Below are positions 1 to 64,000 of a DNA stretch of 64,000 nucleotides, one piece after another. The notes under the pieces are model-generated. The model did not search any database, had not been told where the DNA came from, and was given only the letters and a program-made list of their open reading frames with translations. The translations under genes and the position numbers were made by a program. How positions within the stretch are numbered: the first letter of the stretch is position 1; each line of letters begins with the position of its first letter. The DNA is from a virus (Duplodnaviria > Caudoviricetes): the IMG/VR virus record IMGVR_UViG_3300014656_000022, positions 1-64,000 of that record; one strand, written 5' to 3'.

Positions 1-20
1 GAGGACATATAGTCTGCCAT
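1..20 (-). CDS. 5' end of a gene running off the window (MADYMSS...), probably the C-terminal half of the split receptor-binding protein
   Basis: ATG at 20..18 directly after the endonuclease stop; GAGGAG Shine-Dalgarno at 32..27, 6 nt upstream. Only 20 nt visible. Confidence 0.5.
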
Positions 21-965
21 TTATTTCTCCTCACAAAAAGAAAATATATATTTTTTGCTATTCCCTTTTTTATGTAAACACTTAGAAATCATTTGTTGCG
101 TAACGTCACCTAGGTCTCTTGCGCACTGTGTAGCGTTTTGCCATTGACCGACTAGTTGACCATCTCGGTAAACACTAAACATTTTGCCGCCTAGAGAAGC
201 AGAAAGTTTATCCCTAGTCTTAACAGATAGAACTTTTCCTCTATGTTTATTTCCTATCCTAGATTTATGTTCATTGCTAAATACTCTGCCAATCAAGGAT
301 AGTCTTATTCTTTCTATTCTTTCTTGTGGAACCTTTTTTCCTTTATTGGCTATGGATAACTTCATTCTTGTTTCTTGAGAAACAGTTCTACCTTTATTGG
401 CATCTGATATCTTTTTTCTGTGTTCTTCGGTCTTGGGTTTTTCAAAATGAGGACTATTTATCCCGGTCCGTCCATACATCGGATTATTGCTTCCACTGCT
501 CGCTATAGATAGCTTCTTTCTAGTTTCCTCTGTGGAAATATGTCCTGTATTTGCTTCTGATATTTTCTTTTTTGTTTCTTCGGAACACGGAACACCTCTA
601 TTCCAGGGTTTCCTGCCCTTTTGAGATTTACTAAGTTTTACTCTAGTTTCATCAGAAACGACATATCCATTTTCTCCACCAGTGGTAGAGTTATATCCAC
701 TATGGAATGTATCGTGAGTATAGATAGCGCAGATTTCAGCTAAGTCCACCTCTTCTAAAGGTATATCTTTATAAAGAACTTCCCAAGTAAAATCATCAAA
801 ACCGTACTTTTTAATGGCATTATAGAATTTATTATTGCGCCTGTCTCTTTTAGAAGACTTAAAGTGGGTTCTTTTTCTTGTTGCTAACCTCTTCCTGGTC
901 TGTCCTACATAGGATTTGCCAGAGGTTTTACTAGTTACCCTATAAATAATACACTTAATATTCAT
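21..965 (-). CDS. GIY-YIG homing endonuclease with NUMOD3-type repeats and C-terminal HTH
   Basis: N-terminal IIYRVTSKTSGKSYVGQT...R...H...E...YN GIY-YIG signature; repeated (H/V)SEET(R/K)xK(L/I)S...KG motifs; C-terminal WQNATQCARDLG...ISKCL HTH-like segment. Confidence 0.92.
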   Translation of the reverse strand: MNIKCIIYRVTSKTSGKSYVGQTRKRLATRKRTHFKSSKRDRRNNKFYNAIKKYGFDDFTWEVLYKDIPLEEVDLAEICAIYTHDTFHSGYNSTTGGENGYVVSDETRVKLSKSQKGRKPWNRGVPCSEETKKKISEANTGHISTEETRKKLSIASSGSNNPMYGRTGINSPHFEKPKTEEHRKKISDANKGRTVSQETRMKLSIANKGKKVPQERIERIRLSLIGRVFSNEHKSRIGNKHRGKVLSVKTRDKLSASLGGKMFSVYRDGQLVGQWQNATQCARDLGDVTQQMISKCLHKKGNSKKYIFSFCEEK

Positions 966-2830
966 TATACTTCACATTGTGCTCCCCATAAGTAGGTATT
1001 AATTGTTACCCCGTCTCCAGAGAAGATAGCATCTCCGTCTGCTTCTGCTGTATATATTTGTATATTGTGACTTGCAGCAGTTCCAGTGAAGACAATACAA
1101 CATCTACACCAACCATTTCCCCAGTCTTCTATATAGGCATCAGCAGCAGATCCTACTGTTCCAAGAACACCAGTACTAATATTAAAATAGGATAATGTAT
1201 TAGCTACTGTCGCGTCAGCGAGAGCTATCCAGTCTTGGTTCCCTTTTTTGGCAAATATAGAGAAACACCAAGTTGCAGCTGTAAGAGTAATACTTTGATA
1301 AATACCATGAACACCATTAGTACTATCCGCCACTAGCGACATGGCTTCTAATTGTTTATTTGGGGCAGTCTCGGTTATTTCAGATACTCTTACATCATCG
1401 AATTCAATATATCCGGAAACTCCACCATTCATATACAGCTTTACCGTTATTGTTGATGCGGTAAATAAGACATTAAACGATTGCCAAGATGTTGATGACG
1501 TCCCAGCCCATAACACTGTTCCACAAACAAAAGCTGGGACACTAGTTCCGTCGCCTCTAGCCCATCCCGTAACTCGGTATGTATTGCCAGTAACAACGAT
1601 ATTTTGATTAGCCGAAGGTGCCGCTACGCCATTGTAAGCTACCCTTAAACAAAGAGAGCCCCCGTGAGGTGTTCCACTTTCCTTCGTTAAAGTAGCACTA
1701 TTACCAGCAGTCCACGCACTAGTATCAGCTGCTTCCATGTCTCCATCTACTAATTGTTCGTCAAATCTATCCCCATCGTCTAATAGAGCCCAAGGACTTC
1801 CACTAAAACCGTCTGATTGGAGAGCCTTATTGGTTGCAGCTGTCTCAGGAAGATACCCTATAATACTATCTCCATTGCTATCTAATCTCTTTACTGTTCT
1901 CATCCAGCCTGATCCTACGTTATAGATATATCTATTCCCGTCATCTTCTACCCGATCTAAAGAGGCATTGGTCGCACGAGTTTGTGTAGTTGGTGTTGCG
2001 GTTCCCCGGGCTACTTGAGGATAGATTCCTATTAGTCGATTAAATCGTTCTTTTGCTATTGCTGCCCATTCCGTAGGTCCTGCTGCTCCTGCTTGATGCC
2101 AGTCAGATTGTTGCCAAAGGGCAAGGTAAGCTATGTTACTAGAATATGGAGTCCCACCAGCAGTATTAGCTCCGATAGAGAGAAGACTGGTGTTATTCAA
2201 TGTATCTGAAAGTGTGAATAGATTAGCAATTACTGCTTGTGTGCCATTTAAATACGACACGGAACCATTTGTAGAATTTTCATCTCTATTTGTAAATACG
2301 AGCATATGGTACCAAGTACCAGCAGTAAGCCCTGTAAAAGGAGCAGTTGAAACAACATTTGCGCTGCTATCTTTATAATAAATTCCTAATGAGGTAGTTG
2401 ATGCAACGTAAACGTCAAAAACACTTTGAGTACTTCGTTTGTAAATTACTCTTTCCTGGGCAATACCCGAGAACTTAAAGACGAACTCTATTACGTAATC
2501 ATTTAATCCTAAATTCCCAAACGAAGTGCCTGCTGCCTGATAATACCCACCCCCATTGAACTTTACCGAATCATCATTACTACCCAATAAAGGACTACCT
2601 TGATTGTATGAAGGAACCGTACCAGCTTGAAGGGTAAGAGTCTCTCCGTGAGTCCAAGCATCCCAATCTGTTCCATCAGCATCTCCACCTTTGTATCTAA
2701 AAGTGGGAGTAACAGTAGTTCCATTGATAGTTAGATTAGGGTTTAGGTTATCTACGCCACGAGAACTATTTCCAAAGAGTTTAAAAGTAGGTCTACTACC
2801 CGCCGCTAAAAGAAGTCCTGCGTGTATCAT
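965..2830 (-). CDS. Receptor-binding/tail-fibre protein with LamG (ConA-like) and carbohydrate-binding-module-like domains; ends abruptly
   Basis: Start moved from the track's TTG (2875) to ATG 2830, which overlaps the upstream stop (ATGA). LamG-like SVKFNG...WYHMLVF...LSIGA...IAYLALW; CBM-like QLVDGDMEAADTSAW...FDDVRV; terminates at LWGAQCEV. Confidence 0.7.
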   Translation of the reverse strand: MIHAGLLLAAGSRPTFKLFGNSSRGVDNLNPNLTINGTTVTPTFRYKGGDADGTDWDAWTHGETLTLQAGTVPSYNQGSPLLGSNDDSVKFNGGGYYQAAGTSFGNLGLNDYVIEFVFKFSGIAQERVIYKRSTQSVFDVYVASTTSLGIYYKDSSANVVSTAPFTGLTAGTWYHMLVFTNRDENSTNGSVSYLNGTQAVIANLFTLSDTLNNTSLLSIGANTAGGTPYSSNIAYLALWQQSDWHQAGAAGPTEWAAIAKERFNRLIGIYPQVARGTATPTTQTRATNASLDRVEDDGNRYIYNVGSGWMRTVKRLDSNGDSIIGYLPETAATNKALQSDGFSGSPWALLDDGDRFDEQLVDGDMEAADTSAWTAGNSATLTKESGTPHGGSLCLRVAYNGVAAPSANQNIVVTGNTYRVTGWARGDGTSVPAFVCGTVLWAGTSSTSWQSFNVLFTASTITVKLYMNGGVSGYIEFDDVRVSEITETAPNKQLEAMSLVADSTNGVHGIYQSITLTAATWCFSIFAKKGNQDWIALADATVANTLSYFNISTGVLGTVGSAADAYIEDWGNGWCRCCIVFTGTAASHNIQIYTAEADGDAIFSGDGVTINTYLWGAQCEV

Positions 2831-4293
2831 TGATAATCCTGTGAGATACCAGCTAAATAATTTGTTCCATCCCAAATCATAGTTACCATATCTACTGCAT
2901 CAGCAGTAGTAGTAATTACTGGAGCTGCTCCTCCGTCTGCCCAGAAAACTTCAGCAGGCCATATAATATCTCTAGCTACTGCACTATCCTGAATGATTTT
3001 GAGGATATAGATACCACCAATCCGTGGATTGGAAAGGGTTACTGTTACGTCTCCTGAAGCATCCTCTAAATCTAAGAACTGAATATTCCCATCATTCCAG
3101 TCAATAGTCTGAGTAGCTCCAGAAGGAGTTAGAGTAGAAGGAATAGACTGATAAACATGTGCATCTACAGAAATGAAACCAGTTGAAGATGGTCCAATAA
3201 CTAGATTATTAGCTATGAGACCATATCCATCTATCTTAGCAGGCTCGATGCCACTGACAGCAAACCCTAAGTCGTCTTCTGTATCAAGGTAAACACCAAC
3301 CCCTTCCACATTTAAGAAAGAGTATGCTGGAGTTACAGATGTACCACCACTAGGACGAACTTGACCATTACTCCTCAGACAAAATCCGCTTACAGAATCA
3401 AGAAGCATAGAGATGGCTTCATGACTCCCGGTTCCTGTAGAGGTCTCTGTTATGTCTAAAAGGAGGGTCTGATAAGCAGCATCTCCGCTTTGTTGTACAT
3501 CACAATTTATTGCTAATCCAGAAACTACTCCCTCTGATTGGTCGAGAGTTTGATAGGCGGTTAGAGAGCCAGTTGTTGGTTCAATTCTAAGTGTAGTAGA
3601 TGAACTATCTTTGAGTAGAAAGTATCCACTGGTGTCTACTTGAAATGAGTAGTCCCTGATACTCCCACCACCTTCCCCTGCTAGGACATAAAGATGTAAT
3701 CCGCCAGCTCCTAGATATTCCTCTTTCCAGCGATAAGAAGATGTACCAATAGAATAATAATTGTCTATAGATGGAGTGGTGAGTACAGCTGTTATATTCG
3801 TGGAAAGAAGATTTACAGCTACCCTAACCTCTGCAAGAGCTGTTTCAACATTCGTTGCTGTATAGAGATTTGCTCTATCAGCTATTGAAACTTGAGATGC
3901 AGTCCTTGCTAAGCCATTGATTTGATTGTCTATTTCTTCTTCGAGTGCGGTTAGACTGGTATAGATACTTTCAAATTGTTCATAAACAGTAGATGGTCTT
4001 CCTGGCCCGGGAGCATAATAAGTAGAATGATAGACAGTTGTAGCATCCTGGTCTACGTAAAGGTTCCTTCCATCTAATCCATTTGTAAACGCATCTACAG
4101 AGCTTGTAGGAGAACCATCTGGGAGAGCAGCAGCCAATGATACGAGTCTATTATTCCACTGGTCTTGTATTTCTAAGAGGTCTCGTGATACTTCTGAAAT
4201 AGTATCATTTATCGCACTTGAAGAAGTAGGGCCCTTACTGGGCATGTTCCTTTTAACTAACAGGACATTGATATTTTCAATCTTTTCGCCCAC
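2827..4293 (-). CDS. Tail fibre/adaptor protein
   Basis: C-terminal TIDWNDGNIQFLDL...IIQD...IIWPAEVFWADGGAAPVITTTADAVDMVTMIWDGTNY module typical of fibre termini preceding an RBP gene. Start may be GTG 4293 (GGGAG SD) or ATG 4245 (AAGGA SD). Confidence 0.6.
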   Translation of the reverse strand: MGEKIENINVLLVKRNMPSKGPTSSSAINDTISEVSRDLLEIQDQWNNRLVSLAAALPDGSPTSSVDAFTNGLDGRNLYVDQDATTVYHSTYYAPGPGRPSTVYEQFESIYTSLTALEEEIDNQINGLARTASQVSIADRANLYTATNVETALAEVRVAVNLLSTNITAVLTTPSIDNYYSIGTSSYRWKEEYLGAGGLHLYVLAGEGGGSIRDYSFQVDTSGYFLLKDSSSTTLRIEPTTGSLTAYQTLDQSEGVVSGLAINCDVQQSGDAAYQTLLLDITETSTGTGSHEAISMLLDSVSGFCLRSNGQVRPSGGTSVTPAYSFLNVEGVGVYLDTEDDLGFAVSGIEPAKIDGYGLIANNLVIGPSSTGFISVDAHVYQSIPSTLTPSGATQTIDWNDGNIQFLDLEDASGDVTVTLSNPRIGGIYILKIIQDSAVARDIIWPAEVFWADGGAAPVITTTADAVDMVTMIWDGTNYLAGISQDYQ

Positions 4294-4304
4294 TTAGTAA
4301 CTCC

Positions 4305-6530
4305 CTAGCCCAGCTTAATCTTATATGAATCAATTGCTGGAGTGATTTCCGAACTCAATGTAGTCATATCAGCTCTGAGTCTCAAATAGTTTCTCATTTG
4401 GTTTTGCAATTTGAAGTCTATCACAAATCTCTCATTCTTGGAATCTGACATAGAGCTGTTACATTTGACTAGGAAGACTCTAGCTGGATCATTCCCACCA
4501 GAATGAGAATCTGGAGCATCTAAGTCTAGAGCATATCTTTCTATGTCTGTTGCTTGTACGTTATGAAGTATATCAAAGACACTAACGCGCTGCATTAGAG
4601 TCTCTGCTATTAGGTCTGCTCCTATGTAGGTCTTTTCTTCATTTGAAGGATAAGAGGTAGAATAATTATACCCCTCGATAAGAAGTCTATGATTGAATGG
4701 ATATAGTGGATCAGCTCCTTTCAGATCTGAGAGACTGGATAGATCTCCAGTTACATATTTCCAATTATTCTTGTGAACGCTAACTGTATGTAATCCTTTA
4801 GTGTTTACTGTTTGACCGGTAAGAATATCCTTTCCTATGGTCCCTGTATAAGATATACCATCTATGACTATAGGAGAACTTCCTACGTCTATAGATATGC
4901 CATTAGGGTTCTTAACCCATATTACACAAGTGTACCAAGGGTCATTGAATCCCCATCCTCTTCTAATACCCCGGACAAGGGCTGAAGGAACTTCTGTTAA
5001 GCCTTTGTATCCTACATTTCTAAACACCCTGAGACTATTCATATCCATTTCTATATCAGTCTCTACTTGATAGTTAAGGATTCTATCTTCGTTGTTCAGG
5101 AAGATGTATCTATCATTAGCTGCTACAGTAGAAGTGCTTATTATTCCTCCCAATCCGTCATTTGAAAGAAGAGTAAATGGACTGGCTGGGTTCAGATATG
5201 TTGTCCCTGTTCCATCATATGAAACCTTTACTATTTCATCGTCAGTATCTTCATCTTCAGTATCTCCATAGGTAAACGATGTTGTCTCTCCCACGCTAAG
5301 AATCTGAGGGAAAAGAGGCTCTATTTCATCAACTGGAGAGACTGGAGTCCAAAACGTAGAAGAACTAATTGGGACAGTAGGTACATTTGATGTCGTAATA
5401 TAGTAACGAATATCTGTATTAGTCTCTACTCGATCACAAGCATCTAGAACAACCTTCTCGAAGTCTACTACATTACCATCTGTGTCCAGGGCATATAAAG
5501 GCTGAGAGACAAGGGTCTGTGTAACAGAAGTATCAAAACTCTCTTGCCAGAATGAGATAGACTTGAACCCAAACTGATAGTTGTATGTATTCTCTCCAGG
5601 TACTGGGTCGGGACCAATCTTAGTCAAGAGAAACTTAACCCACTTTGCAGAAACCTCAGAGAATGTGAATGTAGTACTCTTCCTTACTTGTTGGGAGAAT
5701 GTATTAGTTGGTAATTGGCTATAGGAAACATTATCTACTGAGTAAAGGGGAGTAATTGTTACCGGCCCCGATTGAGTACTCTCATGTAAGTCTATGATAA
5801 TCTTGGAGATATCTACTGGGCTAGTAGACAATCTAACTGTTAGCTCACACGTAACAGGGCCCACATCCTTCATCTTTACAGATGTCCACCATGCTGTATT
5901 AGACTGTTTGAAGATATTTTTAAGGTCTCCTCTAGTAGTATCTGTGCGTCCTATATAGCTCTTTGTAGTTCTAACTCTAAAAGATAGATCATCAGCAAGA
6001 GCTAGATTTTCTAGGAAGAGCCTAATAGACCCATTTGAATCTGGGGCCATAGTAACTATTCCTGCATCTATATTTACAGAGGCAGTAGTCTGGTCCTGGT
6101 CTACGAGACTCATGTCTGTAAAGTTGTCTACAAGAAAGGCAAAGTATCCTTCTGTATCTTGAGTTAAGAGTAGAAGATTTTCAATTCTGTCTTCTAAGTC
6201 AATTAACTGTTTCTCGATAATAGATGATTCTAAGTCCCATCTTTCATGAGCAATGAGAGCTGTTCGGGTAAGAGCAATCATATCTCTATAGAGAACTGAG
6301 AGGTCTTGCTTGACGGCACTGACAGTACCATTCATCATATTAGCAGAAGACGAAGCTCTATATACTGTATGATAGTTACTTGCCTCAAATTGAGGAATAG
6401 AGAGGTCTAGCTCATTAATGAGAGCAAGGACAGTAGTTTCAATATCAGCTGCTGATAGCAGTTCTCCAGCTTCTAGTTGGTCACTAACATAGTTGCTCGT
6501 TAAGAATTTTCTATAGGTATCTTCTATCAT
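4305..6530 (-). CDS. Baseplate/virion structural protein (741 aa), paralogous N-terminus with neighbours
   Basis: Long ORF in baseplate-fibre region; N-terminal helical DL..LY motif followed by F.D.F.D.S..D as in 6530..9679. Confidence 0.6.
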   Translation of the reverse strand: MIEDTYRKFLTSNYVSDQLEAGELLSAADIETTVLALINELDLSIPQFEASNYHTVYRASSSANMMNGTVSAVKQDLSVLYRDMIALTRTALIAHERWDLESSIIEKQLIDLEDRIENLLLLTQDTEGYFAFLVDNFTDMSLVDQDQTTASVNIDAGIVTMAPDSNGSIRLFLENLALADDLSFRVRTTKSYIGRTDTTRGDLKNIFKQSNTAWWTSVKMKDVGPVTCELTVRLSTSPVDISKIIIDLHESTQSGPVTITPLYSVDNVSYSQLPTNTFSQQVRKSTTFTFSEVSAKWVKFLLTKIGPDPVPGENTYNYQFGFKSISFWQESFDTSVTQTLVSQPLYALDTDGNVVDFEKVVLDACDRVETNTDIRYYITTSNVPTVPISSSTFWTPVSPVDEIEPLFPQILSVGETTSFTYGDTEDEDTDDEIVKVSYDGTGTTYLNPASPFTLLSNDGLGGIISTSTVAANDRYIFLNNEDRILNYQVETDIEMDMNSLRVFRNVGYKGLTEVPSALVRGIRRGWGFNDPWYTCVIWVKNPNGISIDVGSSPIVIDGISYTGTIGKDILTGQTVNTKGLHTVSVHKNNWKYVTGDLSSLSDLKGADPLYPFNHRLLIEGYNYSTSYPSNEEKTYIGADLIAETLMQRVSVFDILHNVQATDIERYALDLDAPDSHSGGNDPARVFLVKCNSSMSDSKNERFVIDFKLQNQMRNYLRLRADMTTLSSEITPAIDSYKIKLG

Positions 6531-9500
6531 TAGAATATTCTACTCTTGGTTAGAGCTTTAATCGAATAGTCCCTAACTATGGGAGAATAGTAGTCTTTTA
6601 GTCCTTCTATATCTTCTCTTACTTCCTCTATATAGTCGTAATTAATTATATAGAAAGGTGTAAATGTATTAATCATAGCCCTTGGGGTTTGAAGAGCCTG
6701 AAGAATCTCTCCATCTTTGATTCTAACTTGTCTATTAGTTAAATCTACTTCATAGTGCTCCTTATCTAGAACCCTAGCAATTCTATACTCTGCTCTAAAA
6801 TCTGTGTATTCATATTGAGCAGATAGACTCCAACTACTATCCATGACCCTCTGAGTATGAATGACCCCTAGTCTATAGTTGATTGAATATAGACCATTGT
6901 CTCTACTTCTCGGATTAGTATAATAGTAAGTTACTTTCCCTGGATCAGCAATTGCTACATCTGAATAGAGGTAAACAATTCCATTTGTTCTATCGGTATA
7001 ATAGTCTCCATTGTTAACCAGACTGCCATAACTAGTCTTCAGGTCTGAGAAAACAGTACTTTCTGAGAAAGCTACTGCGTAAGAGGTACTAGTGGTTATA
7101 TCCTCTTCCAGAGAATATCCTTCTATACCACTGCCTGTATGACTAGCTAATTGCTGAGTGGTCTGTAGAGCTACTAAGCCAAGTTCTTCTTTCCCGTCTA
7201 TATATGGGACCTCTTTAATGAAAGGATTAGTAGCTGTAGTTGCTCCAATAAGAGCAAGAAGAACTGTACCTCTAACTATCCCTAAATGTTCTAAATCTAC
7301 AATTGTACTGTTCGTTTCAAGAGTTATGTCTTCGTTAAGAACAGAAAGAGTTCTCCATCCGCTTTCCCGAATAAGAATACTATCTCGTAACAGAGAAGAA
7401 GAGGCCCATTCCCAATCATCCTCAGTAAGTTCTGCAATAGGCTGATATGTATAGGTTATTGTAATATCAGAACTATTAGATGTAGGACTGTATGAGTAGA
7501 TAATCCCTTCTTCGGTATCGATAGACCAATGTCCATCAAGAGTTAGTTCTTCGCGTCCGTTAACAAAATCTTGCTGATTTCCATCTGTAAAAGTGGTATC
7601 CGGATCTACTTGAACGATTGACTGAATATACTTATTAGCCAAATGAATAACTGTAGCTTTTCTGGGTATAGTTTCAGTTATCTGAGCAATCTTTCCATAT
7701 CTCTTAATCTTTATGTCGTGTTTACTACTACTAGTTGGGAATTCTAGCTGAGCTATATGTGCATCTTCTGTAGCAGAAGGAAATAACTGTTCTGCATCTA
7801 GCCATACAGCAATTGGTTCATTACTACCAGGAAGTGTACCATTTGTCCCATTACCAAATCTAATTTCTCCGGCATCGTGGTCAAAGAGGAATACTCGATC
7901 GCTTGTGCCGTATAACGAAAGGGCTTGAGTCGCATGACTCCACTCTTCTCCTCCTACTTCTATATTGAGCCACTCACTAGCGGGGACAGGTTCTATATGC
8001 CAAACTCCTCCTGATTGGACTTTCTTGACTGGTCTTGGCCAGGACTTGAATGGGAGCCTATATGTCCTCATATTCAAGTTATCACTAGTATGTCCAAGAT
8101 AATAGGGAGATTTCTCTAATCCTCTACTCCCAAAGAACGGATCGATTATTGAAATAGATTCATCTACAGGGGGTTTCTCTAAGACGAACTGGAATGGAGC
8201 AGATACGGGGATAGTGTGGCTTTCTGCGCGAGTTGAAACTTTCTTTCTAAGCGTAGATGATCCTGAATCAAAAGCTATATCTTCTCTCTCTAACTTTATT
8301 TTGAGACGTAGAGAAGTTACAGGTCCTATAGTGCTTAAGCTATTTCGATCTGTAGAATTAAAGTTTAGAACCTCTGGTATTCCCAGCACTCCTGCTGTTC
8401 CCTCTAACTCCTTTGGTTGAATTTGATGCCAAGAACCCCCATTATCAGGAGAGATAAAATAAGTAATCTTTACTAATTCTGAAAGAGAGGAGGGAAGTTG
8501 ATTAACTTGAAGAAGAACTTTTCTTATCTCTAGCAAAGAGTCAAAAGGATTGCTTATTATCTCTCCAGCAGTAAAGTACTTGTATTTGTTGAAGATAATG
8601 TCTCTGAGGCCAATAGCATATCTTAGCTTATCTCCTGTTGTAGTTTGAATAACATAGGGCTCACTTTGCTCTAGATGAATCCTAGCGTATCTCATCTTTC
8701 GTGGAGTAAAGGTATATATTCCTTGTCCTGCAAACTTAGATGTAGCAGGAGCGAGGGTAAATGGATCACCCTCTCCTTCAATAAAATCTGGAGTAGTTAT
8801 ATCATCTTTGATAGATGTATAGACTTGACCATCTATTGACGTATCAATAGATATTACTTGAATGACTGTCTTTGTCCCAAAGTTATTGGGGCTAATCCTA
8901 ATATTGTTGACTACTTCTTCTCTACCTAGATTGATAGTTAGTTGTAACCTTAGGGGTTCATCTATGGTTGAGCTGACTACGTCTTCATATTCATACCAAG
9001 TATCTGGATTGTTATCCAAGATAACTGAAAGGACTCCATTATATGCAGCCCCTAGTTGATGATTATTTCCCGGGGTACCGTTAGAAAGAGGGTCAATTAT
9101 TGGAACCTCAGATACTCTTACTGCCGGATTCTCTTGATTATCTATAGGAAGGGTGAGAATACCTTCTGATTGATGAACAGAGCATTGACTAGAATTGAGT
9201 AAGCTACTTCCAATATCTATCTTGGATAAGTCGTTGAAGCTATCCTTAAAGAAGGCTACGTCTTTTGTCGGAGAAGTAGAGTAGAGAATATAGTCTCCCA
9301 GTTTTGAGGAGACCGCTTTGAGACGGGATGTAAGCCTATTTGCCTCTGTAGCAATGTAATTGAAATTGCTAACAGTTAAGCTCTCTATATTCTCTATTTC
9401 TGTAAAGATAACAGTTAGGTCATCTAATAACTGAGACCATAATTGTTGATACCAGATTATATTAGGTAGTTGGTCTTGAGCTACATCTTCTACTTTTAAC

Positions 9501-9679
9501 TGTGGAGATGTTAGAGTTCTATAGAAACTATTTAGAACCCTAATAACTTCTGATAGATAGGCCTCTTGGGTCTGAAACCCAGAAGAAGAAATCGATACCT
9601 GAAGATCCTTTGCTATCTTCTCTAATTTTCCCTTTAGGAGAGAACTGTCATCGTCCTGCAGAAATCTATTTCCTGACAT
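6530..9679 (-). CDS. Large baseplate/virion structural protein (1049 aa) with repeated beta-rich modules
   Basis: Coupled ORF; FFKDSFNDLSKID, GEIRFGNGTNGTLP and four (Y/W)x(I/T/V)(D/N)xxxGxI...YxY-like repeats. Confidence 0.6.
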   Translation of the reverse strand: MSGNRFLQDDDSSLLKGKLEKIAKDLQVSISSSGFQTQEAYLSEVIRVLNSFYRTLTSPQLKVEDVAQDQLPNIIWYQQLWSQLLDDLTVIFTEIENIESLTVSNFNYIATEANRLTSRLKAVSSKLGDYILYSTSPTKDVAFFKDSFNDLSKIDIGSSLLNSSQCSVHQSEGILTLPIDNQENPAVRVSEVPIIDPLSNGTPGNNHQLGAAYNGVLSVILDNNPDTWYEYEDVVSSTIDEPLRLQLTINLGREEVVNNIRISPNNFGTKTVIQVISIDTSIDGQVYTSIKDDITTPDFIEGEGDPFTLAPATSKFAGQGIYTFTPRKMRYARIHLEQSEPYVIQTTTGDKLRYAIGLRDIIFNKYKYFTAGEIISNPFDSLLEIRKVLLQVNQLPSSLSELVKITYFISPDNGGSWHQIQPKELEGTAGVLGIPEVLNFNSTDRNSLSTIGPVTSLRLKIKLEREDIAFDSGSSTLRKKVSTRAESHTIPVSAPFQFVLEKPPVDESISIIDPFFGSRGLEKSPYYLGHTSDNLNMRTYRLPFKSWPRPVKKVQSGGVWHIEPVPASEWLNIEVGGEEWSHATQALSLYGTSDRVFLFDHDAGEIRFGNGTNGTLPGSNEPIAVWLDAEQLFPSATEDAHIAQLEFPTSSSKHDIKIKRYGKIAQITETIPRKATVIHLANKYIQSIVQVDPDTTFTDGNQQDFVNGREELTLDGHWSIDTEEGIIYSYSPTSNSSDITITYTYQPIAELTEDDWEWASSSLLRDSILIRESGWRTLSVLNEDITLETNSTIVDLEHLGIVRGTVLLALIGATTATNPFIKEVPYIDGKEELGLVALQTTQQLASHTGSGIEGYSLEEDITTSTSYAVAFSESTVFSDLKTSYGSLVNNGDYYTDRTNGIVYLYSDVAIADPGKVTYYYTNPRSRDNGLYSINYRLGVIHTQRVMDSSWSLSAQYEYTDFRAEYRIARVLDKEHYEVDLTNRQVRIKDGEILQALQTPRAMINTFTPFYIINYDYIEEVREDIEGLKDYYSPIVRDYSIKALTKSRIF

Positions 9680-11757
9680 TATTCTTCAAACTTCCCTATC
9701 TTCTTAGACCCACCCATGAGAGTATATTCTTCCACAGCAGGAGACAAGTTCAAGTATGCACTATTTCTTCTAAGAATTATGAGGAGATAGCACTCAGAGT
9801 ATGAAACAATGTCATTCTCTTGGTCCTCTTCCATTACAATAACATGATTTTCATTCCGCCTGATAGATAAATCTCCTGTGAGGTCAACTACTTGAAGACC
9901 TCCAACTGACGTAAAAGCCCCATATGGAGGATCTGGTCTCACTGATGTGCTAGACGCCATAGGTGTATAACTAACAGTAAAGATATCGGATTCGGATGCT
10001 CCAACAATTTGTATTTTAAATGTCATTGGATTATTATTGTTAGGAGTTTTCAGTGCAGTGGTAGTAATAGGAGAAGCTTGTCTCCACCCTATAGTAGAAG
10101 TTACATTCCCATCTAAGTTATCGATTTCAATTCCATTTCTGTAGACAATTACATCTCCATCTCCTTCGCCGCCATAGTCACAAACTGTGTAGAACATTGT
10201 CTGTCCTACGTCATTTATTGCTGCAGATGTTGTACTCTTCTCTGTGAGAAATAGTCTCTCATGGTGAATTCTAGTGGTTGCAAGAGGAAGAATGCTAAAC
10301 CTGATAGTTCTAACTAGAATACCATCTGCGTTATAATCTCTCTTTACTATCCAATATTCAATACTCCCTAGATAAATATCGTCATCATCTCCATCGTATG
10401 TAGTGCTTGTATACTCTATCTCTCCTGAGAGAGAACTAATGACTGGTCTACTCTCTAGTGTCTTGAGACCTAGATTGCTCTTTCCTTCTAGTCTGAGAGG
10501 AGTAGATACATATACTCCAGTATCTCTATATCTAGCTAACCCTATATTAATATTGTCGAAACCAGTAGTAAAAGCATATCCTGTGTAGACTTGAGCTTCT
10601 TCCTTAGAGATTTTAGCTAAATCCTTACCTTTCTTGGAGGAGATAATATCTGAGAGATTGTCTGAGATTCCAGATAGCTTCATCATTCCTTCATTCCTAG
10701 AAGGAAGCTTATCTTCTACTCTCATTAGCTGGTTAAACAATGTGTCATTCTGAAGATGTTGTAAGCTTTCGAGTCTTCCATTCTCGTTTCTAAAGACGAG
10801 AGTAATTTTTCTAGTAAGGATTTTCCTTGTCTGAACACCTATCGACCCCTCAAAATAAATATCTGGTTCTGAAAGAATCTTTGTTATTCCATCACTATCA
10901 AGGAAATAAATGCTCTCTAAATAAAGCCCTTGTTTAAGGACTGGTTCAATCTGAATCCAGTTAATCTCTCTCTTTATTCCTAGGTCCAACTCTAGCTTTA
11001 TATTGATGCTCTTCTGGGTATTGGTAAAATATACTGATTGAATCCAGTAGGTTCCTTTGATTCTGTCAATAACATTCTGAAGCTTAAGTGTTGGGCTCTC
11101 AAAGATAGCTTCACTCTGTGGTGTATCTGCGTCAAATATTTGTCTAATGGCAGATATAGAATAGGTCTCCTGACTCTCTGTAGCAAGCAGTAATCTCTCC
11201 CCAGTTAGGTCTATGTAGGCATCGTAGCTCGAATCGATAGTTTCTTTTGACCTCGGGTCCAGGAAAAGAGTTTGATTCTCCTTCTTTCTGGGAGTTCTTT
11301 CTAACCTGCTTTCGCGAAATGTCGTGAACACTGAAGACCCAAACCCATAGGTGTTACTACCAAGAGTCTCATAGAGAGATATCTTGCTCTCAAGCTCTGC
11401 TACTCCTGCTCGAAGATTCTTGAGGATTACATCTCTAACAATAGCTTCATGAGCTTTTTGGACTTCATCAATCTTGTTGGCTTCTTCGAAAGCTGCCGAG
11501 AGATCGTCTTCTACTCGGTCTAGCATATAATTATGCTTCTCAGAACTAATAGTCTCACCTGGACCTACAGGAAAGACTTGTAGTGTAGGTTGTAGAATAG
11601 TACTAGTCAGTTCTCTAATGAGTCCTTCTAACCTCTGTGTAAACTCATCTACAGTACGTATTTGGCCAGCATTCTTCTTTCTATTGAGGAGCTTAATAAT
11701 CTGATCGGCTTGTCGCTTTCCAATGAGTCCATTGAACTTATCTAGGTATTCTGCCAT
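9679..11757 (-). CDS. Baseplate/virion structural protein (692 aa)
   Basis: Coupled ORF (TAATG overlap); N-terminal SSEKHN...DDLS motif shared with neighbours. Confidence 0.6.
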   Translation of the reverse strand: MAEYLDKFNGLIGKRQADQIIKLLNRKKNAGQIRTVDEFTQRLEGLIRELTSTILQPTLQVFPVGPGETISSEKHNYMLDRVEDDLSAAFEEANKIDEVQKAHEAIVRDVILKNLRAGVAELESKISLYETLGSNTYGFGSSVFTTFRESRLERTPRKKENQTLFLDPRSKETIDSSYDAYIDLTGERLLLATESQETYSISAIRQIFDADTPQSEAIFESPTLKLQNVIDRIKGTYWIQSVYFTNTQKSINIKLELDLGIKREINWIQIEPVLKQGLYLESIYFLDSDGITKILSEPDIYFEGSIGVQTRKILTRKITLVFRNENGRLESLQHLQNDTLFNQLMRVEDKLPSRNEGMMKLSGISDNLSDIISSKKGKDLAKISKEEAQVYTGYAFTTGFDNINIGLARYRDTGVYVSTPLRLEGKSNLGLKTLESRPVISSLSGEIEYTSTTYDGDDDDIYLGSIEYWIVKRDYNADGILVRTIRFSILPLATTRIHHERLFLTEKSTTSAAINDVGQTMFYTVCDYGGEGDGDVIVYRNGIEIDNLDGNVTSTIGWRQASPITTTALKTPNNNNPMTFKIQIVGASESDIFTVSYTPMASSTSVRPDPPYGAFTSVGGLQVVDLTGDLSIRRNENHVIVMEEDQENDIVSYSECYLLIILRRNSAYLNLSPAVEEYTLMGGSKKIGKFEE

Positions 11758-12212
11758 TAGATACGTTCCTCACTAATATACCAAGATATTCTCCCAGTCT
11801 GGACATCTAATTCTAGACAAAGCCATTTCCATAGATCAGCTGTAGTAAACTCATAGACACAAAACTCTTCATAACCAAGATCAAGATCATATAGGAGACT
11901 CAAAACTGTTTCGTCCTCTGTTTCAAACGCGATGAGATAGTTGTCCCGTGAGAGAATCTCTTTCTCTATTCTCCTCTTAGTAAAATGTCCTGCAGATGTA
12001 AATAAAGGTACTTCCCAAGTGTCTGATTGCCAATAGGTTCCATCTCCTAAAATAGAGAGACTCTTCCCTTGATGACTAAGAGACACTCCATTCATATTGG
12101 TTAATCTACCGCCCTGCCAAGTAGCTTTACCAGAACTAACTAAGTGATCGAACCCTTCTTCAACTGTTCCATCGTCAAAGTGCTTGATCCACCCATTAAG
12201 AGGTATAGACAT
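11757..12212 (-). CDS. Hypothetical protein (about 151 aa)
   Basis: Fills the gap between coupled genes; start moved to ATG 12212 (MSIPLNGW) to reduce overlap with the upstream gene. No family recognised. Confidence 0.55.
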   Translation of the reverse strand: MSIPLNGWIKHFDDGTVEEGFDHLVSSGKATWQGGRLTNMNGVSLSHQGKSLSILGDGTYWQSDTWEVPLFTSAGHFTKRRIEKEILSRDNYLIAFETEDETVLSLLYDLDLGYEEFCVYEFTTADLWKWLCLELDVQTGRISWYISEERI

Positions 12213-12744
12213 AAGTGAGCTTACTCTTGAATTGCCGTTCACCGAGAACTCCTTCATCTGAGGGAACACTAACCCTACATTTAAAGCTAGGCCAAGTAGT
12301 ACAATCAGCTGGAATGACACCATCTGCTGGCATTGAAGGAGTAGAGTTCATACTTGAACTCAAGAGAACTCCATTAGCTGAACTATCGCCCCTACTAGTA
12401 CAAAAGACGCTATAGTCATTATCATACTTAGAGCTAACAGTAGGCCACTTCCCGGATGGAAAGCTTCCTGCTGCATCCATATTAACCTGGAAACCACCAA
12501 AAGCTCCTGCGGTTTCCCCATCTCCCCAGGAGAGAAGCTCTATGAGGTCTAGAGCAGCAGTAGAGTCACCTGTATATCCAGAATCTACAGCAGAAAGAAA
12601 TAGCCTACAGTTAGAAAGTTGGTAGTCCCCATCATGCTCAATAGAGATAGTTTGAACTGTAGTGGTACTTCCTGCTCCTGCAGTTCCGTGATCAATACTA
12701 GTTATAGCTACAGCACTGACCTTCCATGTTATATTAACTGCCAT
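12196..12744 (-). CDS. Small beta-rich virion structural protein (182 aa)
   Basis: GGAG SD and ATG; S/T/G-rich beta-sandwich-like composition; loosely resembles 62195..62614. Confidence 0.55.
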   Translation of the reverse strand: MAVNITWKVSAVAITSIDHGTAGAGSTTTVQTISIEHDGDYQLSNCRLFLSAVDSGYTGDSTAALDLIELLSWGDGETAGAFGGFQVNMDAAGSFPSGKWPTVSSKYDNDYSVFCTSRGDSSANGVLLSSSMNSTPSMPADGVIPADCTTWPSFKCRVSVPSDEGVLGERQFKSKLTYVYTS

Positions 12745-12752
12745 TTATTCTC

Positions 12753-15029
12753 CTATACAACTGCAAAAACATTAGTAATTCCAGAGTCTTGCATACTAAT
12801 AGATGGAAGAAATATTTTTGCTTTGATCCTTCGTACAGTCTCTGCTTCTACTCCTCTAGCTCCAATCTCTAAGGGTCCTATCGCTTGAGTTACTAGAGGT
12901 TGAAATGTATCTCCATCCATTTTACCACCGATAACAGAGATATAGTAGATGACATTCGGAGTTAATCCAGTGATTTGACAGGAGTTCCCATTATCTATAT
13001 GAACAATTGGAGTAAGGTTAGCTAGAGACCAAGCTCCTGTATTCTGAGTTGAGGTATAGACTTGATAAACTATATCATCTATATTTCCGTATCCAGTCCA
13101 GTAAAGAGTTATTGCCCCCGTGCTAAAAGAAAGATTAGTGATATCTATTTCGATACCATAAGCCCTAACTACTGGATAGACTCCTAATGCTGTATGTCTT
13201 TCTACTACACTCCTTACTTGTCCCATAGTAAAGGTTCCACCAGCTTCTTCTAGAACTGTTACCGGTACTTCTATTAAGTATGAAGCATTACCAGGATATG
13301 GGGTGCCGTCGTAGTTGGATAAATCCCAGAACCATCCTACATCTTCCTGAATATCTTGAGCTTCTCCAAGGAAGTTAACATTGATTCCTCCTCCTCTTCT
13401 CCTAGAATCAATAATAGTTAAGCTGTCAATGCCTTGAGCTTCCCCTATACTTACTGTTCCTAGGACTAAGAAGATACCATCTCCCTCGGTGGAATATTCG
13501 TCAATAAAAACCTCATAGCTTGAGTCATCTAACCAAGTAGGTTTTGCTTCAAAGTAAAGAGTTTTCCCTCCTATAGTCTGGGTAGTATTGTCAAAGCTTG
13601 TCCAATTGCTCTCTGTGACCTTCCCATACTCATTCAATTTCAAGTAGTAGAGAGTCTGTGTCCTAGTTGTTAAAATGGTGTCTGGATAGATAAAGAAGAC
13701 TACTGGAGTAGTTTGGATGCTTCTATTTTGAATCGGGTTAAAGTTAGCTAGGGTAAACTCATATGCTGTTTCTTCATAGTTATATGAAGCAGTTATCTCA
13801 TAGTCCTCACTAAGAGTTAATCCATCGATTAGAACAAATCCTTGTCTATAATCTACGGACCGAATTCCTACTTGACTGGTCTCACTCCAGATTTCATAGG
13901 TAGCTCCATTAGAAGCTATTTCTCCTTCCAAGCTCAAATCTGTCGTATATGCAGCTAGAGCATCTCCATCTTCATCATCTATGAGAATGGTCAACCAGAG
14001 GTCTTCTACTTCGTCTTCATGAACTAAGTCATGGTCTAGCTTTAGAAGAGAAGACGATAGGACATTCGGTGTTTCAGTTGATTGTTTATATGGATAGAGA
14101 GGAGACCAGCTCTGGGTTAGAAACTCTGCTATGTGATACTTATAGAGATTCCCATCACTTAGAGTAGCGAAGAATGAACCATTTGAGACCTTTATATACC
14201 AAGGATCAGCTGTATCACTCCCTGCTGGAGAAAGAATCCTCAATCTAGCAGAATTCCTAGTCTTGTAAGCATAGTCTCCTATCCCAGGTAGATAGATTTC
14301 ATACGTATTCTCTAACTCATTAATAAGATAAACTTTTCTCCCGTCCTGGATAATCTCTAGGTCTTCGTCTAAGTCTTCATAAGATGCAATCCCATATATA
14401 GGTTCGCTGGACAATAGGTCTGTATATGTATAGATAACTCCGTCTATTCTAACGGTATATCTAATGAAGTAGACTATATAGTCTGTAGAAGATACGAAAC
14501 TATTCTCCAGGTTTGAATAGACTATTCCCTTTGCATAATCAATACTGGTTTCAAACACTTCTGTCTGCTGTTGATATTCGTCCAAGATAGAAATAGATAG
14601 GAGAGACACTCCACTAGCAGTGGTAAGGTCTATATCACTAACTCGTTGAACTCTATCAGTGCTGATTACATGCTTGAAGAATAAAGGAGTTCCTTCGCGC
14701 GTGGAGAGACTATCAGTGAATACATCTGTAACTAAAAAATTAAGTGTATGTATCTCAAAATTATTGTCCGAAGAAATAGTTCTATATTCAGGTTCAAATT
14801 CTCTATTTGGAAAGAGAGATGTAGACCTATCTGAGATAGATAAATTGTTAGCTACTTCTACAGCTGTTCCAGCGACATAAGCAATATTAGCTTTACTTGA
14901 AGATACACTTTCTCTAAAAAGTGGGATACCTCTTCTCTTAGTAATATTTAGAAAACAATCTGTATCAATAGTCTTCTCTACTGAACTAATTTCAAAAGAA
15001 TGTGAGAGACTAGATACTTGAATTGGCAT
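12753..15029 (-). CDS. Baseplate protein with C-terminal fibronectin type III-like domain
   Basis: C-terminal LYWTGY...YQVY...ITGLTPNVIYYISV FN3 pattern; position among baseplate genes. Confidence 0.6.
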   Translation of the reverse strand: MPIQVSSLSHSFEISSVEKTIDTDCFLNITKRRGIPLFRESVSSSKANIAYVAGTAVEVANNLSISDRSTSLFPNREFEPEYRTISSDNNFEIHTLNFLVTDVFTDSLSTREGTPLFFKHVISTDRVQRVSDIDLTTASGVSLLSISILDEYQQQTEVFETSIDYAKGIVYSNLENSFVSSTDYIVYFIRYTVRIDGVIYTYTDLLSSEPIYGIASYEDLDEDLEIIQDGRKVYLINELENTYEIYLPGIGDYAYKTRNSARLRILSPAGSDTADPWYIKVSNGSFFATLSDGNLYKYHIAEFLTQSWSPLYPYKQSTETPNVLSSSLLKLDHDLVHEDEVEDLWLTILIDDEDGDALAAYTTDLSLEGEIASNGATYEIWSETSQVGIRSVDYRQGFVLIDGLTLSEDYEITASYNYEETAYEFTLANFNPIQNRSIQTTPVVFFIYPDTILTTRTQTLYYLKLNEYGKVTESNWTSFDNTTQTIGGKTLYFEAKPTWLDDSSYEVFIDEYSTEGDGIFLVLGTVSIGEAQGIDSLTIIDSRRRGGGINVNFLGEAQDIQEDVGWFWDLSNYDGTPYPGNASYLIEVPVTVLEEAGGTFTMGQVRSVVERHTALGVYPVVRAYGIEIDITNLSFSTGAITLYWTGYGNIDDIVYQVYTSTQNTGAWSLANLTPIVHIDNGNSCQITGLTPNVIYYISVIGGKMDGDTFQPLVTQAIGPLEIGARGVEAETVRRIKAKIFLPSISMQDSGITNVFAVV

Positions 15030-15030
15030 C

Positions 15031-17073
15031 TTAGGCTACAACTGTTATCTCTTTCCAAGCTGTACCATTATAGTAATAAAGTTTGTGGTCTGTTCCATTC
15101 ATGTAGATGTCTCCTTCTGCTGGAGAAGTAGTAGGAGCAGCAGCCTGTGGATGAATATGTAGTGCAGCCCTTCCACTAGCTGCACCAGAAGCATGACCTG
15201 TAAAGTATCCTCCATAACTAGTACTAGAATGACCATATACTGCATAACTATTCACGCTGATACCTTCAACTCCAAAGGATGTACCAGTAGCTCGTACTCC
15301 AATTCCCCCACTGGCAGAAAAGTCGCCTCCAAGGGATACCCCCTGAGCAAAAACAGCTATATCAGCAGTAGAAATTGCATGAATACCATACTGTAGACCT
15401 GTTGTATATATTCCTGAACTCAAGGCAGCGCTAGCATAGACTCCATACTTCCCAGCAGCAGTTGCGATTCCAGCAACTCCTCCTCCTACAGTAGAGTATC
15501 CATAGACTCCATATTTTGTAGCAGCGGCGGTAGTTCCATATATGCCATAATCACTTGTACTATTTGCTGTAAGAGTAGGCCAAGTAGCTCCAGAAAGCTC
15601 GGTAATTACTACCCCAGTAGCATTACTGTAATAAATGCTGGCTCCTGTAATATCTCCAAAATAGATTTTAAAACTATCATCAGTACAAGTTGCATCTAAG
15701 TAACTATCTGCTCCACTTGTATCTGCATTGGCTAATAGAAGATGACCAAGCATTGCATTGTTATAGACATCCCTCTTTGTTGCCGCAGAAGTAGAACTTC
15801 CACCACGGCTCAGAAGAGAGGTATGAATATCATCCGCCCATCTTGAAGGAGGCCAAACGGGTAGATAGTCTGGATATCTAGCTGTATGACTAACATAGTT
15901 AGTATCAGGAGGATTCCTATTAGTTAGGTCATTATGACTAATGGTTGAGTCTAAGGTAGTCCCTTTATTGTGCTGATGTTTAAACATTGCAGCTCTAACT
16001 TGCCAGAGAGACCTAGTAATTGGAGAGCCACAACAAATAAGAACTAAATCAGAGCTTTCATAGTTAGCCTTAACCTCTGTATCTGTATCTAGGGCATCAA
16101 AGTCAAAGCTACTAGAAGATATCTCTAGAGCATAATCTGCATGAGCATAACCAGGATCTGGTTTATAGAAAGATACCCCTTCAATAATAGTATCTTCTGC
16201 CGTACTCCATAGATAGAGGAACCCAGGAGGTAATTCATCTCCAGTAGACATAGTACTCCACACGTCTTGGATTTCCTTAGGAAGAGAATAGCGATAGTAG
16301 GCATCATCTAGAGCAGAAGTAGCTACTCCACTCTGCCAAAGATAGTTATCCCCTCCAATTGCTGTAGCTATATTCGCAGCATGATAAGTAGCTAATGGAT
16401 AATTAGCTGGTTTATCTGGCTCGCTATCTAAATCAATTGGACATCTAGGAGGAAGGATTGCATAATAAGTTGTTCCATCTTTCTCAATTCTTAGGTTTAT
16501 ATATGTAGTCTGTCTAGGATCCGGGATAACAGAAGGAACTACTTCCTGGCCCAAATCCCATTCATTTACTGTATCTACAGTATATGCAAGGACTTCTGTC
16601 CCATCCATTGCAGCTGCAGAGTGGAACCTGCCTGTAGAGTCATCTATATAATAGTTTCCACCACTTACAGCATCAAACTCACTGGTCTTTCTATCTCCTG
16701 AGAAACCTGTTCCTCCAGTAGTAACAGTAACGGTTCCTCCAGTGTCAGGGGGAAAGAGAAGATATCCATCTGTTTCAGTATCAAACCTATCTCCAACAGC
16801 ATCATTGTAAACAAAGGCTTCAGTTGGTGGATATAGATTAGGAATTAGATAACTAGCTTGTCCTATCATTCTAGCCAAGTTTGAGAGTTGTAGAGGATAG
16901 TTTGTAGATAGGATAGCATCCCCAGACTGATTCCAAGGGTCTCCAATGGCCTTCTCAAGAATGTTAGTGCCATTACGAGCTTGCTCTGTAATTGCATTTA
17001 GCTTAGCAGCTGTGGGTCTCTCCCCGTCTCCATGAGTAATCCTGAGAGGAAGTACTTTCCGCATTTTATCCAT
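15031..17073 (-). CDS. Tail fibre/tailspike-like protein with Gly/Ala/Tyr-rich C-terminal repeats
   Basis: AGGAG SD; repeats YGIYG, YGVYG, YGVYA, YAVYG, YGGY; ends in GDIYMNGTDHKLYYYNGTAWK, a common fibre-terminal motif. Confidence 0.65.
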   Translation of the reverse strand: MDKMRKVLPLRITHGDGERPTAAKLNAITEQARNGTNILEKAIGDPWNQSGDAILSTNYPLQLSNLARMIGQASYLIPNLYPPTEAFVYNDAVGDRFDTETDGYLLFPPDTGGTVTVTTGGTGFSGDRKTSEFDAVSGGNYYIDDSTGRFHSAAAMDGTEVLAYTVDTVNEWDLGQEVVPSVIPDPRQTTYINLRIEKDGTTYYAILPPRCPIDLDSEPDKPANYPLATYHAANIATAIGGDNYLWQSGVATSALDDAYYRYSLPKEIQDVWSTMSTGDELPPGFLYLWSTAEDTIIEGVSFYKPDPGYAHADYALEISSSSFDFDALDTDTEVKANYESSDLVLICCGSPITRSLWQVRAAMFKHQHNKGTTLDSTISHNDLTNRNPPDTNYVSHTARYPDYLPVWPPSRWADDIHTSLLSRGGSSTSAATKRDVYNNAMLGHLLLANADTSGADSYLDATCTDDSFKIYFGDITGASIYYSNATGVVITELSGATWPTLTANSTSDYGIYGTTAAATKYGVYGYSTVGGGVAGIATAAGKYGVYASAALSSGIYTTGLQYGIHAISTADIAVFAQGVSLGGDFSASGGIGVRATGTSFGVEGISVNSYAVYGHSSTSYGGYFTGHASGAASGRAALHIHPQAAAPTTSPAEGDIYMNGTDHKLYYYNGTAWKEITVVA

Positions 17074-17094
17074 TTAAAATCTCCTAAAATTAGG

Positions 17095-17127
17095 CATCTT
17101 ATTAGATTTTTTGTCTAAATAAAGATG
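17095..17127. promoter_or_regulatory. Imperfect inverted repeat in the longest intergenic gap (93 bp)
   Basis: CATCTT-A-TTAGA...TCTAA-ATA-AAGATG; function unknown. Confidence 0.4.
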
Positions 17128-17166
17128 TTTGAGTTTTTCTTTTGTTATTTGCAATTTGCTCACCTG

Positions 17167-20016
17167 CTAAACTCCATAATATCCCGAAGTAGTGTCATCA
17201 TTATTTGGGTCCAAGTACGTCACAGAATCAAGTACTGACGCCATAGTTATATTACTATCTCTCAATCTAAATCCAAGTGGGATATCGGCTGGAAGAGCCC
17301 CTGTTACCCAACTATGAATGAGACTGTATCCTGCCTCATCATGTCCCTCTACATCTCCTACTCTAGTTCTTCTATACCAGTTTAGATAGGTCTCTGTAGG
17401 ATTAATCCCAGAAGCTAATTCAAACACACAAGCATCTGTATTTTGTGCTTGCATATAATCTGAATTATCTTGATCATCTACGTCTAAATGGGGGTCTGTG
17501 AGATGTGGACTCCCAGTCCAAGAACCTAAGGTAGTTGTAGATATAGGATATAGTGCTTGCTCTGCTAGCTTCCCATCTGCAGATTGGCCAATAATAAGTC
17601 TAATCCATCCTACGAGCGCGCCATCTTCTGCCCAGCCAACTCCATCTGCGCCTGCTGCTCTTACTTTTAAAATCAGAGGTTGAGTGTAATCAATTTCATC
17701 TATTGAGCTTTCAGGAAGGAACCCAGAGACTGTAATTCTGTCGTTACTATCTATATAGTTCCATCGACGTGTGTAGATTGGGCTTCCACTAAGACTTCCT
17801 ATATACAAATCTGCTACCAAAGAACAATGGCTAACTACTCCTGGTAACTCATCATGAAACATAGAAGCTTCTATCCAGTGAGGAACATACTTCCTAACAA
17901 TACGTTCCTTGAGATAAGTCTCATAATTATCAGCTACTCCAGAGGTTGCATCGATCTGATCGTCCGAAAAATCATTTAAGTTCCGGGGTTTCAAGAGTAG
18001 ACCACTGGGAATATCATTGAGAACATCAGCATAATAGGTTCCATCTACCGTATCTGGAAGAGCTACCATCATATCTACAGTATTAGAATAGACTCTTCTT
18101 CCAGTTCTAGGGTTTTGCGCAGAAGCTCTAATACTAGCTAGAGCATTCCCTACTAGCATATAGGACTTAGTATTGCTAGCGGGAGGAATAGGTAAAACAG
18201 TCCCTGTGTAAGTTACTGTTCCTGCAGATAGACCACTAGCAGTATCTGTAGAGATTAGAGAAGGATATAGAGGAACAAATGGATATGGCGCTGGACCAGA
18301 GTCTCTCTCCCCCGTCAGTGGATTGATAACATCATCTCTATCAGAAGTAAGAATAATTGTCTTCTTGCCAGTAGTTAAGTCTCCAAGCTCATATGAAGCT
18401 ATTCTGCCTAATTCTCCTAATAATCTATGAGTTTGTTCCCAGTCTACATCTGCAGTCCCTCCAGTAGTTATATCTTCTCCGTCAATCCAGGCTTGATAGT
18501 AACCACTGACTTCGTCTGCCGGAACACCTAGAGTAGGATCATCACTATGGACCTTATAGAGACAAATACCACTTACCACTGTAGCTAACTCAATCCCGCT
18601 GACAATAACTTCTGTGTCTCCTCCATCTACTGAAACAGTGTCTGTATAGAAAGCTATATCATCTACTAAAGTAGGAGGGTTGTAGATAACTATTGCTTCA
18701 CCATCTGGGTCTGTCTGAGCAGTTATTTCAGTTTGGCTACCTCCAAATGTTCCAACTGCTGGAGCAATCACCTCAAAGACAACATCTGTTCCCTCTAGAA
18801 CAGTCCCTCCACTATTCCTGACTGTAGCTGTAAAAGTGCCAATATTGTTGCCAAGATAGATGAGATAGTAATCTCCGGATAGAGACAAGTCAGTATCTAG
18901 GGTAACAGAAGCAGGTTCTTCTATATCTGTGGAGAGAAGGATAAAGCCTCTATGACTGTGATTATGTAATGGATGAACATCAGCTGTAGAGCCAAGAATA
19001 TAGTCTCTTCCAAAGTTTGGTTCATATTGAACAGCTGGAACCGTAGTGTAATGAATTCCTATTCTAGAACCTATGGAAGGGACTATCCCTGACCCACTAA
19101 AATCAGTTGGATCATAATTCCCGAACTCAAGAAGGCCATAATCTGAGTCTATCTTTACTTCGTAACCAGTTAGAGAGAAGTCCTCATAACCACTAATAAT
19201 ATCCCATTGAGTAGGAACAGCAGGGTCTAACCAAGACCAGACCTCATGTGTTTCCCAAGTATCAACAGGAGAGTATTTTATTCTAAATCCTTGATTCTTT
19301 CCTCCATCACTGATTCCCACTATTTCTAGGCCAGAGATTTGTTCTATTCCCTCAGGAGTGCCAGTAACAGTTATTGGAACACCTATAGTCCTGGAGAAGT
19401 TACTACTCAACCAGAGCCTATAGGGAGAATAGTCTGTATCTATTATAAATTCTGGCTCAATTCCAGATGTAGTAAATTCTACTTTCTTGGCAAAATCTTG
19501 GTCTATGAGATGTCTTCCAGTAGAAGAGTCAAATCTATATCTTCTAATATGTAACGGTATCCCTGTTTTCGGAAGATAAGATAAGTCCAAATATTGCATA
19601 CCACTAACAACATTCTGGGCTCGAAATAATTCAGTTTGATAATCGTCACTATGAAAATACCACTCCTTGTCAAAGATGTAGTAATGTCCATGAGTTAGAC
19701 GAGGGACCCATAACTCAGTATTATCAAGACTATATCTTTCTATGTTCTGAAGAAGAAGATCATCTCCATCTCCATATCCAGATTGCCAATAGTCTTCTTC
19801 TAACCCCGATACAGATGGATCCCAGAGAGAAGAGATATATGCTGAACCTTCTATTTCTCTCGTTGTTGGCCACGTTCGAATATCCCATTTCCATCCTTCT
19901 ACTAACTTATTAGACCCTGGATGTTCTTTAGTAGCCCAAGGAGAGTCTACTCCAATGGTCCTATCAGATACAAATTCGATTACATGTAGTAGAGTATCTG
20001 TATCAACAATAGTCAT
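17167..20016 (-). CDS. Baseplate wedge-type protein with Big-1/invasin-like Ig domain (949 aa)
   Basis: FTATVRNSGGTVLEGTDVVF...AQTDPDGEAIVIYNPP Ig-like pattern; GLLEFG...GIVP...IGIHY baseplate-type motif. Confidence 0.6.
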   Translation of the reverse strand: MTIVDTDTLLHVIEFVSDRTIGVDSPWATKEHPGSNKLVEGWKWDIRTWPTTREIEGSAYISSLWDPSVSGLEEDYWQSGYGDGDDLLLQNIERYSLDNTELWVPRLTHGHYYIFDKEWYFHSDDYQTELFRAQNVVSGMQYLDLSYLPKTGIPLHIRRYRFDSSTGRHLIDQDFAKKVEFTTSGIEPEFIIDTDYSPYRLWLSSNFSRTIGVPITVTGTPEGIEQISGLEIVGISDGGKNQGFRIKYSPVDTWETHEVWSWLDPAVPTQWDIISGYEDFSLTGYEVKIDSDYGLLEFGNYDPTDFSGSGIVPSIGSRIGIHYTTVPAVQYEPNFGRDYILGSTADVHPLHNHSHRGFILLSTDIEEPASVTLDTDLSLSGDYYLIYLGNNIGTFTATVRNSGGTVLEGTDVVFEVIAPAVGTFGGSQTEITAQTDPDGEAIVIYNPPTLVDDIAFYTDTVSVDGGDTEVIVSGIELATVVSGICLYKVHSDDPTLGVPADEVSGYYQAWIDGEDITTGGTADVDWEQTHRLLGELGRIASYELGDLTTGKKTIILTSDRDDVINPLTGERDSGPAPYPFVPLYPSLISTDTASGLSAGTVTYTGTVLPIPPASNTKSYMLVGNALASIRASAQNPRTGRRVYSNTVDMMVALPDTVDGTYYADVLNDIPSGLLLKPRNLNDFSDDQIDATSGVADNYETYLKERIVRKYVPHWIEASMFHDELPGVVSHCSLVADLYIGSLSGSPIYTRRWNYIDSNDRITVSGFLPESSIDEIDYTQPLILKVRAAGADGVGWAEDGALVGWIRLIIGQSADGKLAEQALYPISTTTLGSWTGSPHLTDPHLDVDDQDNSDYMQAQNTDACVFELASGINPTETYLNWYRRTRVGDVEGHDEAGYSLIHSWVTGALPADIPLGFRLRDSNITMASVLDSVTYLDPNNDDTTSGYYGV

Positions 20017-20904
20017 TTATGGTCCATAAGTACTTGGAAAAACTGACAATAATTCGTTAACTACAAAAGCTCCTAGTTCTGTAGGAAGTCCAAGTTCTTC
20101 TTCTGTAGTGATTCTAAACAACTTTCTCTTGAAGTCATCTGATTGTAAGTTGTGTATGATTACTGGACTCGCTCTAACAATAAACTCATCGTTTCTATAT
20201 TGGTAGCGCACAACCGATCCAGAATCAGGGACAGAAGTCGTGAGGATAATACCATCTTCGAGGTTCACATAGTATTGTCCACTATGTCTCAAGTCGGTTT
20301 CTATGTAGACTCTTTCGCTTAGGCTTGTAGAACTAACAGAAACAGTTCCTGCGACAAGATTCTCATTCTCTAACTTAACTAGAGCCCCTCTACCACTAAT
20401 ATCTTCTGAGGTTATTAGTGGGACGGAGGTTTGATTAAAGATTGTCATCGACCTGTCTTGCTCATTAACTCCGGAAAACAGAGTAGCTGTAAAGTAACTA
20501 GTTCCATTAATCTGGTCTACTAGCTCTTCGATAGTCCAAGCTCCTCCATCTAAATCATATCTATCTAATTCTAAGAGGACTATTCCTTCCCCATAGTCAC
20601 TATAGAGAGTACACTTTGTTTCTTCAAAGGTAATAGCCGGGAAGGTGAGAACTGGAACTCCGGATCCTGAAAGAACCGGTTCAACAGTCATTGTGTTCGA
20701 GATGGATAGACCTAACTCTCTAGTAATACCATTAATGAGTCCATGATAAGATGACCCAGCTCTATTAATAAATATGTCTAGAAGTCTTTGTTTATACTCG
20801 GGATTTCTTTCTTCCTCTAATCTTTTGAGACCAAGAAGAAGACCCTGCTTATCAAATTCGTTATAAACAGCATGAGCCTCTGGTACGAGAAGAACGTTAG
20901 TCAT
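20017..20904 (-). CDS. Baseplate wedge protein (295 aa)
   Basis: LGLKRL.EE.N.EYKQRLL motif typical of wedge subunits; gene context. Confidence 0.55.
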   Translation of the reverse strand: MTNVLLVPEAHAVYNEFDKQGLLLGLKRLEEERNPEYKQRLLDIFINRAGSSYHGLINGITRELGLSISNTMTVEPVLSGSGVPVLTFPAITFEETKCTLYSDYGEGIVLLELDRYDLDGGAWTIEELVDQINGTSYFTATLFSGVNEQDRSMTIFNQTSVPLITSEDISGRGALVKLENENLVAGTVSVSSTSLSERVYIETDLRHSGQYYVNLEDGIILTTSVPDSGSVVRYQYRNDEFIVRASPVIIHNLQSDDFKRKLFRITTEEELGLPTELGAFVVNELLSVFPSTYGP

Positions 20905-22495
20905 TGTTTATACTTACCTGAGTGTATGGTTCCTTAAAGTAAATTATTTTGTTCTTATAGTCAACGAGCATTTGGTCTGTATGAAAATCGAGCTGATAGA
21001 AAGTATCAGATGTCTTGATCCATAGCTTCTGATTTGAGTCAAAGTCCATTCCTAAAATGGGATTAGATATAATATCACTGATGTCTATAGAACAAACTGG
21101 AAGCTTATAGTTGACTGAGACTATTACGCGATCTTTATGAGTTGTTCCATCATCTAAGTCTACTTCTAGAGCTAGTAGATATTCTCCTCGCTCGCCAGCA
21201 GAGATAGTTATCTCGCCTTCTATTTCTCTTCCTAATTCTCCTCCTGTTACCCAAAAGTCTGAACTCCAAGCTACAGGAGACCCATTCAATAACCCATACT
21301 TAACTCCTCCTGGAGTTTGATACCAAACACGATATCTATTGATTTCCTGGAGTGCTCTTGCATGCCAAGGAAGAAAGACTATATCCTCTCCATAGAGGAC
21401 CCATCGAGGTTCTATGTCTATTCTGACATAGGACCCAGGAGTTCTATCTCTAAGGAAAGAGATACCACTTACCATATCGGCTTCAGCTTCATAACAATAT
21501 AGTTGTCCGCTGCTTGAAATAGCCCAGGCTCTACTAGTAAATGGTTGAATTACCATATCTACAAGGGAGACAGGATTATAATTTGAGTCCAATAGCTCCC
21601 AAGCTTCTTCTACATATTTATCTGTCATTCCAAGAATGAGCTGTTCCCATTCGTCCGTAATATATCTAATACGTTCTAACGAAGAGCCTTCAGAGGCCCA
21701 CCCTAATCCCCAGAACTCGTCTATCTTTCTGCGCATATCAGAATAGGCTGTATTCCAAAAGTCTATTCTATCTGTTGCATTAAAGTTAGCAGATTTGACT
21801 GTAAGGATTACATCATCTTCTATATCATGTGCTTCTATCTTCTCTATTGTCTTCCATTCTTTTTCAGTGTGCTGGGTCATATCCCATGGGAAAACGAGAG
21901 TCTCAGCATCTTCCTGCCCTCGTTTAGTTGTTCCTCTTACTGTTACCCTTCCCCTATATAGATTAGCATCTTCAACTCTAAGGTATTGAGATCCACCGCT
22001 AGCAGTAACCCAAAGCCATCCTCCATCGTCTAGATGATGTTCCCAGTCTCCTTCTATGCCAACTCCAGATGCTGTAAAGCTAAGTAGTTCATAATCTATG
22101 TTAGTTATAGAGTCTCCTAGAGTTACTCTAGAAGGGAGAGAGTTATACCATAGCTCCTCCAAGCTATTTAGGCTTGCCTGAGTAACCGAGAGCCATGATC
22201 CGTCTATATAGCCACTTACTGTAGGAGCTATCTCCTGGTCTACAGCTGGATCAGATGTATCTACTGTAAAGGAGAATGTAGTAGGAAGTGTTACCTTGTA
22301 GAGAAGGTCTATCTCGTTTAGGTTAGCAGTTAATAGATATTGGTTATGCTTACTTCTAATGAGGCTCCTATCCATATATTCGAGAGTCTTCCCAAATGCA
22401 TTTAAGAAGGTGAACCCTACAGATTGTTCGTGTCTTACCCTCGTTTCTGGGGGGTAGATATTTACTAAGTCTCGTGTGGCATTGCTTTTCTTCAT
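20897..22495 (-). CDS. Baseplate wedge protein (532 aa)
   Basis: Immediately follows baseplate-J-like gene; overlapping coupling. Confidence 0.55.
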   Translation of the reverse strand: MKKSNATRDLVNIYPPETRVRHEQSVGFTFLNAFGKTLEYMDRSLIRSKHNQYLLTANLNEIDLLYKVTLPTTFSFTVDTSDPAVDQEIAPTVSGYIDGSWLSVTQASLNSLEELWYNSLPSRVTLGDSITNIDYELLSFTASGVGIEGDWEHHLDDGGWLWVTASGGSQYLRVEDANLYRGRVTVRGTTKRGQEDAETLVFPWDMTQHTEKEWKTIEKIEAHDIEDDVILTVKSANFNATDRIDFWNTAYSDMRRKIDEFWGLGWASEGSSLERIRYITDEWEQLILGMTDKYVEEAWELLDSNYNPVSLVDMVIQPFTSRAWAISSSGQLYCYEAEADMVSGISFLRDRTPGSYVRIDIEPRWVLYGEDIVFLPWHARALQEINRYRVWYQTPGGVKYGLLNGSPVAWSSDFWVTGGELGREIEGEITISAGERGEYLLALEVDLDDGTTHKDRVIVSVNYKLPVCSIDISDIISNPILGMDFDSNQKLWIKTSDTFYQLDFHTDQMLVDYKNKIIYFKEPYTQVSINND

Positions 22496-23716
22496 TTACA
22501 CACTGCGAAATAAAATAGGAGTAGCTCCTGCATATACATTCTCTACGAGTAGCTTCTCATCCTCATCTGGATCATAGTCTCCCAATAGTATCTCTCTTAC
22601 CTTATTGTCCTCTAGAGTACTTGGTTTATGTAAGTATATTTTATCAAATGGTTGATTAGCAACACCAATATTTTTAATTTCGTCTGAGGTTGACATGACT
22701 CTCTCCACTCCCTCATTGACAATAAAGTCCTCTGAGATATCAAGGTTATTAATATAATCAATCACATTTTGAGTAACTGCATTGATAATATTGTTCTTAT
22801 CTGTAGTAGATATAGCTCTCTTGAAGGTTAAGGTTCCTATGAGAGACATCCCTGTCTCTATTGGTCCCCGAACATTGGTTACAATCCCCTGTGCAGCAAC
22901 TTTAGAAACAGCTTCTGATACCATAGCAATTAGTGAATCAGAAACAGTAGGAGTTGAGGCCTTTACTAGGACATCAAACGATCCTATACCCTTGAAATAA
23001 GGAATGATTATTACATCTGATATACCGGGGACTACTAAGGCAGCTAGTCTCACAGCAATAAGATTAGCTTGTTCTGATGAGACTACTTGATTTGCTATGC
23101 GATAACGATAGTTTGCGGCTGATTCTATTCCTCGTCCAGAAGATATTTCAGATACGTTTCTTACTTTGAGAGAATCATTGAATGAGTCTACATAGTCTGT
23201 AAAGTCATGATATCTAAGCTGGTTTGCTCCAATATTGCTCGTGGTCCCAGTTCTGATTGCTTCTACTGAGACATATGCTTCACGAGAATCGAGTAAGAGA
23301 TATGTAGCATTTGTTACTCTAAACTGAAGACCAGTACCACTGGTCCCTGTAGAAATGATTTGTCCAGCGGGAATGAGGATAGAGCTTCCTCCATTAATGT
23401 CTCCAAAGTAACCTGTGTCTACATAGAATTGTACAACTTTCTGAGATGAGGTAGCACTAGCTGGGATTTCTCCTAACTGAGGAACACCCATCATTGCGCC
23501 AATATAGCTCAGATACCTTCCTTCTGCCCCGTTCAAGAAAGCTTGGACATAGTTCTGATCGAATTGAGACCAGAGTTTTCCAAGCTTCTTTGAAAAAGCC
23601 TGAGCAAAAGCTCTCGTCTTACTACCAGGAGATGTCCTAGTAATATTAGTATTATTTACTACATCATAGAGAATTTCCCCAAGGATTCTTTCTTCAGACA
23701 GAGCAAAGACTGGCAT
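22496..23716 (-). CDS. Baseplate J-like wedge protein (T4 gp6/P2 gpJ family)
   Basis: LSYIGAMMGVP...A.A.S...FRV...VEAIRTGTTSNIGA...SGRGIESAANYRYRI...VPGISDV...GSFDVLV: typical gpJ pattern. Confidence 0.9.
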   Translation of the reverse strand: MPVFALSEERILGEILYDVVNNTNITRTSPGSKTRAFAQAFSKKLGKLWSQFDQNYVQAFLNGAEGRYLSYIGAMMGVPQLGEIPASATSSQKVVQFYVDTGYFGDINGGSSILIPAGQIISTGTSGTGLQFRVTNATYLLLDSREAYVSVEAIRTGTTSNIGANQLRYHDFTDYVDSFNDSLKVRNVSEISSGRGIESAANYRYRIANQVVSSEQANLIAVRLAALVVPGISDVIIIPYFKGIGSFDVLVKASTPTVSDSLIAMVSEAVSKVAAQGIVTNVRGPIETGMSLIGTLTFKRAISTTDKNNIINAVTQNVIDYINNLDISEDFIVNEGVERVMSTSDEIKNIGVANQPFDKIYLHKPSTLEDNKVREILLGDYDPDEDEKLLVENVYAGATPILFRSV

Positions 23717-24195
23717 TAGTAAATATCTCCTGTAGCAACTCTTGGCAACAGATTAGGAAGTACCATTACACTATGTTCTATTGTATCAAAAGCAAGGGTT
23801 ACAGTTAAGCTATCTCCTGGAACTAACCTATTATTAGCAGTAGCAAGTGTAAGGACCTGAATCATAATCATAACCCTATATATACCTATTGGAGTTACTC
23901 TAACAGATATCTCCTCTGGCCTAACAATACCTGCTGCAATTAGTTGATATTTAACCCTATTTTCTATACTCTTTCCCGTCTCCCTGGTATTAGCTTCTCC
24001 GACATAATCAGAAAGCTGACATCCAAGAGTTGGGTCTTTCTCCCAGTCAAGTAAAGAAGCTTTAGATATCGTAGCAATCTCGTTTTCCAGGGAACGTAAA
24101 TGGTCATCACTAGTATCACCAATATCACCGTCATATCCTACGACATAGTCATCTTCCCACGTCCAGTCGAGGTCTACTGTATCGAGATTTCCCAT
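23716..24195 (-). CDS. gp25-like baseplate wedge/sheath initiator
   Basis: GDIG...D.L...I...S...DW...PTLG..LSDYVGE.N....G..I pattern; directly upstream of baseplate J. Confidence 0.8.
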   Translation of the reverse strand: MGNLDTVDLDWTWEDDYVVGYDGDIGDTSDDHLRSLENEIATISKASLLDWEKDPTLGCQLSDYVGEANTRETGKSIENRVKYQLIAAGIVRPEEISVRVTPIGIYRVMIMIQVLTLATANNRLVPGDSLTVTLAFDTIEHSVMVLPNLLPRVATGDIY

Positions 24196-24218
24196 CTATC
24201 TGGACCTCCAATCACATT

Positions 24219-24557
24219 TTATCCTAAGGCTGCTATAAAGACAGGAAGAGAGTCTAATACTGTTGTGAGCATAGCTAATGGTGGATATGGAACCAACTGA
24301 GGAGCAGGGGTAACTAGAGTAGTTGGAATCATTTGAGAGAAGTCATTAATATGAGTAAAGATTCCTGCTTGTCTCTCATTCTCGCCAAGAGTCTGTTTAT
24401 GGATAGACTCCCCAGCAATGGTGGTTCCAGTAGCATCTACAGATACAAAGTTATCTTGAGATCCAACTATTGCTACGGCAGATGGAGTTATAACAATTCC
24501 AGCTGTGCTGTTCCTGTCTACTTTCCAAATTTGATAATCCTTCTTATTATCAGTCAT
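24219..24557 (-). CDS. Small baseplate spike-associated protein (about 112 aa)
   Basis: ATG 24557 overlaps upstream stop (ATGA) with GGAGG SD; beta-strand-rich N-half. Confidence 0.5.
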   Translation of the reverse strand: MTDNKKDYQIWKVDRNSTAGIVITPSAVAIVGSQDNFVSVDATGTTIAGESIHKQTLGENERQAGIFTHINDFSQMIPTTLVTPAPQLVPYPPLAMLTTVLDSLPVFIAALG

Positions 24558-24964
24558 CTTGGCCACCCTCCACCGCTCAGCATTTTAAAATGATTATGAT
24601 CTATGTCATTCTCTTCTGCTTGTTTCTTAGAGAAAATCATTTCCTTTCCAAGGATTTCAACATAGTATACATGTCTGGCACTAACCTTCCCTGTCCAAAA
24701 TGCTCGACAAAACATTCCTGGTCTCAATTGACCCCATCTTCGAAAAACCTCATTGAGTTCTGGGACTACTGCGTGCCAAGCATTTTCTCCTCCTAGTAGT
24801 TCTTCTTTAGCTCCACCAAGAGGTTTTACTTGTACTTGGTTGTAATCGTTAACTTTTGCTACTAAACAATGAGTAATTCGTAGACCGATAGGATCTGGTT
24901 CTCCAGCTTTTGTGTTAACTGACTGAGAATGCTTCTGTTCAGGAGTTCTTGCTACGCCACCCAT
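24554..24964 (-). CDS. Putative baseplate spike OB-fold-like protein (136 aa)
   Basis: Follows the hub; beta-rich; placement where gp5/gpV N-domains normally lie. Family inferred from position only. Confidence 0.4.
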   Translation of the reverse strand: MGGVARTPEQKHSQSVNTKAGEPDPIGLRITHCLVAKVNDYNQVQVKPLGGAKEELLGGENAWHAVVPELNEVFRRWGQLRPGMFCRAFWTGKVSARHVYYVEILGKEMIFSKKQAEENDIDHNHFKMLSGGGWPR

Positions 24965-27900
24965 TATTTTACCCTGCCCTCCACATTACTTGCCCACCAG
25001 CTTCCTTGTGGAGCGAACCAATTATTTGGATCAATCGTATCATAGAAATGATCCAGATATAGAGGAGTGCTTTCATTGGCATCCTTAAACCATCTTCCTA
25101 TACCTTGAATCCAACTACCGTCATTTCTCTTAGTTGGAAGTCCTCCAATAAGAGGTTTCCCTTGGAGAACGAGTGGAGAATAATGGAATAGGTGAGCCAA
25201 TTGAGACCTACTTGTCAACTTTCTGAAAATGAATGTTCCAAGAAGACCATGAGTATTAATAGGATTCCCAACAGAGTTATCCACAGAGTCACTCATAGAA
25301 CTTGCCATACTAAGCGTAGAAAGCCCCATTCCACCTATAGGAGCAGTTACAACTGAGAGAACATCTCCCATGTGACTAGCAGCTGTTACTAATCCAGCTG
25401 TTAATGTATCTCCTTTTATATTCTTACTTACTTCACCAAGAGCCATTCTAGCTCCTGCTCCTCCCATTAAAGTAGCCCCAATTCCAGGAAGAGACTGCAT
25501 ATTAATCCCTTTCATTGCAGCCTCAGCTACGAGACCCATAACATCTTGTGTAGCCATGGTAACTATCTCATTGACGTGAATACACATAGCAGGAATAATT
25601 TCTGTAACAAATCCGTGTTGTTGAGAAAATCTATGAACAACTTGTTCTACCTCAACTGGGCCCCACATGTCGTTATACTCATCTGCGATATAGACAATAT
25701 CATATGGACGAATCTTAGGATTACCCATAAGGATAAGAGAACCTCTATATCCTTCTTTGAGGCTCTCTTTTAATAATGCAGTGCAATATCTCTTTGCCAT
25801 CTCCCAACCGACACAGTTTGGATATTGGGCAAAGATTTCTCTCTTTTCTTCATCTGGAATTCCAGCATCACACATGAGAGTAAATGTCTGAGCATCATCG
25901 AATTCAATTTGTCCAGTTTCTTCATTAACCTCTGCTCCATCGTCGTCATATTGAAGAGTAACTGTATTAAAAGTATTCCAAAAGGTGGAAGAGATTCTAT
26001 TATCGATAATGTTACAAGTGCTACTAGCTAAATGATAGGACCTAAAGGGCTTAATAATCCCTCTGTCTTTTGCATATAGTCTCACATTTCTCTCTGTCCA
26101 GATCTTGAGAAGTTCTTTATTTATACTCTCTGCCCGTACAAGGTCCTGAGAGATTTTAGCTCGTCTATCTGTCTCTCTTAAAATGGCTACAGCAGATCCA
26201 CCTCGTGCATCAGCAACAGCATTTTTAGTCGCTTCAGATGGTTCTTTATTTGGGTCTGTTGCCTCTGCTGCTACTTTAGCAGTCTCATCTTTAGAATTTG
26301 CTACCTGTTCCTTTAGTTGTTCTGCTTCAGACTTCTCTTCTGTAGTTGGATCCCGCGCAAAATAGAATTGGTCTGGAACCCCGAAGAACATAGTCATACG
26401 AGGTCCATATTCACCTTCATATGGGACAGGCCTACTAATCCATCCAGGATGCCTATATGTCATCTCCTGGAATACATCCCAAATAGTAGTGTTATACATG
26501 ACGAAAGGAACAGATCCACCATCGAACAATCCCAAGAGTCCTCTATTTCCAGTCGGAGCAAAGATATTGTCATCCTGTGGTTGTTTACTCCAAGTATATC
26601 TACTGGTAAGCAAACTTCTGAAAGTATCGCCAAGAGACCCTTCCCCTAATTCCCATCGACCAAAATGAGCTACTTCTGGGGCAGCTATTAAATTCTCTAA
26701 AATATCAGATGTCCTGCCAGATTTTGTATACCATCCACCAAACTCTTTTACATCTCCGTAGATATTTTGAGCTAGCTCGATTGCAAAGCTTTGACAGGTA
26801 ATTTGAACTAAATCTTCTGCACCTGAGAACTGAACATCTGTGATTACCCCATTAATAACTGTCTCTAACTCTTGAGGATTATTATTGAAACCAAGACGAA
26901 GTTGCATTTGAGTTCCAGGTTGAAGCATGAGAGAGGCTATATTGTTCTCTTTTAAAGGATCTTCTATAGCAAATTTTCCACCAGGGTCTCTAGCTCTCTC
27001 CTGATTAGCGTCTCCTTTAAACTTCCTATTTGAGAGGACTCCTGAGATGTTCGTTAGAGTAATCATTACCAAATCGGCAGGAATCTTTGAACTTTGAATG
27101 ACCTGTATGTCTACTACCTGACTATATGAATAGAAGTCATCAAAGGCATACTTTTTTCTTTCCCCCAAATCACTTTCGATAAAGTAGAGCTTAAATGTAG
27201 GATATGCACGCATGAGTGAATACCCCTGATCATTTATCATCTCCTTTTCAAATTGGTCGATACTACGAGTCAGGAGACTTTCATTAGCTGGATCTATATC
27301 ATTGACTGGGCCAAGAGATTTTAACTCAAAGCCTTGAAGAGCCAATTCTGGATCCATTGTATATTCGATATTATTCTTTCTAATTTCAAAATGAAGATGG
27401 GCACCGGCAGAATAGCCTGTATTCCCTACTAATCCTATAACCTCCCCTTGGCTAATAGGGAGAGGGTTTTGTCCAGCAAAAGACTCATTCCCTAGTTCTC
27501 CACCGTGAAAAAGAAGAGACAGTCTCTGAATATATGGTTCCCACTGCATATGTTTGTAGACAGTGTAATATCCATTTGGGTGCCTAATATGAACTTCTAC
27601 AGTTGTTTCTATTGGTTTATTTCCTATTTTGTCTCCAACCTTGTCGTTAGGATTCCTTTTGAATAAAGGGTCTCCCTCTCTATAGGTATGCTCACTTTGT
27701 TTGAAGTCCTTGGTAATGAATACAATTTCTCCATCAGCTGCAGCTCTGACCTGCATTTTCTTTGTTTCTTCTGCGCCTAAAGAATGAGCAATATCAATCC
27801 CACTATGAGGCTTGCTGGAAATACCGCCTCTGATTTCTTTATAATGAGAAGTAATCTTAGAAGTAGGTCTTGGAACATCAACAGGCCAAGCCCAGATTGG

Positions 27901-30900
27901 CATCTCACTTGCCTTTACAAGCTCTGTAGGTTGATAGTAGCTCTCCGGTTGACGGTTTAAACAATCAAGAGACATATTATGCTTACAGGCTCCAGCAGAT
28001 GGAGATGCAAGAGGTTGAGCTTGTTTTCTCCCGGCGCCAGTAATATTGTAGATATCTCTAGCCAGCTCAATAGCTGGAATTGTAATGGGGAGAAGGTCTC
28101 CTAATCCTGTTTGAAGTCTTGCGTAAACCGCAGAAGGGATTATCTCTCCATCAAAATCGTTTGGTTGAATCAATCCATTATCTTTCTCTGCCCGATTCTG
28201 AAGTTCTAATTCTAAGGCCTTAGTATCTTCTCTTTCCAGTCGTGCATCTTGTTTGAGCTTCTGGTCAGCTTGCATTAGACCCGTACCCCAAGTCCGAGTT
28301 ACCACATCCCCCCGAATTCGATTCTTTTTCTGCTGACCAAGAATCTTTTCTTCGTAGACACTTTCTAACCAACTCTTAGTTGCTTTGAGTCTCACATCTC
28401 CCTGTGATGTCTGAATTGCGTTCTTAGCAGCTTCAATGATGGACCCATCTACGATAGACCCTTTTATTTCTGCGGGGTTATAGAGATAGAAATCTGGTTG
28501 TATTAGAGCAGCAGCAGATAGATTCCTGAGACCTAAATTCTGCTTAGCAGCCATCTCTACAAGTGAGTCATTGAGTGTAGGATATTCAGCTTCTATGATA
28601 TCTAATATCCCGTCCATTGGAAAATCAGGATAGGCATTACCACCAGAAGATACACCAAAGTTATTGAGAGCATCTCTTATGTCTTTCATTTGGTCGAGCT
28701 GGATTAGACTAGACCTAAGAAGCTGAAGTAGAAAGTTATTAATCCAGTCATTCCAGTCAGCAAATGCAGCTGTCAGGAAGTCATATAAAAGAGGAGTATG
28801 TTCCTTACGAAAGGTGCTCCTAATTTCCTCTAGAGCCTTAGCTCTATCTCCGCTTATTGGTCCTGTAGCTTCTACATAGAGGTCAAGAATTTCTGGAGTC
28901 TGTCTAGCAGTTTCAAGAAGACCACTATCTCCTAAGAGAGCACTATTACCAAAAGCCCCAGGACCATATTCTGCCAGCTCAGCAAAAGCCTTGTCAGACC
29001 AGCTGAGTTCGGATTCTCCATTGGATCCCTTCTTTTGAAGAAAAGCAATATCATCTTGTGTCCCCTTGCTCTGAACAAAGACGTTGTATGTATCATCTTG
29101 GAATACATCTACTCCTATTACATCCTTGTTATCTAAGAGAAAAAGGCTAAATAGTCCTCCTAAAACAGATGAGAACTTATTCCCAGTTATACCTATATTA
29201 GTATTGAGTACATTCCATAATTCAGAAAGAGTAGTACCCATTTTGCTAGCAAGATACATACAGGTCTTCCATAGCATATAATCCTGTTTACTTTGCAATC
29301 CGTTGACCTTATAAACATCTGCTTTCTGATTAAAACGAAGTCTAGAAAACTCAGTGTCTGTACTCAAAAAACTGGGGACATCTGCTTCTATCGACGCTCG
29401 CGTTTTTATACTCAATCTTCCGTTCTCGTTTGTAACAGCACTCTTATCAAACTTGATATAGCTCATTAGCTTCTTAAATAAAAGTCTATGCACATCCCCT
29501 TTGCTAGTAATGGACTGTCCAGGAACTAATTGCTCGCGTGTGGAAGAAGTAACTGGATTATCTATTAGAGTTAAAACAGCAGAATAGGTTCCTGGTTGAC
29601 CCTTAACTGTATCTATAGAGATATTCTCAAGGATAAACTCTTGCAGTCCACATGCGTTTATTAAGTTATTTACAACATTTACGTTTCTCAATCCAACAGG
29701 GACTCGTCTAAACTTTCTAGCCGTATCCTCATACATAGAATAGAAGTTAGAAATAGATTTAATTGAACTCTCATGAGTTGTCATCAAAGAGATTGATACA
29801 ACCCCGTCTATACTCCCAATGTGTTGATATGTAGGATAGGGATGACCAAGGAGAGGTATTCTGGCAAGAGTATTATCAAATGAAATTGATATTCCTACTG
29901 GAATGAATCCAGCATCTTCCAAATTCAGAGGAACAGTTCTCTTCATGAGAACTTGGACAGGCTCTGTATGCACTCCTTCTGCAGGTTCTTTGAAAAGAGT
30001 ATCTATCCCTAGTTTACTTTCTACTATAGTAGGCTTACCAGTAGAATCCTGTATTGCTATGGGTGACCAGTCTTCACTCTGGTTCATGAGACTATCTAAT
30101 CCAGCTAATTCCTCCTCCCGCGCAGATAGAAGACCAGTTATAACTTTAGAGACTGAATCTGTATTAACATCTTCTCCCATAGATGTAGTTGACCCAAAGT
30201 CATCAGCCTTTAGGGGAATACCCTGTTTCTTTGCTTGTTTAGCTAATTCCTCTGCCATATCTGGAGCTACTCCAGACCATTCTGACCTACCACCTTCAAT
30301 ATCTTCTAATTGGTTGATTAGGGTTCTCAGAGTCTTTACATCTGCGTCAACCTTCTGATATCTCTTCCTGTCAAAGAGAGCAAATTCAGTTAGAGATAAC
30401 TCTGTCTTATTAGCTAATTGATAAGTGCGAATATATAGCTCTCTGTTACCAGACTTCCTTGCTTGCTCAGCCAGATAGAGAGTTCTCCATGCTCTACTAT
30501 CAGAAGGATCTAAAACAGGAATTGGGCTAAGTAGGTCTCTCTTGTATAGCCACTGTCTCATATAAGGTTGATAGTTGAACCAAACCGTGTTGAGGGATAA
30601 TTGAATTATATCTGTGCTATCTCCAACTTTTTGGATTTCCAATTGCTGGAGAGCAAGAACCATCTGGGTTTCTTGATTTCCGCCGAGAATAGAATTCCTA
30701 AGAAACTGGTTATCTACATACACAAAAGGAGTAACTCTAATTTGGCTAACAAAATCAGTTAGTTTAGGAAGGTCTTTTTCTACTAGATAAATAACTATAT
30801 GAACTCTAATCTCAGAGAACCCAGATCGAAGCTTCTGAGACGAACGAGTGCGTAGAGTTTGCCAAAAGTTATTATAGCTCTTTCTCTCTATATGTATCTG

Positions 30901-30957
30901 GTCAGGTGGGACAGTGAATGTTAGATCATTCAGCTTTAGAGTCCCTGTATCTGTCAC
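24964..30957 (-). CDS. Baseplate hub/tail lysin megaprotein with M23 zinc metallopeptidase
   Basis: HSGID (27793..27807, aa about 1051) and GNTGYSAGAHLHFEI (HLH at aa about 1187) are M23 HxxxD/HxH motifs; C-half has gp27/gp44 hub-like LRLGF...VINGVIT...ITCQS and GNPKIRPYD.VY..D.YNDM.G..EVEQVVH. Confidence 0.85.
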   Translation of the reverse strand: MTDTGTLKLNDLTFTVPPDQIHIERKSYNNFWQTLRTRSSQKLRSGFSEIRVHIVIYLVEKDLPKLTDFVSQIRVTPFVYVDNQFLRNSILGGNQETQMVLALQQLEIQKVGDSTDIIQLSLNTVWFNYQPYMRQWLYKRDLLSPIPVLDPSDSRAWRTLYLAEQARKSGNRELYIRTYQLANKTELSLTEFALFDRKRYQKVDADVKTLRTLINQLEDIEGGRSEWSGVAPDMAEELAKQAKKQGIPLKADDFGSTTSMGEDVNTDSVSKVITGLLSAREEELAGLDSLMNQSEDWSPIAIQDSTGKPTIVESKLGIDTLFKEPAEGVHTEPVQVLMKRTVPLNLEDAGFIPVGISISFDNTLARIPLLGHPYPTYQHIGSIDGVVSISLMTTHESSIKSISNFYSMYEDTARKFRRVPVGLRNVNVVNNLINACGLQEFILENISIDTVKGQPGTYSAVLTLIDNPVTSSTREQLVPGQSITSKGDVHRLLFKKLMSYIKFDKSAVTNENGRLSIKTRASIEADVPSFLSTDTEFSRLRFNQKADVYKVNGLQSKQDYMLWKTCMYLASKMGTTLSELWNVLNTNIGITGNKFSSVLGGLFSLFLLDNKDVIGVDVFQDDTYNVFVQSKGTQDDIAFLQKKGSNGESELSWSDKAFAELAEYGPGAFGNSALLGDSGLLETARQTPEILDLYVEATGPISGDRAKALEEIRSTFRKEHTPLLYDFLTAAFADWNDWINNFLLQLLRSSLIQLDQMKDIRDALNNFGVSSGGNAYPDFPMDGILDIIEAEYPTLNDSLVEMAAKQNLGLRNLSAAALIQPDFYLYNPAEIKGSIVDGSIIEAAKNAIQTSQGDVRLKATKSWLESVYEEKILGQQKKNRIRGDVVTRTWGTGLMQADQKLKQDARLEREDTKALELELQNRAEKDNGLIQPNDFDGEIIPSAVYARLQTGLGDLLPITIPAIELARDIYNITGAGRKQAQPLASPSAGACKHNMSLDCLNRQPESYYQPTELVKASEMPIWAWPVDVPRPTSKITSHYKEIRGGISSKPHSGIDIAHSLGAEETKKMQVRAAADGEIVFITKDFKQSEHTYREGDPLFKRNPNDKVGDKIGNKPIETTVEVHIRHPNGYYTVYKHMQWEPYIQRLSLLFHGGELGNESFAGQNPLPISQGEVIGLVGNTGYSAGAHLHFEIRKNNIEYTMDPELALQGFELKSLGPVNDIDPANESLLTRSIDQFEKEMINDQGYSLMRAYPTFKLYFIESDLGERKKYAFDDFYSYSQVVDIQVIQSSKIPADLVMITLTNISGVLSNRKFKGDANQERARDPGGKFAIEDPLKENNIASLMLQPGTQMQLRLGFNNNPQELETVINGVITDVQFSGAEDLVQITCQSFAIELAQNIYGDVKEFGGWYTKSGRTSDILENLIAAPEVAHFGRWELGEGSLGDTFRSLLTSRYTWSKQPQDDNIFAPTGNRGLLGLFDGGSVPFVMYNTTIWDVFQEMTYRHPGWISRPVPYEGEYGPRMTMFFGVPDQFYFARDPTTEEKSEAEQLKEQVANSKDETAKVAAEATDPNKEPSEATKNAVADARGGSAVAILRETDRRAKISQDLVRAESINKELLKIWTERNVRLYAKDRGIIKPFRSYHLASSTCNIIDNRISSTFWNTFNTVTLQYDDDGAEVNEETGQIEFDDAQTFTLMCDAGIPDEEKREIFAQYPNCVGWEMAKRYCTALLKESLKEGYRGSLILMGNPKIRPYDIVYIADEYNDMWGPVEVEQVVHRFSQQHGFVTEIIPAMCIHVNEIVTMATQDVMGLVAEAAMKGINMQSLPGIGATLMGGAGARMALGEVSKNIKGDTLTAGLVTAASHMGDVLSVVTAPIGGMGLSTLSMASSMSDSVDNSVGNPINTHGLLGTFIFRKLTSRSQLAHLFHYSPLVLQGKPLIGGLPTKRNDGSWIQGIGRWFKDANESTPLYLDHFYDTIDPNNWFAPQGSWWASNVEGRVK

Positions 30958-33900
30958 TTGAGTATCTCATTCCCCTTATAGTTATTTAGATTACCTGGTG
31001 CCCTACGAATATTTAGATTAACAGAGGAACGACCAGATGTCATTCTTCTGATTCGTTCAGAAAAATCAGATGTATTCATGGCATAGTTTCCAGCAGTTCT
31101 GACATCTACTTGGACAGAAGGTCTCATTATCCTTGCGCTATTTTGGTGCAACATAGGAGGAGCGGTTGGTTGACCAAGAGAATGTTCTGGAGCATGTATT
31201 ATGTCGTCGGGAGTCAAATTAGACTTCTTGTTATTCATTTTGATATTAGCTTTTAAACCTGACCCTGGACCAATAGAAGAAGGTGGGCTAGAAAGTGCAG
31301 TAGCTATTGCTAGAGACCCTGCAAATCCAAATCCAATAGCCTTATGGTGTTTGATGATAGACTCTCCAAACCCTCCTAAGATATTCCTCATTGTATTATA
31401 AGCTACACTAGATTTACTCATAGACCCTTCTACTGCCTTAAAGAAGCTAGGAAGTCTCTGTTTGGTTACTGTAGCTTGACCTCTCAGTAACTTAGCTGCT
31501 TCTGATGCCCCGCTGATATCAGCTTGCTTGAGACTTCTGACTACATTTCCCCATGTCTCCCCTAGTTCCATTCCTGGGATAGTTCGTCCTACTTTTACTC
31601 CACCTAGAGCTTTTTCAATTTCCTTGTAATTCTCTAGGACTAAATCTCCTTGAAGCATCTTTTGAGCATGAGGAGCACGCTGAAAGAGGCTCTCAATGGG
31701 AGCAATTCCTTGTTCTATATCTCTATTTCTGAGGGATTGAGCTAAGTCTCCTAGTTGCTCTCTAAATCCTCCAGAAAGAACCTGCTCAGCTCTCAAGTGC
31801 TTTGCAGCTATTGGTTCTTGTTCGAGTGTATATAATAATTGTTGAGCATTAGCCAGTTCTTGGCCTTTGAGATGCTGTAGAACAGCTTGACGCGCTGCAG
31901 TAATCTCTGTAGATAAACGTGGAACGAATTCCTGAACAGTCCCTAACTTAGCGACATCAGCTAACATTTTCTCTTCTATGTTCAGAATGGTCATACCACC
32001 CTGACCCTTAGGTTTAAATATCTGAGTCCTAACCTGATTTTGAACCCACCTGGTAGTATATTCATCAGCTGTCTGTTGGGTCTGTTTGAATATCTTTTGC
32101 TCTAAATCGGGAGATACGAGCTTAACAGCTACTTGGTCTGCATCATAGTCTCCAGCCATGTTTACCATGAGGCCCAATTTGATAGCCTTATCTGATAAAC
32201 CTTGGATTCTGGCATTGACTGGAATCGAAGACACCAGTGCAACAGGCTCGTGGAGGCCAGGGATGACCTGTAGACGTGCTGGTTGAAACGAATGGGGGTG
32301 GACTATAGGGTGACGCCATCCAAGGCCTCCTACAGGCTTTCCTTGAAGAAGTTCCTCAGCCATTGTTTCAAAGCCTTTCTGAGTCCCGTACAGCTCTCTT
32401 CCTTCTTCTATTAGTTGCTTAGCTATTTCTTCAGAGATTCCAATGACATTTGATTCTCTTAGTAAGGAAGCTCCAAGAGCTTCTCCTGGCTTTCCAGCCA
32501 TTAGAAATCTGGTAGCTAGAAGCTTGTCTCCCTTACCTCCTAGGAGTCTTCCTATACCCTTTCCAGCAGGTGCAGCATGTTTGACCAGCTTAGATATAGC
32601 AGTATTGATTTCATTCCTCATCGCTACAGGAGAAGTTCCTACTACATCTGTATACATCCCCGCACCTTTTTGAGCTAAGGACGCATATATATTAGTTAGT
32701 TCACTAGCTACTATCTTCCCACCGGCAGTCTTATATGGTCGCATTCCCTCCAGATGAGTCACACTTGGAACCCAAATGTCTTTAAACTCTCCTCCTAAAC
32801 GTAGTGCTCCTCCCTCTGGACCTAGTCCTTCCATCCAGGCCTTGAATCCAGCTCTTCTGTAGCCTATACCCTTTACATCGAATGAGGATAAGCCAGTAGG
32901 GACTTCTCCTGTTTGAAAGGACCTCAGAGATTGCATCAGAGATTGGTGTATTGCTAGGCGCTGAGGATTTGTTTGTGCCCCCGTTAGAAGAAGGTCCTTT
33001 GCAAGCTCTTCTCCTAGTTGGCCAAAACCTCCTCCTGCAAGCATTTCATATGCCCGGGGTTCAATAGAAGCCAACTTCCCTGAACCTAGAAGCTCTTTTG
33101 TCCTTCCATAGAATGGTTGAGCCATACCAATAGGTATCCCTGTTTCCATACCTGTAACAAGAGTACTGGGAAGTCTCGTTCTTCTTAGGAGAGTTTCATA
33201 TTCTTTACCTTCTAAAGCTTCTGGAACAGCACCAAATATCTTTCCAAATTCGGCTGGAGAAGGTTCAGCAGATCTAGTCATAGCCATTAGCTGTGTAATG
33301 AGATTAACATGACGCAGTGGCCCCTCTCCTGCAGCTCTCTCGAATAAGCGCATAGTGTGAACTGGACGCTTCCAGAACATTTCTTGAGCTGGAGTGAGAT
33401 TCATTTGTTTACTCAAGAAGTTCTCTAGAGCAGTCATCATTTGCTTGTTATGTAACCCTCTGTTTTTCTTGAGAGTGTCCATATCAGCAACTATTCTAAT
33501 ACCCCGTTCTATTGCTTCGTCTTTCCATTCTGGAATAGTCGCCAATCCACTTTCTATTGCCCCTTGAGGAACAAAATGAAATCCAGCTCTTAGGTCTCCA
33601 AAGAACTTCTCAAATGCTGTCATCTCATGTCTTCTGCGGACAGAGAGTGTGGCAAACTCTCCCTTACCCTTATCCCAAAAAGGAGTTACTCCCAAGATTT
33701 CTTCTTTAAGCGGATCTGGCACATTATATGGAACCCCCTTGGTAGTCATTCCTAAAAAGGTTCCTGGAGTTAATTTATTCCCTTCTTGAAGCTGTTTGAG
33801 AGCTTCCATATTTGCTGTAGCTAAATGAATAGATGCAGTACTCTGCTGTCCTAGAGCTGCTGTTACATTCTTACTTGCAAGAACTGCTCCATCTCCGATT

Positions 33901-35393
33901 CCCATTCTCTCCATTTGCATGGCATACTTCTTTTCGCTTATGTAGGCTGTCCTCAAGTGAGGAGGCATAGCTTCTTTAGTCCAATGAGCTTCTCTTTCCA
34001 TCCCCGTAGGAAGATGTCTAGAATAGAATGCAGCTCTATGTTCTCCCGGAATAAATTTCTCAGACCAAGCATATTTCTTAGCTGCTTCAGCAGCTTCAGG
34101 AGTTAACCCCCATTCTCGTAAGCTCTGCTCTACACGTCTGCTTACATCTGCTGCTCCTGGAGTTGGCTGCCATCTTCTCATTTGGACTTCTGGGCCCATG
34201 ACTATACCTTTAGCTATATCTACAGGAGAAGTCCCTGGTTGTAGACCACCAACTCTCATTGCTTCTAGAAGCTCTTCTCCTACAGCAGGTTCATGTCCGG
34301 GTTTGTAAACAAATTTCCCCAATTGGGGAGCTACACTTCGTTTCATAACAACCTGAACTGCTCCTCCACGAGTCTTCTGATAACTTGCAAGAACTGGATC
34401 ATAGATGTTAGCTGGAAGGTTAGGCATAGTTTCCAGTTTATGAAGCCATTCTGTACGAAGAGAACTAATAGCTTGTTGTAAATCCATTCCTCTGAGTCTT
34501 CCACTCTTCATTGCAGGAACTATTTGTTCAGCGAATTCACGCATGACAAATTCGTGTCTAGTCATCGTGGACAGAGAACGTGCTTCTGGGTCCCAGATAG
34601 CCATAGCAGGAGAAATGTACTTAGTACGAAGAGTCTTACCCTCTAAGAAAACTCCTTCAGATGTAAGAGGAAGCATTAAGCTAGCTCCCTCTTGAGCCCA
34701 GTTGAACTTGAGAACTTTATGTCCGGGGAAATCGGGACGTGTATACTCCATTACTGTTCCAGTCTTACCTAACTCATTAGCTATATTGTCATATACGGTT
34801 CTAATTTCAGAAGGGAGAGCTTCTGTCCCCAGAGGAAGAGCTTCTGTCCCCAGGAGAGTCCCAGACCATCTTCTCTTTTGAAATGGAGTTAGGACTGGCA
34901 CCTGTCCTGCAATTCCAAAATGTTTGGTAGATGCAGCTACATTACTCTGAAAATGTCTGAGTACCTTCTGAACTCCAAAAGATTGTCCATGAACATGAAG
35001 AGCTTTTTGGAGAGATCCTTCTATATCTGCACCGGCAGATCTCATCTTCTGAGTTACAGAGGCTAACTTCTTGGCAGTAATAGGATCAGCAAATCTTATT
35101 GCCTGGTCCCATGCTCCTTGAACGAGCTTAGGAATCTCCCCGGAAGGAACTCTTTCTTGTGTCAGAGATGTACTGAGGCCCCTTATATAATCTAGATGTC
35201 CTTGAATCGGAAGATCTGGAACAGCTGTGATTCCAGCTTGTCTTGCAGCTATAGCTATAGGGTTCTCAGCAACAGCAGATACACCAGTAAATGGTCTGGA
35301 CTTAGCAAACTTATATCCTGCATATGCAGTAGTTCCTGCTATAGGTGCTCCTATAATAGCAGCTGATAGAAAACTATTATTTTTCTCTGCCAT
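30954..35393 (-). CDS. Putative single-chain two-barrel RNA polymerase, virion-associated, with hydrophobic termini (1479 aa)
   Basis: beta'-like GWRHPIVHPHSFQ (R1027) and MVNMAGDYDADQVAV (D1082/D1084/D1086, nt 32136..32150); beta-like GIGDGAVLASKNV (D501), ATLSVRRRHEMTAFEKFFGDLRAG (K596/R602), GIRIVADMDTLKKNRG. Motif alignment by eye. Confidence 0.72.
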   Translation of the reverse strand: MAEKNNSFLSAAIIGAPIAGTTAYAGYKFAKSRPFTGVSAVAENPIAIAARQAGITAVPDLPIQGHLDYIRGLSTSLTQERVPSGEIPKLVQGAWDQAIRFADPITAKKLASVTQKMRSAGADIEGSLQKALHVHGQSFGVQKVLRHFQSNVAASTKHFGIAGQVPVLTPFQKRRWSGTLLGTEALPLGTEALPSEIRTVYDNIANELGKTGTVMEYTRPDFPGHKVLKFNWAQEGASLMLPLTSEGVFLEGKTLRTKYISPAMAIWDPEARSLSTMTRHEFVMREFAEQIVPAMKSGRLRGMDLQQAISSLRTEWLHKLETMPNLPANIYDPVLASYQKTRGGAVQVVMKRSVAPQLGKFVYKPGHEPAVGEELLEAMRVGGLQPGTSPVDIAKGIVMGPEVQMRRWQPTPGAADVSRRVEQSLREWGLTPEAAEAAKKYAWSEKFIPGEHRAAFYSRHLPTGMEREAHWTKEAMPPHLRTAYISEKKYAMQMERMGIGDGAVLASKNVTAALGQQSTASIHLATANMEALKQLQEGNKLTPGTFLGMTTKGVPYNVPDPLKEEILGVTPFWDKGKGEFATLSVRRRHEMTAFEKFFGDLRAGFHFVPQGAIESGLATIPEWKDEAIERGIRIVADMDTLKKNRGLHNKQMMTALENFLSKQMNLTPAQEMFWKRPVHTMRLFERAAGEGPLRHVNLITQLMAMTRSAEPSPAEFGKIFGAVPEALEGKEYETLLRRTRLPSTLVTGMETGIPIGMAQPFYGRTKELLGSGKLASIEPRAYEMLAGGGFGQLGEELAKDLLLTGAQTNPQRLAIHQSLMQSLRSFQTGEVPTGLSSFDVKGIGYRRAGFKAWMEGLGPEGGALRLGGEFKDIWVPSVTHLEGMRPYKTAGGKIVASELTNIYASLAQKGAGMYTDVVGTSPVAMRNEINTAISKLVKHAAPAGKGIGRLLGGKGDKLLATRFLMAGKPGEALGASLLRESNVIGISEEIAKQLIEEGRELYGTQKGFETMAEELLQGKPVGGLGWRHPIVHPHSFQPARLQVIPGLHEPVALVSSIPVNARIQGLSDKAIKLGLMVNMAGDYDADQVAVKLVSPDLEQKIFKQTQQTADEYTTRWVQNQVRTQIFKPKGQGGMTILNIEEKMLADVAKLGTVQEFVPRLSTEITAARQAVLQHLKGQELANAQQLLYTLEQEPIAAKHLRAEQVLSGGFREQLGDLAQSLRNRDIEQGIAPIESLFQRAPHAQKMLQGDLVLENYKEIEKALGGVKVGRTIPGMELGETWGNVVRSLKQADISGASEAAKLLRGQATVTKQRLPSFFKAVEGSMSKSSVAYNTMRNILGGFGESIIKHHKAIGFGFAGSLAIATALSSPPSSIGPGSGLKANIKMNNKKSNLTPDDIIHAPEHSLGQPTAPPMLHQNSARIMRPSVQVDVRTAGNYAMNTSDFSERIRRMTSGRSSVNLNIRRAPGNLNNYKGNEILK
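34813..34854. repeat. 21-bp tandem duplication (LGTEALP x2)
   Basis: gggagagcttctgtccccaga / ggaagagcttctgtccccagg, 19 of 21 identical, in frame. Confidence 0.9.
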
Positions 35394-38300
35394 AATCTTC
35401 CTGATGATCTATATTAACTACTAGACCACCATTTCCCCATGTGGTCCGTGTAAAGATAGATGCTTTCATTTGATTAGCCATAAGTAACTCATCTATTCTA
35501 CTTCTCATTTCATCTGCTGATAAGTCTGGAGGGTTTAATACTTCTTCTACAGCTTCTTCGTTAATATAAGGCTTGTTCATGAGAGTTTGAGCTTGAGAAG
35601 GCCATAGATTATAATCATGTTGGTCCTCTCCAAGACTTTGAACTACTTTGAGCTTTAAATCTTCGAGATCAACAGATGGATGCCAACCAACAAAGTCCAT
35701 TCCTGGAAGAGGTATATTTGGTAGAATCTTTGTCCTTCTATACCAATCTCCATACTTTTCGTCAGACAATCTGGTTTCTATGAACTCCCCCATTTCCTTC
35801 TTGGATGAAGGGTATCCTTCTACTTTAGCTTCAGAGTATATCTGCTCTACATATTCGCTTGCTTCACTAAGCTGGTCTTCCGTTAATAAATTAGCTTTCT
35901 CTGCTCTTCTTACGTCATCTGCAAAGGCTAATTGCCATCTAGCTATGTATAGTGCTTTCTCGTTCTCTGGGACCATTTGAAGGATACGAGCCCTTTCTTC
36001 TCCTGATTCAGCTTCTGCGAAAGCATTAAAGTAATCTCTTTCCCGCCGTGGGAGAGATCTAAAGATAGAACTATAGTTCCTCGTATATGGATTGATCCCA
36101 AATAGAGTTTCATCCTTCTTAGATTCAAATTCTTTTGTAGCTTTTGTATCTTCTGCCAGACGGGCAATATTAGCTAGGCGTGAGTATTTGACATATTTGA
36201 GAACATCAAAATACTCCTCTAATTCTCTCCTACTTTGAATGTGTCCAGGAACTCCTTTGAATCCAAGAGATGCAGCAGTTAGATAAGCAGATGGTCTAAC
36301 GAAGTGAGTGTATGGATGTTGCCAGAATGCACTTTGTGTCCCATATAATTGCTCTCTTTCATAGCTTTCAATAGCTGTTCTCTCATGAACTAACTTTGCA
36401 CCAGGAGAAACAGGAGTCATCTGATCCAACGCTGTCTCTGCATTGTGAGACAACAGTTCCCAGTATCCTCCAAATAGCTTTTTAAAGAGTCCTGGTTCTT
36501 CTACTCCAGCTTTCTTTATTTCATTGAGCTGGGTAAGAAGACTGCTTGATTCCTCGCTAGATCTTTTAATTCCCCCCGTTGGGGAAAGATATTGGTATTC
36601 TCTAAATTCCTTTCTCTGTTTCTTAGCCTTTATCTGTTCTAGGGTCTGTTGAAAGAGATTCTCTTCATAATCTGTCCAGTCTCTTCTCTTTCTAGCAGCT
36701 CTAACCATAGATAGGTGTTTTCCATACTTTTCACTATATGGAGCTACATCAGCTAGGATTTTCCAACGATGAATTAATGGATATTTGCTTGGTTCAATCC
36801 CCTCTAACTCTGGATAACGTGCCTCATATCCGACTCCTGGAAGCCTTAACTCACCTTCGGGGACCTTGGCCCAAGGATCTCCTGTTCTAAAGTCAGGCGA
36901 CTTATCTCCAGCTCCTGGAAGCCATTCTGCGGCCATATTAGGAATTGGGTTATATAAAGGAATTTGGCGACGACGGTGGGGGAAGAAACGTCTCCAAGCT
37001 TCTGTCGCACCAAGGCCACCACCTATCTCTAGGTCCCAATACTCTCTTTCATATCCTGCAATTCTACGCGCACTCTCTAATTGCATTTCTTGGTCAAACA
37101 AGTCAGGGGTGCCAGTTAGAGCTTCTTTAATAGAAGTTGCAGTAAAGCCAAAAAGTCCTGCCATTTCTGTCATTCGATATACCTGTTCTCCAATAGTTCC
37201 CTTAATTCCAAATGGAGTAACAGGAGGAGGACCTGGTTGTTCTCCTATTTCTGTAGCAATACGTTGTCCATATCTGGGAGATGGGGCTATTACTCCGCCT
37301 TCCGTTCTCCAATCTTCTTCGTGCATATACACAGGAGGTTTGATTACTCTACCAAGAGTATTGGCTAAGATAGGTCCAATGAGCGGTACGTCTTCAAATG
37401 GCGAGCTGGAAACTGGATATGGCCGATCTTGATAGTGTCTCTGTTCTAATTCATAGGTAAATTCTTTCTTCCAGAATTTTTCTAGAGGCGAAATAGTTCC
37501 TTCTTCTCGTCCCCAGATACCTTTCTCTCTGGCCCTCATGAGCATTCTGGGAAACCAATGTGGACGAAAATAAGTTTCATTACTGTTGTGAAGCGTAAAA
37601 CCTGGACTAAGAAAGCTTTCATCTTCCTCTACCTGAAAGTCATAAACAATGCCTTCATAATGTTCTTGAAAGATAGAATGTATTGAAATTGCAAATCCAC
37701 CATCTACTTCAGTATATCCATACTGTCGCTCTGGCAGTTTGGTTATTTCTCCAACTTTCAGTAACTTAAGTGGTATTACCTGATTAAGTAAGTAAGTACT
37801 TGTCTTTGGTATTCTAAGCTCTTGGACTAAATACCCTTTTTGGGTTTTAGTTATTTTTCCAAGAGCAGCAAATATGTGCAACCTTGATAATAAAAGTTGC
37901 ATCTGTCTCAGTAGAGGACAAGGATGCATCCCTATTCGAATTGCATTATCTCTAATAGATCCATCCCCTTTAATAACACCTTCCAGGAAACCAAGGATAA
38001 ATCCGTTCGGAGCATCAAAAATTTCTGGATTTAGACGTTTTGTACCTTCTTTTGCTAAACCGGGTACAAGCCACTTTATTAGTTTTGCTACCAAAGAGCT
38101 ATACAGTATAACTTCAATACCATTCTTACTAGTAGAATGTGTGTAGATTTTGAGACCAAATAGTCTCTTTGCTAAATCTTGTAAAGTATCGACATATTCT
38201 TTTTCTTCCCGATGTAATGCAAATGTGATTCGTCTACTAGTTACACTTCCTTCAGCAGCATAAAATCCACAAAATAAACCAAGGGAATAGTCCAGTGACA

Positions 38301-40524
38301 ATATAGGCAAAAGATTATCTGGGACAAGTCTTTTACGAAATAAAAGCCCTTGTTTTTTATGCTTACGAATATCTGCTAGCCTATATCTAATTTGTGAATA
38401 CGTCAGATTATATTTTTCTTGTAAATATAACAGTTTCTCTTTTCTAGATTTGCTTTTAGGGGAAAACTGACCCCACTCTAGAATCTCTAAATCAGCTTCT
38501 AGACCTTTGCAGTCCTTAAAAGGCCTAAACCATCTACCATTTAAAAACGTAAAACCAGAAATACGTTCTAGATCGACTGTCTTAGTAATCTCACGAGGAG
38601 AATAATATGGCATAAATAGTCTGTATCTTCCATCTTTCTTTATAGACGAGCTTGGCATCCACATTTTTTGTGGCTTGGTTTTGTCTAGCTTAAAATAATA
38701 TGGACAATAGACAACTAGTAACTGATGGTTTCCGGTAATACTTGTTAATGCTTCCTGTCCATAACTTGTACTAAATTTGTAAACTTGTTCGTTTACTTCT
38801 CTAGTAAAAACCTTAAGAACACGGACAGATCTCCCCTTCTTGTTTAAGAGTTTATGTCCAGGTCGTATTAATTCAGCGTTTTCCAAAGTGCCATCTGATA
38901 ATATTAAACAAGCCTGTTTTGTTAGACATCCTTCAAACGCAGATCGTCCCGCTTCCCACCATCTACCACGCCTAACAGCAATTTCTTGCCTACCTGAATA
39001 AATATCTTCCAATTCTTCTGGACTCTTCTCAGGTATTAATGCGCCTGGTAGAAATGGGGCAACTAGAGCTAATCCTGCTAGTGCTCCCCCAATTGCAGCT
39101 AGCTTAGTTGGGCCTAATTTCCACCCCAATTTTCTAAAAGCTAATTGCTCTCCTCCTTCAACTATTGGCTCAAATAATCTTCTCCAAGCTTTTCCTAGAG
39201 TATCAGAACGATAGTAGAGACTCTCTGGACCTGCTAGAGCCATCTTTCTCATAGTCCTGGAAGCTATATTCTTTCCAGTTCCAAATTCTCTTGCAGATAG
39301 CTCAGCTACTGTTAGGGCTTCATGGGCTGACATACCTCTAGCCTGAAGAGTTGTCATCTGTACGAGCTTGGCTCCATATGCAATTCCTCCAGCTCCAAGG
39401 GCTCCCATTAGAGGAAAAGCTAGCAGCTTTTGAAGAGAAGTACTACCTGGAGCTACTTCTTCTTGAAACTCTCTATATCTCTGTAGACCTGATATTTGAG
39501 CTATACGTGAAGCAGCTATATTAGCTTTCACTCCAGCTGTAGCTATTCCAGCAGTAATCCCCTCATCCAGAATAGTGCCAGAGAGAGTGTCAGACCTTCT
39601 TACGGCCCAATCCAACATCTGGTAGCCCATATAAGCAGCAGGTAAGGCAATGCCAAACTTGCCCACCATTCGGGCAAACATTTCTCCACCAGTGCCAGAT
39701 TTAACAGCTAATTTAGGAAGGTACTTTGCTCCCGGAAGGCCCTCTATAAGTCCATAGGGCATTTCCAGTAGACGGTTGAAACGACCTACAAGCTCAGTTC
39801 CTAAGGCTCCAGCCCATCTACCTGTATAACCTAACCTCGTCTGAGCACCAATAATCTGAGAAGGTAATCCTTCGATGAGAGGATTTAGAATATTGGGCTT
39901 ATCGAAGAAAGGTTGTCTAAAGGTAAAGATATGCTGTGGAGAAGGAATTTTGGCTCCTAATCCTACTGTCCACCCAGCTCCTACCCATGAACTGGTAGTT
40001 AAGGATTTGCCTAAGGGGTCCCATACAGAAAGAGGAGTTCTGATAGCACTAGCATAACGTAGAGCTACTTCTTCTCCCTGGCCCCAAAAGAGTCTTCCTC
40101 CTCTTAGGGTAACTCCTTCTCTTTGTAGTCTAGCTTTACTAAGTAAATCTAAAGAATGAATATAATCTGTAAGATGGACATTCTTCCTAAACATAGAGGG
40201 AGAAACGTGAGTCCCTCTTTGAACTGCACTTTCAAACTGAGAAAAGAAGTTTGAAAGCTGAAAGGTTCTAAGAACGCCTCCTGGAGAATAAGATTCTATT
40301 CCTCTGAGACTAGCTACATACTTATCCCAGACTCTCCCACTCTTCGTAGGAATCCATCCAGCGGCTAGAACTCCTCCTGTAATCAGTCCAGCTGTGAGAA
40401 TATTGTTTGTAGATTCTTCGTAAAAGTTACGAGGCTGTCCTGTTAGGTATGATTGCTGAGTTTGAGTAGAAAGGGAAGGAGAATAGTAGCTCCTTAATTG
40501 ATTAGAAGATAGAAAAGTAGGCAT
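35377..40524 (-). CDS. Tape-measure/ejection-type protein containing an intein (1715 aa; 1267 aa after splicing)
   Basis: Follows tail chaperones; several Ala/Gly-rich hydrophobic segments in N-third; helical C-terminus; intein at aa 533-980. Confidence 0.7.
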   Translation of the reverse strand: MPTFLSSNQLRSYYSPSLSTQTQQSYLTGQPRNFYEESTNNILTAGLITGGVLAAGWIPTKSGRVWDKYVASLRGIESYSPGGVLRTFQLSNFFSQFESAVQRGTHVSPSMFRKNVHLTDYIHSLDLLSKARLQREGVTLRGGRLFWGQGEEVALRYASAIRTPLSVWDPLGKSLTTSSWVGAGWTVGLGAKIPSPQHIFTFRQPFFDKPNILNPLIEGLPSQIIGAQTRLGYTGRWAGALGTELVGRFNRLLEMPYGLIEGLPGAKYLPKLAVKSGTGGEMFARMVGKFGIALPAAYMGYQMLDWAVRRSDTLSGTILDEGITAGIATAGVKANIAASRIAQISGLQRYREFQEEVAPGSTSLQKLLAFPLMGALGAGGIAYGAKLVQMTTLQARGMSAHEALTVAELSAREFGTGKNIASRTMRKMALAGPESLYYRSDTLGKAWRRLFEPIVEGGEQLAFRKLGWKLGPTKLAAIGGALAGLALVAPFLPGALIPEKSPEELEDIYSGRQEIAVRRGRWWEAGRSAFEGCLTKQACLILSDGTLENAELIRPGHKLLNKKGRSVRVLKVFTREVNEQVYKFSTSYGQEALTSITGNHQLLVVYCPYYFKLDKTKPQKMWMPSSSIKKDGRYRLFMPYYSPREITKTVDLERISGFTFLNGRWFRPFKDCKGLEADLEILEWGQFSPKSKSRKEKLLYLQEKYNLTYSQIRYRLADIRKHKKQGLLFRKRLVPDNLLPILSLDYSLGLFCGFYAAEGSVTSRRITFALHREEKEYVDTLQDLAKRLFGLKIYTHSTSKNGIEVILYSSLVAKLIKWLVPGLAKEGTKRLNPEIFDAPNGFILGFLEGVIKGDGSIRDNAIRIGMHPCPLLRQMQLLLSRLHIFAALGKITKTQKGYLVQELRIPKTSTYLLNQVIPLKLLKVGEITKLPERQYGYTEVDGGFAISIHSIFQEHYEGIVYDFQVEEDESFLSPGFTLHNSNETYFRPHWFPRMLMRAREKGIWGREEGTISPLEKFWKKEFTYELEQRHYQDRPYPVSSSPFEDVPLIGPILANTLGRVIKPPVYMHEEDWRTEGGVIAPSPRYGQRIATEIGEQPGPPPVTPFGIKGTIGEQVYRMTEMAGLFGFTATSIKEALTGTPDLFDQEMQLESARRIAGYEREYWDLEIGGGLGATEAWRRFFPHRRRQIPLYNPIPNMAAEWLPGAGDKSPDFRTGDPWAKVPEGELRLPGVGYEARYPELEGIEPSKYPLIHRWKILADVAPYSEKYGKHLSMVRAARKRRDWTDYEENLFQQTLEQIKAKKQRKEFREYQYLSPTGGIKRSSEESSSLLTQLNEIKKAGVEEPGLFKKLFGGYWELLSHNAETALDQMTPVSPGAKLVHERTAIESYEREQLYGTQSAFWQHPYTHFVRPSAYLTAASLGFKGVPGHIQSRRELEEYFDVLKYVKYSRLANIARLAEDTKATKEFESKKDETLFGINPYTRNYSSIFRSLPRRERDYFNAFAEAESGEERARILQMVPENEKALYIARWQLAFADDVRRAEKANLLTEDQLSEASEYVEQIYSEAKVEGYPSSKKEMGEFIETRLSDEKYGDWYRRTKILPNIPLPGMDFVGWHPSVDLEDLKLKVVQSLGEDQHDYNLWPSQAQTLMNKPYINEEAVEEVLNPPDLSADEMRSRIDELLMANQMKASIFTRTTWGNGGLVVNIDHQEDYGREK
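37585..38928 (-). mobile_element. Intein with LAGLIDADG homing endonuclease (448 aa)
   Basis: AFEG|CLTKQA...GNHQLL...VYDFQVEEDESFLSPGFTLHN|S; LAGLIDADG helices GFYAAEG and GVIKGDG. Confidence 0.95.
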
Positions 40525-40525
40525 A

Positions 40526-41437
40526 TCATTTGTGTTTGCGGCGTCTCTTTATTTTTTTCCTCTCTTCTAGAGCTTTTGCCATATCCTTTTTAAACTGAAC
40601 CTTCTCTTGTTCTAATTTCTTTCTTAGATTCTCTTTATTTTTCTCTGCCCTCTCCTGAGCTATTCTGAGTCTATCTTCATCAGAGTAAATTACTATTTCT
40701 TTCCCTTCTTTTAACTGCTCTATATAGTCTTGATATACTCCTACTGTTTGTTTAGCCATCATGATTTTATCATGGTCTGGGCCAAGTTCAGTATCGTGAG
40801 CTTGCATTTCCTTCTTGGTAATAATAGTTCTCTCAGTAGCTGTTGGTGGCAAAGGAGGAGGAACTAGAGGTTTTTGCTGGTCTTCATAGACTTGTTTAGG
40901 ATTAACCATTCTGGGTGGTTTGATTCTTTGTTTTTGAGGTTCAGGAGAAAGTATTACTACGGGTTCAGTTAATATACCCGCCTGAATGAGCAATCTCTCT
41001 GCTTGTGCAACACGTATGACAAATGTGTCATAGTTCATACCATATACATCTTCTGGCTTATATGAAGGAAAAGCACGACAGATAGTTCCTACCATGTCAT
41101 GTATTCCTGAATCAACTCGTCTCCTAGCTATATCTAAGTCCAGATTAAATTGTTCAGCTGATGAGGGTCCTGAATATGCTCTAATAGCAGAAACAGTAGA
41201 GGATACTTCTCCCGCTGGAAGAAGATTAAAGAAGTCTAAATAGGACTGGTCTAATACACACTTTTTGAAGATTTCATCTTCTATTTGCTCATAAGGATAA
41301 GTCTTACTTCCAATGAGGTTTTCATATTCTAGATATTCTCCAAGAGTAAGGAGCCTAAATGGGATAGCTTTACCACCCGGGAGTTGGATGGCATATGCTG
41401 GACCATACTGCTCTCTGAGCCGCAGCAGCTCTTTCAT
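40526..41437 (-). CDS. Tail assembly chaperone-like protein (303 aa)
   Basis: N-half resembles 41440..41850 (FRLLTLGEY...IFKKCVL); charged C-tail; lies between tube genes and tape measure. Confidence 0.6.
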   Translation of the reverse strand: MKELLRLREQYGPAYAIQLPGGKAIPFRLLTLGEYLEYENLIGSKTYPYEQIEDEIFKKCVLDQSYLDFFNLLPAGEVSSTVSAIRAYSGPSSAEQFNLDLDIARRRVDSGIHDMVGTICRAFPSYKPEDVYGMNYDTFVIRVAQAERLLIQAGILTEPVVILSPEPQKQRIKPPRMVNPKQVYEDQQKPLVPPPLPPTATERTIITKKEMQAHDTELGPDHDKIMMAKQTVGVYQDYIEQLKEGKEIVIYSDEDRLRIAQERAEKNKENLRKKLEQEKVQFKKDMAKALEERKKIKRRRKHK

Positions 41438-41439
41438 TG

Positions 41440-41850
41440 TTAGAGCCGAGCAACTAACTGAGCAGCAACCTGAGGAGCAACAAAGTTAGACTGTTGCATA
41501 ATTTGTTCGTGGAGAGTAGAAAAGCTTCCTGCTTTCCTTTGAAGAGCTTCCTTTCCACCTTGGGATACCCAGAGAAGACATTTCTTTACAACTGTTTCTT
41601 CTACAGCTAAAGCAGAAGTCTGCTGTTGAGATAGATCTATTTGGAGCTGGACAAACTCTTGCCTGCTTACTGGTCTCCAAATGAATAACTCTGTCTCTGA
41701 GAATCCTGATAGAAGAATTTCTCCATACTTCTGTTTCCAGGCCACAATCTCTGTCTCTGCTGGTGCTCCTTCAAACCCTGCTAAAGCCTCTGTTAGCTTC
41801 CTTTCTGACGTTTGTTCCTCAACTGGTACTTGTTCTGTAGCTTCTTCCAT
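41440..41850 (-). CDS. Tail assembly chaperone (136 aa)
   Basis: GGAGAGG SD; WKQKYGEI...FIWRPVSRQEF...LHEQIMQQSNF pattern; canonical position. Confidence 0.65.
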   Translation of the reverse strand: MEEATEQVPVEEQTSERKLTEALAGFEGAPAETEIVAWKQKYGEILLSGFSETELFIWRPVSRQEFVQLQIDLSQQQTSALAVEETVVKKCLLWVSQGGKEALQRKAGSFSTLHEQIMQQSNFVAPQVAAQLVARL

Positions 41851-41858
41851 AACCTCTC

Positions 41859-42644
41859 CTATTTGATATCTTTCGCAAAGAATTGATAGACTTCCTGTAC
41901 AGGAGTTCCATCCATTCCTATTTGCTTAGAGTTTCCCAATATGTGTACATCTACGATCTTCTGGATAGTGTGATGAATACGATCATCTCCAACATAGTCT
42001 CCAAAAACGACGTAAATGTCAAATGGATTTAGCTTAGCAACGTCACACCTTCTATTGTCGGTAATATCGATAGTTCCACCATCGATTGCGTATGTAGTCT
42101 GGCCTTCTTTGCCCCAAACATAGTTCTCAAAGGCTTCAAAGATACTCTCTGCTCCCTTTGTCTCTCCTTCTTGCCTGGACCGATTCGAAAAGCCAGAAAG
42201 AGATAATTGGGCTTCTCTTGCAAGGGCTCCTAGATACTTGGTATCCGAAGTGAGTGGATTATTTCCATTAACTACCTGTTCAATATTTCTATATTGAGCC
42301 ATTTCTCGTGCTGGAACTCCTGATGGAAGACCGTCAGCGTTTCCATTAGTTGGGTCAAAGATAGGAACTTCACCATTCATAGCTTTATATCTATTCAGGA
42401 TGAGCCATAGATATCCAGCTTCTTTGAAGTTAATAGAGAACTGACCTTGGACGAGGACATTTCCTTTACTCACCGCGTCAAAGAGTTCAGATGCATAGCC
42501 ATATAAAGGAGTCTTACTCTGATGGACAGCAAAGGATAAAGAAGTTAACTCATCTACTAGGACATCTCCTATATAAAGAGTGCATTGCGCACTTGAAAAA
42601 AAATCGTTATCGTAGACTCCTCTCCTACTTATCCAGTCACCCAT
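41859..42644 (-). CDS. Tail-tube-fold paralogue (tube initiator-like, 261 aa)
   Basis: LTSLSFAVHQSKTPLYGY...KGNVLVQGQFSINF aligns with the major tube protein. Confidence 0.75.
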   Translation of the reverse strand: MGDWISRRGVYDNDFFSSAQCTLYIGDVLVDELTSLSFAVHQSKTPLYGYASELFDAVSKGNVLVQGQFSINFKEAGYLWLILNRYKAMNGEVPIFDPTNGNADGLPSGVPAREMAQYRNIEQVVNGNNPLTSDTKYLGALAREAQLSLSGFSNRSRQEGETKGAESIFEAFENYVWGKEGQTTYAIDGGTIDITDNRRCDVAKLNPFDIYVVFGDYVGDDRIHHTIQKIVDVHILGNSKQIGMDGTPVQEVYQFFAKDIK

Positions 42645-44987
42645 TTATCTACCTCTATACTTTCTTTGTATTCCAACTTTATTTAAATAGGCTAAATATT
42701 GGTCTCTCCCCGAAATTAGAAGACTGCTACCTGAAACCTCTTGTTTATTCAGCATATATCCTTTATCCAACTGAGATAGTTTTCTACGGCCGACAGCAGT
42801 CATAATATCTATATCTCTGGCTACAAATTGCATAACGCTTTCACTAAGTAAGTCCTCAATAGAGAACGTTATACCATCGTTTACAAATTCGAGGCCATAT
42901 ATTCCCATTCTTGAGACGCTTCCATATTCATTAGCAAAAACAATAGTACAGTCAATTGGAGGCAATTGGTCTGGGATTAGACTAGATAGTTCTGTATCTA
43001 AGATAGTTTCTCCATAATACTTTGCGTGGTCCATAGACCTGAGAAGAACAGCTAATGCATGCTCACTGAAGGTAGTAAATATCATACTACCAGCAATTGT
43101 ATTATGTACTGCAATAAAATTACAAATAAACTGATGTCTATCTTCTACTTCTAGATCATAGACTGCTAATTTTCCAACTTGCTCTTTTTTAACGACCTTG
43201 ATCTCTTGGTATTCTGGCGGTAGACTTGTTAATAAATCCGCAATATGAGAATGGACCCAATAGTTAAGTTCTGAATCGTTAAGAACCCTAGCAATACTTA
43301 AAGCCCTTTTAATACTTAAGGGCCGGTTCTTTTGATAAAGATTAAACTTAATACCTAATTGCTTTGTGGGAAACCCTTGACGTTTGCTAGCCTTTTTAAC
43401 TTCTGCAATAAATTCCTTGGGTTCTTCTGTTAAAATAGCTAGACTTCGAGAAAGAATTAAGTCTTGGTAAGGTCTAATTCGCTCATCCTTACCAAAAATA
43501 CCTACCAAGGAAACAAACTTATAAAGATTAAAGCTATCAGAAATAACTAGTTTATATGCATCATGCTTGCTAATTATTGAAGGTCGACCTCCTACCTTTC
43601 CAACCTCTGCACTCTTGTTCTTAAGACAATGTATGCCTAACTTACTTAACAACAATCTGACTCCATCTATTAATTCTTCAGATGTAGAACAATAAGATGC
43701 TTCTATGTATTTTAAGTCTTTAGATATTGAATATCCACCGTCGGTAGAAAAAAGATATTGGAGATAAAGAATAATTTGTCGTCTAGAGAGATTAGCTAAA
43801 AAATCATTAGGGACAAACTTCTGATGACTATATTTGTCATACAAGCCATATCGTAAAAGTGCTTCATGTAATGAATTATATTTTCTAAGCTTCCAGGATG
43901 TTTTACCTGTACCTGTACAAACGCTAATTCTTCTGTCTATACAACCCTTTTTCTGAACATCTGTAAATGGTATTTCTAGAGACTTGAGGATATTACTAGT
44001 TTCCTCCCCAATAGTTAGCATCTCCTCGTTTTTAATAGATAAAGTAATCCGATGTTCGATACTATTATTTGCTTTTGGATATCGATGTAAACCCCCATCA
44101 CCAGTTAACAATGCAATAAGTTTAAGTAAATAATCTGGGATATCATTATCTTCTTCTGGAACGGGGGTATATCCGACAGATAATACCTTATCTCCGACAA
44201 TTAGCTCGTTTGCCTTTGTCCAACCACTTGGAGTAAGAACAGGATGATCACAAGAAGCTGAAAGAGTATATCCATTTTCAAACGTTAGCTTAACGCATTC
44301 TTTATATCTTTGAGCAAAAGACCCAAGTACCTTATTATAGGTTTTGGCTGTAGATTGTACTAAGTCTCCTGGCAAAACATCTGCTACACTTATATAGCCC
44401 CTATCTTTGACAAGTACTTTTTCTGTAGCAGGTAAACATCTTTGACCTCGACAATAACCCTTAACGTAGCTCTGTCCCATTGCTCGCACTGGATATTTCT
44501 CTCTATGAGATTGAACAGAGAGGGTTTGTAGAGTTGCTAGAGTAACGGTTTCTACATGGTCCTCAAGTGCTTGTTGTTGATTTAAAATGTACTCTTCTAA
44601 ATGGCTTATCTCTTGTTCAAGCCTCACAACATCAGGATGATAAGTTGGGTCTGTAGGCCCACTTTGGTATCGATTAATAAGAGTCCTTCTACCCGCTATT
44701 TCACTTTCAATGTTGGTAATATCATCGTTGATTATTTTACTATCACTATCTTGTACTTTATACATATGTACTACTACTTTGATATCTGCCCCGGCGTAAG
44801 AGCTTCCTAGCCAATCTATATAGGTATAGTCGTCCTTATATCCTCTTAGACTCTCAGAAAGTCTAGAGTTTCCTGCTCCATTTCTCAAATCAGTGAGACC
44901 AACATCAGTACTTTGTGTTCCAGCTTTAGAACTAATAGTTGGAATTTTTACAGTTGAACTGGGAGGAGAAGATTTGTATTCAGTCAT
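42645..44987 (-). CDS. Tail-tube-fold paralogue containing an intein (780 aa; 334 aa after splicing)
   Basis: LQTLSVQSHREKYPVRAMG...RGQR|intein|TIAGSMIF...PPIDCTIVFANEYGS aligns with major tube RGKRGIAGTLIF...PPFDITLAAANEYGS. Confidence 0.85.
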   Translation of the reverse strand: MTEYKSSPPSSTVKIPTISSKAGTQSTDVGLTDLRNGAGNSRLSESLRGYKDDYTYIDWLGSSYAGADIKVVVHMYKVQDSDSKIINDDITNIESEIAGRRTLINRYQSGPTDPTYHPDVVRLEQEISHLEEYILNQQQALEDHVETVTLATLQTLSVQSHREKYPVRAMGQSYVKGYCRGQRCLPATEKVLVKDRGYISVADVLPGDLVQSTAKTYNKVLGSFAQRYKECVKLTFENGYTLSASCDHPVLTPSGWTKANELIVGDKVLSVGYTPVPEEDNDIPDYLLKLIALLTGDGGLHRYPKANNSIEHRITLSIKNEEMLTIGEETSNILKSLEIPFTDVQKKGCIDRRISVCTGTGKTSWKLRKYNSLHEALLRYGLYDKYSHQKFVPNDFLANLSRRQIILYLQYLFSTDGGYSISKDLKYIEASYCSTSEELIDGVRLLLSKLGIHCLKNKSAEVGKVGGRPSIISKHDAYKLVISDSFNLYKFVSLVGIFGKDERIRPYQDLILSRSLAILTEEPKEFIAEVKKASKRQGFPTKQLGIKFNLYQKNRPLSIKRALSIARVLNDSELNYWVHSHIADLLTSLPPEYQEIKVVKKEQVGKLAVYDLEVEDRHQFICNFIAVHNTIAGSMIFTTFSEHALAVLLRSMDHAKYYGETILDTELSSLIPDQLPPIDCTIVFANEYGSVSRMGIYGLEFVNDGITFSIEDLLSESVMQFVARDIDIMTAVGRRKLSQLDKGYMLNKQEVSGSSLLISGRDQYLAYLNKVGIQRKYRGR
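43101..44438 (-). mobile_element. Intein with LAGLIDADG homing endonuclease (446 aa)
   Basis: RGQR|CLPATE...SCDHPVLTPSGW...VYDLEVEDRHQFICNFIAVHN|T; helices ALLTGDG and YLFSTDG. Confidence 0.95.
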
Positions 44988-44991
44988 TATG

Positions 44992-45017
44992 AAGAAAGTG
45001 AGGGGATTGGACCCTCA
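44992..45017 (-). terminator. Weak intrinsic terminator after the major tube gene
   Basis: Minus strand TGAGGG-TCCAATC-CCCTCA followed by CTTTCTT. Confidence 0.55.
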
Positions 45018-45023
45018 AAGAAA

Positions 45024-45716
45024 TTAGGAAGAAGTATTATACAACTCATCTGTCTTTGGACTTCTTACAGGCTGCCAAGGACTTATAGTTCTTGCAACAT
45101 AGGTATTCTGCATTTCTGAAACGATATCATCAATGCTTACACCATAGCCTTCATTCAAAATCTCAGCTCCATAGATACGCATTACAGCAAAGCTTCCATA
45201 TTCATTAGCAGCTGCAAGAGTAATATCAAATGGAGGAATCTGGTCAGTAAACCATGGAGCACGGGCAGCTTGGTCTCCGTCAACACTAGTAATATTACTT
45301 TCGCCAAGAGTGACTGCATATTCATCCCAATCAATTGGAGAACCAGGATCATTTACAGTAGCAATTGGAACCTGAGTGAGTAAATCATTAGTACTAGTAT
45401 TAGGAATAAAGTCATCCAAATCAGACATAAATGGTAAATATGCTCTACCATCTTTCTCTGCTATGACACCAAAAGCATCTAGAAGAGCATGTCTATCAAA
45501 CATTAGGAAGATGAGAGTCCCTGCAATACCCCTCTTACCCCGTGAGAAGCTACGAGGATCAGCAGAGCCCATTGTGTACAGAGGAGCTTTCTCCCGAGTA
45601 ACACTGTAACTAATTGCCTGAATTTCAGCAATCACTTGATTGTTGAACACAGCCTTCATGTCTACACCACTAAAGCTGTGATATCCTCTGGCAAACTGTG
45701 AAACTTGACCAGCCAT
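45024..45716 (-). CDS. Major tail tube protein
   Basis: Directly after sheath; AGGAGG SD; IQAISYSVTREKAPLYTMG...RGKRGIAGTLIF; followed by a hairpin, as expected for a high-copy gene. Confidence 0.85.
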   Translation of the reverse strand: MAGQVSQFARGYHSFSGVDMKAVFNNQVIAEIQAISYSVTREKAPLYTMGSADPRSFSRGKRGIAGTLIFLMFDRHALLDAFGVIAEKDGRAYLPFMSDLDDFIPNTSTNDLLTQVPIATVNDPGSPIDWDEYAVTLGESNITSVDGDQAARAPWFTDQIPPFDITLAAANEYGSFAVMRIYGAEILNEGYGVSIDDIVSEMQNTYVARTISPWQPVRSPKTDELYNTSS

Positions 45717-45726
45717 TTATTCCTCC

Positions 45727-47604
45727 TTATACCGCAGCTAGAGCTACGACAATAGTAATTCTACGTAACTCAAATGCTGGTACTAATTTTAGTTCAAGAG
45801 TTGCTTGACCAAGAACGCGCTGAGCAGGAGTAATAATCAGATTGTATTCGTATCTCCTGATTAGCTTATTCTTTACAGATAATTGGAGTGATTTTCCAAT
45901 TGCAGTATCTAGCGCAGCAACTTGAGCACCAGATAAATCTTCACCAAGATATACATCACACTTAACCCGAATATCATCTATAGTTGCCTTTACCTGGCGA
46001 ACAGTAGAGAGTCTCTGATAATCACTATCAGGTCTCGCAGCTGTAGGAGCATCTGTTACAACAATTCCCTTTGGCTTTTGATGGAAAGTAACATATCTCT
46101 TCCCAGCTAGAAGATCGAGTTTGGTTAGTCTCAACCTTGCTGGTAGTCTCACACCAGGAACAACCTTATTCATTGGCGAGCTAGAAGCAGGAAGCTTAGA
46201 ATAGAAACCTGCATATACAGCTGCACCAGTAGCGTTATATGCTGTAGTCTGAGATGGATTTGCTAGGACAGCATAACTTGCAACGATATTAATATATTTG
46301 CCAATATCAATTAGATGATCATTGTCATCTTTTTGCTGTGTACCATCAATAAATCCATCATCGGTTGCAATAAATCCACCACCAGCAAGACCTTCTACAC
46401 CATCAATTACATGACCAGGGATGCCACCAGAAGTAATCTTTCCAGCCATCCATTTGTTTCCTAGAAGACCAGTCCCATTGACAGATACAACAGACCTTCC
46501 AGAACCGTCTGTGGTTAGAGTAGGAACAGTGCCTACCCAAGCAGACATCCCGACTGGAGCAAAAGAAGCAGGTGGAAGAACACCAATGTTTCCAGTAACG
46601 TCTACGCTATTCTGAGCCATATTCCAACAGAAATTAGCCATTTGGTGAGCAAAGTTTACTTCATGGAAGTCACTGAAAGTCAGAGCTGTTCCATCTGTTT
46701 TCAGAGTTGAGCTAGCAGATCCAGCAGAAGGATAGAGTTGTGCTCCTGAGAAACTATTCAGGAGAGTTGGATCAGCAGGGAACCACCACCAGAAATAATT
46801 CTTACCTAAATATTCTTCTGTATAGACTCTTCCAAGAACATCATCAGTTGCTCCTGGATCAGGATAAGTAGAAATAGCGGTAAGAGTCCTAGTAGTAATA
46901 GTAGCTGCAGCCATATCCATTACATTGAGATCATCCATGTAGACATTCATTGGTACAACAATGTCAATGTCTGCATCTTCGAGGTTCTGATAAGCTGTAT
47001 AGAGAGCTTCCCACATTTCCATTCTTGAGAGATTTAGTCCATCTGTACCAGCCGTATAACTAGCACCAGAGACGCCTTCTGCGGCTGCAAGAGTTACAGG
47101 AACCGCAAGAGTTCCAATATCGTTAGCTCCAGTAGTAGCTGTACCAGTTACACTTACCTCGGTAAGGTCAACTCTTTCATCTGGATAGGAAGGATAGTTA
47201 TCATAAACTAACTCTCCATCTGATACGCGCCAAACACGAAGACGAAGTTCTGTATCATCCCAGAAAATTTCGTAGTCTGTACCAGCAGAGTCATCCTTAG
47301 CGATAGTCTCAATAGTTAGTCCGGTTCCTACAGTAGCTAGAACAGCTGAAGTAGCACCGACACGATATAGATTGGGATTCTTTGCCCCACCTTGGGTAGC
47401 CTCATAGAGACCACGAATGAGATTACCGCTCTTAGCAAATAGTCTCACACTATCAGATGCCCTCTGAACTCTATGTAGAGTATCTGAAACACCCTGTGAG
47501 GCAGTTCCTAGGACTAAAGTAACTGGGTCAGAACTAACGGGGAGAACAATAAGATTACCATCTTGTTCTTCTTTATATACACCCGAGAGATATGTAAAAG
47601 CCAT
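45727..47604 (-). CDS. Tail sheath protein
   Basis: LVLGTASQG near N-terminus; C-terminal GIVVTDAPT...DYQRLSTVR...LVPAFELRRITIVV sheath signature. Confidence 0.93.
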   Translation of the reverse strand: MAFTYLSGVYKEEQDGNLIVLPVSSDPVTLVLGTASQGVSDTLHRVQRASDSVRLFAKSGNLIRGLYEATQGGAKNPNLYRVGATSAVLATVGTGLTIETIAKDDSAGTDYEIFWDDTELRLRVWRVSDGELVYDNYPSYPDERVDLTEVSVTGTATTGANDIGTLAVPVTLAAAEGVSGASYTAGTDGLNLSRMEMWEALYTAYQNLEDADIDIVVPMNVYMDDLNVMDMAAATITTRTLTAISTYPDPGATDDVLGRVYTEEYLGKNYFWWWFPADPTLLNSFSGAQLYPSAGSASSTLKTDGTALTFSDFHEVNFAHQMANFCWNMAQNSVDVTGNIGVLPPASFAPVGMSAWVGTVPTLTTDGSGRSVVSVNGTGLLGNKWMAGKITSGGIPGHVIDGVEGLAGGGFIATDDGFIDGTQQKDDNDHLIDIGKYINIVASYAVLANPSQTTAYNATGAAVYAGFYSKLPASSSPMNKVVPGVRLPARLRLTKLDLLAGKRYVTFHQKPKGIVVTDAPTAARPDSDYQRLSTVRQVKATIDDIRVKCDVYLGEDLSGAQVAALDTAIGKSLQLSVKNKLIRRYEYNLIITPAQRVLGQATLELKLVPAFELRRITIVVALAAV

Positions 47605-47607
47605 CTG

Positions 47608-48330
47608 TTATTCCTCCAAAAAGTCTCTCTTGGTCACGAGAGTAATAATGATTTCCTCCAGTGTTTTTTCACTCGTAGTCTTCAGTTTCTCTGTTCTGAC
47701 AAAATAGTCAATCGGTCTACCATACCATTTGTTATCTTTTACCGTAACTACAATATCATTACTTTGCCCTTTGTATATCACTCTCTGAATACCACTTATG
47801 ACAAACCACCAGGTATAGTCATCCATGAGATTTTCAAACCATTCGGCACGCTGATTAGCAACTTTATTTGTACGTGCCCAACATGTGAAACGAACAATAT
47901 TGTCATACCACATGCCAGTAATCATTTTCTTATATCCAGGAAACGTTGGGTCATCTAGTGACTCACGTAATCTGGGTCTCAGATTTTTTACATCTCCCTC
48001 TCCAGGGGCCCCCTGAGAAAAGGACCCTGGTTCTCGTTTCATGAGAGAAAATGTAATTGTTGGTGTCTCATTCTCAAAATCTGGTTCCTCTTCTGTAAAA
48101 TTAACTTTGTTTATATCGAGTGTTCCAGCTCTGGTTTCATAGTTGACAATAGCTTGACGTACTAGTTCATAGAACTCCTTGAGGCTCTTTACTGTCCCGG
48201 GAGTCTTTATCCGAGTAGTCATCCTTGGAGCTTCAATAGTCTGACTCTTTAAGAAGTCATATATAGTATTGACTTGAATCCTAACTTGACTCTCAGTTAA
48301 ACTACTATTTAGTAAGTCTTCTAATGCCAT
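47608..48330 (-). CDS. Tail terminator/completion protein
   Basis: Just upstream of sheath; PTITFSLMKREP...DNIVRFTCWARTNKVAN pattern. Confidence 0.65.
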   Translation of the reverse strand: MALEDLLNSSLTESQVRIQVNTIYDFLKSQTIEAPRMTTRIKTPGTVKSLKEFYELVRQAIVNYETRAGTLDINKVNFTEEEPDFENETPTITFSLMKREPGSFSQGAPGEGDVKNLRPRLRESLDDPTFPGYKKMITGMWYDNIVRFTCWARTNKVANQRAEWFENLMDDYTWWFVISGIQRVIYKGQSNDIVVTVKDNKWYGRPIDYFVRTEKLKTTSEKTLEEIIITLVTKRDFLEE

Positions 48331-48930
48331 TTATCCAACAGACCCATTGAGAAACTTTGTTTTCTGTTTATGGGCCGCAACCTTCCAAAATTCTAATCTA
48401 CCTTCATCTGCTCGGAAATCTATGAGACTCTCTATTCTATAGAGAATAGTCCTTCTATAGGGAAGGACTGGACTTCCTTCATTATCTAGGGCAATTTCTA
48501 CAATTCTATCCTTCTCAGTTATATCTACCCTAGAACGAATATAGAATATCACGAGAGGAATATTGAGCAAGCTTGGTACTGTAGGTACTACTCTTGTAGC
48601 TAAGGAAGAATCTCCCTCTAGGATAACTTTATAGGTATCTACGAGGATTTCGTCCCAAAAATATCCTTCCCCGAAACAGAAAGTGCAAAATGTATCTATA
48701 TCAGGTTCTCCAGTCAAAGGGGATTTACATGGACAAGGAGTAAGGTCCCCATTGTTATCTCTTCTCATCTTGCGAAGAGCAACAGGTCTTGCCTTGGCAA
48801 TTTCAGGCCATTTTCCATCAAACATATTGTTTAGCTCTTCTCTCATAGAAGGCTCTGTTCGACCGCTATAATAAGGGTCTGAAAGGCTCGTATCTATTGT
48901 GTATGGGTTCCAAATAGCCATTTCTACCAC
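48331..48930 (-). CDS. Neck/head-closure protein with Cys cluster
   Basis: CPC...CTFCFGEG; position in neck module. ATG 48921 is a likely alternative start. Confidence 0.6.
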   Translation of the reverse strand: MVEMAIWNPYTIDTSLSDPYYSGRTEPSMREELNNMFDGKWPEIAKARPVALRKMRRDNNGDLTPCPCKSPLTGEPDIDTFCTFCFGEGYFWDEILVDTYKVILEGDSSLATRVVPTVPSLLNIPLVIFYIRSRVDITEKDRIVEIALDNEGSPVLPYRRTILYRIESLIDFRADEGRLEFWKVAAHKQKTKFLNGSVG

Positions 48931-49904
48931 CAGCGTTTGACATATGTCTTCTTATAGCGTCGTCTATATAATTGACCCTGTTGGTTATTTGTAGCGGGAA
49001 TTCGCCTATTTACACCTCCGTCACTATCACCTTCCCATATCCTCGCTGGAGCAATCCTATCTGGGTCATATATACCCTTGATAACCATTGAGGGTTGAGA
49101 AGACTTCTTTGCTTGACCTCTAGAAAGAACTTGCGGTTCCCAGCGCGCCATACAGTTACGGAGATCATCCATTGTATTCTGGAGACCTCTAGTGTCATAC
49201 TCCACTGATAAATCGGCTAGAGATTTACTACGAAGGATATTTGAAGCAGTGTTCTGTAGAAGCATATATGATGCAAGACAGGTAACATATTCTCTACGCG
49301 CGTGATCAAATAAAGAGCTGTCACTAGTAGTTGTAGCCCAAGTTAGGGCATCTGCTTCTATACTTGCTTCTAGATTAGCTAGTTGAAGAGTGTCATCAGG
49401 GATATTCCTTATATATGCCCCGACCTTGAGCCTCATCTTTCTTGTGCTCGTATATGCAGGACTTATAGTAGTTAAGAAGTTAAACGAGTATTCTCCATCC
49501 ATGCTGGTTCCATCCAGAGCTTGTAAACCAGAGACAATATTAACTTCTACAAAGTTATTATTATACAGTTGACTGGGAAGCTCATAGATAACTCCAGAAG
49601 CAGTTACATCAAAGGAGAAAAGTGCGGAGATACGTTGTACAGTCAGGTCTCCATTCCATTGATGTTTCCAAGTTCCTCCTGGCCCAGAGAGGGGAACAGT
49701 ATAGTCATAGCTATATATCCCATCTCCAAGATAGGTAGGTATACCAGAAGCTACTGTAGCATTAGCGGGTAAGTAGACCTCTACTGTTGGGTCATAGATA
49801 TTGAGATGAGGATATGTTACTTCAGCTGTATCTCCCAAGTCATCTTTAAATTGACTACGGAGGGTAATAATCTGACCAGCTCTGACTTCATGTTGACTTG
49901 TCAT
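48924..49904 (-). CDS. Neck/head-tail adaptor protein
   Basis: KSLADLSVEY adaptor-like motif; N-terminal Ig-like segment; position. Confidence 0.6.
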   Translation of the reverse strand: MTSQHEVRAGQIITLRSQFKDDLGDTAEVTYPHLNIYDPTVEVYLPANATVASGIPTYLGDGIYSYDYTVPLSGPGGTWKHQWNGDLTVQRISALFSFDVTASGVIYELPSQLYNNNFVEVNIVSGLQALDGTSMDGEYSFNFLTTISPAYTSTRKMRLKVGAYIRNIPDDTLQLANLEASIEADALTWATTTSDSSLFDHARREYVTCLASYMLLQNTASNILRSKSLADLSVEYDTRGLQNTMDDLRNCMARWEPQVLSRGQAKKSSQPSMVIKGIYDPDRIAPARIWEGDSDGGVNRRIPATNNQQGQLYRRRYKKTYVKRWW

Positions 49905-49913
49905 TTTCCCTCC

Positions 49914-50660
49914 TTAGATTTTAATCTTTAGATACTTCCCGTCTAGCTCAAACAGCTTAAATAAGTTTCCTACTGCTTGAGCATTTACAGAAGGATGATC
50001 TGTTGCAACAGAAGTAACTACTTCAATAGCATTATTATTTACACTATCAGGATCTACTTCTTTGTTAAATTCAATTACTATTTCCTCTAGGTCTGTATCC
50101 TGCTCTATTGTATGATTTGCAGGAGTGGTCTTAACAATAGTAAGAGGTCCTGCAGTAGTTGTAAAATTTATTGCTTGTGGACTAGAAGCTAAGATAGATG
50201 TTGAGATAGTAGATGGAAGTGTTTCTATTGATCCACTTCCTGTAGTAAATCCCCAACTAATGAATCCAGATACAGTATTACCGTCATTATCTAATGGAGC
50301 TGATATGTTTACGTAATATTCGGTATGTGGAGCTAATGGTCTAGTTGGAGTAAATGTTAATCTAGTGGACACTCCAGAAACTACATCAAATGAGTATTCC
50401 CCCTGAACAATCCCCCTATATCCTGGAGACATGAGAAAGTCATCTAAGTCTCCCTGAGAGACATTATCTGGTTCTATTAGTAGAGCTAATCCTTCTCCTA
50501 CAAACTGGTCTGTGTCTGGCCCTTCAACAAAAAAGTTTTCTTCTAAGTCATCTGTATCCATATGCAAATCAAAGTCTGTCCAGACTGCGCTTGCAAGTGG
50601 AACGTTGACCCCAGAAGCAGGGGGGAAATAATCACTGATAATGTCTGCCAGATTGGCCAT
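49914..50660 (-). CDS. Ig-like (SbsA-type) domain virion protein
   Basis: FPPASGVNVPL...LTFTPTRPLAPHTEYYVNI; IVKTTPAN...IVIEFNKEVDPDSV. Confidence 0.7.
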   Translation of the reverse strand: MANLADIISDYFPPASGVNVPLASAVWTDFDLHMDTDDLEENFFVEGPDTDQFVGEGLALLIEPDNVSQGDLDDFLMSPGYRGIVQGEYSFDVVSGVSTRLTFTPTRPLAPHTEYYVNISAPLDNDGNTVSGFISWGFTTGSGSIETLPSTISTSILASSPQAINFTTTAGPLTIVKTTPANHTIEQDTDLEEIVIEFNKEVDPDSVNNNAIEVVTSVATDHPSVNAQAVGNLFKLFELDGKYLKIKI

Positions 50661-50661
50661 A

Positions 50662-51258
50662 CTAGAGATCCTGGTCTAGCGGAATTAGAACTACCTCATC
50701 TTCCTCTTCGAATTCTACAACATCCCCGACTCGTGTCGAGATCTTGGGACCAGAATCTACTAGACTATCTGCTGGGACATCTCCCCCAGGAAAGAGAGAT
50801 TGAACCTGCTTGCTCTGTATTGCTAAATGCTCTTCTAGAGCCTGTAGAACACTCTTGCGTCCTTTTCCAGTTTGTTCTAATTTGAGAGCTGCTCTAGTCT
50901 CTTGAAGAGACATTTCTGGGACTAATCTCTTAACTGTTGCATGATGCCCAGAGAGAATATTCCTAACCTTATTCTCATCTACTACTACTTGCTTAGGTTC
51001 TACAGGAGGACTCCATGTAATTGTGGTAGCTTCTAGCTTAACAGCATTGATTAACTCGTCCTTATTATCTACAAGAAGTATTCCTCTTCTCATATTATAG
51101 AGGACCTGATTCCTCTCCTTTTCTGAGAGATTTTGGACAGAGAGTTCTCTTGGACCTGGGTCATCAAAAGTAAATGGTATCCAATTCTTCTTATCTCTAT
51201 TTTCATCTCCGATAAAACACATTGAAATTCTACTCTCTGGATTCCATTGAACTTGCAT
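50662..51258 (-). CDS. Hypothetical protein downstream of capsid gene (198 aa)
   Basis: GGGG/AAGG SD; contains ALKLEQTGKGRKSVLQAL helical motif; no firm family. Confidence 0.6.
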   Translation of the reverse strand: MQVQWNPESRISMCFIGDENRDKKNWIPFTFDDPGPRELSVQNLSEKERNQVLYNMRRGILLVDNKDELINAVKLEATTITWSPPVEPKQVVVDENKVRNILSGHHATVKRLVPEMSLQETRAALKLEQTGKGRKSVLQALEEHLAIQSKQVQSLFPGGDVPADSLVDSGPKISTRVGDVVEFEEEDEVVLIPLDQDL

Positions 51259-51274
51259 AAAGTTCCCCTTTCTT

Positions 51275-51307
51275 TAAAGAAAGAGAGGGGCACATTGGCC
51301 CCTCTCT
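51275..51307 (-). terminator. Intrinsic terminator after the major capsid gene
   Basis: Perfect 10-bp stem AGAGAGGGGC-CAATGT-GCCCCTCTCT (51282..51307) followed by TTCTTT on the minus strand. Confidence 0.8.
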
Positions 51308-51333
51308 AGATTATCCTATTCTATCAGGTCCCC

Positions 51334-52566
51334 TTAGAGAACGCTAGCAGTTGGGCTGATAGCGGTTACACTGCCAGAAACATCAATGGTAGCAGAAGCA
51401 GGCAGTACAATCTCGTTGGGTACGATATGAACATTCTTGAGACAAGCAATAGCTTTGCCTTCGTTGAGAATGCCAATACCATATCGTTCCTTCAGCTTAA
51501 TCTTTCGGATGTCAGTCCGTGGATCTTCAAACTCTTCTGTCATGACATCATGAGCTACAGCCATTACACCTAGTTCAGCTGAATCGAACATGTAGATATC
51601 AGACAGCTTTCTCCGTGGGTCATATCTAACGAATGGAGAAACAATAATCCGGAAAGGAATATTAAAGTAACTAGGTAATACAGGAGCACTGGTAATAGTC
51701 TGTGAATATCCCTCTAGAGGAGTAGCAGTTTCACCTGCAGCATTCCCCCCTGGAGTAATAGTCTGACCACCAGACATACCAAGACCACCATGTGAACTTG
51801 CTTCCCAAGGAGCCCGCCCTGCTGGATTACCAGTGTGAGAGGCAAAGAAAACTCCACCACCACTATTCAGAACGAAAGCTCGAAGAGTTGCATCCTTAAC
51901 ACACATTACCCATGTAAGTGGATGCATGAGAAGTGTATTAGGGGTGAAACCTTGATTAATTACTTGAGCATACCCATCAAAGAGATCATCCATAGTTAGA
52001 GACCCATTGGCCCCACCTGAGAGGTCCCGACCAGTGCAAACACCTAAGATTGAACTAGTAGGAGCTATGTTGTCAAATACAGGTTGACCCATTGCTCGGA
52101 TATAGTTAAAAATCTTTACCTCTTTATGCCGAGCGAGGGCGCGACCAGCCTGTCTGAGAAGCATCCCGATGACATCAAACTGGGAGTACATGATCATCTC
52201 TTCTGAGACCTTTACGGCTAGACCACATTTCCCAATGTTAGCTGTCACAGTAGCTCCACCCATGGTGGGACTACGTTCTGGATACTCTCCCATTTCACCG
52301 ATATCAGCAGCTTGCATAGCTCCAATAGCGGGGAAAGAGATAGTTGGACCATAAGTATAATTGATACGTTGAAGCAAACTAGCACCAATAGTTAGTGGTT
52401 CGAGTGCTTCTTTCACAATATTACTTATGACCTTGGGCATAAGGATGGAGGCATTTGGCGATGCCAAGGCATCCTCTAATTTGATTTGGGTGCCGTCGAG
52501 AGCCCGCCCACTATTCCTCCAAAGGAATTCGAGCTGTCTGGCATCTTCAATTTTTACGTTAGACAT
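51334..52566 (-). CDS. Major capsid protein (HK97 fold)
   Basis: Strong SD; FPAIG...EMGEYP...IGKCGLAVKVSEEMI...LARHKE...GFTPNTLLMHP...IKLKERYGIGIL; followed by terminator. Confidence 0.9.
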   Translation of the reverse strand: MSNVKIEDARQLEFLWRNSGRALDGTQIKLEDALASPNASILMPKVISNIVKEALEPLTIGASLLQRINYTYGPTISFPAIGAMQAADIGEMGEYPERSPTMGGATVTANIGKCGLAVKVSEEMIMYSQFDVIGMLLRQAGRALARHKEVKIFNYIRAMGQPVFDNIAPTSSILGVCTGRDLSGGANGSLTMDDLFDGYAQVINQGFTPNTLLMHPLTWVMCVKDATLRAFVLNSGGGVFFASHTGNPAGRAPWEASSHGGLGMSGGQTITPGGNAAGETATPLEGYSQTITSAPVLPSYFNIPFRIIVSPFVRYDPRRKLSDIYMFDSAELGVMAVAHDVMTEEFEDPRTDIRKIKLKERYGIGILNEGKAIACLKNVHIVPNEIVLPASATIDVSGSVTAISPTASVL

Positions 52567-52590
52567 GGTGTTACCTTTGTCCTCCTCTCC

Positions 52591-53832
52591 TTAACGGGAA
52601 ATTAGATTAATTCTTACAACTAGATTTGCGCCACCAGCATAATGTACATTACCTGGTGCCCCACCGGTTGCTGAACCGGGCATCTGATCCATCTGGCCAG
52701 CGTAAGCTGGGAGAGAACCAGCAGCATCTGTAGATAGACTTGGATAAGCAGTACGAACTCGATCGAGAGCATCCTTACCTAGAACATCCTCTCTTTCGAT
52801 TACCTGTCCAAGAATATCGGCAAAAGTGTCGAAGTTATCAGTCTCAGCATCACCATAGGTCTTTGCGGTAGCTACAACAAAGTTTGAGTCTGAGTTGCAC
52901 TTAACAAAACAACCTGGTGTTAGGTCACCAAGAGCACAAGCAAACTTGGAGACATTAGTACCAGTTGGAGCTGATCCATAGTGATAGAAGTTGACATCGT
53001 AGTGACCAAGAACATCTGCTGATGCATAACAGTAGAAGTAGCCATTTACTAGGTCGACATAGTAATCACCCATCTGGGTAATATCAGCCATTGCATCCTT
53101 CTCTACCGCAAAACGGGTAGAGGCATCACCACCGGTAATGGTAATAGGAGTACGCATGGTATTCTTAGCCATTGGAAGTAGGCCAGTAAATGATCCAGCA
53201 TCAGTCAGGAGAGCAATATTAGTACTTGCATCCCTGCTACTCTGAATAATATCAGTGCCTACAGATGAAAGAGCTGGAACTAGAGGTAGCTCAATGACAT
53301 AGTCACAGAGTACACCCGCACGATGCTGGAGATTGAAGTTATGTCTCATATACCCAGCAGGATTGGTCCCATCATCATATGAGCTTGCATCACCAGCCCA
53401 TTTCCAGAAAGGATAAGGAGCCACACCGATTGGCTTGCTTACCGCGAGTGCACCAAGTCCTCTTCCCATAAAGCTAGTTACTGCAGATACTAGAAAAGTC
53501 CCAATATTAGCAGTTAGAAGAGCTGAGCCAGTACGGACATCAATTACGCCTGCTTCTACGTCGTTAGCAGCGTAAGTAATACTTGCACTACCAAGTCCAT
53601 ATTGGGCTGGAACTAGCTTAGAATCATTATCTAAAGCTAGAGCCTTTCCAGGCATACAGACCATCCACTCTGAGAAATACTTCTCGAAAAACTGAACTGG
53701 TAGCCAACATGCAGGCCACCATTCACCATGAGGGCGATCACCCTCAGAGTAGTCAACGACTGGAATAATATTGCCAATTTGGTCATAGGCTTTGTGGTTA
53801 GGATCGTATCGACCCAAAGTGTCAAAAGACAT
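52591..53832 (-). CDS. Putative head decoration/cement protein (413 aa)
   Basis: GGAGGT SD; between protease and capsid; PIGVAPY, ILGQVI motifs typical of beta-tulip decoration proteins. Inferred from position. Confidence 0.6.
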   Translation of the reverse strand: MSFDTLGRYDPNHKAYDQIGNIIPVVDYSEGDRPHGEWWPACWLPVQFFEKYFSEWMVCMPGKALALDNDSKLVPAQYGLGSASITYAANDVEAGVIDVRTGSALLTANIGTFLVSAVTSFMGRGLGALAVSKPIGVAPYPFWKWAGDASSYDDGTNPAGYMRHNFNLQHRAGVLCDYVIELPLVPALSSVGTDIIQSSRDASTNIALLTDAGSFTGLLPMAKNTMRTPITITGGDASTRFAVEKDAMADITQMGDYYVDLVNGYFYCYASADVLGHYDVNFYHYGSAPTGTNVSKFACALGDLTPGCFVKCNSDSNFVVATAKTYGDAETDNFDTFADILGQVIEREDVLGKDALDRVRTAYPSLSTDAAGSLPAYAGQMDQMPGSATGGAPGNVHYAGGANLVVRINLISR

Positions 53833-53849
53833 GAATTACCTCCGGTAAG

Positions 53850-55931
53850 TTATCCGTTATCAGTTGGGAGCTTTCCCATAGCTTGACAACGTTGAATATA
53901 TTTAGCAGCAGCAGTAGGTCCTTGACCTGGAGAAAAAAGTAGCTTGAGATATTGTTCTTCAATTTTTCCTAAATCCTCTGGAGTCACAACCTGCTCCTTT
54001 ATCTCATCTTGTACTTGAGTAGGGTCATCTACTATTTCAGTTGGTGTTCTACTCATTCCATCACCGATTTTATTAACAATTCCCTGGAAGTCAACAAGTT
54101 CTGCAAGATTAATTGTTTCTGTATCTAGAACCTCGTCTGTAAGAGTAGCAAAATCTCTTTCTTTAACTTCCTTGTCATTCAGATTCTGAAGAATTGCTAA
54201 ATGCATTTCCTTGGCTTTCCTAACCTGTTTGACACTCTCTACAAGCTTTTCTTTGAGAGTCTCAGTGTCTTTAAACATGGCCATATGCTCTTGTTTGAGA
54301 GTTTCGATTTCATCTCTCAATTCACCAATCTTTTCCTCGTTTTGAATAATTTCTTCTAGAAGTTTGTCTTCACAAACTGGGCTAAGAGCTAATTCTTCAT
54401 TCACTAAGGCAAGAACTAAATTGTCTTTTCCAACCATTGTAGCAAGCCGCTTAAGAATACCCTGAAGTACTTTTAGTTCTTCGGCTTCAAAAACCGCTTC
54501 ACCGTCCTTTTCAAAAGGCTTACCATCTTCGAGAGCTTCAATGAGCATATGCATAATTCTGCTATGCTGATAACTATCTTGAGTTGGCTGTTGAGTCTCA
54601 TCTTTTGATTTGGTATCACATCCTAGCTTTTTAGCTTTTCTAGAGACACAAGCAAGAATTGTGCTTTTGTCTCCAGGACCTTTATATCGACCAATGAGTC
54701 TTCTTGCAGCAACTACATGAGCGCAATCAGGAACCGGAAAACTCTTATTTGGTCCACAGAAAGTTGACTTAGAGAGATCCTTTCGCTGCTTAGTAGAGAG
54801 TTTTGCATCCTCAATTTCCTTCAGAAATGAGTCCCGCACATCTTCGCTTTCAGGAGCTAATTCTCCATCAGTAATTGCTCCTTGGACTTCTGCCCATAGA
54901 AGTTCGTAGAATTGTTCCTCTTGTTCGTCTGTAAGAGTTTCAGCGTCCATGAGTACGGTTAAGATATCTTCTTGAGTTTCTTCTTGAGTTGAATCTTCAA
55001 CAATAGTTTCATCTACTGGAGTTTCAACCTGATCTCCAACCTCTTGGGAGTTGTCAAGAGCGTCCATTAATCTCTCCTTAAATTGAGGGAATGAAGGTGC
55101 AACCTCATATACCCTACCAGTATTAGCAATTTCGATTTCATCTTTAATTCCGTTACAGTTTAACTGAAGAACCTTGCTATGTCTATCAGCTGGGAAATTT
55201 ACTACTGAATATTCATCATAAATCAGGTCACCAGCAATAATGAAACAAGGAGCACCGTCATATATAGCTCCTGGTGTATGTTCGCATTTGCCAGATTCTG
55301 TCCAATCTTGTCTACAGGTAGAACAAATAGCTTGATTAGTAGTAGCTCCTACAGAGCCTGTTAGATAACGACCATCTAAGAACTTTGTAATAGCAGCTTG
55401 GTCAGTAATATTTGCTAGTATCTGAAGATATCCTAACCCTTCATAGGTGCTATCACGGATAATTGAATCCCGTAAAAGAGAGCAAACAGTATCTACCGCC
55501 ATTCCAAATGGCAATTTTCCTGCAATGAAGTCTTGTAGAAGAACATCATTCAGAATGCCAATTTCTTTCCCTGCTCGATTCTTTATATGGATGCCTTTAA
55601 CCAGGTCAAATTGATCTCTTACTACCCCAGAAGTATCTACATAAATAGAATCTATGATCCGCCCAATGGGATCACTGTGTTCCTGATGATGTACGAGAAC
55701 TGGTTTGGCATAGTTCTCAATAAAGGTAGGTGCTCCCTTTTTCATTCTGTCGGGGAGATAAAACCCATTATTTCTTGTGATAATTCCAGCATGAGTTGCA
55801 GCAATAGAAACTTGAAGTCCTTGAGGATGCATACTCATGGATGAATATGAACTTAGGTTATCATTCACCCGAGTCATACTCTCATCTGTAAACCTGAAAG
55901 TTACTAGATCGTTAATACGTAAGAAGTTCAC
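53850..55931 (-). CDS. Prohead protease fused to acidic scaffold region
   Basis: PVLVHH...PIGRI (His) and GRYLTGSVG (Ser), EYSVVNFPAD; acidic coiled-coil C-half; GTG start with GAGGTG SD. Confidence 0.85.
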   Translation of the reverse strand: MNFLRINDLVTFRFTDESMTRVNDNLSSYSSMSMHPQGLQVSIAATHAGIITRNNGFYLPDRMKKGAPTFIENYAKPVLVHHQEHSDPIGRIIDSIYVDTSGVVRDQFDLVKGIHIKNRAGKEIGILNDVLLQDFIAGKLPFGMAVDTVCSLLRDSIIRDSTYEGLGYLQILANITDQAAITKFLDGRYLTGSVGATTNQAICSTCRQDWTESGKCEHTPGAIYDGAPCFIIAGDLIYDEYSVVNFPADRHSKVLQLNCNGIKDEIEIANTGRVYEVAPSFPQFKERLMDALDNSQEVGDQVETPVDETIVEDSTQEETQEDILTVLMDAETLTDEQEEQFYELLWAEVQGAITDGELAPESEDVRDSFLKEIEDAKLSTKQRKDLSKSTFCGPNKSFPVPDCAHVVAARRLIGRYKGPGDKSTILACVSRKAKKLGCDTKSKDETQQPTQDSYQHSRIMHMLIEALEDGKPFEKDGEAVFEAEELKVLQGILKRLATMVGKDNLVLALVNEELALSPVCEDKLLEEIIQNEEKIGELRDEIETLKQEHMAMFKDTETLKEKLVESVKQVRKAKEMHLAILQNLNDKEVKERDFATLTDEVLDTETINLAELVDFQGIVNKIGDGMSRTPTEIVDDPTQVQDEIKEQVVTPEDLGKIEEQYLKLLFSPGQGPTAAAKYIQRCQAMGKLPTDNG

Positions 55932-55951
55932 TTATTTACACCTCTTGAATA

Positions 55952-55979
55952 TATATACAGCAAATTATTTACCTTTCAA
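55952..55979 (-). promoter_or_regulatory. Possible sigma70-like promoter upstream of protease/capsid genes
   Basis: TTGAAA (55979..55974), 16 nt, TATATA (55957..55952); spacing suboptimal and region AT-rich. Confidence 0.3.
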
Positions 55980-58900
55980 ACCGTTAGAACAGATTGCAAG
56001 GGCAGATAACTCAATTTTGTCTTCACTCCATCCTGGATGGTCCTGTTCTAGTCTTGTTTTTACTTTTTGAACATAATGTTCTAACTTAACTTTATTTTGA
56101 GTAGTTATATCTTGAAGAACATGATCGCAGGCTGTCTCTGCCTGAATTTCAAGTTGTTCTTCGCTCCAGTCTGGATGTTGGACTCTAAGTCTTGTTTTAG
56201 TTTTCATCACACACTTAACAAATTGAGCCTTCTTTGATTTAGGTCCAAGAGTAGACTTGGTCTTCTTATGTGCATCCTGGACACTGGTTTCCGTAGCTAA
56301 GAGGACACACCCACAATTTGCATGAAATGGAGGAATGTCATCTATATCCATGAGACTTGGATTATATAGCTCCCTTGAACGAGCGAGACAATCGTCACAG
56401 GGTTCTGGAGTAGTATTCTCTAGTTTGAGACTTACTACTTCTGTATCTCTCCATCTAACTAGTTGACCAAAACCATATCCTTTTCGGACTTCGACATCTT
56501 CAATAAAAGCTGTCCTGTAACGCAATGCACTAAAAACAGACCTGGTATTTAGAGCTATATTACTAAGAGGCTCCAGATTATCTACCCTTTTTTGAAGAAG
56601 AGAAACAATGTCATTGGTTAGCTTGGTAACAAAATGATTTGCACGCTCAGTAAAAATAGTTCTAGCATAAGCAGTTCTTTGAATAAATTCAGGTCCTACA
56701 GCTCCACCCTGATGCAAATACCCACTTCTAAATGCAACAACCTGCTCAGCAATGAGTTGCTGAATAGTTGTTTCCATCTGGGCTCTAATTAGTTGCCCGA
56801 CCCAATCATGTTCTAGTTGTCCCTTGATTTGAACATGAGCTATAGCTCCCTCTGTAATCAAATCGAACGTATTGGCTAAATACCCATCTCTAGACTTTGG
56901 CCTAGATGGTCTTGTTGTAACGACGTTCTTCTTTTGTTTTGCTTTAGCAATAGCAGCTTTTTGCTTCTCTAATTCTATGTCCTTTTCTTGGGTCTCTGTC
57001 TTTGCAGTTTGTATATCAGACTCGGTTGTAATGAGAGAACTGGACCTAGCTACAGCCTTAGCGAGTGCGCTCCACGGCTCATCCAGACTTTGTATTAATA
57101 GTTTGGGTTCTTCGTAGAGTTTCCAGTTGGTTCTGTTCCATTCTGGAAATTCATCACCACCGTCTCTCTCAGCTTCAATGTCTTCTCTTGATGGGATACG
57201 AAGAGGTTCTAAACCACAACCCAGCCTTCTTGTTTCGTCAAGAGTAATAATGTTCTTATTAAATTGGTCAGCATAGTGAGCTTCCTTTTTAATTTGAACA
57301 TCAATATCTATTTCTTTAAAGCGGAGAAAACATTTATTTTCCTCATTGAGAACATCATCTCCATATGTACTCTCTAATAGTAGCTCATTTATAACATAGG
57401 TGTTAAAGAAGGTTTCAAAGACTTGTTGATAATCCTTTACACTGTCGATCAGGTTTCTAGAAAGATTATCGCTAGTACTTCTGTTTACAGTATTCCCCTG
57501 GATCGTCACTTTTCCATTACGTCTTGTGATATAAAGATGATGAGGAACATTGTAACAATAGATACCACCAGAATATTCTTTACTAGTAATCATTTGTGAT
57601 TGAACTAGTCTATGTTGAACACTGGTTCTTGGAGAAGAAATATAGACTCTCCACATTGGGTTTTTACCCCACGCTGCTTGGTCTTGTTCTACAAGAACAA
57701 CTTTAGCATTATATCCTAAGGATAATGCTAAAATTTGAACATCATCTGCCAACCCCTTGCTAGACGTATAGTAAGTCTTAAATTTACCTAGACCTTCATC
57801 CCACCCATCTCCTATAACCAAGGCCTGTAGAAGAGCTTCTCTAGCCTTTTGAGGCCACTCTAAGGCAAATAAAGGTATCCGCTTGTTTTTTGATCCATGC
57901 GGTACGTTCTTTCTAAGAAAAGAATATAAAGTTTTACCGTATATCTTAATGCCAGACTGATTACTTTTTTTACTCTTGATTTTACTATAAGAAAGTCCTA
58001 TTCGATCAGCATTTTGACAAATTAGGTCTAAATTTGCCCCTTTATTTTGAGATATAAGTGTTCGATAGAAACCCTTGTTACCGTTAGATTTATCTATACA
58101 TCCCTCAGAAATAAAGTAACCTAAGAATTCTGCAAAATCTACAAGCTGGCACGAAATACTCTTGCAAGGACCACCTCTTTTCGCTTTAGAAGCCTTGATA
58201 AAAAATCTATCTTTAGTTAAATTTTTATCTTCAAGAGGAGCACTTTCTAAGACATAAAACTCTGTTCCATATTTATTATCTAATAACTCTTTTGCTTCAA
58301 TAATCTCCCAACTATCTCTCCACTTAGCCTTAACCCACATTCTGTGGTGAGGAGTTACTTGAATATCTAAATGCTGACCCTGAATATGAATCATTTCTCC
58401 AGTATAATCATTAGCATATTTATAGTTAGCAAAACGATATTCTACTTTCCATATATCTGGATTGAAGACAGCTATTTTCTCTTTTGTGTGGTCGATTTCG
58501 TAATGATATTTCCACCCATTCTCTGTTAAAGTTTGAGTGTCATCTGAATAACATTCGCCTTCTCCGAGATCTACACTAGAAATACCAAGACCAGCTATTA
58601 CCCTTTGTTTAAAATGTTTGAGATACCCTTCAGCCCTGAGTGCTCTTCCTTCAGCCCCAATAGCTTTAATATCATGCCTTTCTGGGGTAACTATTCCTCC
58701 TTCTGTAGGCATACGTTGAATCTCTGCTTTTACTACATCAATCTCTTTATACCCATCTTCTGTATATCCTGCTGGAGACTCTGGAGTACCTACTTTGTAC
58801 TGGAAAAGAGGAAATAAATGTTGATAAATGAGTAGCTCTAAATTTTCCTCAATTTTGCGAAGAGCACGAATATCATCTAAAACCGGGACCAAAAGAGGTG

Positions 58901-59534
58901 TTCCGTAAAGGAAGCCATCTTTTCTATCGTGGTAGAAATGGATTACATCCTCTGGTTTATAGGTTCGATATGATCCATCTGGCATATGTTGCCGCCATTT
59001 GGATACTTTATTCCCAACCAGTTGACATTCCATTGTTTCAGCAGGAACAGGAAAGTATGCTGCTACTGGCTCTAGCTCTTTATTTGTTTGTGGGAGAGTT
59101 CTAATTTTTCCTCCAGATGCCTTTGTCTTTCTCACTTTTAAGAGAAAAGCATTAGATTTAAGGATTAAAGAAGCTCCAACCGCTCTGAAAAGCATCTTAG
59201 TTGAAAGACCAGAAGCCTGTTCTGTTTGAGCTAAACGAGTCTTTATGTAAGTAATAGTTTGCAGATTGGGACCAACCATATCCCAACCCTCTTTAAACAT
59301 GAGTGCTGTCTTCTTAGCTATTGCTTGTCTGACAAAGGCTTCTGTATCCAGCACCTTTCCTAATTCGACTAAGTCATATTCCGGAACCTGAAAGGCTGAT
59401 CTTCCTGTTCCATAAAGAGAACTATATGAAAGGACAGGATTCTTTACTGCAGGAATAAGAACAGGTTTAGAAGTCCGGGGGATATTGACTTGAGGCTCAG
59501 GAATCTTCTCCTGAATCTTAACTGTATCTTCCAA
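55965..59534 (-). CDS. Portal protein with intein and C-terminal MuF/SPP1 gp7-like domain
   Basis: TTG start with GGAGG SD; YFPVPAETM, DVIHF...GFLYGTPLL portal motifs; follows terminase; CDDC...PPFHANCGC near C-terminus. Confidence 0.9.
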   Translation of the reverse strand: MEDTVKIQEKIPEPQVNIPRTSKPVLIPAVKNPVLSYSSLYGTGRSAFQVPEYDLVELGKVLDTEAFVRQAIAKKTALMFKEGWDMVGPNLQTITYIKTRLAQTEQASGLSTKMLFRAVGASLILKSNAFLLKVRKTKASGGKIRTLPQTNKELEPVAAYFPVPAETMECQLVGNKVSKWRQHMPDGSYRTYKPEDVIHFYHDRKDGFLYGTPLLVPVLDDIRALRKIEENLELLIYQHLFPLFQYKVGTPESPAGYTEDGYKEIDVVKAEIQRMPTEGGIVTPERHDIKAIGAEGRALRAEGYLKHFKQRVIAGLGISSVDLGEGECYSDDTQTLTENGWKYHYEIDHTKEKIAVFNPDIWKVEYRFANYKYANDYTGEMIHIQGQHLDIQVTPHHRMWVKAKWRDSWEIIEAKELLDNKYGTEFYVLESAPLEDKNLTKDRFFIKASKAKRGGPCKSISCQLVDFAEFLGYFISEGCIDKSNGNKGFYRTLISQNKGANLDLICQNADRIGLSYSKIKSKKSNQSGIKIYGKTLYSFLRKNVPHGSKNKRIPLFALEWPQKAREALLQALVIGDGWDEGLGKFKTYYTSSKGLADDVQILALSLGYNAKVVLVEQDQAAWGKNPMWRVYISSPRTSVQHRLVQSQMITSKEYSGGIYCYNVPHHLYITRRNGKVTIQGNTVNRSTSDNLSRNLIDSVKDYQQVFETFFNTYVINELLLESTYGDDVLNEENKCFLRFKEIDIDVQIKKEAHYADQFNKNIITLDETRRLGCGLEPLRIPSREDIEAERDGGDEFPEWNRTNWKLYEEPKLLIQSLDEPWSALAKAVARSSSLITTESDIQTAKTETQEKDIELEKQKAAIAKAKQKKNVVTTRPSRPKSRDGYLANTFDLITEGAIAHVQIKGQLEHDWVGQLIRAQMETTIQQLIAEQVVAFRSGYLHQGGAVGPEFIQRTAYARTIFTERANHFVTKLTNDIVSLLQKRVDNLEPLSNIALNTRSVFSALRYRTAFIEDVEVRKGYGFGQLVRWRDTEVVSLKLENTTPEPCDDCLARSRELYNPSLMDIDDIPPFHANCGCVLLATETSVQDAHKKTKSTLGPKSKKAQFVKCVMKTKTRLRVQHPDWSEEQLEIQAETACDHVLQDITTQNKVKLEHYVQKVKTRLEQDHPGWSEDKIELSALAICSNGLKGK
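57492..58553 (-). mobile_element. Intein with LAGLIDADG homing endonuclease (354 aa)
   Basis: GEGE|CYSDDTQTLTENGW...VTPHHRMW...IYCYNVPHHLYITRRNGKVTIQGN|T; helices GYFISEG and ALVIGDG. Confidence 0.95.
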
Positions 59535-59547
59535 AGCTGCCTCCCGA

Positions 59548-61368
59548 TTAGGCCTTATTTAGCTCTTCAAGCCACTTGTTGACTTGTGCAGCTTGAACCT
59601 TTGTAGTCTCAAAAGTACACTTGAAAACAACTCTTGATGGTATAGTAATTCTCTCCACCGTTTTAGCAATAGTTGTATCCAGTGTGTCATCTCCGGTTAA
59701 TCTTATCAGGGAATTTAATTTCTGCATAGCTTGATTATCATTAGGTGTACTGTTTGGATCAAAAGGAGCGCCAGAAGGACTTGTCCCTCCAGCTCTTACC
59801 AAAGCATCTAATGCATCTTGGATATCATCTCCGTTTTCTTCGATATGTACATTTCCTTGATCGTCCGTCCAAATAGCAATCCCTTGTTTAGTTGGATAAA
59901 GAGCGGCAAAATCTAATGGTTCTTCGTTACAAGACCGCTTGCCTCTAATTAACTCTATGATAGCTGCTATCATCTCAATTAATTTAATGATTTCAAGCTT
60001 CTTAAACATTTTACTCATAGCAATGTCAGTGGCTCCAGTAAGAGACTTGAGAAGCTTTTGAAGCTCTCCTCCGAGATCCTGGACGAGTTGTTCTATGATA
60101 TCTATTGCTTCTTTAATATATCCAAGAAGAGCAGTAAAGATACTTCGGATATATCCCTTGAACTTAGCTATAGTAGCTCTAGCTTTCTGAATCTCGGTAT
60201 AAGATTGCTCTTTTTGAGCTTCTTTAACACCATCTCTTGCTGTATTCAGTCTCTTGTTATATTCAGCTTTTTGAGCTTCATCTGTAAGATCATAGTTCTT
60301 CCTATCAGCTTTGACACTAGCCAAATTAGCCTTAGCCTCATCTACAGCTTCTTGTTCCATTTTGTTGACTTGGTGGAATGGGTTAATATCTACGGTCCCG
60401 CCCCAAGAAAGATCTGGTCTCTCCCATTCACCTATAGTTATATCTTTACCAGCTTCATGAGAAGCCATTTTGGTCTGAGGAATGCCATAGAGAGAAGCGT
60501 CAGGAGTCATATGAGTTCTACCTTTGACTCCTTTAATAGTTAACTCACTTTTCTTATTTCCTACTCCTCCTTTGGGACCAATACTTACATTTGCTGGAGG
60601 AGATTGAAATAGATCGCTATAGTCCAATTTGTCTAAAAAGGCAACCATTGCATCAATTGCGCATTGCATTGGTCTAACGATGAGCATTGCGTATTGAGTA
60701 AGAGTATTTAGAACTGATTGAAGAAATGGTGTCATTAATGGAGCTATGAGATTGAGAATCATTCCGAAACTACTACTCAACTCTATAGCTAGCTTAGCTA
60801 GGACAGCCATTAGAGAGGCAATCATTCTCTGTAAATCAGGAATACAAAAAAAGTCTGTGAAAAACTGTTGGAGTTTACAGATATCTGCTACTGCATTATC
60901 TAGATTAAAGAAGTCTTGGAGACCTAGAAGTTGGTTCAGCATACTCTCATATGTTTTGCCAACTCTTTCCCAATGCTCTCTCATCTCATCCCACATTTTA
61001 GTCCAATAAGCTTCAGCCGAATCAAATCTAAATTCGCAAGGAAAACATTCTTTCATCCTTTTTGCAAGTAGGTCTGCTACTGGGTCACCAACATAATGAT
61101 ATTCTGGAGCAGGATATCCTCCCAAAGAGTCATACGGTTCACCACCTTCTGCAGCAAGAGCTTGACCACGAGTAGAAAACTTTCCTGTCTTAATAGCCTC
61201 ACCCTTATCTACTTGATCAATAAAGGCTTGAGAAACGATCCTCATATTATTCAAAATTGGTGTCATCAGGGCAAAGACACTCTCGTCTGTGACACAATAA
61301 TGAGCCGCTCTCTCAAACTTCTTGGTAATAGTGAAACAATCTTGTGTATGAATGATAGGGAAAGCCAT
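59548..61368 (-). CDS. Hypothetical protein (606 aa), largely helical
   Basis: Long coupled ORF between terminase and portal; CFPC and scattered Cys; no family recognised. Confidence 0.7.
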   Translation of the reverse strand: MAFPIIHTQDCFTITKKFERAAHYCVTDESVFALMTPILNNMRIVSQAFIDQVDKGEAIKTGKFSTRGQALAAEGGEPYDSLGGYPAPEYHYVGDPVADLLAKRMKECFPCEFRFDSAEAYWTKMWDEMREHWERVGKTYESMLNQLLGLQDFFNLDNAVADICKLQQFFTDFFCIPDLQRMIASLMAVLAKLAIELSSSFGMILNLIAPLMTPFLQSVLNTLTQYAMLIVRPMQCAIDAMVAFLDKLDYSDLFQSPPANVSIGPKGGVGNKKSELTIKGVKGRTHMTPDASLYGIPQTKMASHEAGKDITIGEWERPDLSWGGTVDINPFHQVNKMEQEAVDEAKANLASVKADRKNYDLTDEAQKAEYNKRLNTARDGVKEAQKEQSYTEIQKARATIAKFKGYIRSIFTALLGYIKEAIDIIEQLVQDLGGELQKLLKSLTGATDIAMSKMFKKLEIIKLIEMIAAIIELIRGKRSCNEEPLDFAALYPTKQGIAIWTDDQGNVHIEENGDDIQDALDALVRAGGTSPSGAPFDPNSTPNDNQAMQKLNSLIRLTGDDTLDTTIAKTVERITIPSRVVFKCTFETTKVQAAQVNKWLEELNKA

Positions 61369-62195
61369 TACTGTTCCTTCTCTCGCTCGGAAGTAGCCTT
61401 AGCTGCATTAACGTTCTGTGGAACCTGAGGTGGAGCAATAGTAAGATACTTAGGTGGTCTTTCTCCAAGAACAGGAGTCCCAGTAGCAGTAATATCAGCA
61501 ATCTTGAATCCCTCTGGAAGAGGAATAATTTCATCTGGAACAGCTGACATTGCGATTCCAACAATACCACCTATTGATGAAATTCCAGGCTTAATAAAGT
61601 TTTTCCAAATAAAGTTAACTAGAATCTTAATTAGAACATCTTGTAACTCAAGTATATTAATTGGCTCAATCAAGGTCCCTCTCTTATCTAACTCTGGACG
61701 AAGACCACCATCTCTAGCAGCAGCTGTTCCATACCCTCCTAGTCCAGCTGTTACCTTAGATTCTGAGAGCTTAGAATCTAGTCTAGCTTTCTTAATCTCT
61801 TCATCGTCTATGAGAACTTGTCTCCCAATAGATTCTCCTTTGAGTCTCTGGTTCTCCTTACAAGCTTTGTATTGCTCATATGTAATCTTAGTTGGGTCAG
61901 CGGTTGGATAGACCCTTTTCATTGCGGTAATTGCGTCGGCATCTACACTCGGATTGAGAGAAATAATCATTCCTTCTGCTCTCAAATCAGCCTTAGCTTG
62001 TGTAGCAGCTGCTAATAGATTTACAGCCTGTGCAAGCTTTTTAACTTTATCTAAATCATTCTCTATTTCTTCCAGGGTTGTCCCTGGAACGGAAAGAGGA
62101 GTAATGAGTCCGGGCTCTACAGCAGGAGGAAATCTCTGGATATTAGGTCTAAACTCAAGGATATCCCTGCTATCTTCATCAATGTATCTAGTCAT
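61368..62195 (-). CDS. Hypothetical protein (275 aa)
   Basis: Coupled ORF (TAATG overlaps at both ends); hydrophobic segment near C-terminus. Confidence 0.7.
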   Translation of the reverse strand: MTRYIDEDSRDILEFRPNIQRFPPAVEPGLITPLSVPGTTLEEIENDLDKVKKLAQAVNLLAAATQAKADLRAEGMIISLNPSVDADAITAMKRVYPTADPTKITYEQYKACKENQRLKGESIGRQVLIDDEEIKKARLDSKLSESKVTAGLGGYGTAAARDGGLRPELDKRGTLIEPINILELQDVLIKILVNFIWKNFIKPGISSIGGIVGIAMSAVPDEIIPLPEGFKIADITATGTPVLGERPPKYLTIAPPQVPQNVNAAKATSEREKEQ

Positions 62196-62614
62196 TAGCC
62201 CTCTGTAAATGCAATACGAAGCTTCATATTCTGGAAGGACTTAACCTCCGAATGAGAAGGAACTTGCACTCGCACCCAAAAGGGAAGATAAGTACTACTG
62301 TCAGCTAAATCAGATAGAGATATAGAAGCCCCTGCAGTAACAGTAGTCCACTGAGCTGCAATCGGTTGGGTATCCCCAACATAGAGTTTCCAGCTATATC
62401 CATTGCTACCATCGACAATCTCGTCTCCTCCATCGATTGGCTGAACAGTTATATTGGTATACGACCTAACAGGATCATCATTTCTGATATAGTATTTCTT
62501 TTCAACTATCCCGCCAAAAGTTCCATCAACTGCAACAGCAAGTGGATTTGAAAAGGTTCCGTCAATACTAAAAGACGAACCAGGAGTAGTAGATTCATAG
62601 ATAGCAAGTGCCAT
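62195..62614 (-). CDS. Small beta-rich hypothetical/virion protein (139 aa)
   Basis: AGGAG SD; YLPFWVRVQVP Ig-like ending. Confidence 0.65.
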   Translation of the reverse strand: MALAIYESTTPGSSFSIDGTFSNPLAVAVDGTFGGIVEKKYYIRNDDPVRSYTNITVQPIDGGDEIVDGSNGYSWKLYVGDTQPIAAQWTTVTAGASISLSDLADSSTYLPFWVRVQVPSHSEVKSFQNMKLRIAFTEG

Positions 62615-62622
62615 AAGAACTC

Positions 62623-64000
62623 CTAAATATTCTTTCTCTGTGGTTTCTTTATCCTAGGTCTCAGTCCAAACTTCATTTGAGCATCTCTTTCAGCTTGAGC
62701 AAGAGACCTAATTTTTGGTCTGGGCTGGTCATGTCCAAATCCAGGCCAATACCATAACCCAACCGAAGTTTCTCTGACAAGATGAGCACCAGGCATCTCC
62801 TGGTTGACACCCAACAAAGAAGTCTTCTCTATTCCAACCGTTCTACTCATTTCTGGCTTTGAGTTTGGTTTCTGTCTTTCATCTGATTTCATAGTTAAAG
62901 ATATGTCCTGATCAGGAAGTGATTTCTCACCAAATTGACCAGAGAAAGCTATATCAGCAGAATACTTCGGTTTTCCAAATGGTGTCAACTCCATAGTGAA
63001 AGCAACTACTGAAAGCATGAGCCCGTCAAGTGTATGATCTCCAATAGATTCATCTAGTGCTCCATATACAGGTACTCCTGCTGTAGTTTTCCTTTGAATA
63101 ATGTATCCAGATAGTTGTCTCTCTAACTCTTCATCTGAATCAGAGAACTTAATATCTCCTGATTCAAACCTTCTAACAGTGCTTTCTACTAACCAAGCTT
63201 TTGCTGGTTTCTTTATTGGTTGCTTAGTAAATAAATCTCTTGTTTCTATTGTTCCACCAAACTCATATTTATGAACAATATCTTTCAATCTTGCATCAGG
63301 ATGGTTCCTTCCTTTATTTCCATCAGCAGCACTATCATATCCATATTTACGAAGGACTTCCCATTGTGTCGATCCATATCCTGAGTCGATATAGATAGCA
63401 ATAGGTCTCCAAATCCTGTTTAGTTCAGCTATCTTTTGACAAGCAGCTAACTGAGTCCACCCTACCTTAGAAACAATACATCTGTCTACTACTTGAAAGA
63501 TATTTCTAACAGGATTAAATCCAAGAACAACTATTGATGTGCCAATCTTAGTATCATTCCAGTCAACCCCAATAGTATATTTCCATCCTTGGGTGTAAGG
63601 GATACTTCCATATCTATAAGGAGACTTTGCGTGTTGGATATAGGCATTCTGGAATACACCTTGTTCTTGTTCACCAAATTCTGCTAGAGCCTCATGGATG
63701 TATCCAAGCTCTGTAAGTTGCTCCTTATACATCTGTTCCATTTCTGTATTCCACATTGGGTTAACAGATGAGGGGAAATAAAACTCTTTCCACAATGTAG
63801 AGAAACAAGTCTGAAAGAACTTCTCCCGCTTTCCAGAAGGAGTAGAACTCATCCAAACAGATGCATTCGGGTAGTTTGTAATGATTGATAGGGCCGCATC
63901 CATATCTGCAACCGCTAGATAATCTGCTTCGTCAAATACTAAGAGGTCAGCATGTTGTCCGCGAACAGCAGCAGCATTTCCACCAGATTTGGTTCCTGCA
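62623..64000 (-). CDS. terL: Terminase large subunit (5'-truncated by window edge)
   Basis: Frame stays open past the track's ATG to the edge: ...AVRGQHADLLVFDEADYL (Walker B), MSSTPSG (motif III), IGVDWN and DHTLDGL nuclease aspartates. Confidence 0.95.
   Translation of the reverse strand, partial: AGTKSGGNAAAVRGQHADLLVFDEADYLAVADMDAALSIITNYPNASVWMSSTPSGKREKFFQTCFSTLWKEFYFPSSVNPMWNTEMEQMYKEQLTELGYIHEALAEFGEQEQGVFQNAYIQHAKSPYRYGSIPYTQGWKYTIGVDWNDTKIGTSIVVLGFNPVRNIFQVVDRCIVSKVGWTQLAACQKIAELNRIWRPIAIYIDSGYGSTQWEVLRKYGYDSAADGNKGRNHPDARLKDIVHKYEFGGTIETRDLFTKQPIKKPAKAWLVESTVRRFESGDIKFSDSDEELERQLSGYIIQRKTTAGVPVYGALDESIGDHTLDGLMLSVVAFTMELTPFGKPKYSADIAFSGQFGEKSLPDQDISLTMKSDERQKPNSKPEMSRTVGIEKTSLLGVNQEMPGAHLVRETSVGLWYWPGFGHDQPRPKIRSLAQAERDAQMKFGLRPRIKKPQRKNI

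Follow-up and report, generated by a model that had tools for sequence, protein, structure and literature searches.

In an uncultured phage from groundwater, an unannotated gene within the contractile-tail module encodes a protein, P0001, for which a high-confidence structure prediction over residues 440–1300 gives the two-barrel fold of cellular RNA polymerase in a single chain, its catalytic residues intact; we consider it probable that P0001 is an active DNA-dependent enzyme of this kind that is carried in the tail and ejected to transcribe the first phage genes. The analyzed window is a stretch of 64,000 nucleotides (IMG/VR record IMGVR_UViG_3300014656_000022). The reading frame (30954..35393, minus strand) is open over 1479 aa and yields a protein of 161 kDa with pI 9.6; it starts with ATG, has AGGAAG 4 nt upstream, and retains M1 in at least 90% of homologues, while its stop codon, TGA, shares bases with the GTG at which the next gene begins (GTGA). 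The family comprises 184 clusters at 50% identity, with lengths nearly all of 1430–1590 aa. Searches of Pfam, PHROG, NCBIfam, and PDB gave no sequence matches to P0001, and none of the Pfam RNA polymerase domains matched it significantly. The predicted organization of the protein is as follows (all on the minus strand).

30954..35393, minus: whole gene, predicted single-chain two-barrel RNA polymerase (AlphaFold2, Foldseek, VIA-align)
35220..35393, minus: aa 1–58, N-terminus with a Gly/Ala-rich hydrophobic stretch at aa 8–30 (pLDDT under 60)
34902..35219, minus: aa 59–164, helical bundle (model; without a specific structural relative)
34080..34817, minus: aa 193–438, alpha/beta domain similar to the N-terminal lobe region in second-largest RNA polymerase subunits (structure search)
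33411..33956, minus: aa 480–661, beta-like double-psi barrel, DPBB-B (structure search, conservation)
33588..33608, minus: KFFGDLR (K596...R602), basic pair in the beta-like barrel (alignment)
33441..33485, minus: DMDTLKKNRGLHNKQ, aa 637–651, conserved end of the beta-like barrel (K643 and Q651 columns)
32529..33410, minus: aa 662–955, folded helical connector and clamp-like region (pLDDT mostly above 85)
32118..32525, minus: aa 957–1092, beta'-like double-psi barrel, DPBB-A (Foldseek E 5e-6, prob 1.0)
32283..32315, minus: RHPIVHPHSFQ (R1027, P1029, S1035, Q1037) (conservation, spacing)
32136..32150, minus: DYDAD (D1082, D1084, D1086), predicted metal-binding loop (115/115 for each Asp; hhalign)
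31872..31979, minus: aa 1139–1174, 36-residue helix, bridge-helix candidate (topology only)
31797..31829, minus: TLEQEPIAAKH, trigger-loop candidate, end of the next helix and loop (topology only)
30957..31496, minus: aa 1300–1479, basic tail (pI 10.9) and C-terminal module (hmmsearch, hhalign)

The AlphaFold2 model of residues 440–1300 has pLDDT 88.5 and pTM 0.86, and its structural matches, among those listed, are RNA polymerases only. The two double-psi barrels of the original prediction, beta-like and then beta'-like, were recovered from this confident model by two independent structure searches. Foldseek against PDB yields 309 matches at E<=1e-3, the best of which, among the matches listed, are all bacterial beta' (E 5e-6). 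In the VIA-align search, which covered 48,161 chains, the best match is QDE-1 (Z 13.1, rmsd 3.8–4.2, 322–348 residues aligned, both barrels spanned), followed by the largest RNA polymerase subunits (Z 10–11), RDR2 (10.5), P74-26 gp62 (10.4), and P23-45 gp96 (10.0); for the first barrel, Z is 8.3–9.4 with second-largest subunits. A second structure comparison gives Z of at least 8 for 832 of 994 chains, the 50 listed being all QDE-1 or largest RNA polymerase subunits. Both barrels reside in one chain also in QDE-1 and RDR2, in YonO-type enzymes, and in phi14:2 gp66, although gp66 (PDB 6VR4) and YonO are not among the matches listed in the structure searches. QDE-1 and RDR2 are eukaryotic, RNA-dependent enzymes of RNA silencing, and gp66 is a virion-delivered enzyme with giant virion proteins on both sides. 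The likeness to QDE-1 has a limit, as its alignment over the whole model comprises fewer residues than, or about as many as, the second half alone aligns with multisubunit largest subunits.

P0001 is colinear with the multisubunit enzyme, following first beta (lobe, barrel) and then beta' (clamp N-terminus, barrel, bridge helix, trigger loop); in this comparison the enzymes of jumbo phages phiKZ and AR9 were grouped with cellular-type multisubunit beta and beta'. The lobe-like domain (aa 193–438) matches vaccinia Rpo132 (6rfl_B, Z 6.3, 208 residues aligned), AR9 7s00_c (Z 6.3), Xanthomonas beta (6j9e_C, Z 5.9), and plastid beta (8qma_A, Z 5.6); these Z values are middling, with four RNA polymerase subunits in the top 11 of 48,161 chains. 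Model residues 14–333 match AR9 7s00_C (Z 9.4), phiKZ 7ogp_C (Z 8.7), Pol I A135 (4c2m_B, Z 8.5), and Xanthomonas beta (6j9e_C, Z 8.3). Alignments with largest subunits span 300–364 residues on model 385–861 and include the clamp N-terminus, beginning at residue 12–26 of those subunits and at model residue 385–389; the archaeal clamp 3qqc_A matches with Z 7.6, and the isolated barrel domains 7dbo_B and 7dww_A match model 521–655 (Z 8.2, rmsd 1.9). The bridge-helix candidate corresponds to model H700–735 (pLDDT above 90), and in the model the flap-like and trigger-loop labels given earlier fit the topology. Unlike the multisubunit enzyme, with two subunits of ~150 kDa each plus alpha and omega, P0001 is a single 161-kDa chain, and where beta has its flap it has only a beta-rich insert of roughly 90 aa, with an invariant G548.

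All motifs listed in the original prediction are present at their assigned residues of P0001: GIGDGA (D501), GNKLTPGTFLG (538–548), KFFGDLR (K596/R602), and DMDTLKKNRGLHNKQ (637–651) in the first half; RHPIVHPHSFQ (R1027), DYDAD (1082–1086), and TLEQEPIAAKH (H1199) in the second. Conservation was counted in an alignment of 115 full-length homologues, 20–42% identical to P0001 (about 25%). Its columns keep D1082, D1084, D1086, P1029, E1191, K1198, G548, R780, and P876 in 115/115; R1027 and K643 in 113; K596 and Q651 in 110; and H1199 in 105. Hence, the predicted conservation of DxDxD among homologues holds for each Asp; loss of this motif or lack of the barrels had been named beforehand as evidence to the contrary, and, where computable, nothing of the sort was seen. 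DPBB-B carries [E/D]501-G502 (Glu in 68 and Asp in 22 of the 115), K596, K/R602, K643, and Q651, and the connector contains invariant E778-P779-R780 and the motif GKGxGxLxxGxxxxxxxxR. The family consensus around K596/R602 is KxFGxxK; position 602 is Lys in 105 and Arg in 6 sequences, therefore the Lys-to-Arg change noted earlier is indeed present in P0001, but as a minor variant of a few members. Given these column counts, the motifs are far beyond chance.

Of the groups compared, multisubunit beta' alone shows a signal to the family in sequence comparison: hhalign against E. coli beta' 256–469 gives E 7.9e-4, with a probability of only 25%, while against beta it gives no match. The beta' alignment takes in the GKxGRxR...GKR motif and NADFDGD, with GKGxGxLxxGxxxxxxxxR of the family aligned to beta' KGKQGRFRQNLLGKR, and DxDxD placed onto NADFDGD (460–464). 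The spacing R-x-P-x5-[G/S]-x-Q of RHPIVHPHSFQ is identical to that of NRAPTLHRLGIQ in E. coli beta' (rpoC), which suggests residue equivalence of the two stretches, although hhalign itself shifted this one.

The genes around that of P0001 are those of a tail; since a sheath gene is among them, the tail is contractile.

45727..47604, minus: tail sheath (phrog_16991, E 3.5e-71)
35377..40524, minus: upstream neighbour, 1715 aa, homologue of virion protein ME3_35 / 0305phi8-36 gp145 (BLASTP E 4e-53)
24964..30957, minus: downstream neighbour, 1997 aa, baseplate-hub-like, M23 peptidase (ME3 hub E 1e-31; 0305phi8-36 gp147)
22496..23716, minus: baseplate wedge (gp6/J-like), downstream end of the tail module (phrog_6, E 1.9e-36)

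The gene is set amid those for sheath, tube paralogues, hub, and baseplate wedge, in agreement with the proposed contractile-tail setting. The more specific placement between tape measure and hub is right for the M23 hub downstream, but the upstream gene is a homologue of gp145/ME3_35 and not of the annotated tape measure; the polymerase gene itself occupies the tape-measure (gp146) slot. Both neighbours are homologous to virion proteins of 0305phi8-36 and ME3. The block of gp145-like gene, polymerase gene, and M23 hub gene is kept in 13/13 related IMG/VR loci, from 13 phage contigs of which one is complete (188.6 kb); the polymerase gene is present in one copy per genome. In the complete relative it is the only polymerase-like gene detected: Pfam gave no match for multisubunit RNA polymerase or sigma-70, and none for T7-type RNA polymerase, a search whose own control was also silent.

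The C-terminal module, roughly 150 aa, is homologous to the C-terminus of 0305phi8-36 gp146, a putative tape measure identified in virions by mass spectrometry (hmmsearch against five sequences, HMM 1314–1467 to gp146 2374–2519, E 4.5e-9; hhalign probability 73%, E 3e-5). The two proteins share this module and the slot between gp145-like and hub genes, whereas gp146 is without DxDxD and the polymerase-profile match is confined to its C-terminus; 0305phi8-36 has a YonO-like polymerase instead, under another accession, ABS83659.1 (PMC7824862). In Acinetobacter phage vB_AbaM_ME3 the same slot holds ME3_36 (1603 aa), which carries GGDHDQDQAAV at 1217 but does not match the family significantly in sequence (E 0.08 by BLASTP; about 1e-4 for the profile, searched against five sequences). 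The second-best viral structural match of P0001 is an ME3 protein of 1603 aa, as modelled in BFVD (E 7e-10, 745 columns), which, going by length, is presumably ME3_36.

Gene position, the C-terminal module, and analogy point to packaging, ejection, and activity of P0001; we likewise infer its template and its role in early transcription. The enzyme would consist of an N-terminal lobe-like domain; a beta-like barrel supplying K596, K/R602, and K643; a helical connector with a clamp-like part; a beta'-like barrel whose D1082/D1084/D1086 bind Mg2+; and, after it, a long helix of bridge type and a loop of trigger type (K1198/H1199). Produced late, in translational coupling with the tail genes, it would be incorporated into the tail or baseplate lumen by the module common to the 0305phi8-36-type slot protein; upon contraction, it would leave the tail before the DNA or together with it, and transcribe the first phage genes without need of the host enzyme. 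Several observations count against parts of this reading: Arg602 of P0001 stands where Lys predominates, no promoter motif was found, and QDE-1, the best single-chain match, is RNA-dependent.

In P23-45 and crAss-like phi14:2, infection begins with two-barrel polymerases carried in the tail or virion (PMC10770324; bioRxiv 10.1101/2020.03.07.982082), and P23-45 gp96 (also in P74-26, G20c, and TSP4) is a virion two-barrel polymerase fused to the tail tape measure (PMC10770324; PDB 8H2M/8H2N). Like P0001, gp96 has a beta-like barrel before a beta'-like one in a single chain, about 470–480 residues before the first barrel, a gene at the tape-measure position, and a metallopeptidase and hydrophobic segments within the same apparatus; the structural match comprises 286 residues (Z 10.0, rmsd 3.9, 15% identity). 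However, gp96 forms the head of a 5002-aa tape measure of a siphovirus tail, whereas here the polymerase is a separate 1479-aa gene, the M23 peptidase is in the next one, the tail is contractile, and the complete relative yielded no second, non-virion paralogue; hhalign of the family against the N- and C-termini of gp96 and against gp64 shows no detectable sequence relation. The system is thus distinct, as had been proposed, in sequence and as a stand-alone gene, but not as the first tail-associated two-barrel virion polymerase: P0001 is a sequence-unrelated, stand-alone variant of the P23-45-type tail polymerase in contractile-tailed phages. Threading a folded enzyme of 161 kDa, clamp-like domain included, through the tail tube would be hard, which counts against ejection; the flat, clamp-less shape by which the authors explain passage in P23-45 (PMC10770324) does not seem to apply to P0001, whose connector is ~300 residues longer, confidently folded, and partly clamp-like.

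An active polymerase could also be encoded among tail genes by happenstance and, unpackaged, be made during infection for middle or late genes. Fold and catalytic residues would be equally expected then; the only polymerase-like gene of the complete relative might have to serve later stages; and P23-45 and jumbo phages do possess non-virion polymerases. We regard this as unlikely: in each of the 13 loci the gene stands between genes for two virion proteins, translational coupling links it to these, its C-terminal module is shared with the virion protein of the same slot, and an enzyme produced only together with the late genes of the tail is unable to initiate its own expression. Rather improbable, too, is a tail-lumen or pilot protein whose polymerase core serves genome pulling, replication priming, or QDE-1-like RNA-templated synthesis. 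RNA-dependent QDE-1 and plant RDR2 among the best matches, the tape-measure slot, and hydrophobic segments at both ends of P0001 (aa 8–30, retained in character in the family consensus, and a Gly/Ala-rich one at aa 1353–1372) are in line with it, as is the proposal of transcription coupled to DNA translocation in P23-45 (PMC10770324); yet the characterised phage members named in PMC10770324 and PMC7824862 (gp96, gp64, gp66, and jumbo-phage enzymes) are all DNA-dependent transcriptases, the conserved region of bridge-helix and trigger-loop type suits processive transcription, and genome pulling can coexist with early transcription. That P0001 is an inactivated relic, now a structural tape-measure-like protein only, is highly improbable: it has the slot and C-terminus of gp146, which lacks DxDxD, but across 115 sequences at about 25% identity the three Asp never vary and the lysines, R1027, K1198, and H1199 hardly do, which indicates selection on catalysis, and the prediction for residues 59–1300 is of compact alpha/beta domains rather than a long helical ruler.

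The gp145-like gene upstream, which overlaps the polymerase start by 17 nt, encodes three TM-like segments and is split by an intein with a LAGLIDADG endonuclease at about aa 533–975.

P0001, the 1479-residue product of the middle one of three giant genes in the tail module, almost certainly has a two-barrel RNA polymerase fold with an intact active site. The motifs quoted in the original prediction were all found at the residues assigned to them. The AlphaFold2 model of residues 440–1300, built with 52 homologues in the input, has a mean pLDDT of 88.5 and a pTM of 0.86. Foldseek against PDB yields 309 matches with E<=1e-3, the top matches listed all being bacterial RNAP beta' subunits (E 5e-6, probability 1.0). 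In an independent all-against-all structural alignment of the model with 48,161 representative chains, QDE-1 (7y7p_A) ranks first (Z 13.1, rmsd 3.8, 322 residues, model residues 37–861, where model residue 14 is residue 453 of the protein); it is followed by Pol I A190, archaeal A', plant RDR2, P74-26 gp62, and the vaccinia, Pol II, and ASFV largest subunits (Z 9.5–10.8), while gp96 of Thermus phage P23-45 (8h2n_A) aligns at Z 10.0 over 286 residues with 15% identity. When Foldseek's 1000 best chains were re-examined, 832 of 994 had Z>=8, and every one of the 50 listed is either QDE-1 or an RNAP largest subunit.

The first third of the model and its second half match different subunits. Model residues 14–333 (residues 453–772 of the protein) resemble second-largest subunits, namely those of AR9 (7s00_C, Z 9.4), phiKZ (7ogp_C, Z 8.7), Pol I (4c2m_B, Z 8.5), and Xanthomonas (beta, 6j9e_C, Z 8.3); the second barrel is matched by largest subunits at Z 10–11, and the isolated double-psi barrels 7dbo_B and 7dww_A match model residues 521–655 (Z 8.2, rmsd 1.9). 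These barrel-specific matches argue that both barrels are present, the beta-like one before the beta'-like one, which is the order in single-chain members (PMC10770324). Hence, the double-psi beta-barrels that had been anticipated are both recovered in the predicted structure (Z 8.3–9.4 and Z 10–11, respectively), and on this model P0001 is assigned to the two-barrel (double-psi beta-barrel) RNA polymerase superfamily. A second AlphaFold2 model, of residues 1–480 (pLDDT 80.4), shows a helical bundle at residues 59–164 and an alpha/beta domain at residues 193–438. The best non-helical matches of the latter are N-terminal lobe regions of vaccinia Rpo132 and of AR9, Xanthomonas, and plastid beta (Z 5.6–6.3, 167–208 residues); the Z-scores are middling, yet four polymerase subunits among the top 11 of 48,161 chains make a chance resemblance of the modelled domain unlikely.

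At the sequence level, hhalign of the family profile (the family being the homologues of P0001) finds a single alignment with E. coli beta', between family positions 879–1075 and beta' 256–469 (E 7.9e-4, probability 25%), and no signal with E. coli beta. The alignment pairs family AGDxDAD with beta' NADFDGD, and family GKGxGGLxRGxxxGSR with beta' KGKQGRFRQNLLGKR. The family motif RHP...S.Q has the R-x-P-x5-[G/S]-x-Q spacing of beta' NRAPTLHRLGIQ; hhalign shifts this stretch, so R1027 is equated with beta' R425 on the motif. Structural alignments with largest subunits start at their own residues 12–26 and at model residues 385–389, and the archaeal clamp 3qqc_A matches model residues 370–507 (Z 7.6). 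By these matches, the folded connector of about 350 residues between the two predicted barrels seems to include a clamp-like part.

Conservation was counted in the alignment columns of 115 full-length members, 20–42% identical to P0001. Asp1082, Asp1084, and Asp1086 are invariant (115/115 each), so the DxDxD motif, whose conservation among homologues had been proposed as a test, is retained throughout the alignment. Also invariant are Pro1029, Glu1191, Lys1198, Gly548, Arg780, and Pro876 (115/115 each); slightly more variable are Gly502 (114/115), Arg1027 and Lys643 (113/115 each), Lys596 and Gln651 (110/115 each), and His1199 (105/115). Position 602 is Lys in 105 and Arg in six of the 115 members, P0001 itself having Arg; position 501 is Glu in 68 and Asp in 22. 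All catalytic signatures of the family are under strong purifying selection. The model places the three Asp residues, which hhalign aligns with NADFDGD of E. coli beta', on the loop joining the final strands of the beta'-like barrel, and the basic residues Lys596, Lys/Arg602, and Lys643 on first-barrel strands. A 36-residue helix (residues 1139–1174), followed by a helix and a loop with Glu1191, Lys1198, and His1199, provides candidates for the bridge helix and the trigger loop; the structural alignments with largest subunits reach model residues 851–861. P0001 is probably enzymatically active.

The gene lies in the following setting.

Large genes of the tail module in the window
24964–30957, minus strand: 1997-aa protein with an M23 peptidase, related to the baseplate hubs of Acinetobacter phage vB_AbaM_ME3 (E 1e-31) and of Bacillus phage 0305phi8-36 (gp147)
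30954–35393, minus strand: P0001 polymerase reading frame, 1479 codons, open throughout
35377–40524, minus strand: 1715-aa protein, homologue of ME3_35 (BLASTP E 4e-53), which is in turn annotated as a homologue of 0305phi8-36 gp145
41859–42644, 42645–44987, and 45024–45716, minus strand: three consecutive tail-tube paralogues following the sheath gene, matching phrog_9206, labelled "major head protein"

The window covers 64 kb of a 73.5-kb contig with a CheckV completeness of 39%. Its large genes are all on the minus strand and all structural: terminase and portal; the sheath and the three tube paralogues; the three giants; and the baseplate wedge genes. Tube and sheath paralogues are also present in 0305phi8-36. 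The P0001 gene has AGGAAG before its ATG, overlaps the end of the upstream gene by 17 nt, and overlaps the GTG start of the downstream gene with its TGA stop; at least 90% of homologues retain the N-terminal Met. Gene order does not vary across 13 IMG/VR contigs: a protein of ~320 aa, one of 1174–2123 aa, the polymerase (1425–1564 aa), the hub (1915–2035 aa), and, further on, a wedge protein of ~410 aa. The P0001 gene thus has a fixed place in the tail module, with translational coupling.

This place is that of a tape measure, following the tail chaperones and ahead of the baseplate hub. In 0305phi8-36 it is held by gp146, a "hypothetical tape measure protein" encoded between gp145 and gp147; the record annotation states that mass spectrometry detected all three in virions. 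The position and a C-terminal module in common with gp146 would suit an ordinary second tape measure; this reading was rejected because the protein is globular with conserved catalytic residues, residues 59–1300 being modelled with high confidence as compact alpha/beta domains and not mainly as an extended helical ruler. The 0305phi8-36 gp146 protein (L015:9812–17425) has no DxDxD, and it has only its last ~150 residues in common with the family of P0001 (hmmsearch E 4.5e-9 with five sequences; hhalign probability 73%, E 3e-5). The shared module consists of a hydrophobic segment and an ...N.N..D.RS..N motif, and may act as a general docking element for any protein that occupies the slot. With 0305phi8-36 gp145 and CDS0027 of Moorella phage MTATph1, hhalign of the family gave nothing.

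The family is large, widespread, and, as the original prediction had supposed, unannotated: neither whole P0001 (161 kDa, basic with pI 9.6, and with Gly/Ala-rich hydrophobic stretches close to both ends) nor its N- and C-terminal pieces match Pfam, PHROGs, or NCBIfam, and no curated beta or beta' domain model of Pfam or NCBIfam matches P0001 at E<=1. Searches of PDB sequences with P0001 (phmmer) and with the family profile return a chance OTU match alone (E 1.3), tblastn of P0001 against 50,697 phage records no match, and the ESM Atlas a single unnamed cluster at 0.88, under the useful level. By contrast with these null results, an exhaustive phmmer search with residues 250–1400 against 1.84 billion cluster representatives yielded 184 clusters at 50% identity, 119 of them with E<1e-30; full-length members are nearly all 1430–1590 aa long. 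Being invisible to the three collections, the family is annotated as "hypothetical" wherever found, and our literature search found no paper describing it. No relative turned up among 185,579 prokaryote genomes, hence no prophage copy and no clue to the host.

A cultured remote relative may exist in phage ME3, the sole candidate in culture.

Candidate in phage ME3
L016:7280–12091: ME3_36, 1603-aa hypothetical protein, listed for GGDHDQDQAAV and the same slot

ME3_36 has MMGGDHDQDQAAV at residue 1217. In BFVD, the second-best viral structural match of the polymerase model is an uncharacterised ME3 protein modelled in two parts (801 and 802 residues, together 1603; E 7.3e-10, 745 columns), which was tied to ME3_36 by the matching length. 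Sequence searches gave no significant link between ME3_36 and the polymerase family, including phmmer against 150 family members. We take the relationship, suggested by the DxDxD context, slot, length, and structural match, as a lead and not as a result; ME3_36 could offer a culturable test system. Further BFVD matches (E 8e-9 to 4e-4) are A0A172Q0S6 (ME3, 798 aa), A0A8S5SD80 ("minor tail protein" of uncultured Siphoviridae sp. ctnpt50, E 7.8e-9), and A0A075BUT7 and A0A7J4, giant proteins of Microcystis phages MaMV-DC and Ma-LMM01. The first of these structural matches hints at a second polymerase in ME3; a scan of the ME3 record outside 39001–58000 found one candidate reading frame of ~798 aa (224456–226876), with neither DxDxD nor a profile match. 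With a minor tail protein and the Microcystis giants among the matches, tail-associated polymerases may be commoner than the literature says.

The complete genome of a relative, one of the 13 contigs (G001; 188,653 bp with terminal repeats), carries a single copy of the polymerase family and has no match to Pfam multisubunit RNAP or sigma-70 models, the controls being positive; likewise, PF00623 and PF00562, also with positive controls, match nothing in the window's genome or its relatives. Among the proteins of this relative are DnaE, RNR, and a ClpB-like ATPase, and its large plus-strand reading frames, when scanned, proved to be ClpB-like, RNR, DnaE, and similar. A few other reading frames of at least 400 aa have a DxDxD string, none in a polymerase-like context. 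A promoter search by exact 8–11-mers in this genome found no repeated intergenic motif.

Virion presence and pre-early transcription find indirect support in the tail-module position and in the C-terminal module shared with gp146, a virion protein by mass spectrometry. P0001 would be built into the tail or baseplate via this module, would exit upon tail contraction, and would then transcribe the first phage genes. Virion delivery, taken by itself, is favoured with some reserve; the combined reading, an active two-barrel polymerase delivered by the virion, we consider likely. P23-45 gp96 and crAss-like gp66 are virion-delivered and transcribe the first genes (PMC10770324; bioRxiv 10.1101/2020.03.07.982082). 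The nearest known case by function and location is gp96, which is flat and clamp-less, a shape its authors tie to tail passage (PMC10770324). The main difficulty for ejection of P0001 is geometry, as it seems to have a clamp-like domain and beta-type lobes, and the mechanical question is how a folded 161-kDa enzyme exits through the tail tube. While gp96 forms one chain with a long, metallopeptidase-bearing tape measure, P0001 is a separate gene with only ~180 residues after the core, and the M23 peptidase is encoded by the gene that follows; hhalign of the family with gp96 residues 1–1200, the gp96 C-terminus, and P23-45 gp64 gives probabilities of 0.1–0.2%, with single-sequence templates of limited sensitivity. 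The family is thus outside the gp96 type in sequence homology, in long-tape-measure fusion, and, tentatively, in flat architecture.

The two-barrel superfamily has two major clades (Chaban et al.). The best single-chain match to the model is QDE-1, whereas cellular-type largest subunits give the sole sequence signal and longer alignments in the second half. A bolder reading, which we regard as rather unlikely, is that the family is a miniature fused beta–beta' polymerase, nearer to the multisubunit lineage of cells and jumbo phages than to the YonO/QDE-1 type, which keeps the beta lobe, an insert at the flap position, the N-terminus of the beta' clamp, and GKxGRxR; it would have replaced the ruler of the tape-measure-slot protein across ~190-kb myoviruses, whose tails would deliver a clamp-bearing sole transcriptase. 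To our knowledge, virion-delivered two-barrel RNA polymerases are documented in few phage groups: the jumbo phiKZ/AR9 type, crAss-like gp66, and P23-45 gp96. The P0001 family would extend this strategy, with putative delivery, to contractile-tailed phages of ~190 kb, as a separate gene in the tape-measure slot with the clamp apparently kept and no sequence in common with the enzymes of those groups, and would bring a compact, possibly beta–beta'-colinear enzyme into comparisons among minimal RNA polymerases.

The window's phage is present in groundwater metagenomes of several studies. One groundwater RNA library has nine short contigs that match the three giants at 95% identity or more (eight of them at 99% or more), and four of the nine touch the polymerase gene; DNA carry-over is possible, and these contigs are not counted as expression.

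The lineage is unusually rich in inteins, even in structural genes.

Intein and intein-like regions
35377–40524, minus strand: intein with LAGLIDADG endonuclease at about residues 533–975 of the gp145-like giant, interrupting it after ...RWWEAGRSAFEG
42645–44987, minus strand: tail-tube paralogue with an insert-sized extra region and intein-like PHROG matches
55965–59534, minus strand: portal with an insert-sized extra region, apparently intein-sized, and intein-like PHROG matches
62623–63999 (L001:2623–5754, in a sequence record), minus strand: large terminase with an apparent intein-sized insert and intein-like PHROG matches

Intein-free relatives of the gp145-like giant are 1174–1361 aa long, and in some lineages the protein has 1628–2123 aa. 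The extra regions of the tube, portal, and terminase proteins have PHROG matches of the kind that inteins give: helicase, terminase, primase, or thymidylate synthase. The complete relative has inteins in several replication genes, namely DnaE, RNR, and an AAA ATPase.

In the baseplate/fibre region, reading frames of 188 and 182 aa (11757–12323 and 12196–12744, minus strand) overlap by 128 nt in different frames, and may be a frameshift pair or reflect a miscalled start.
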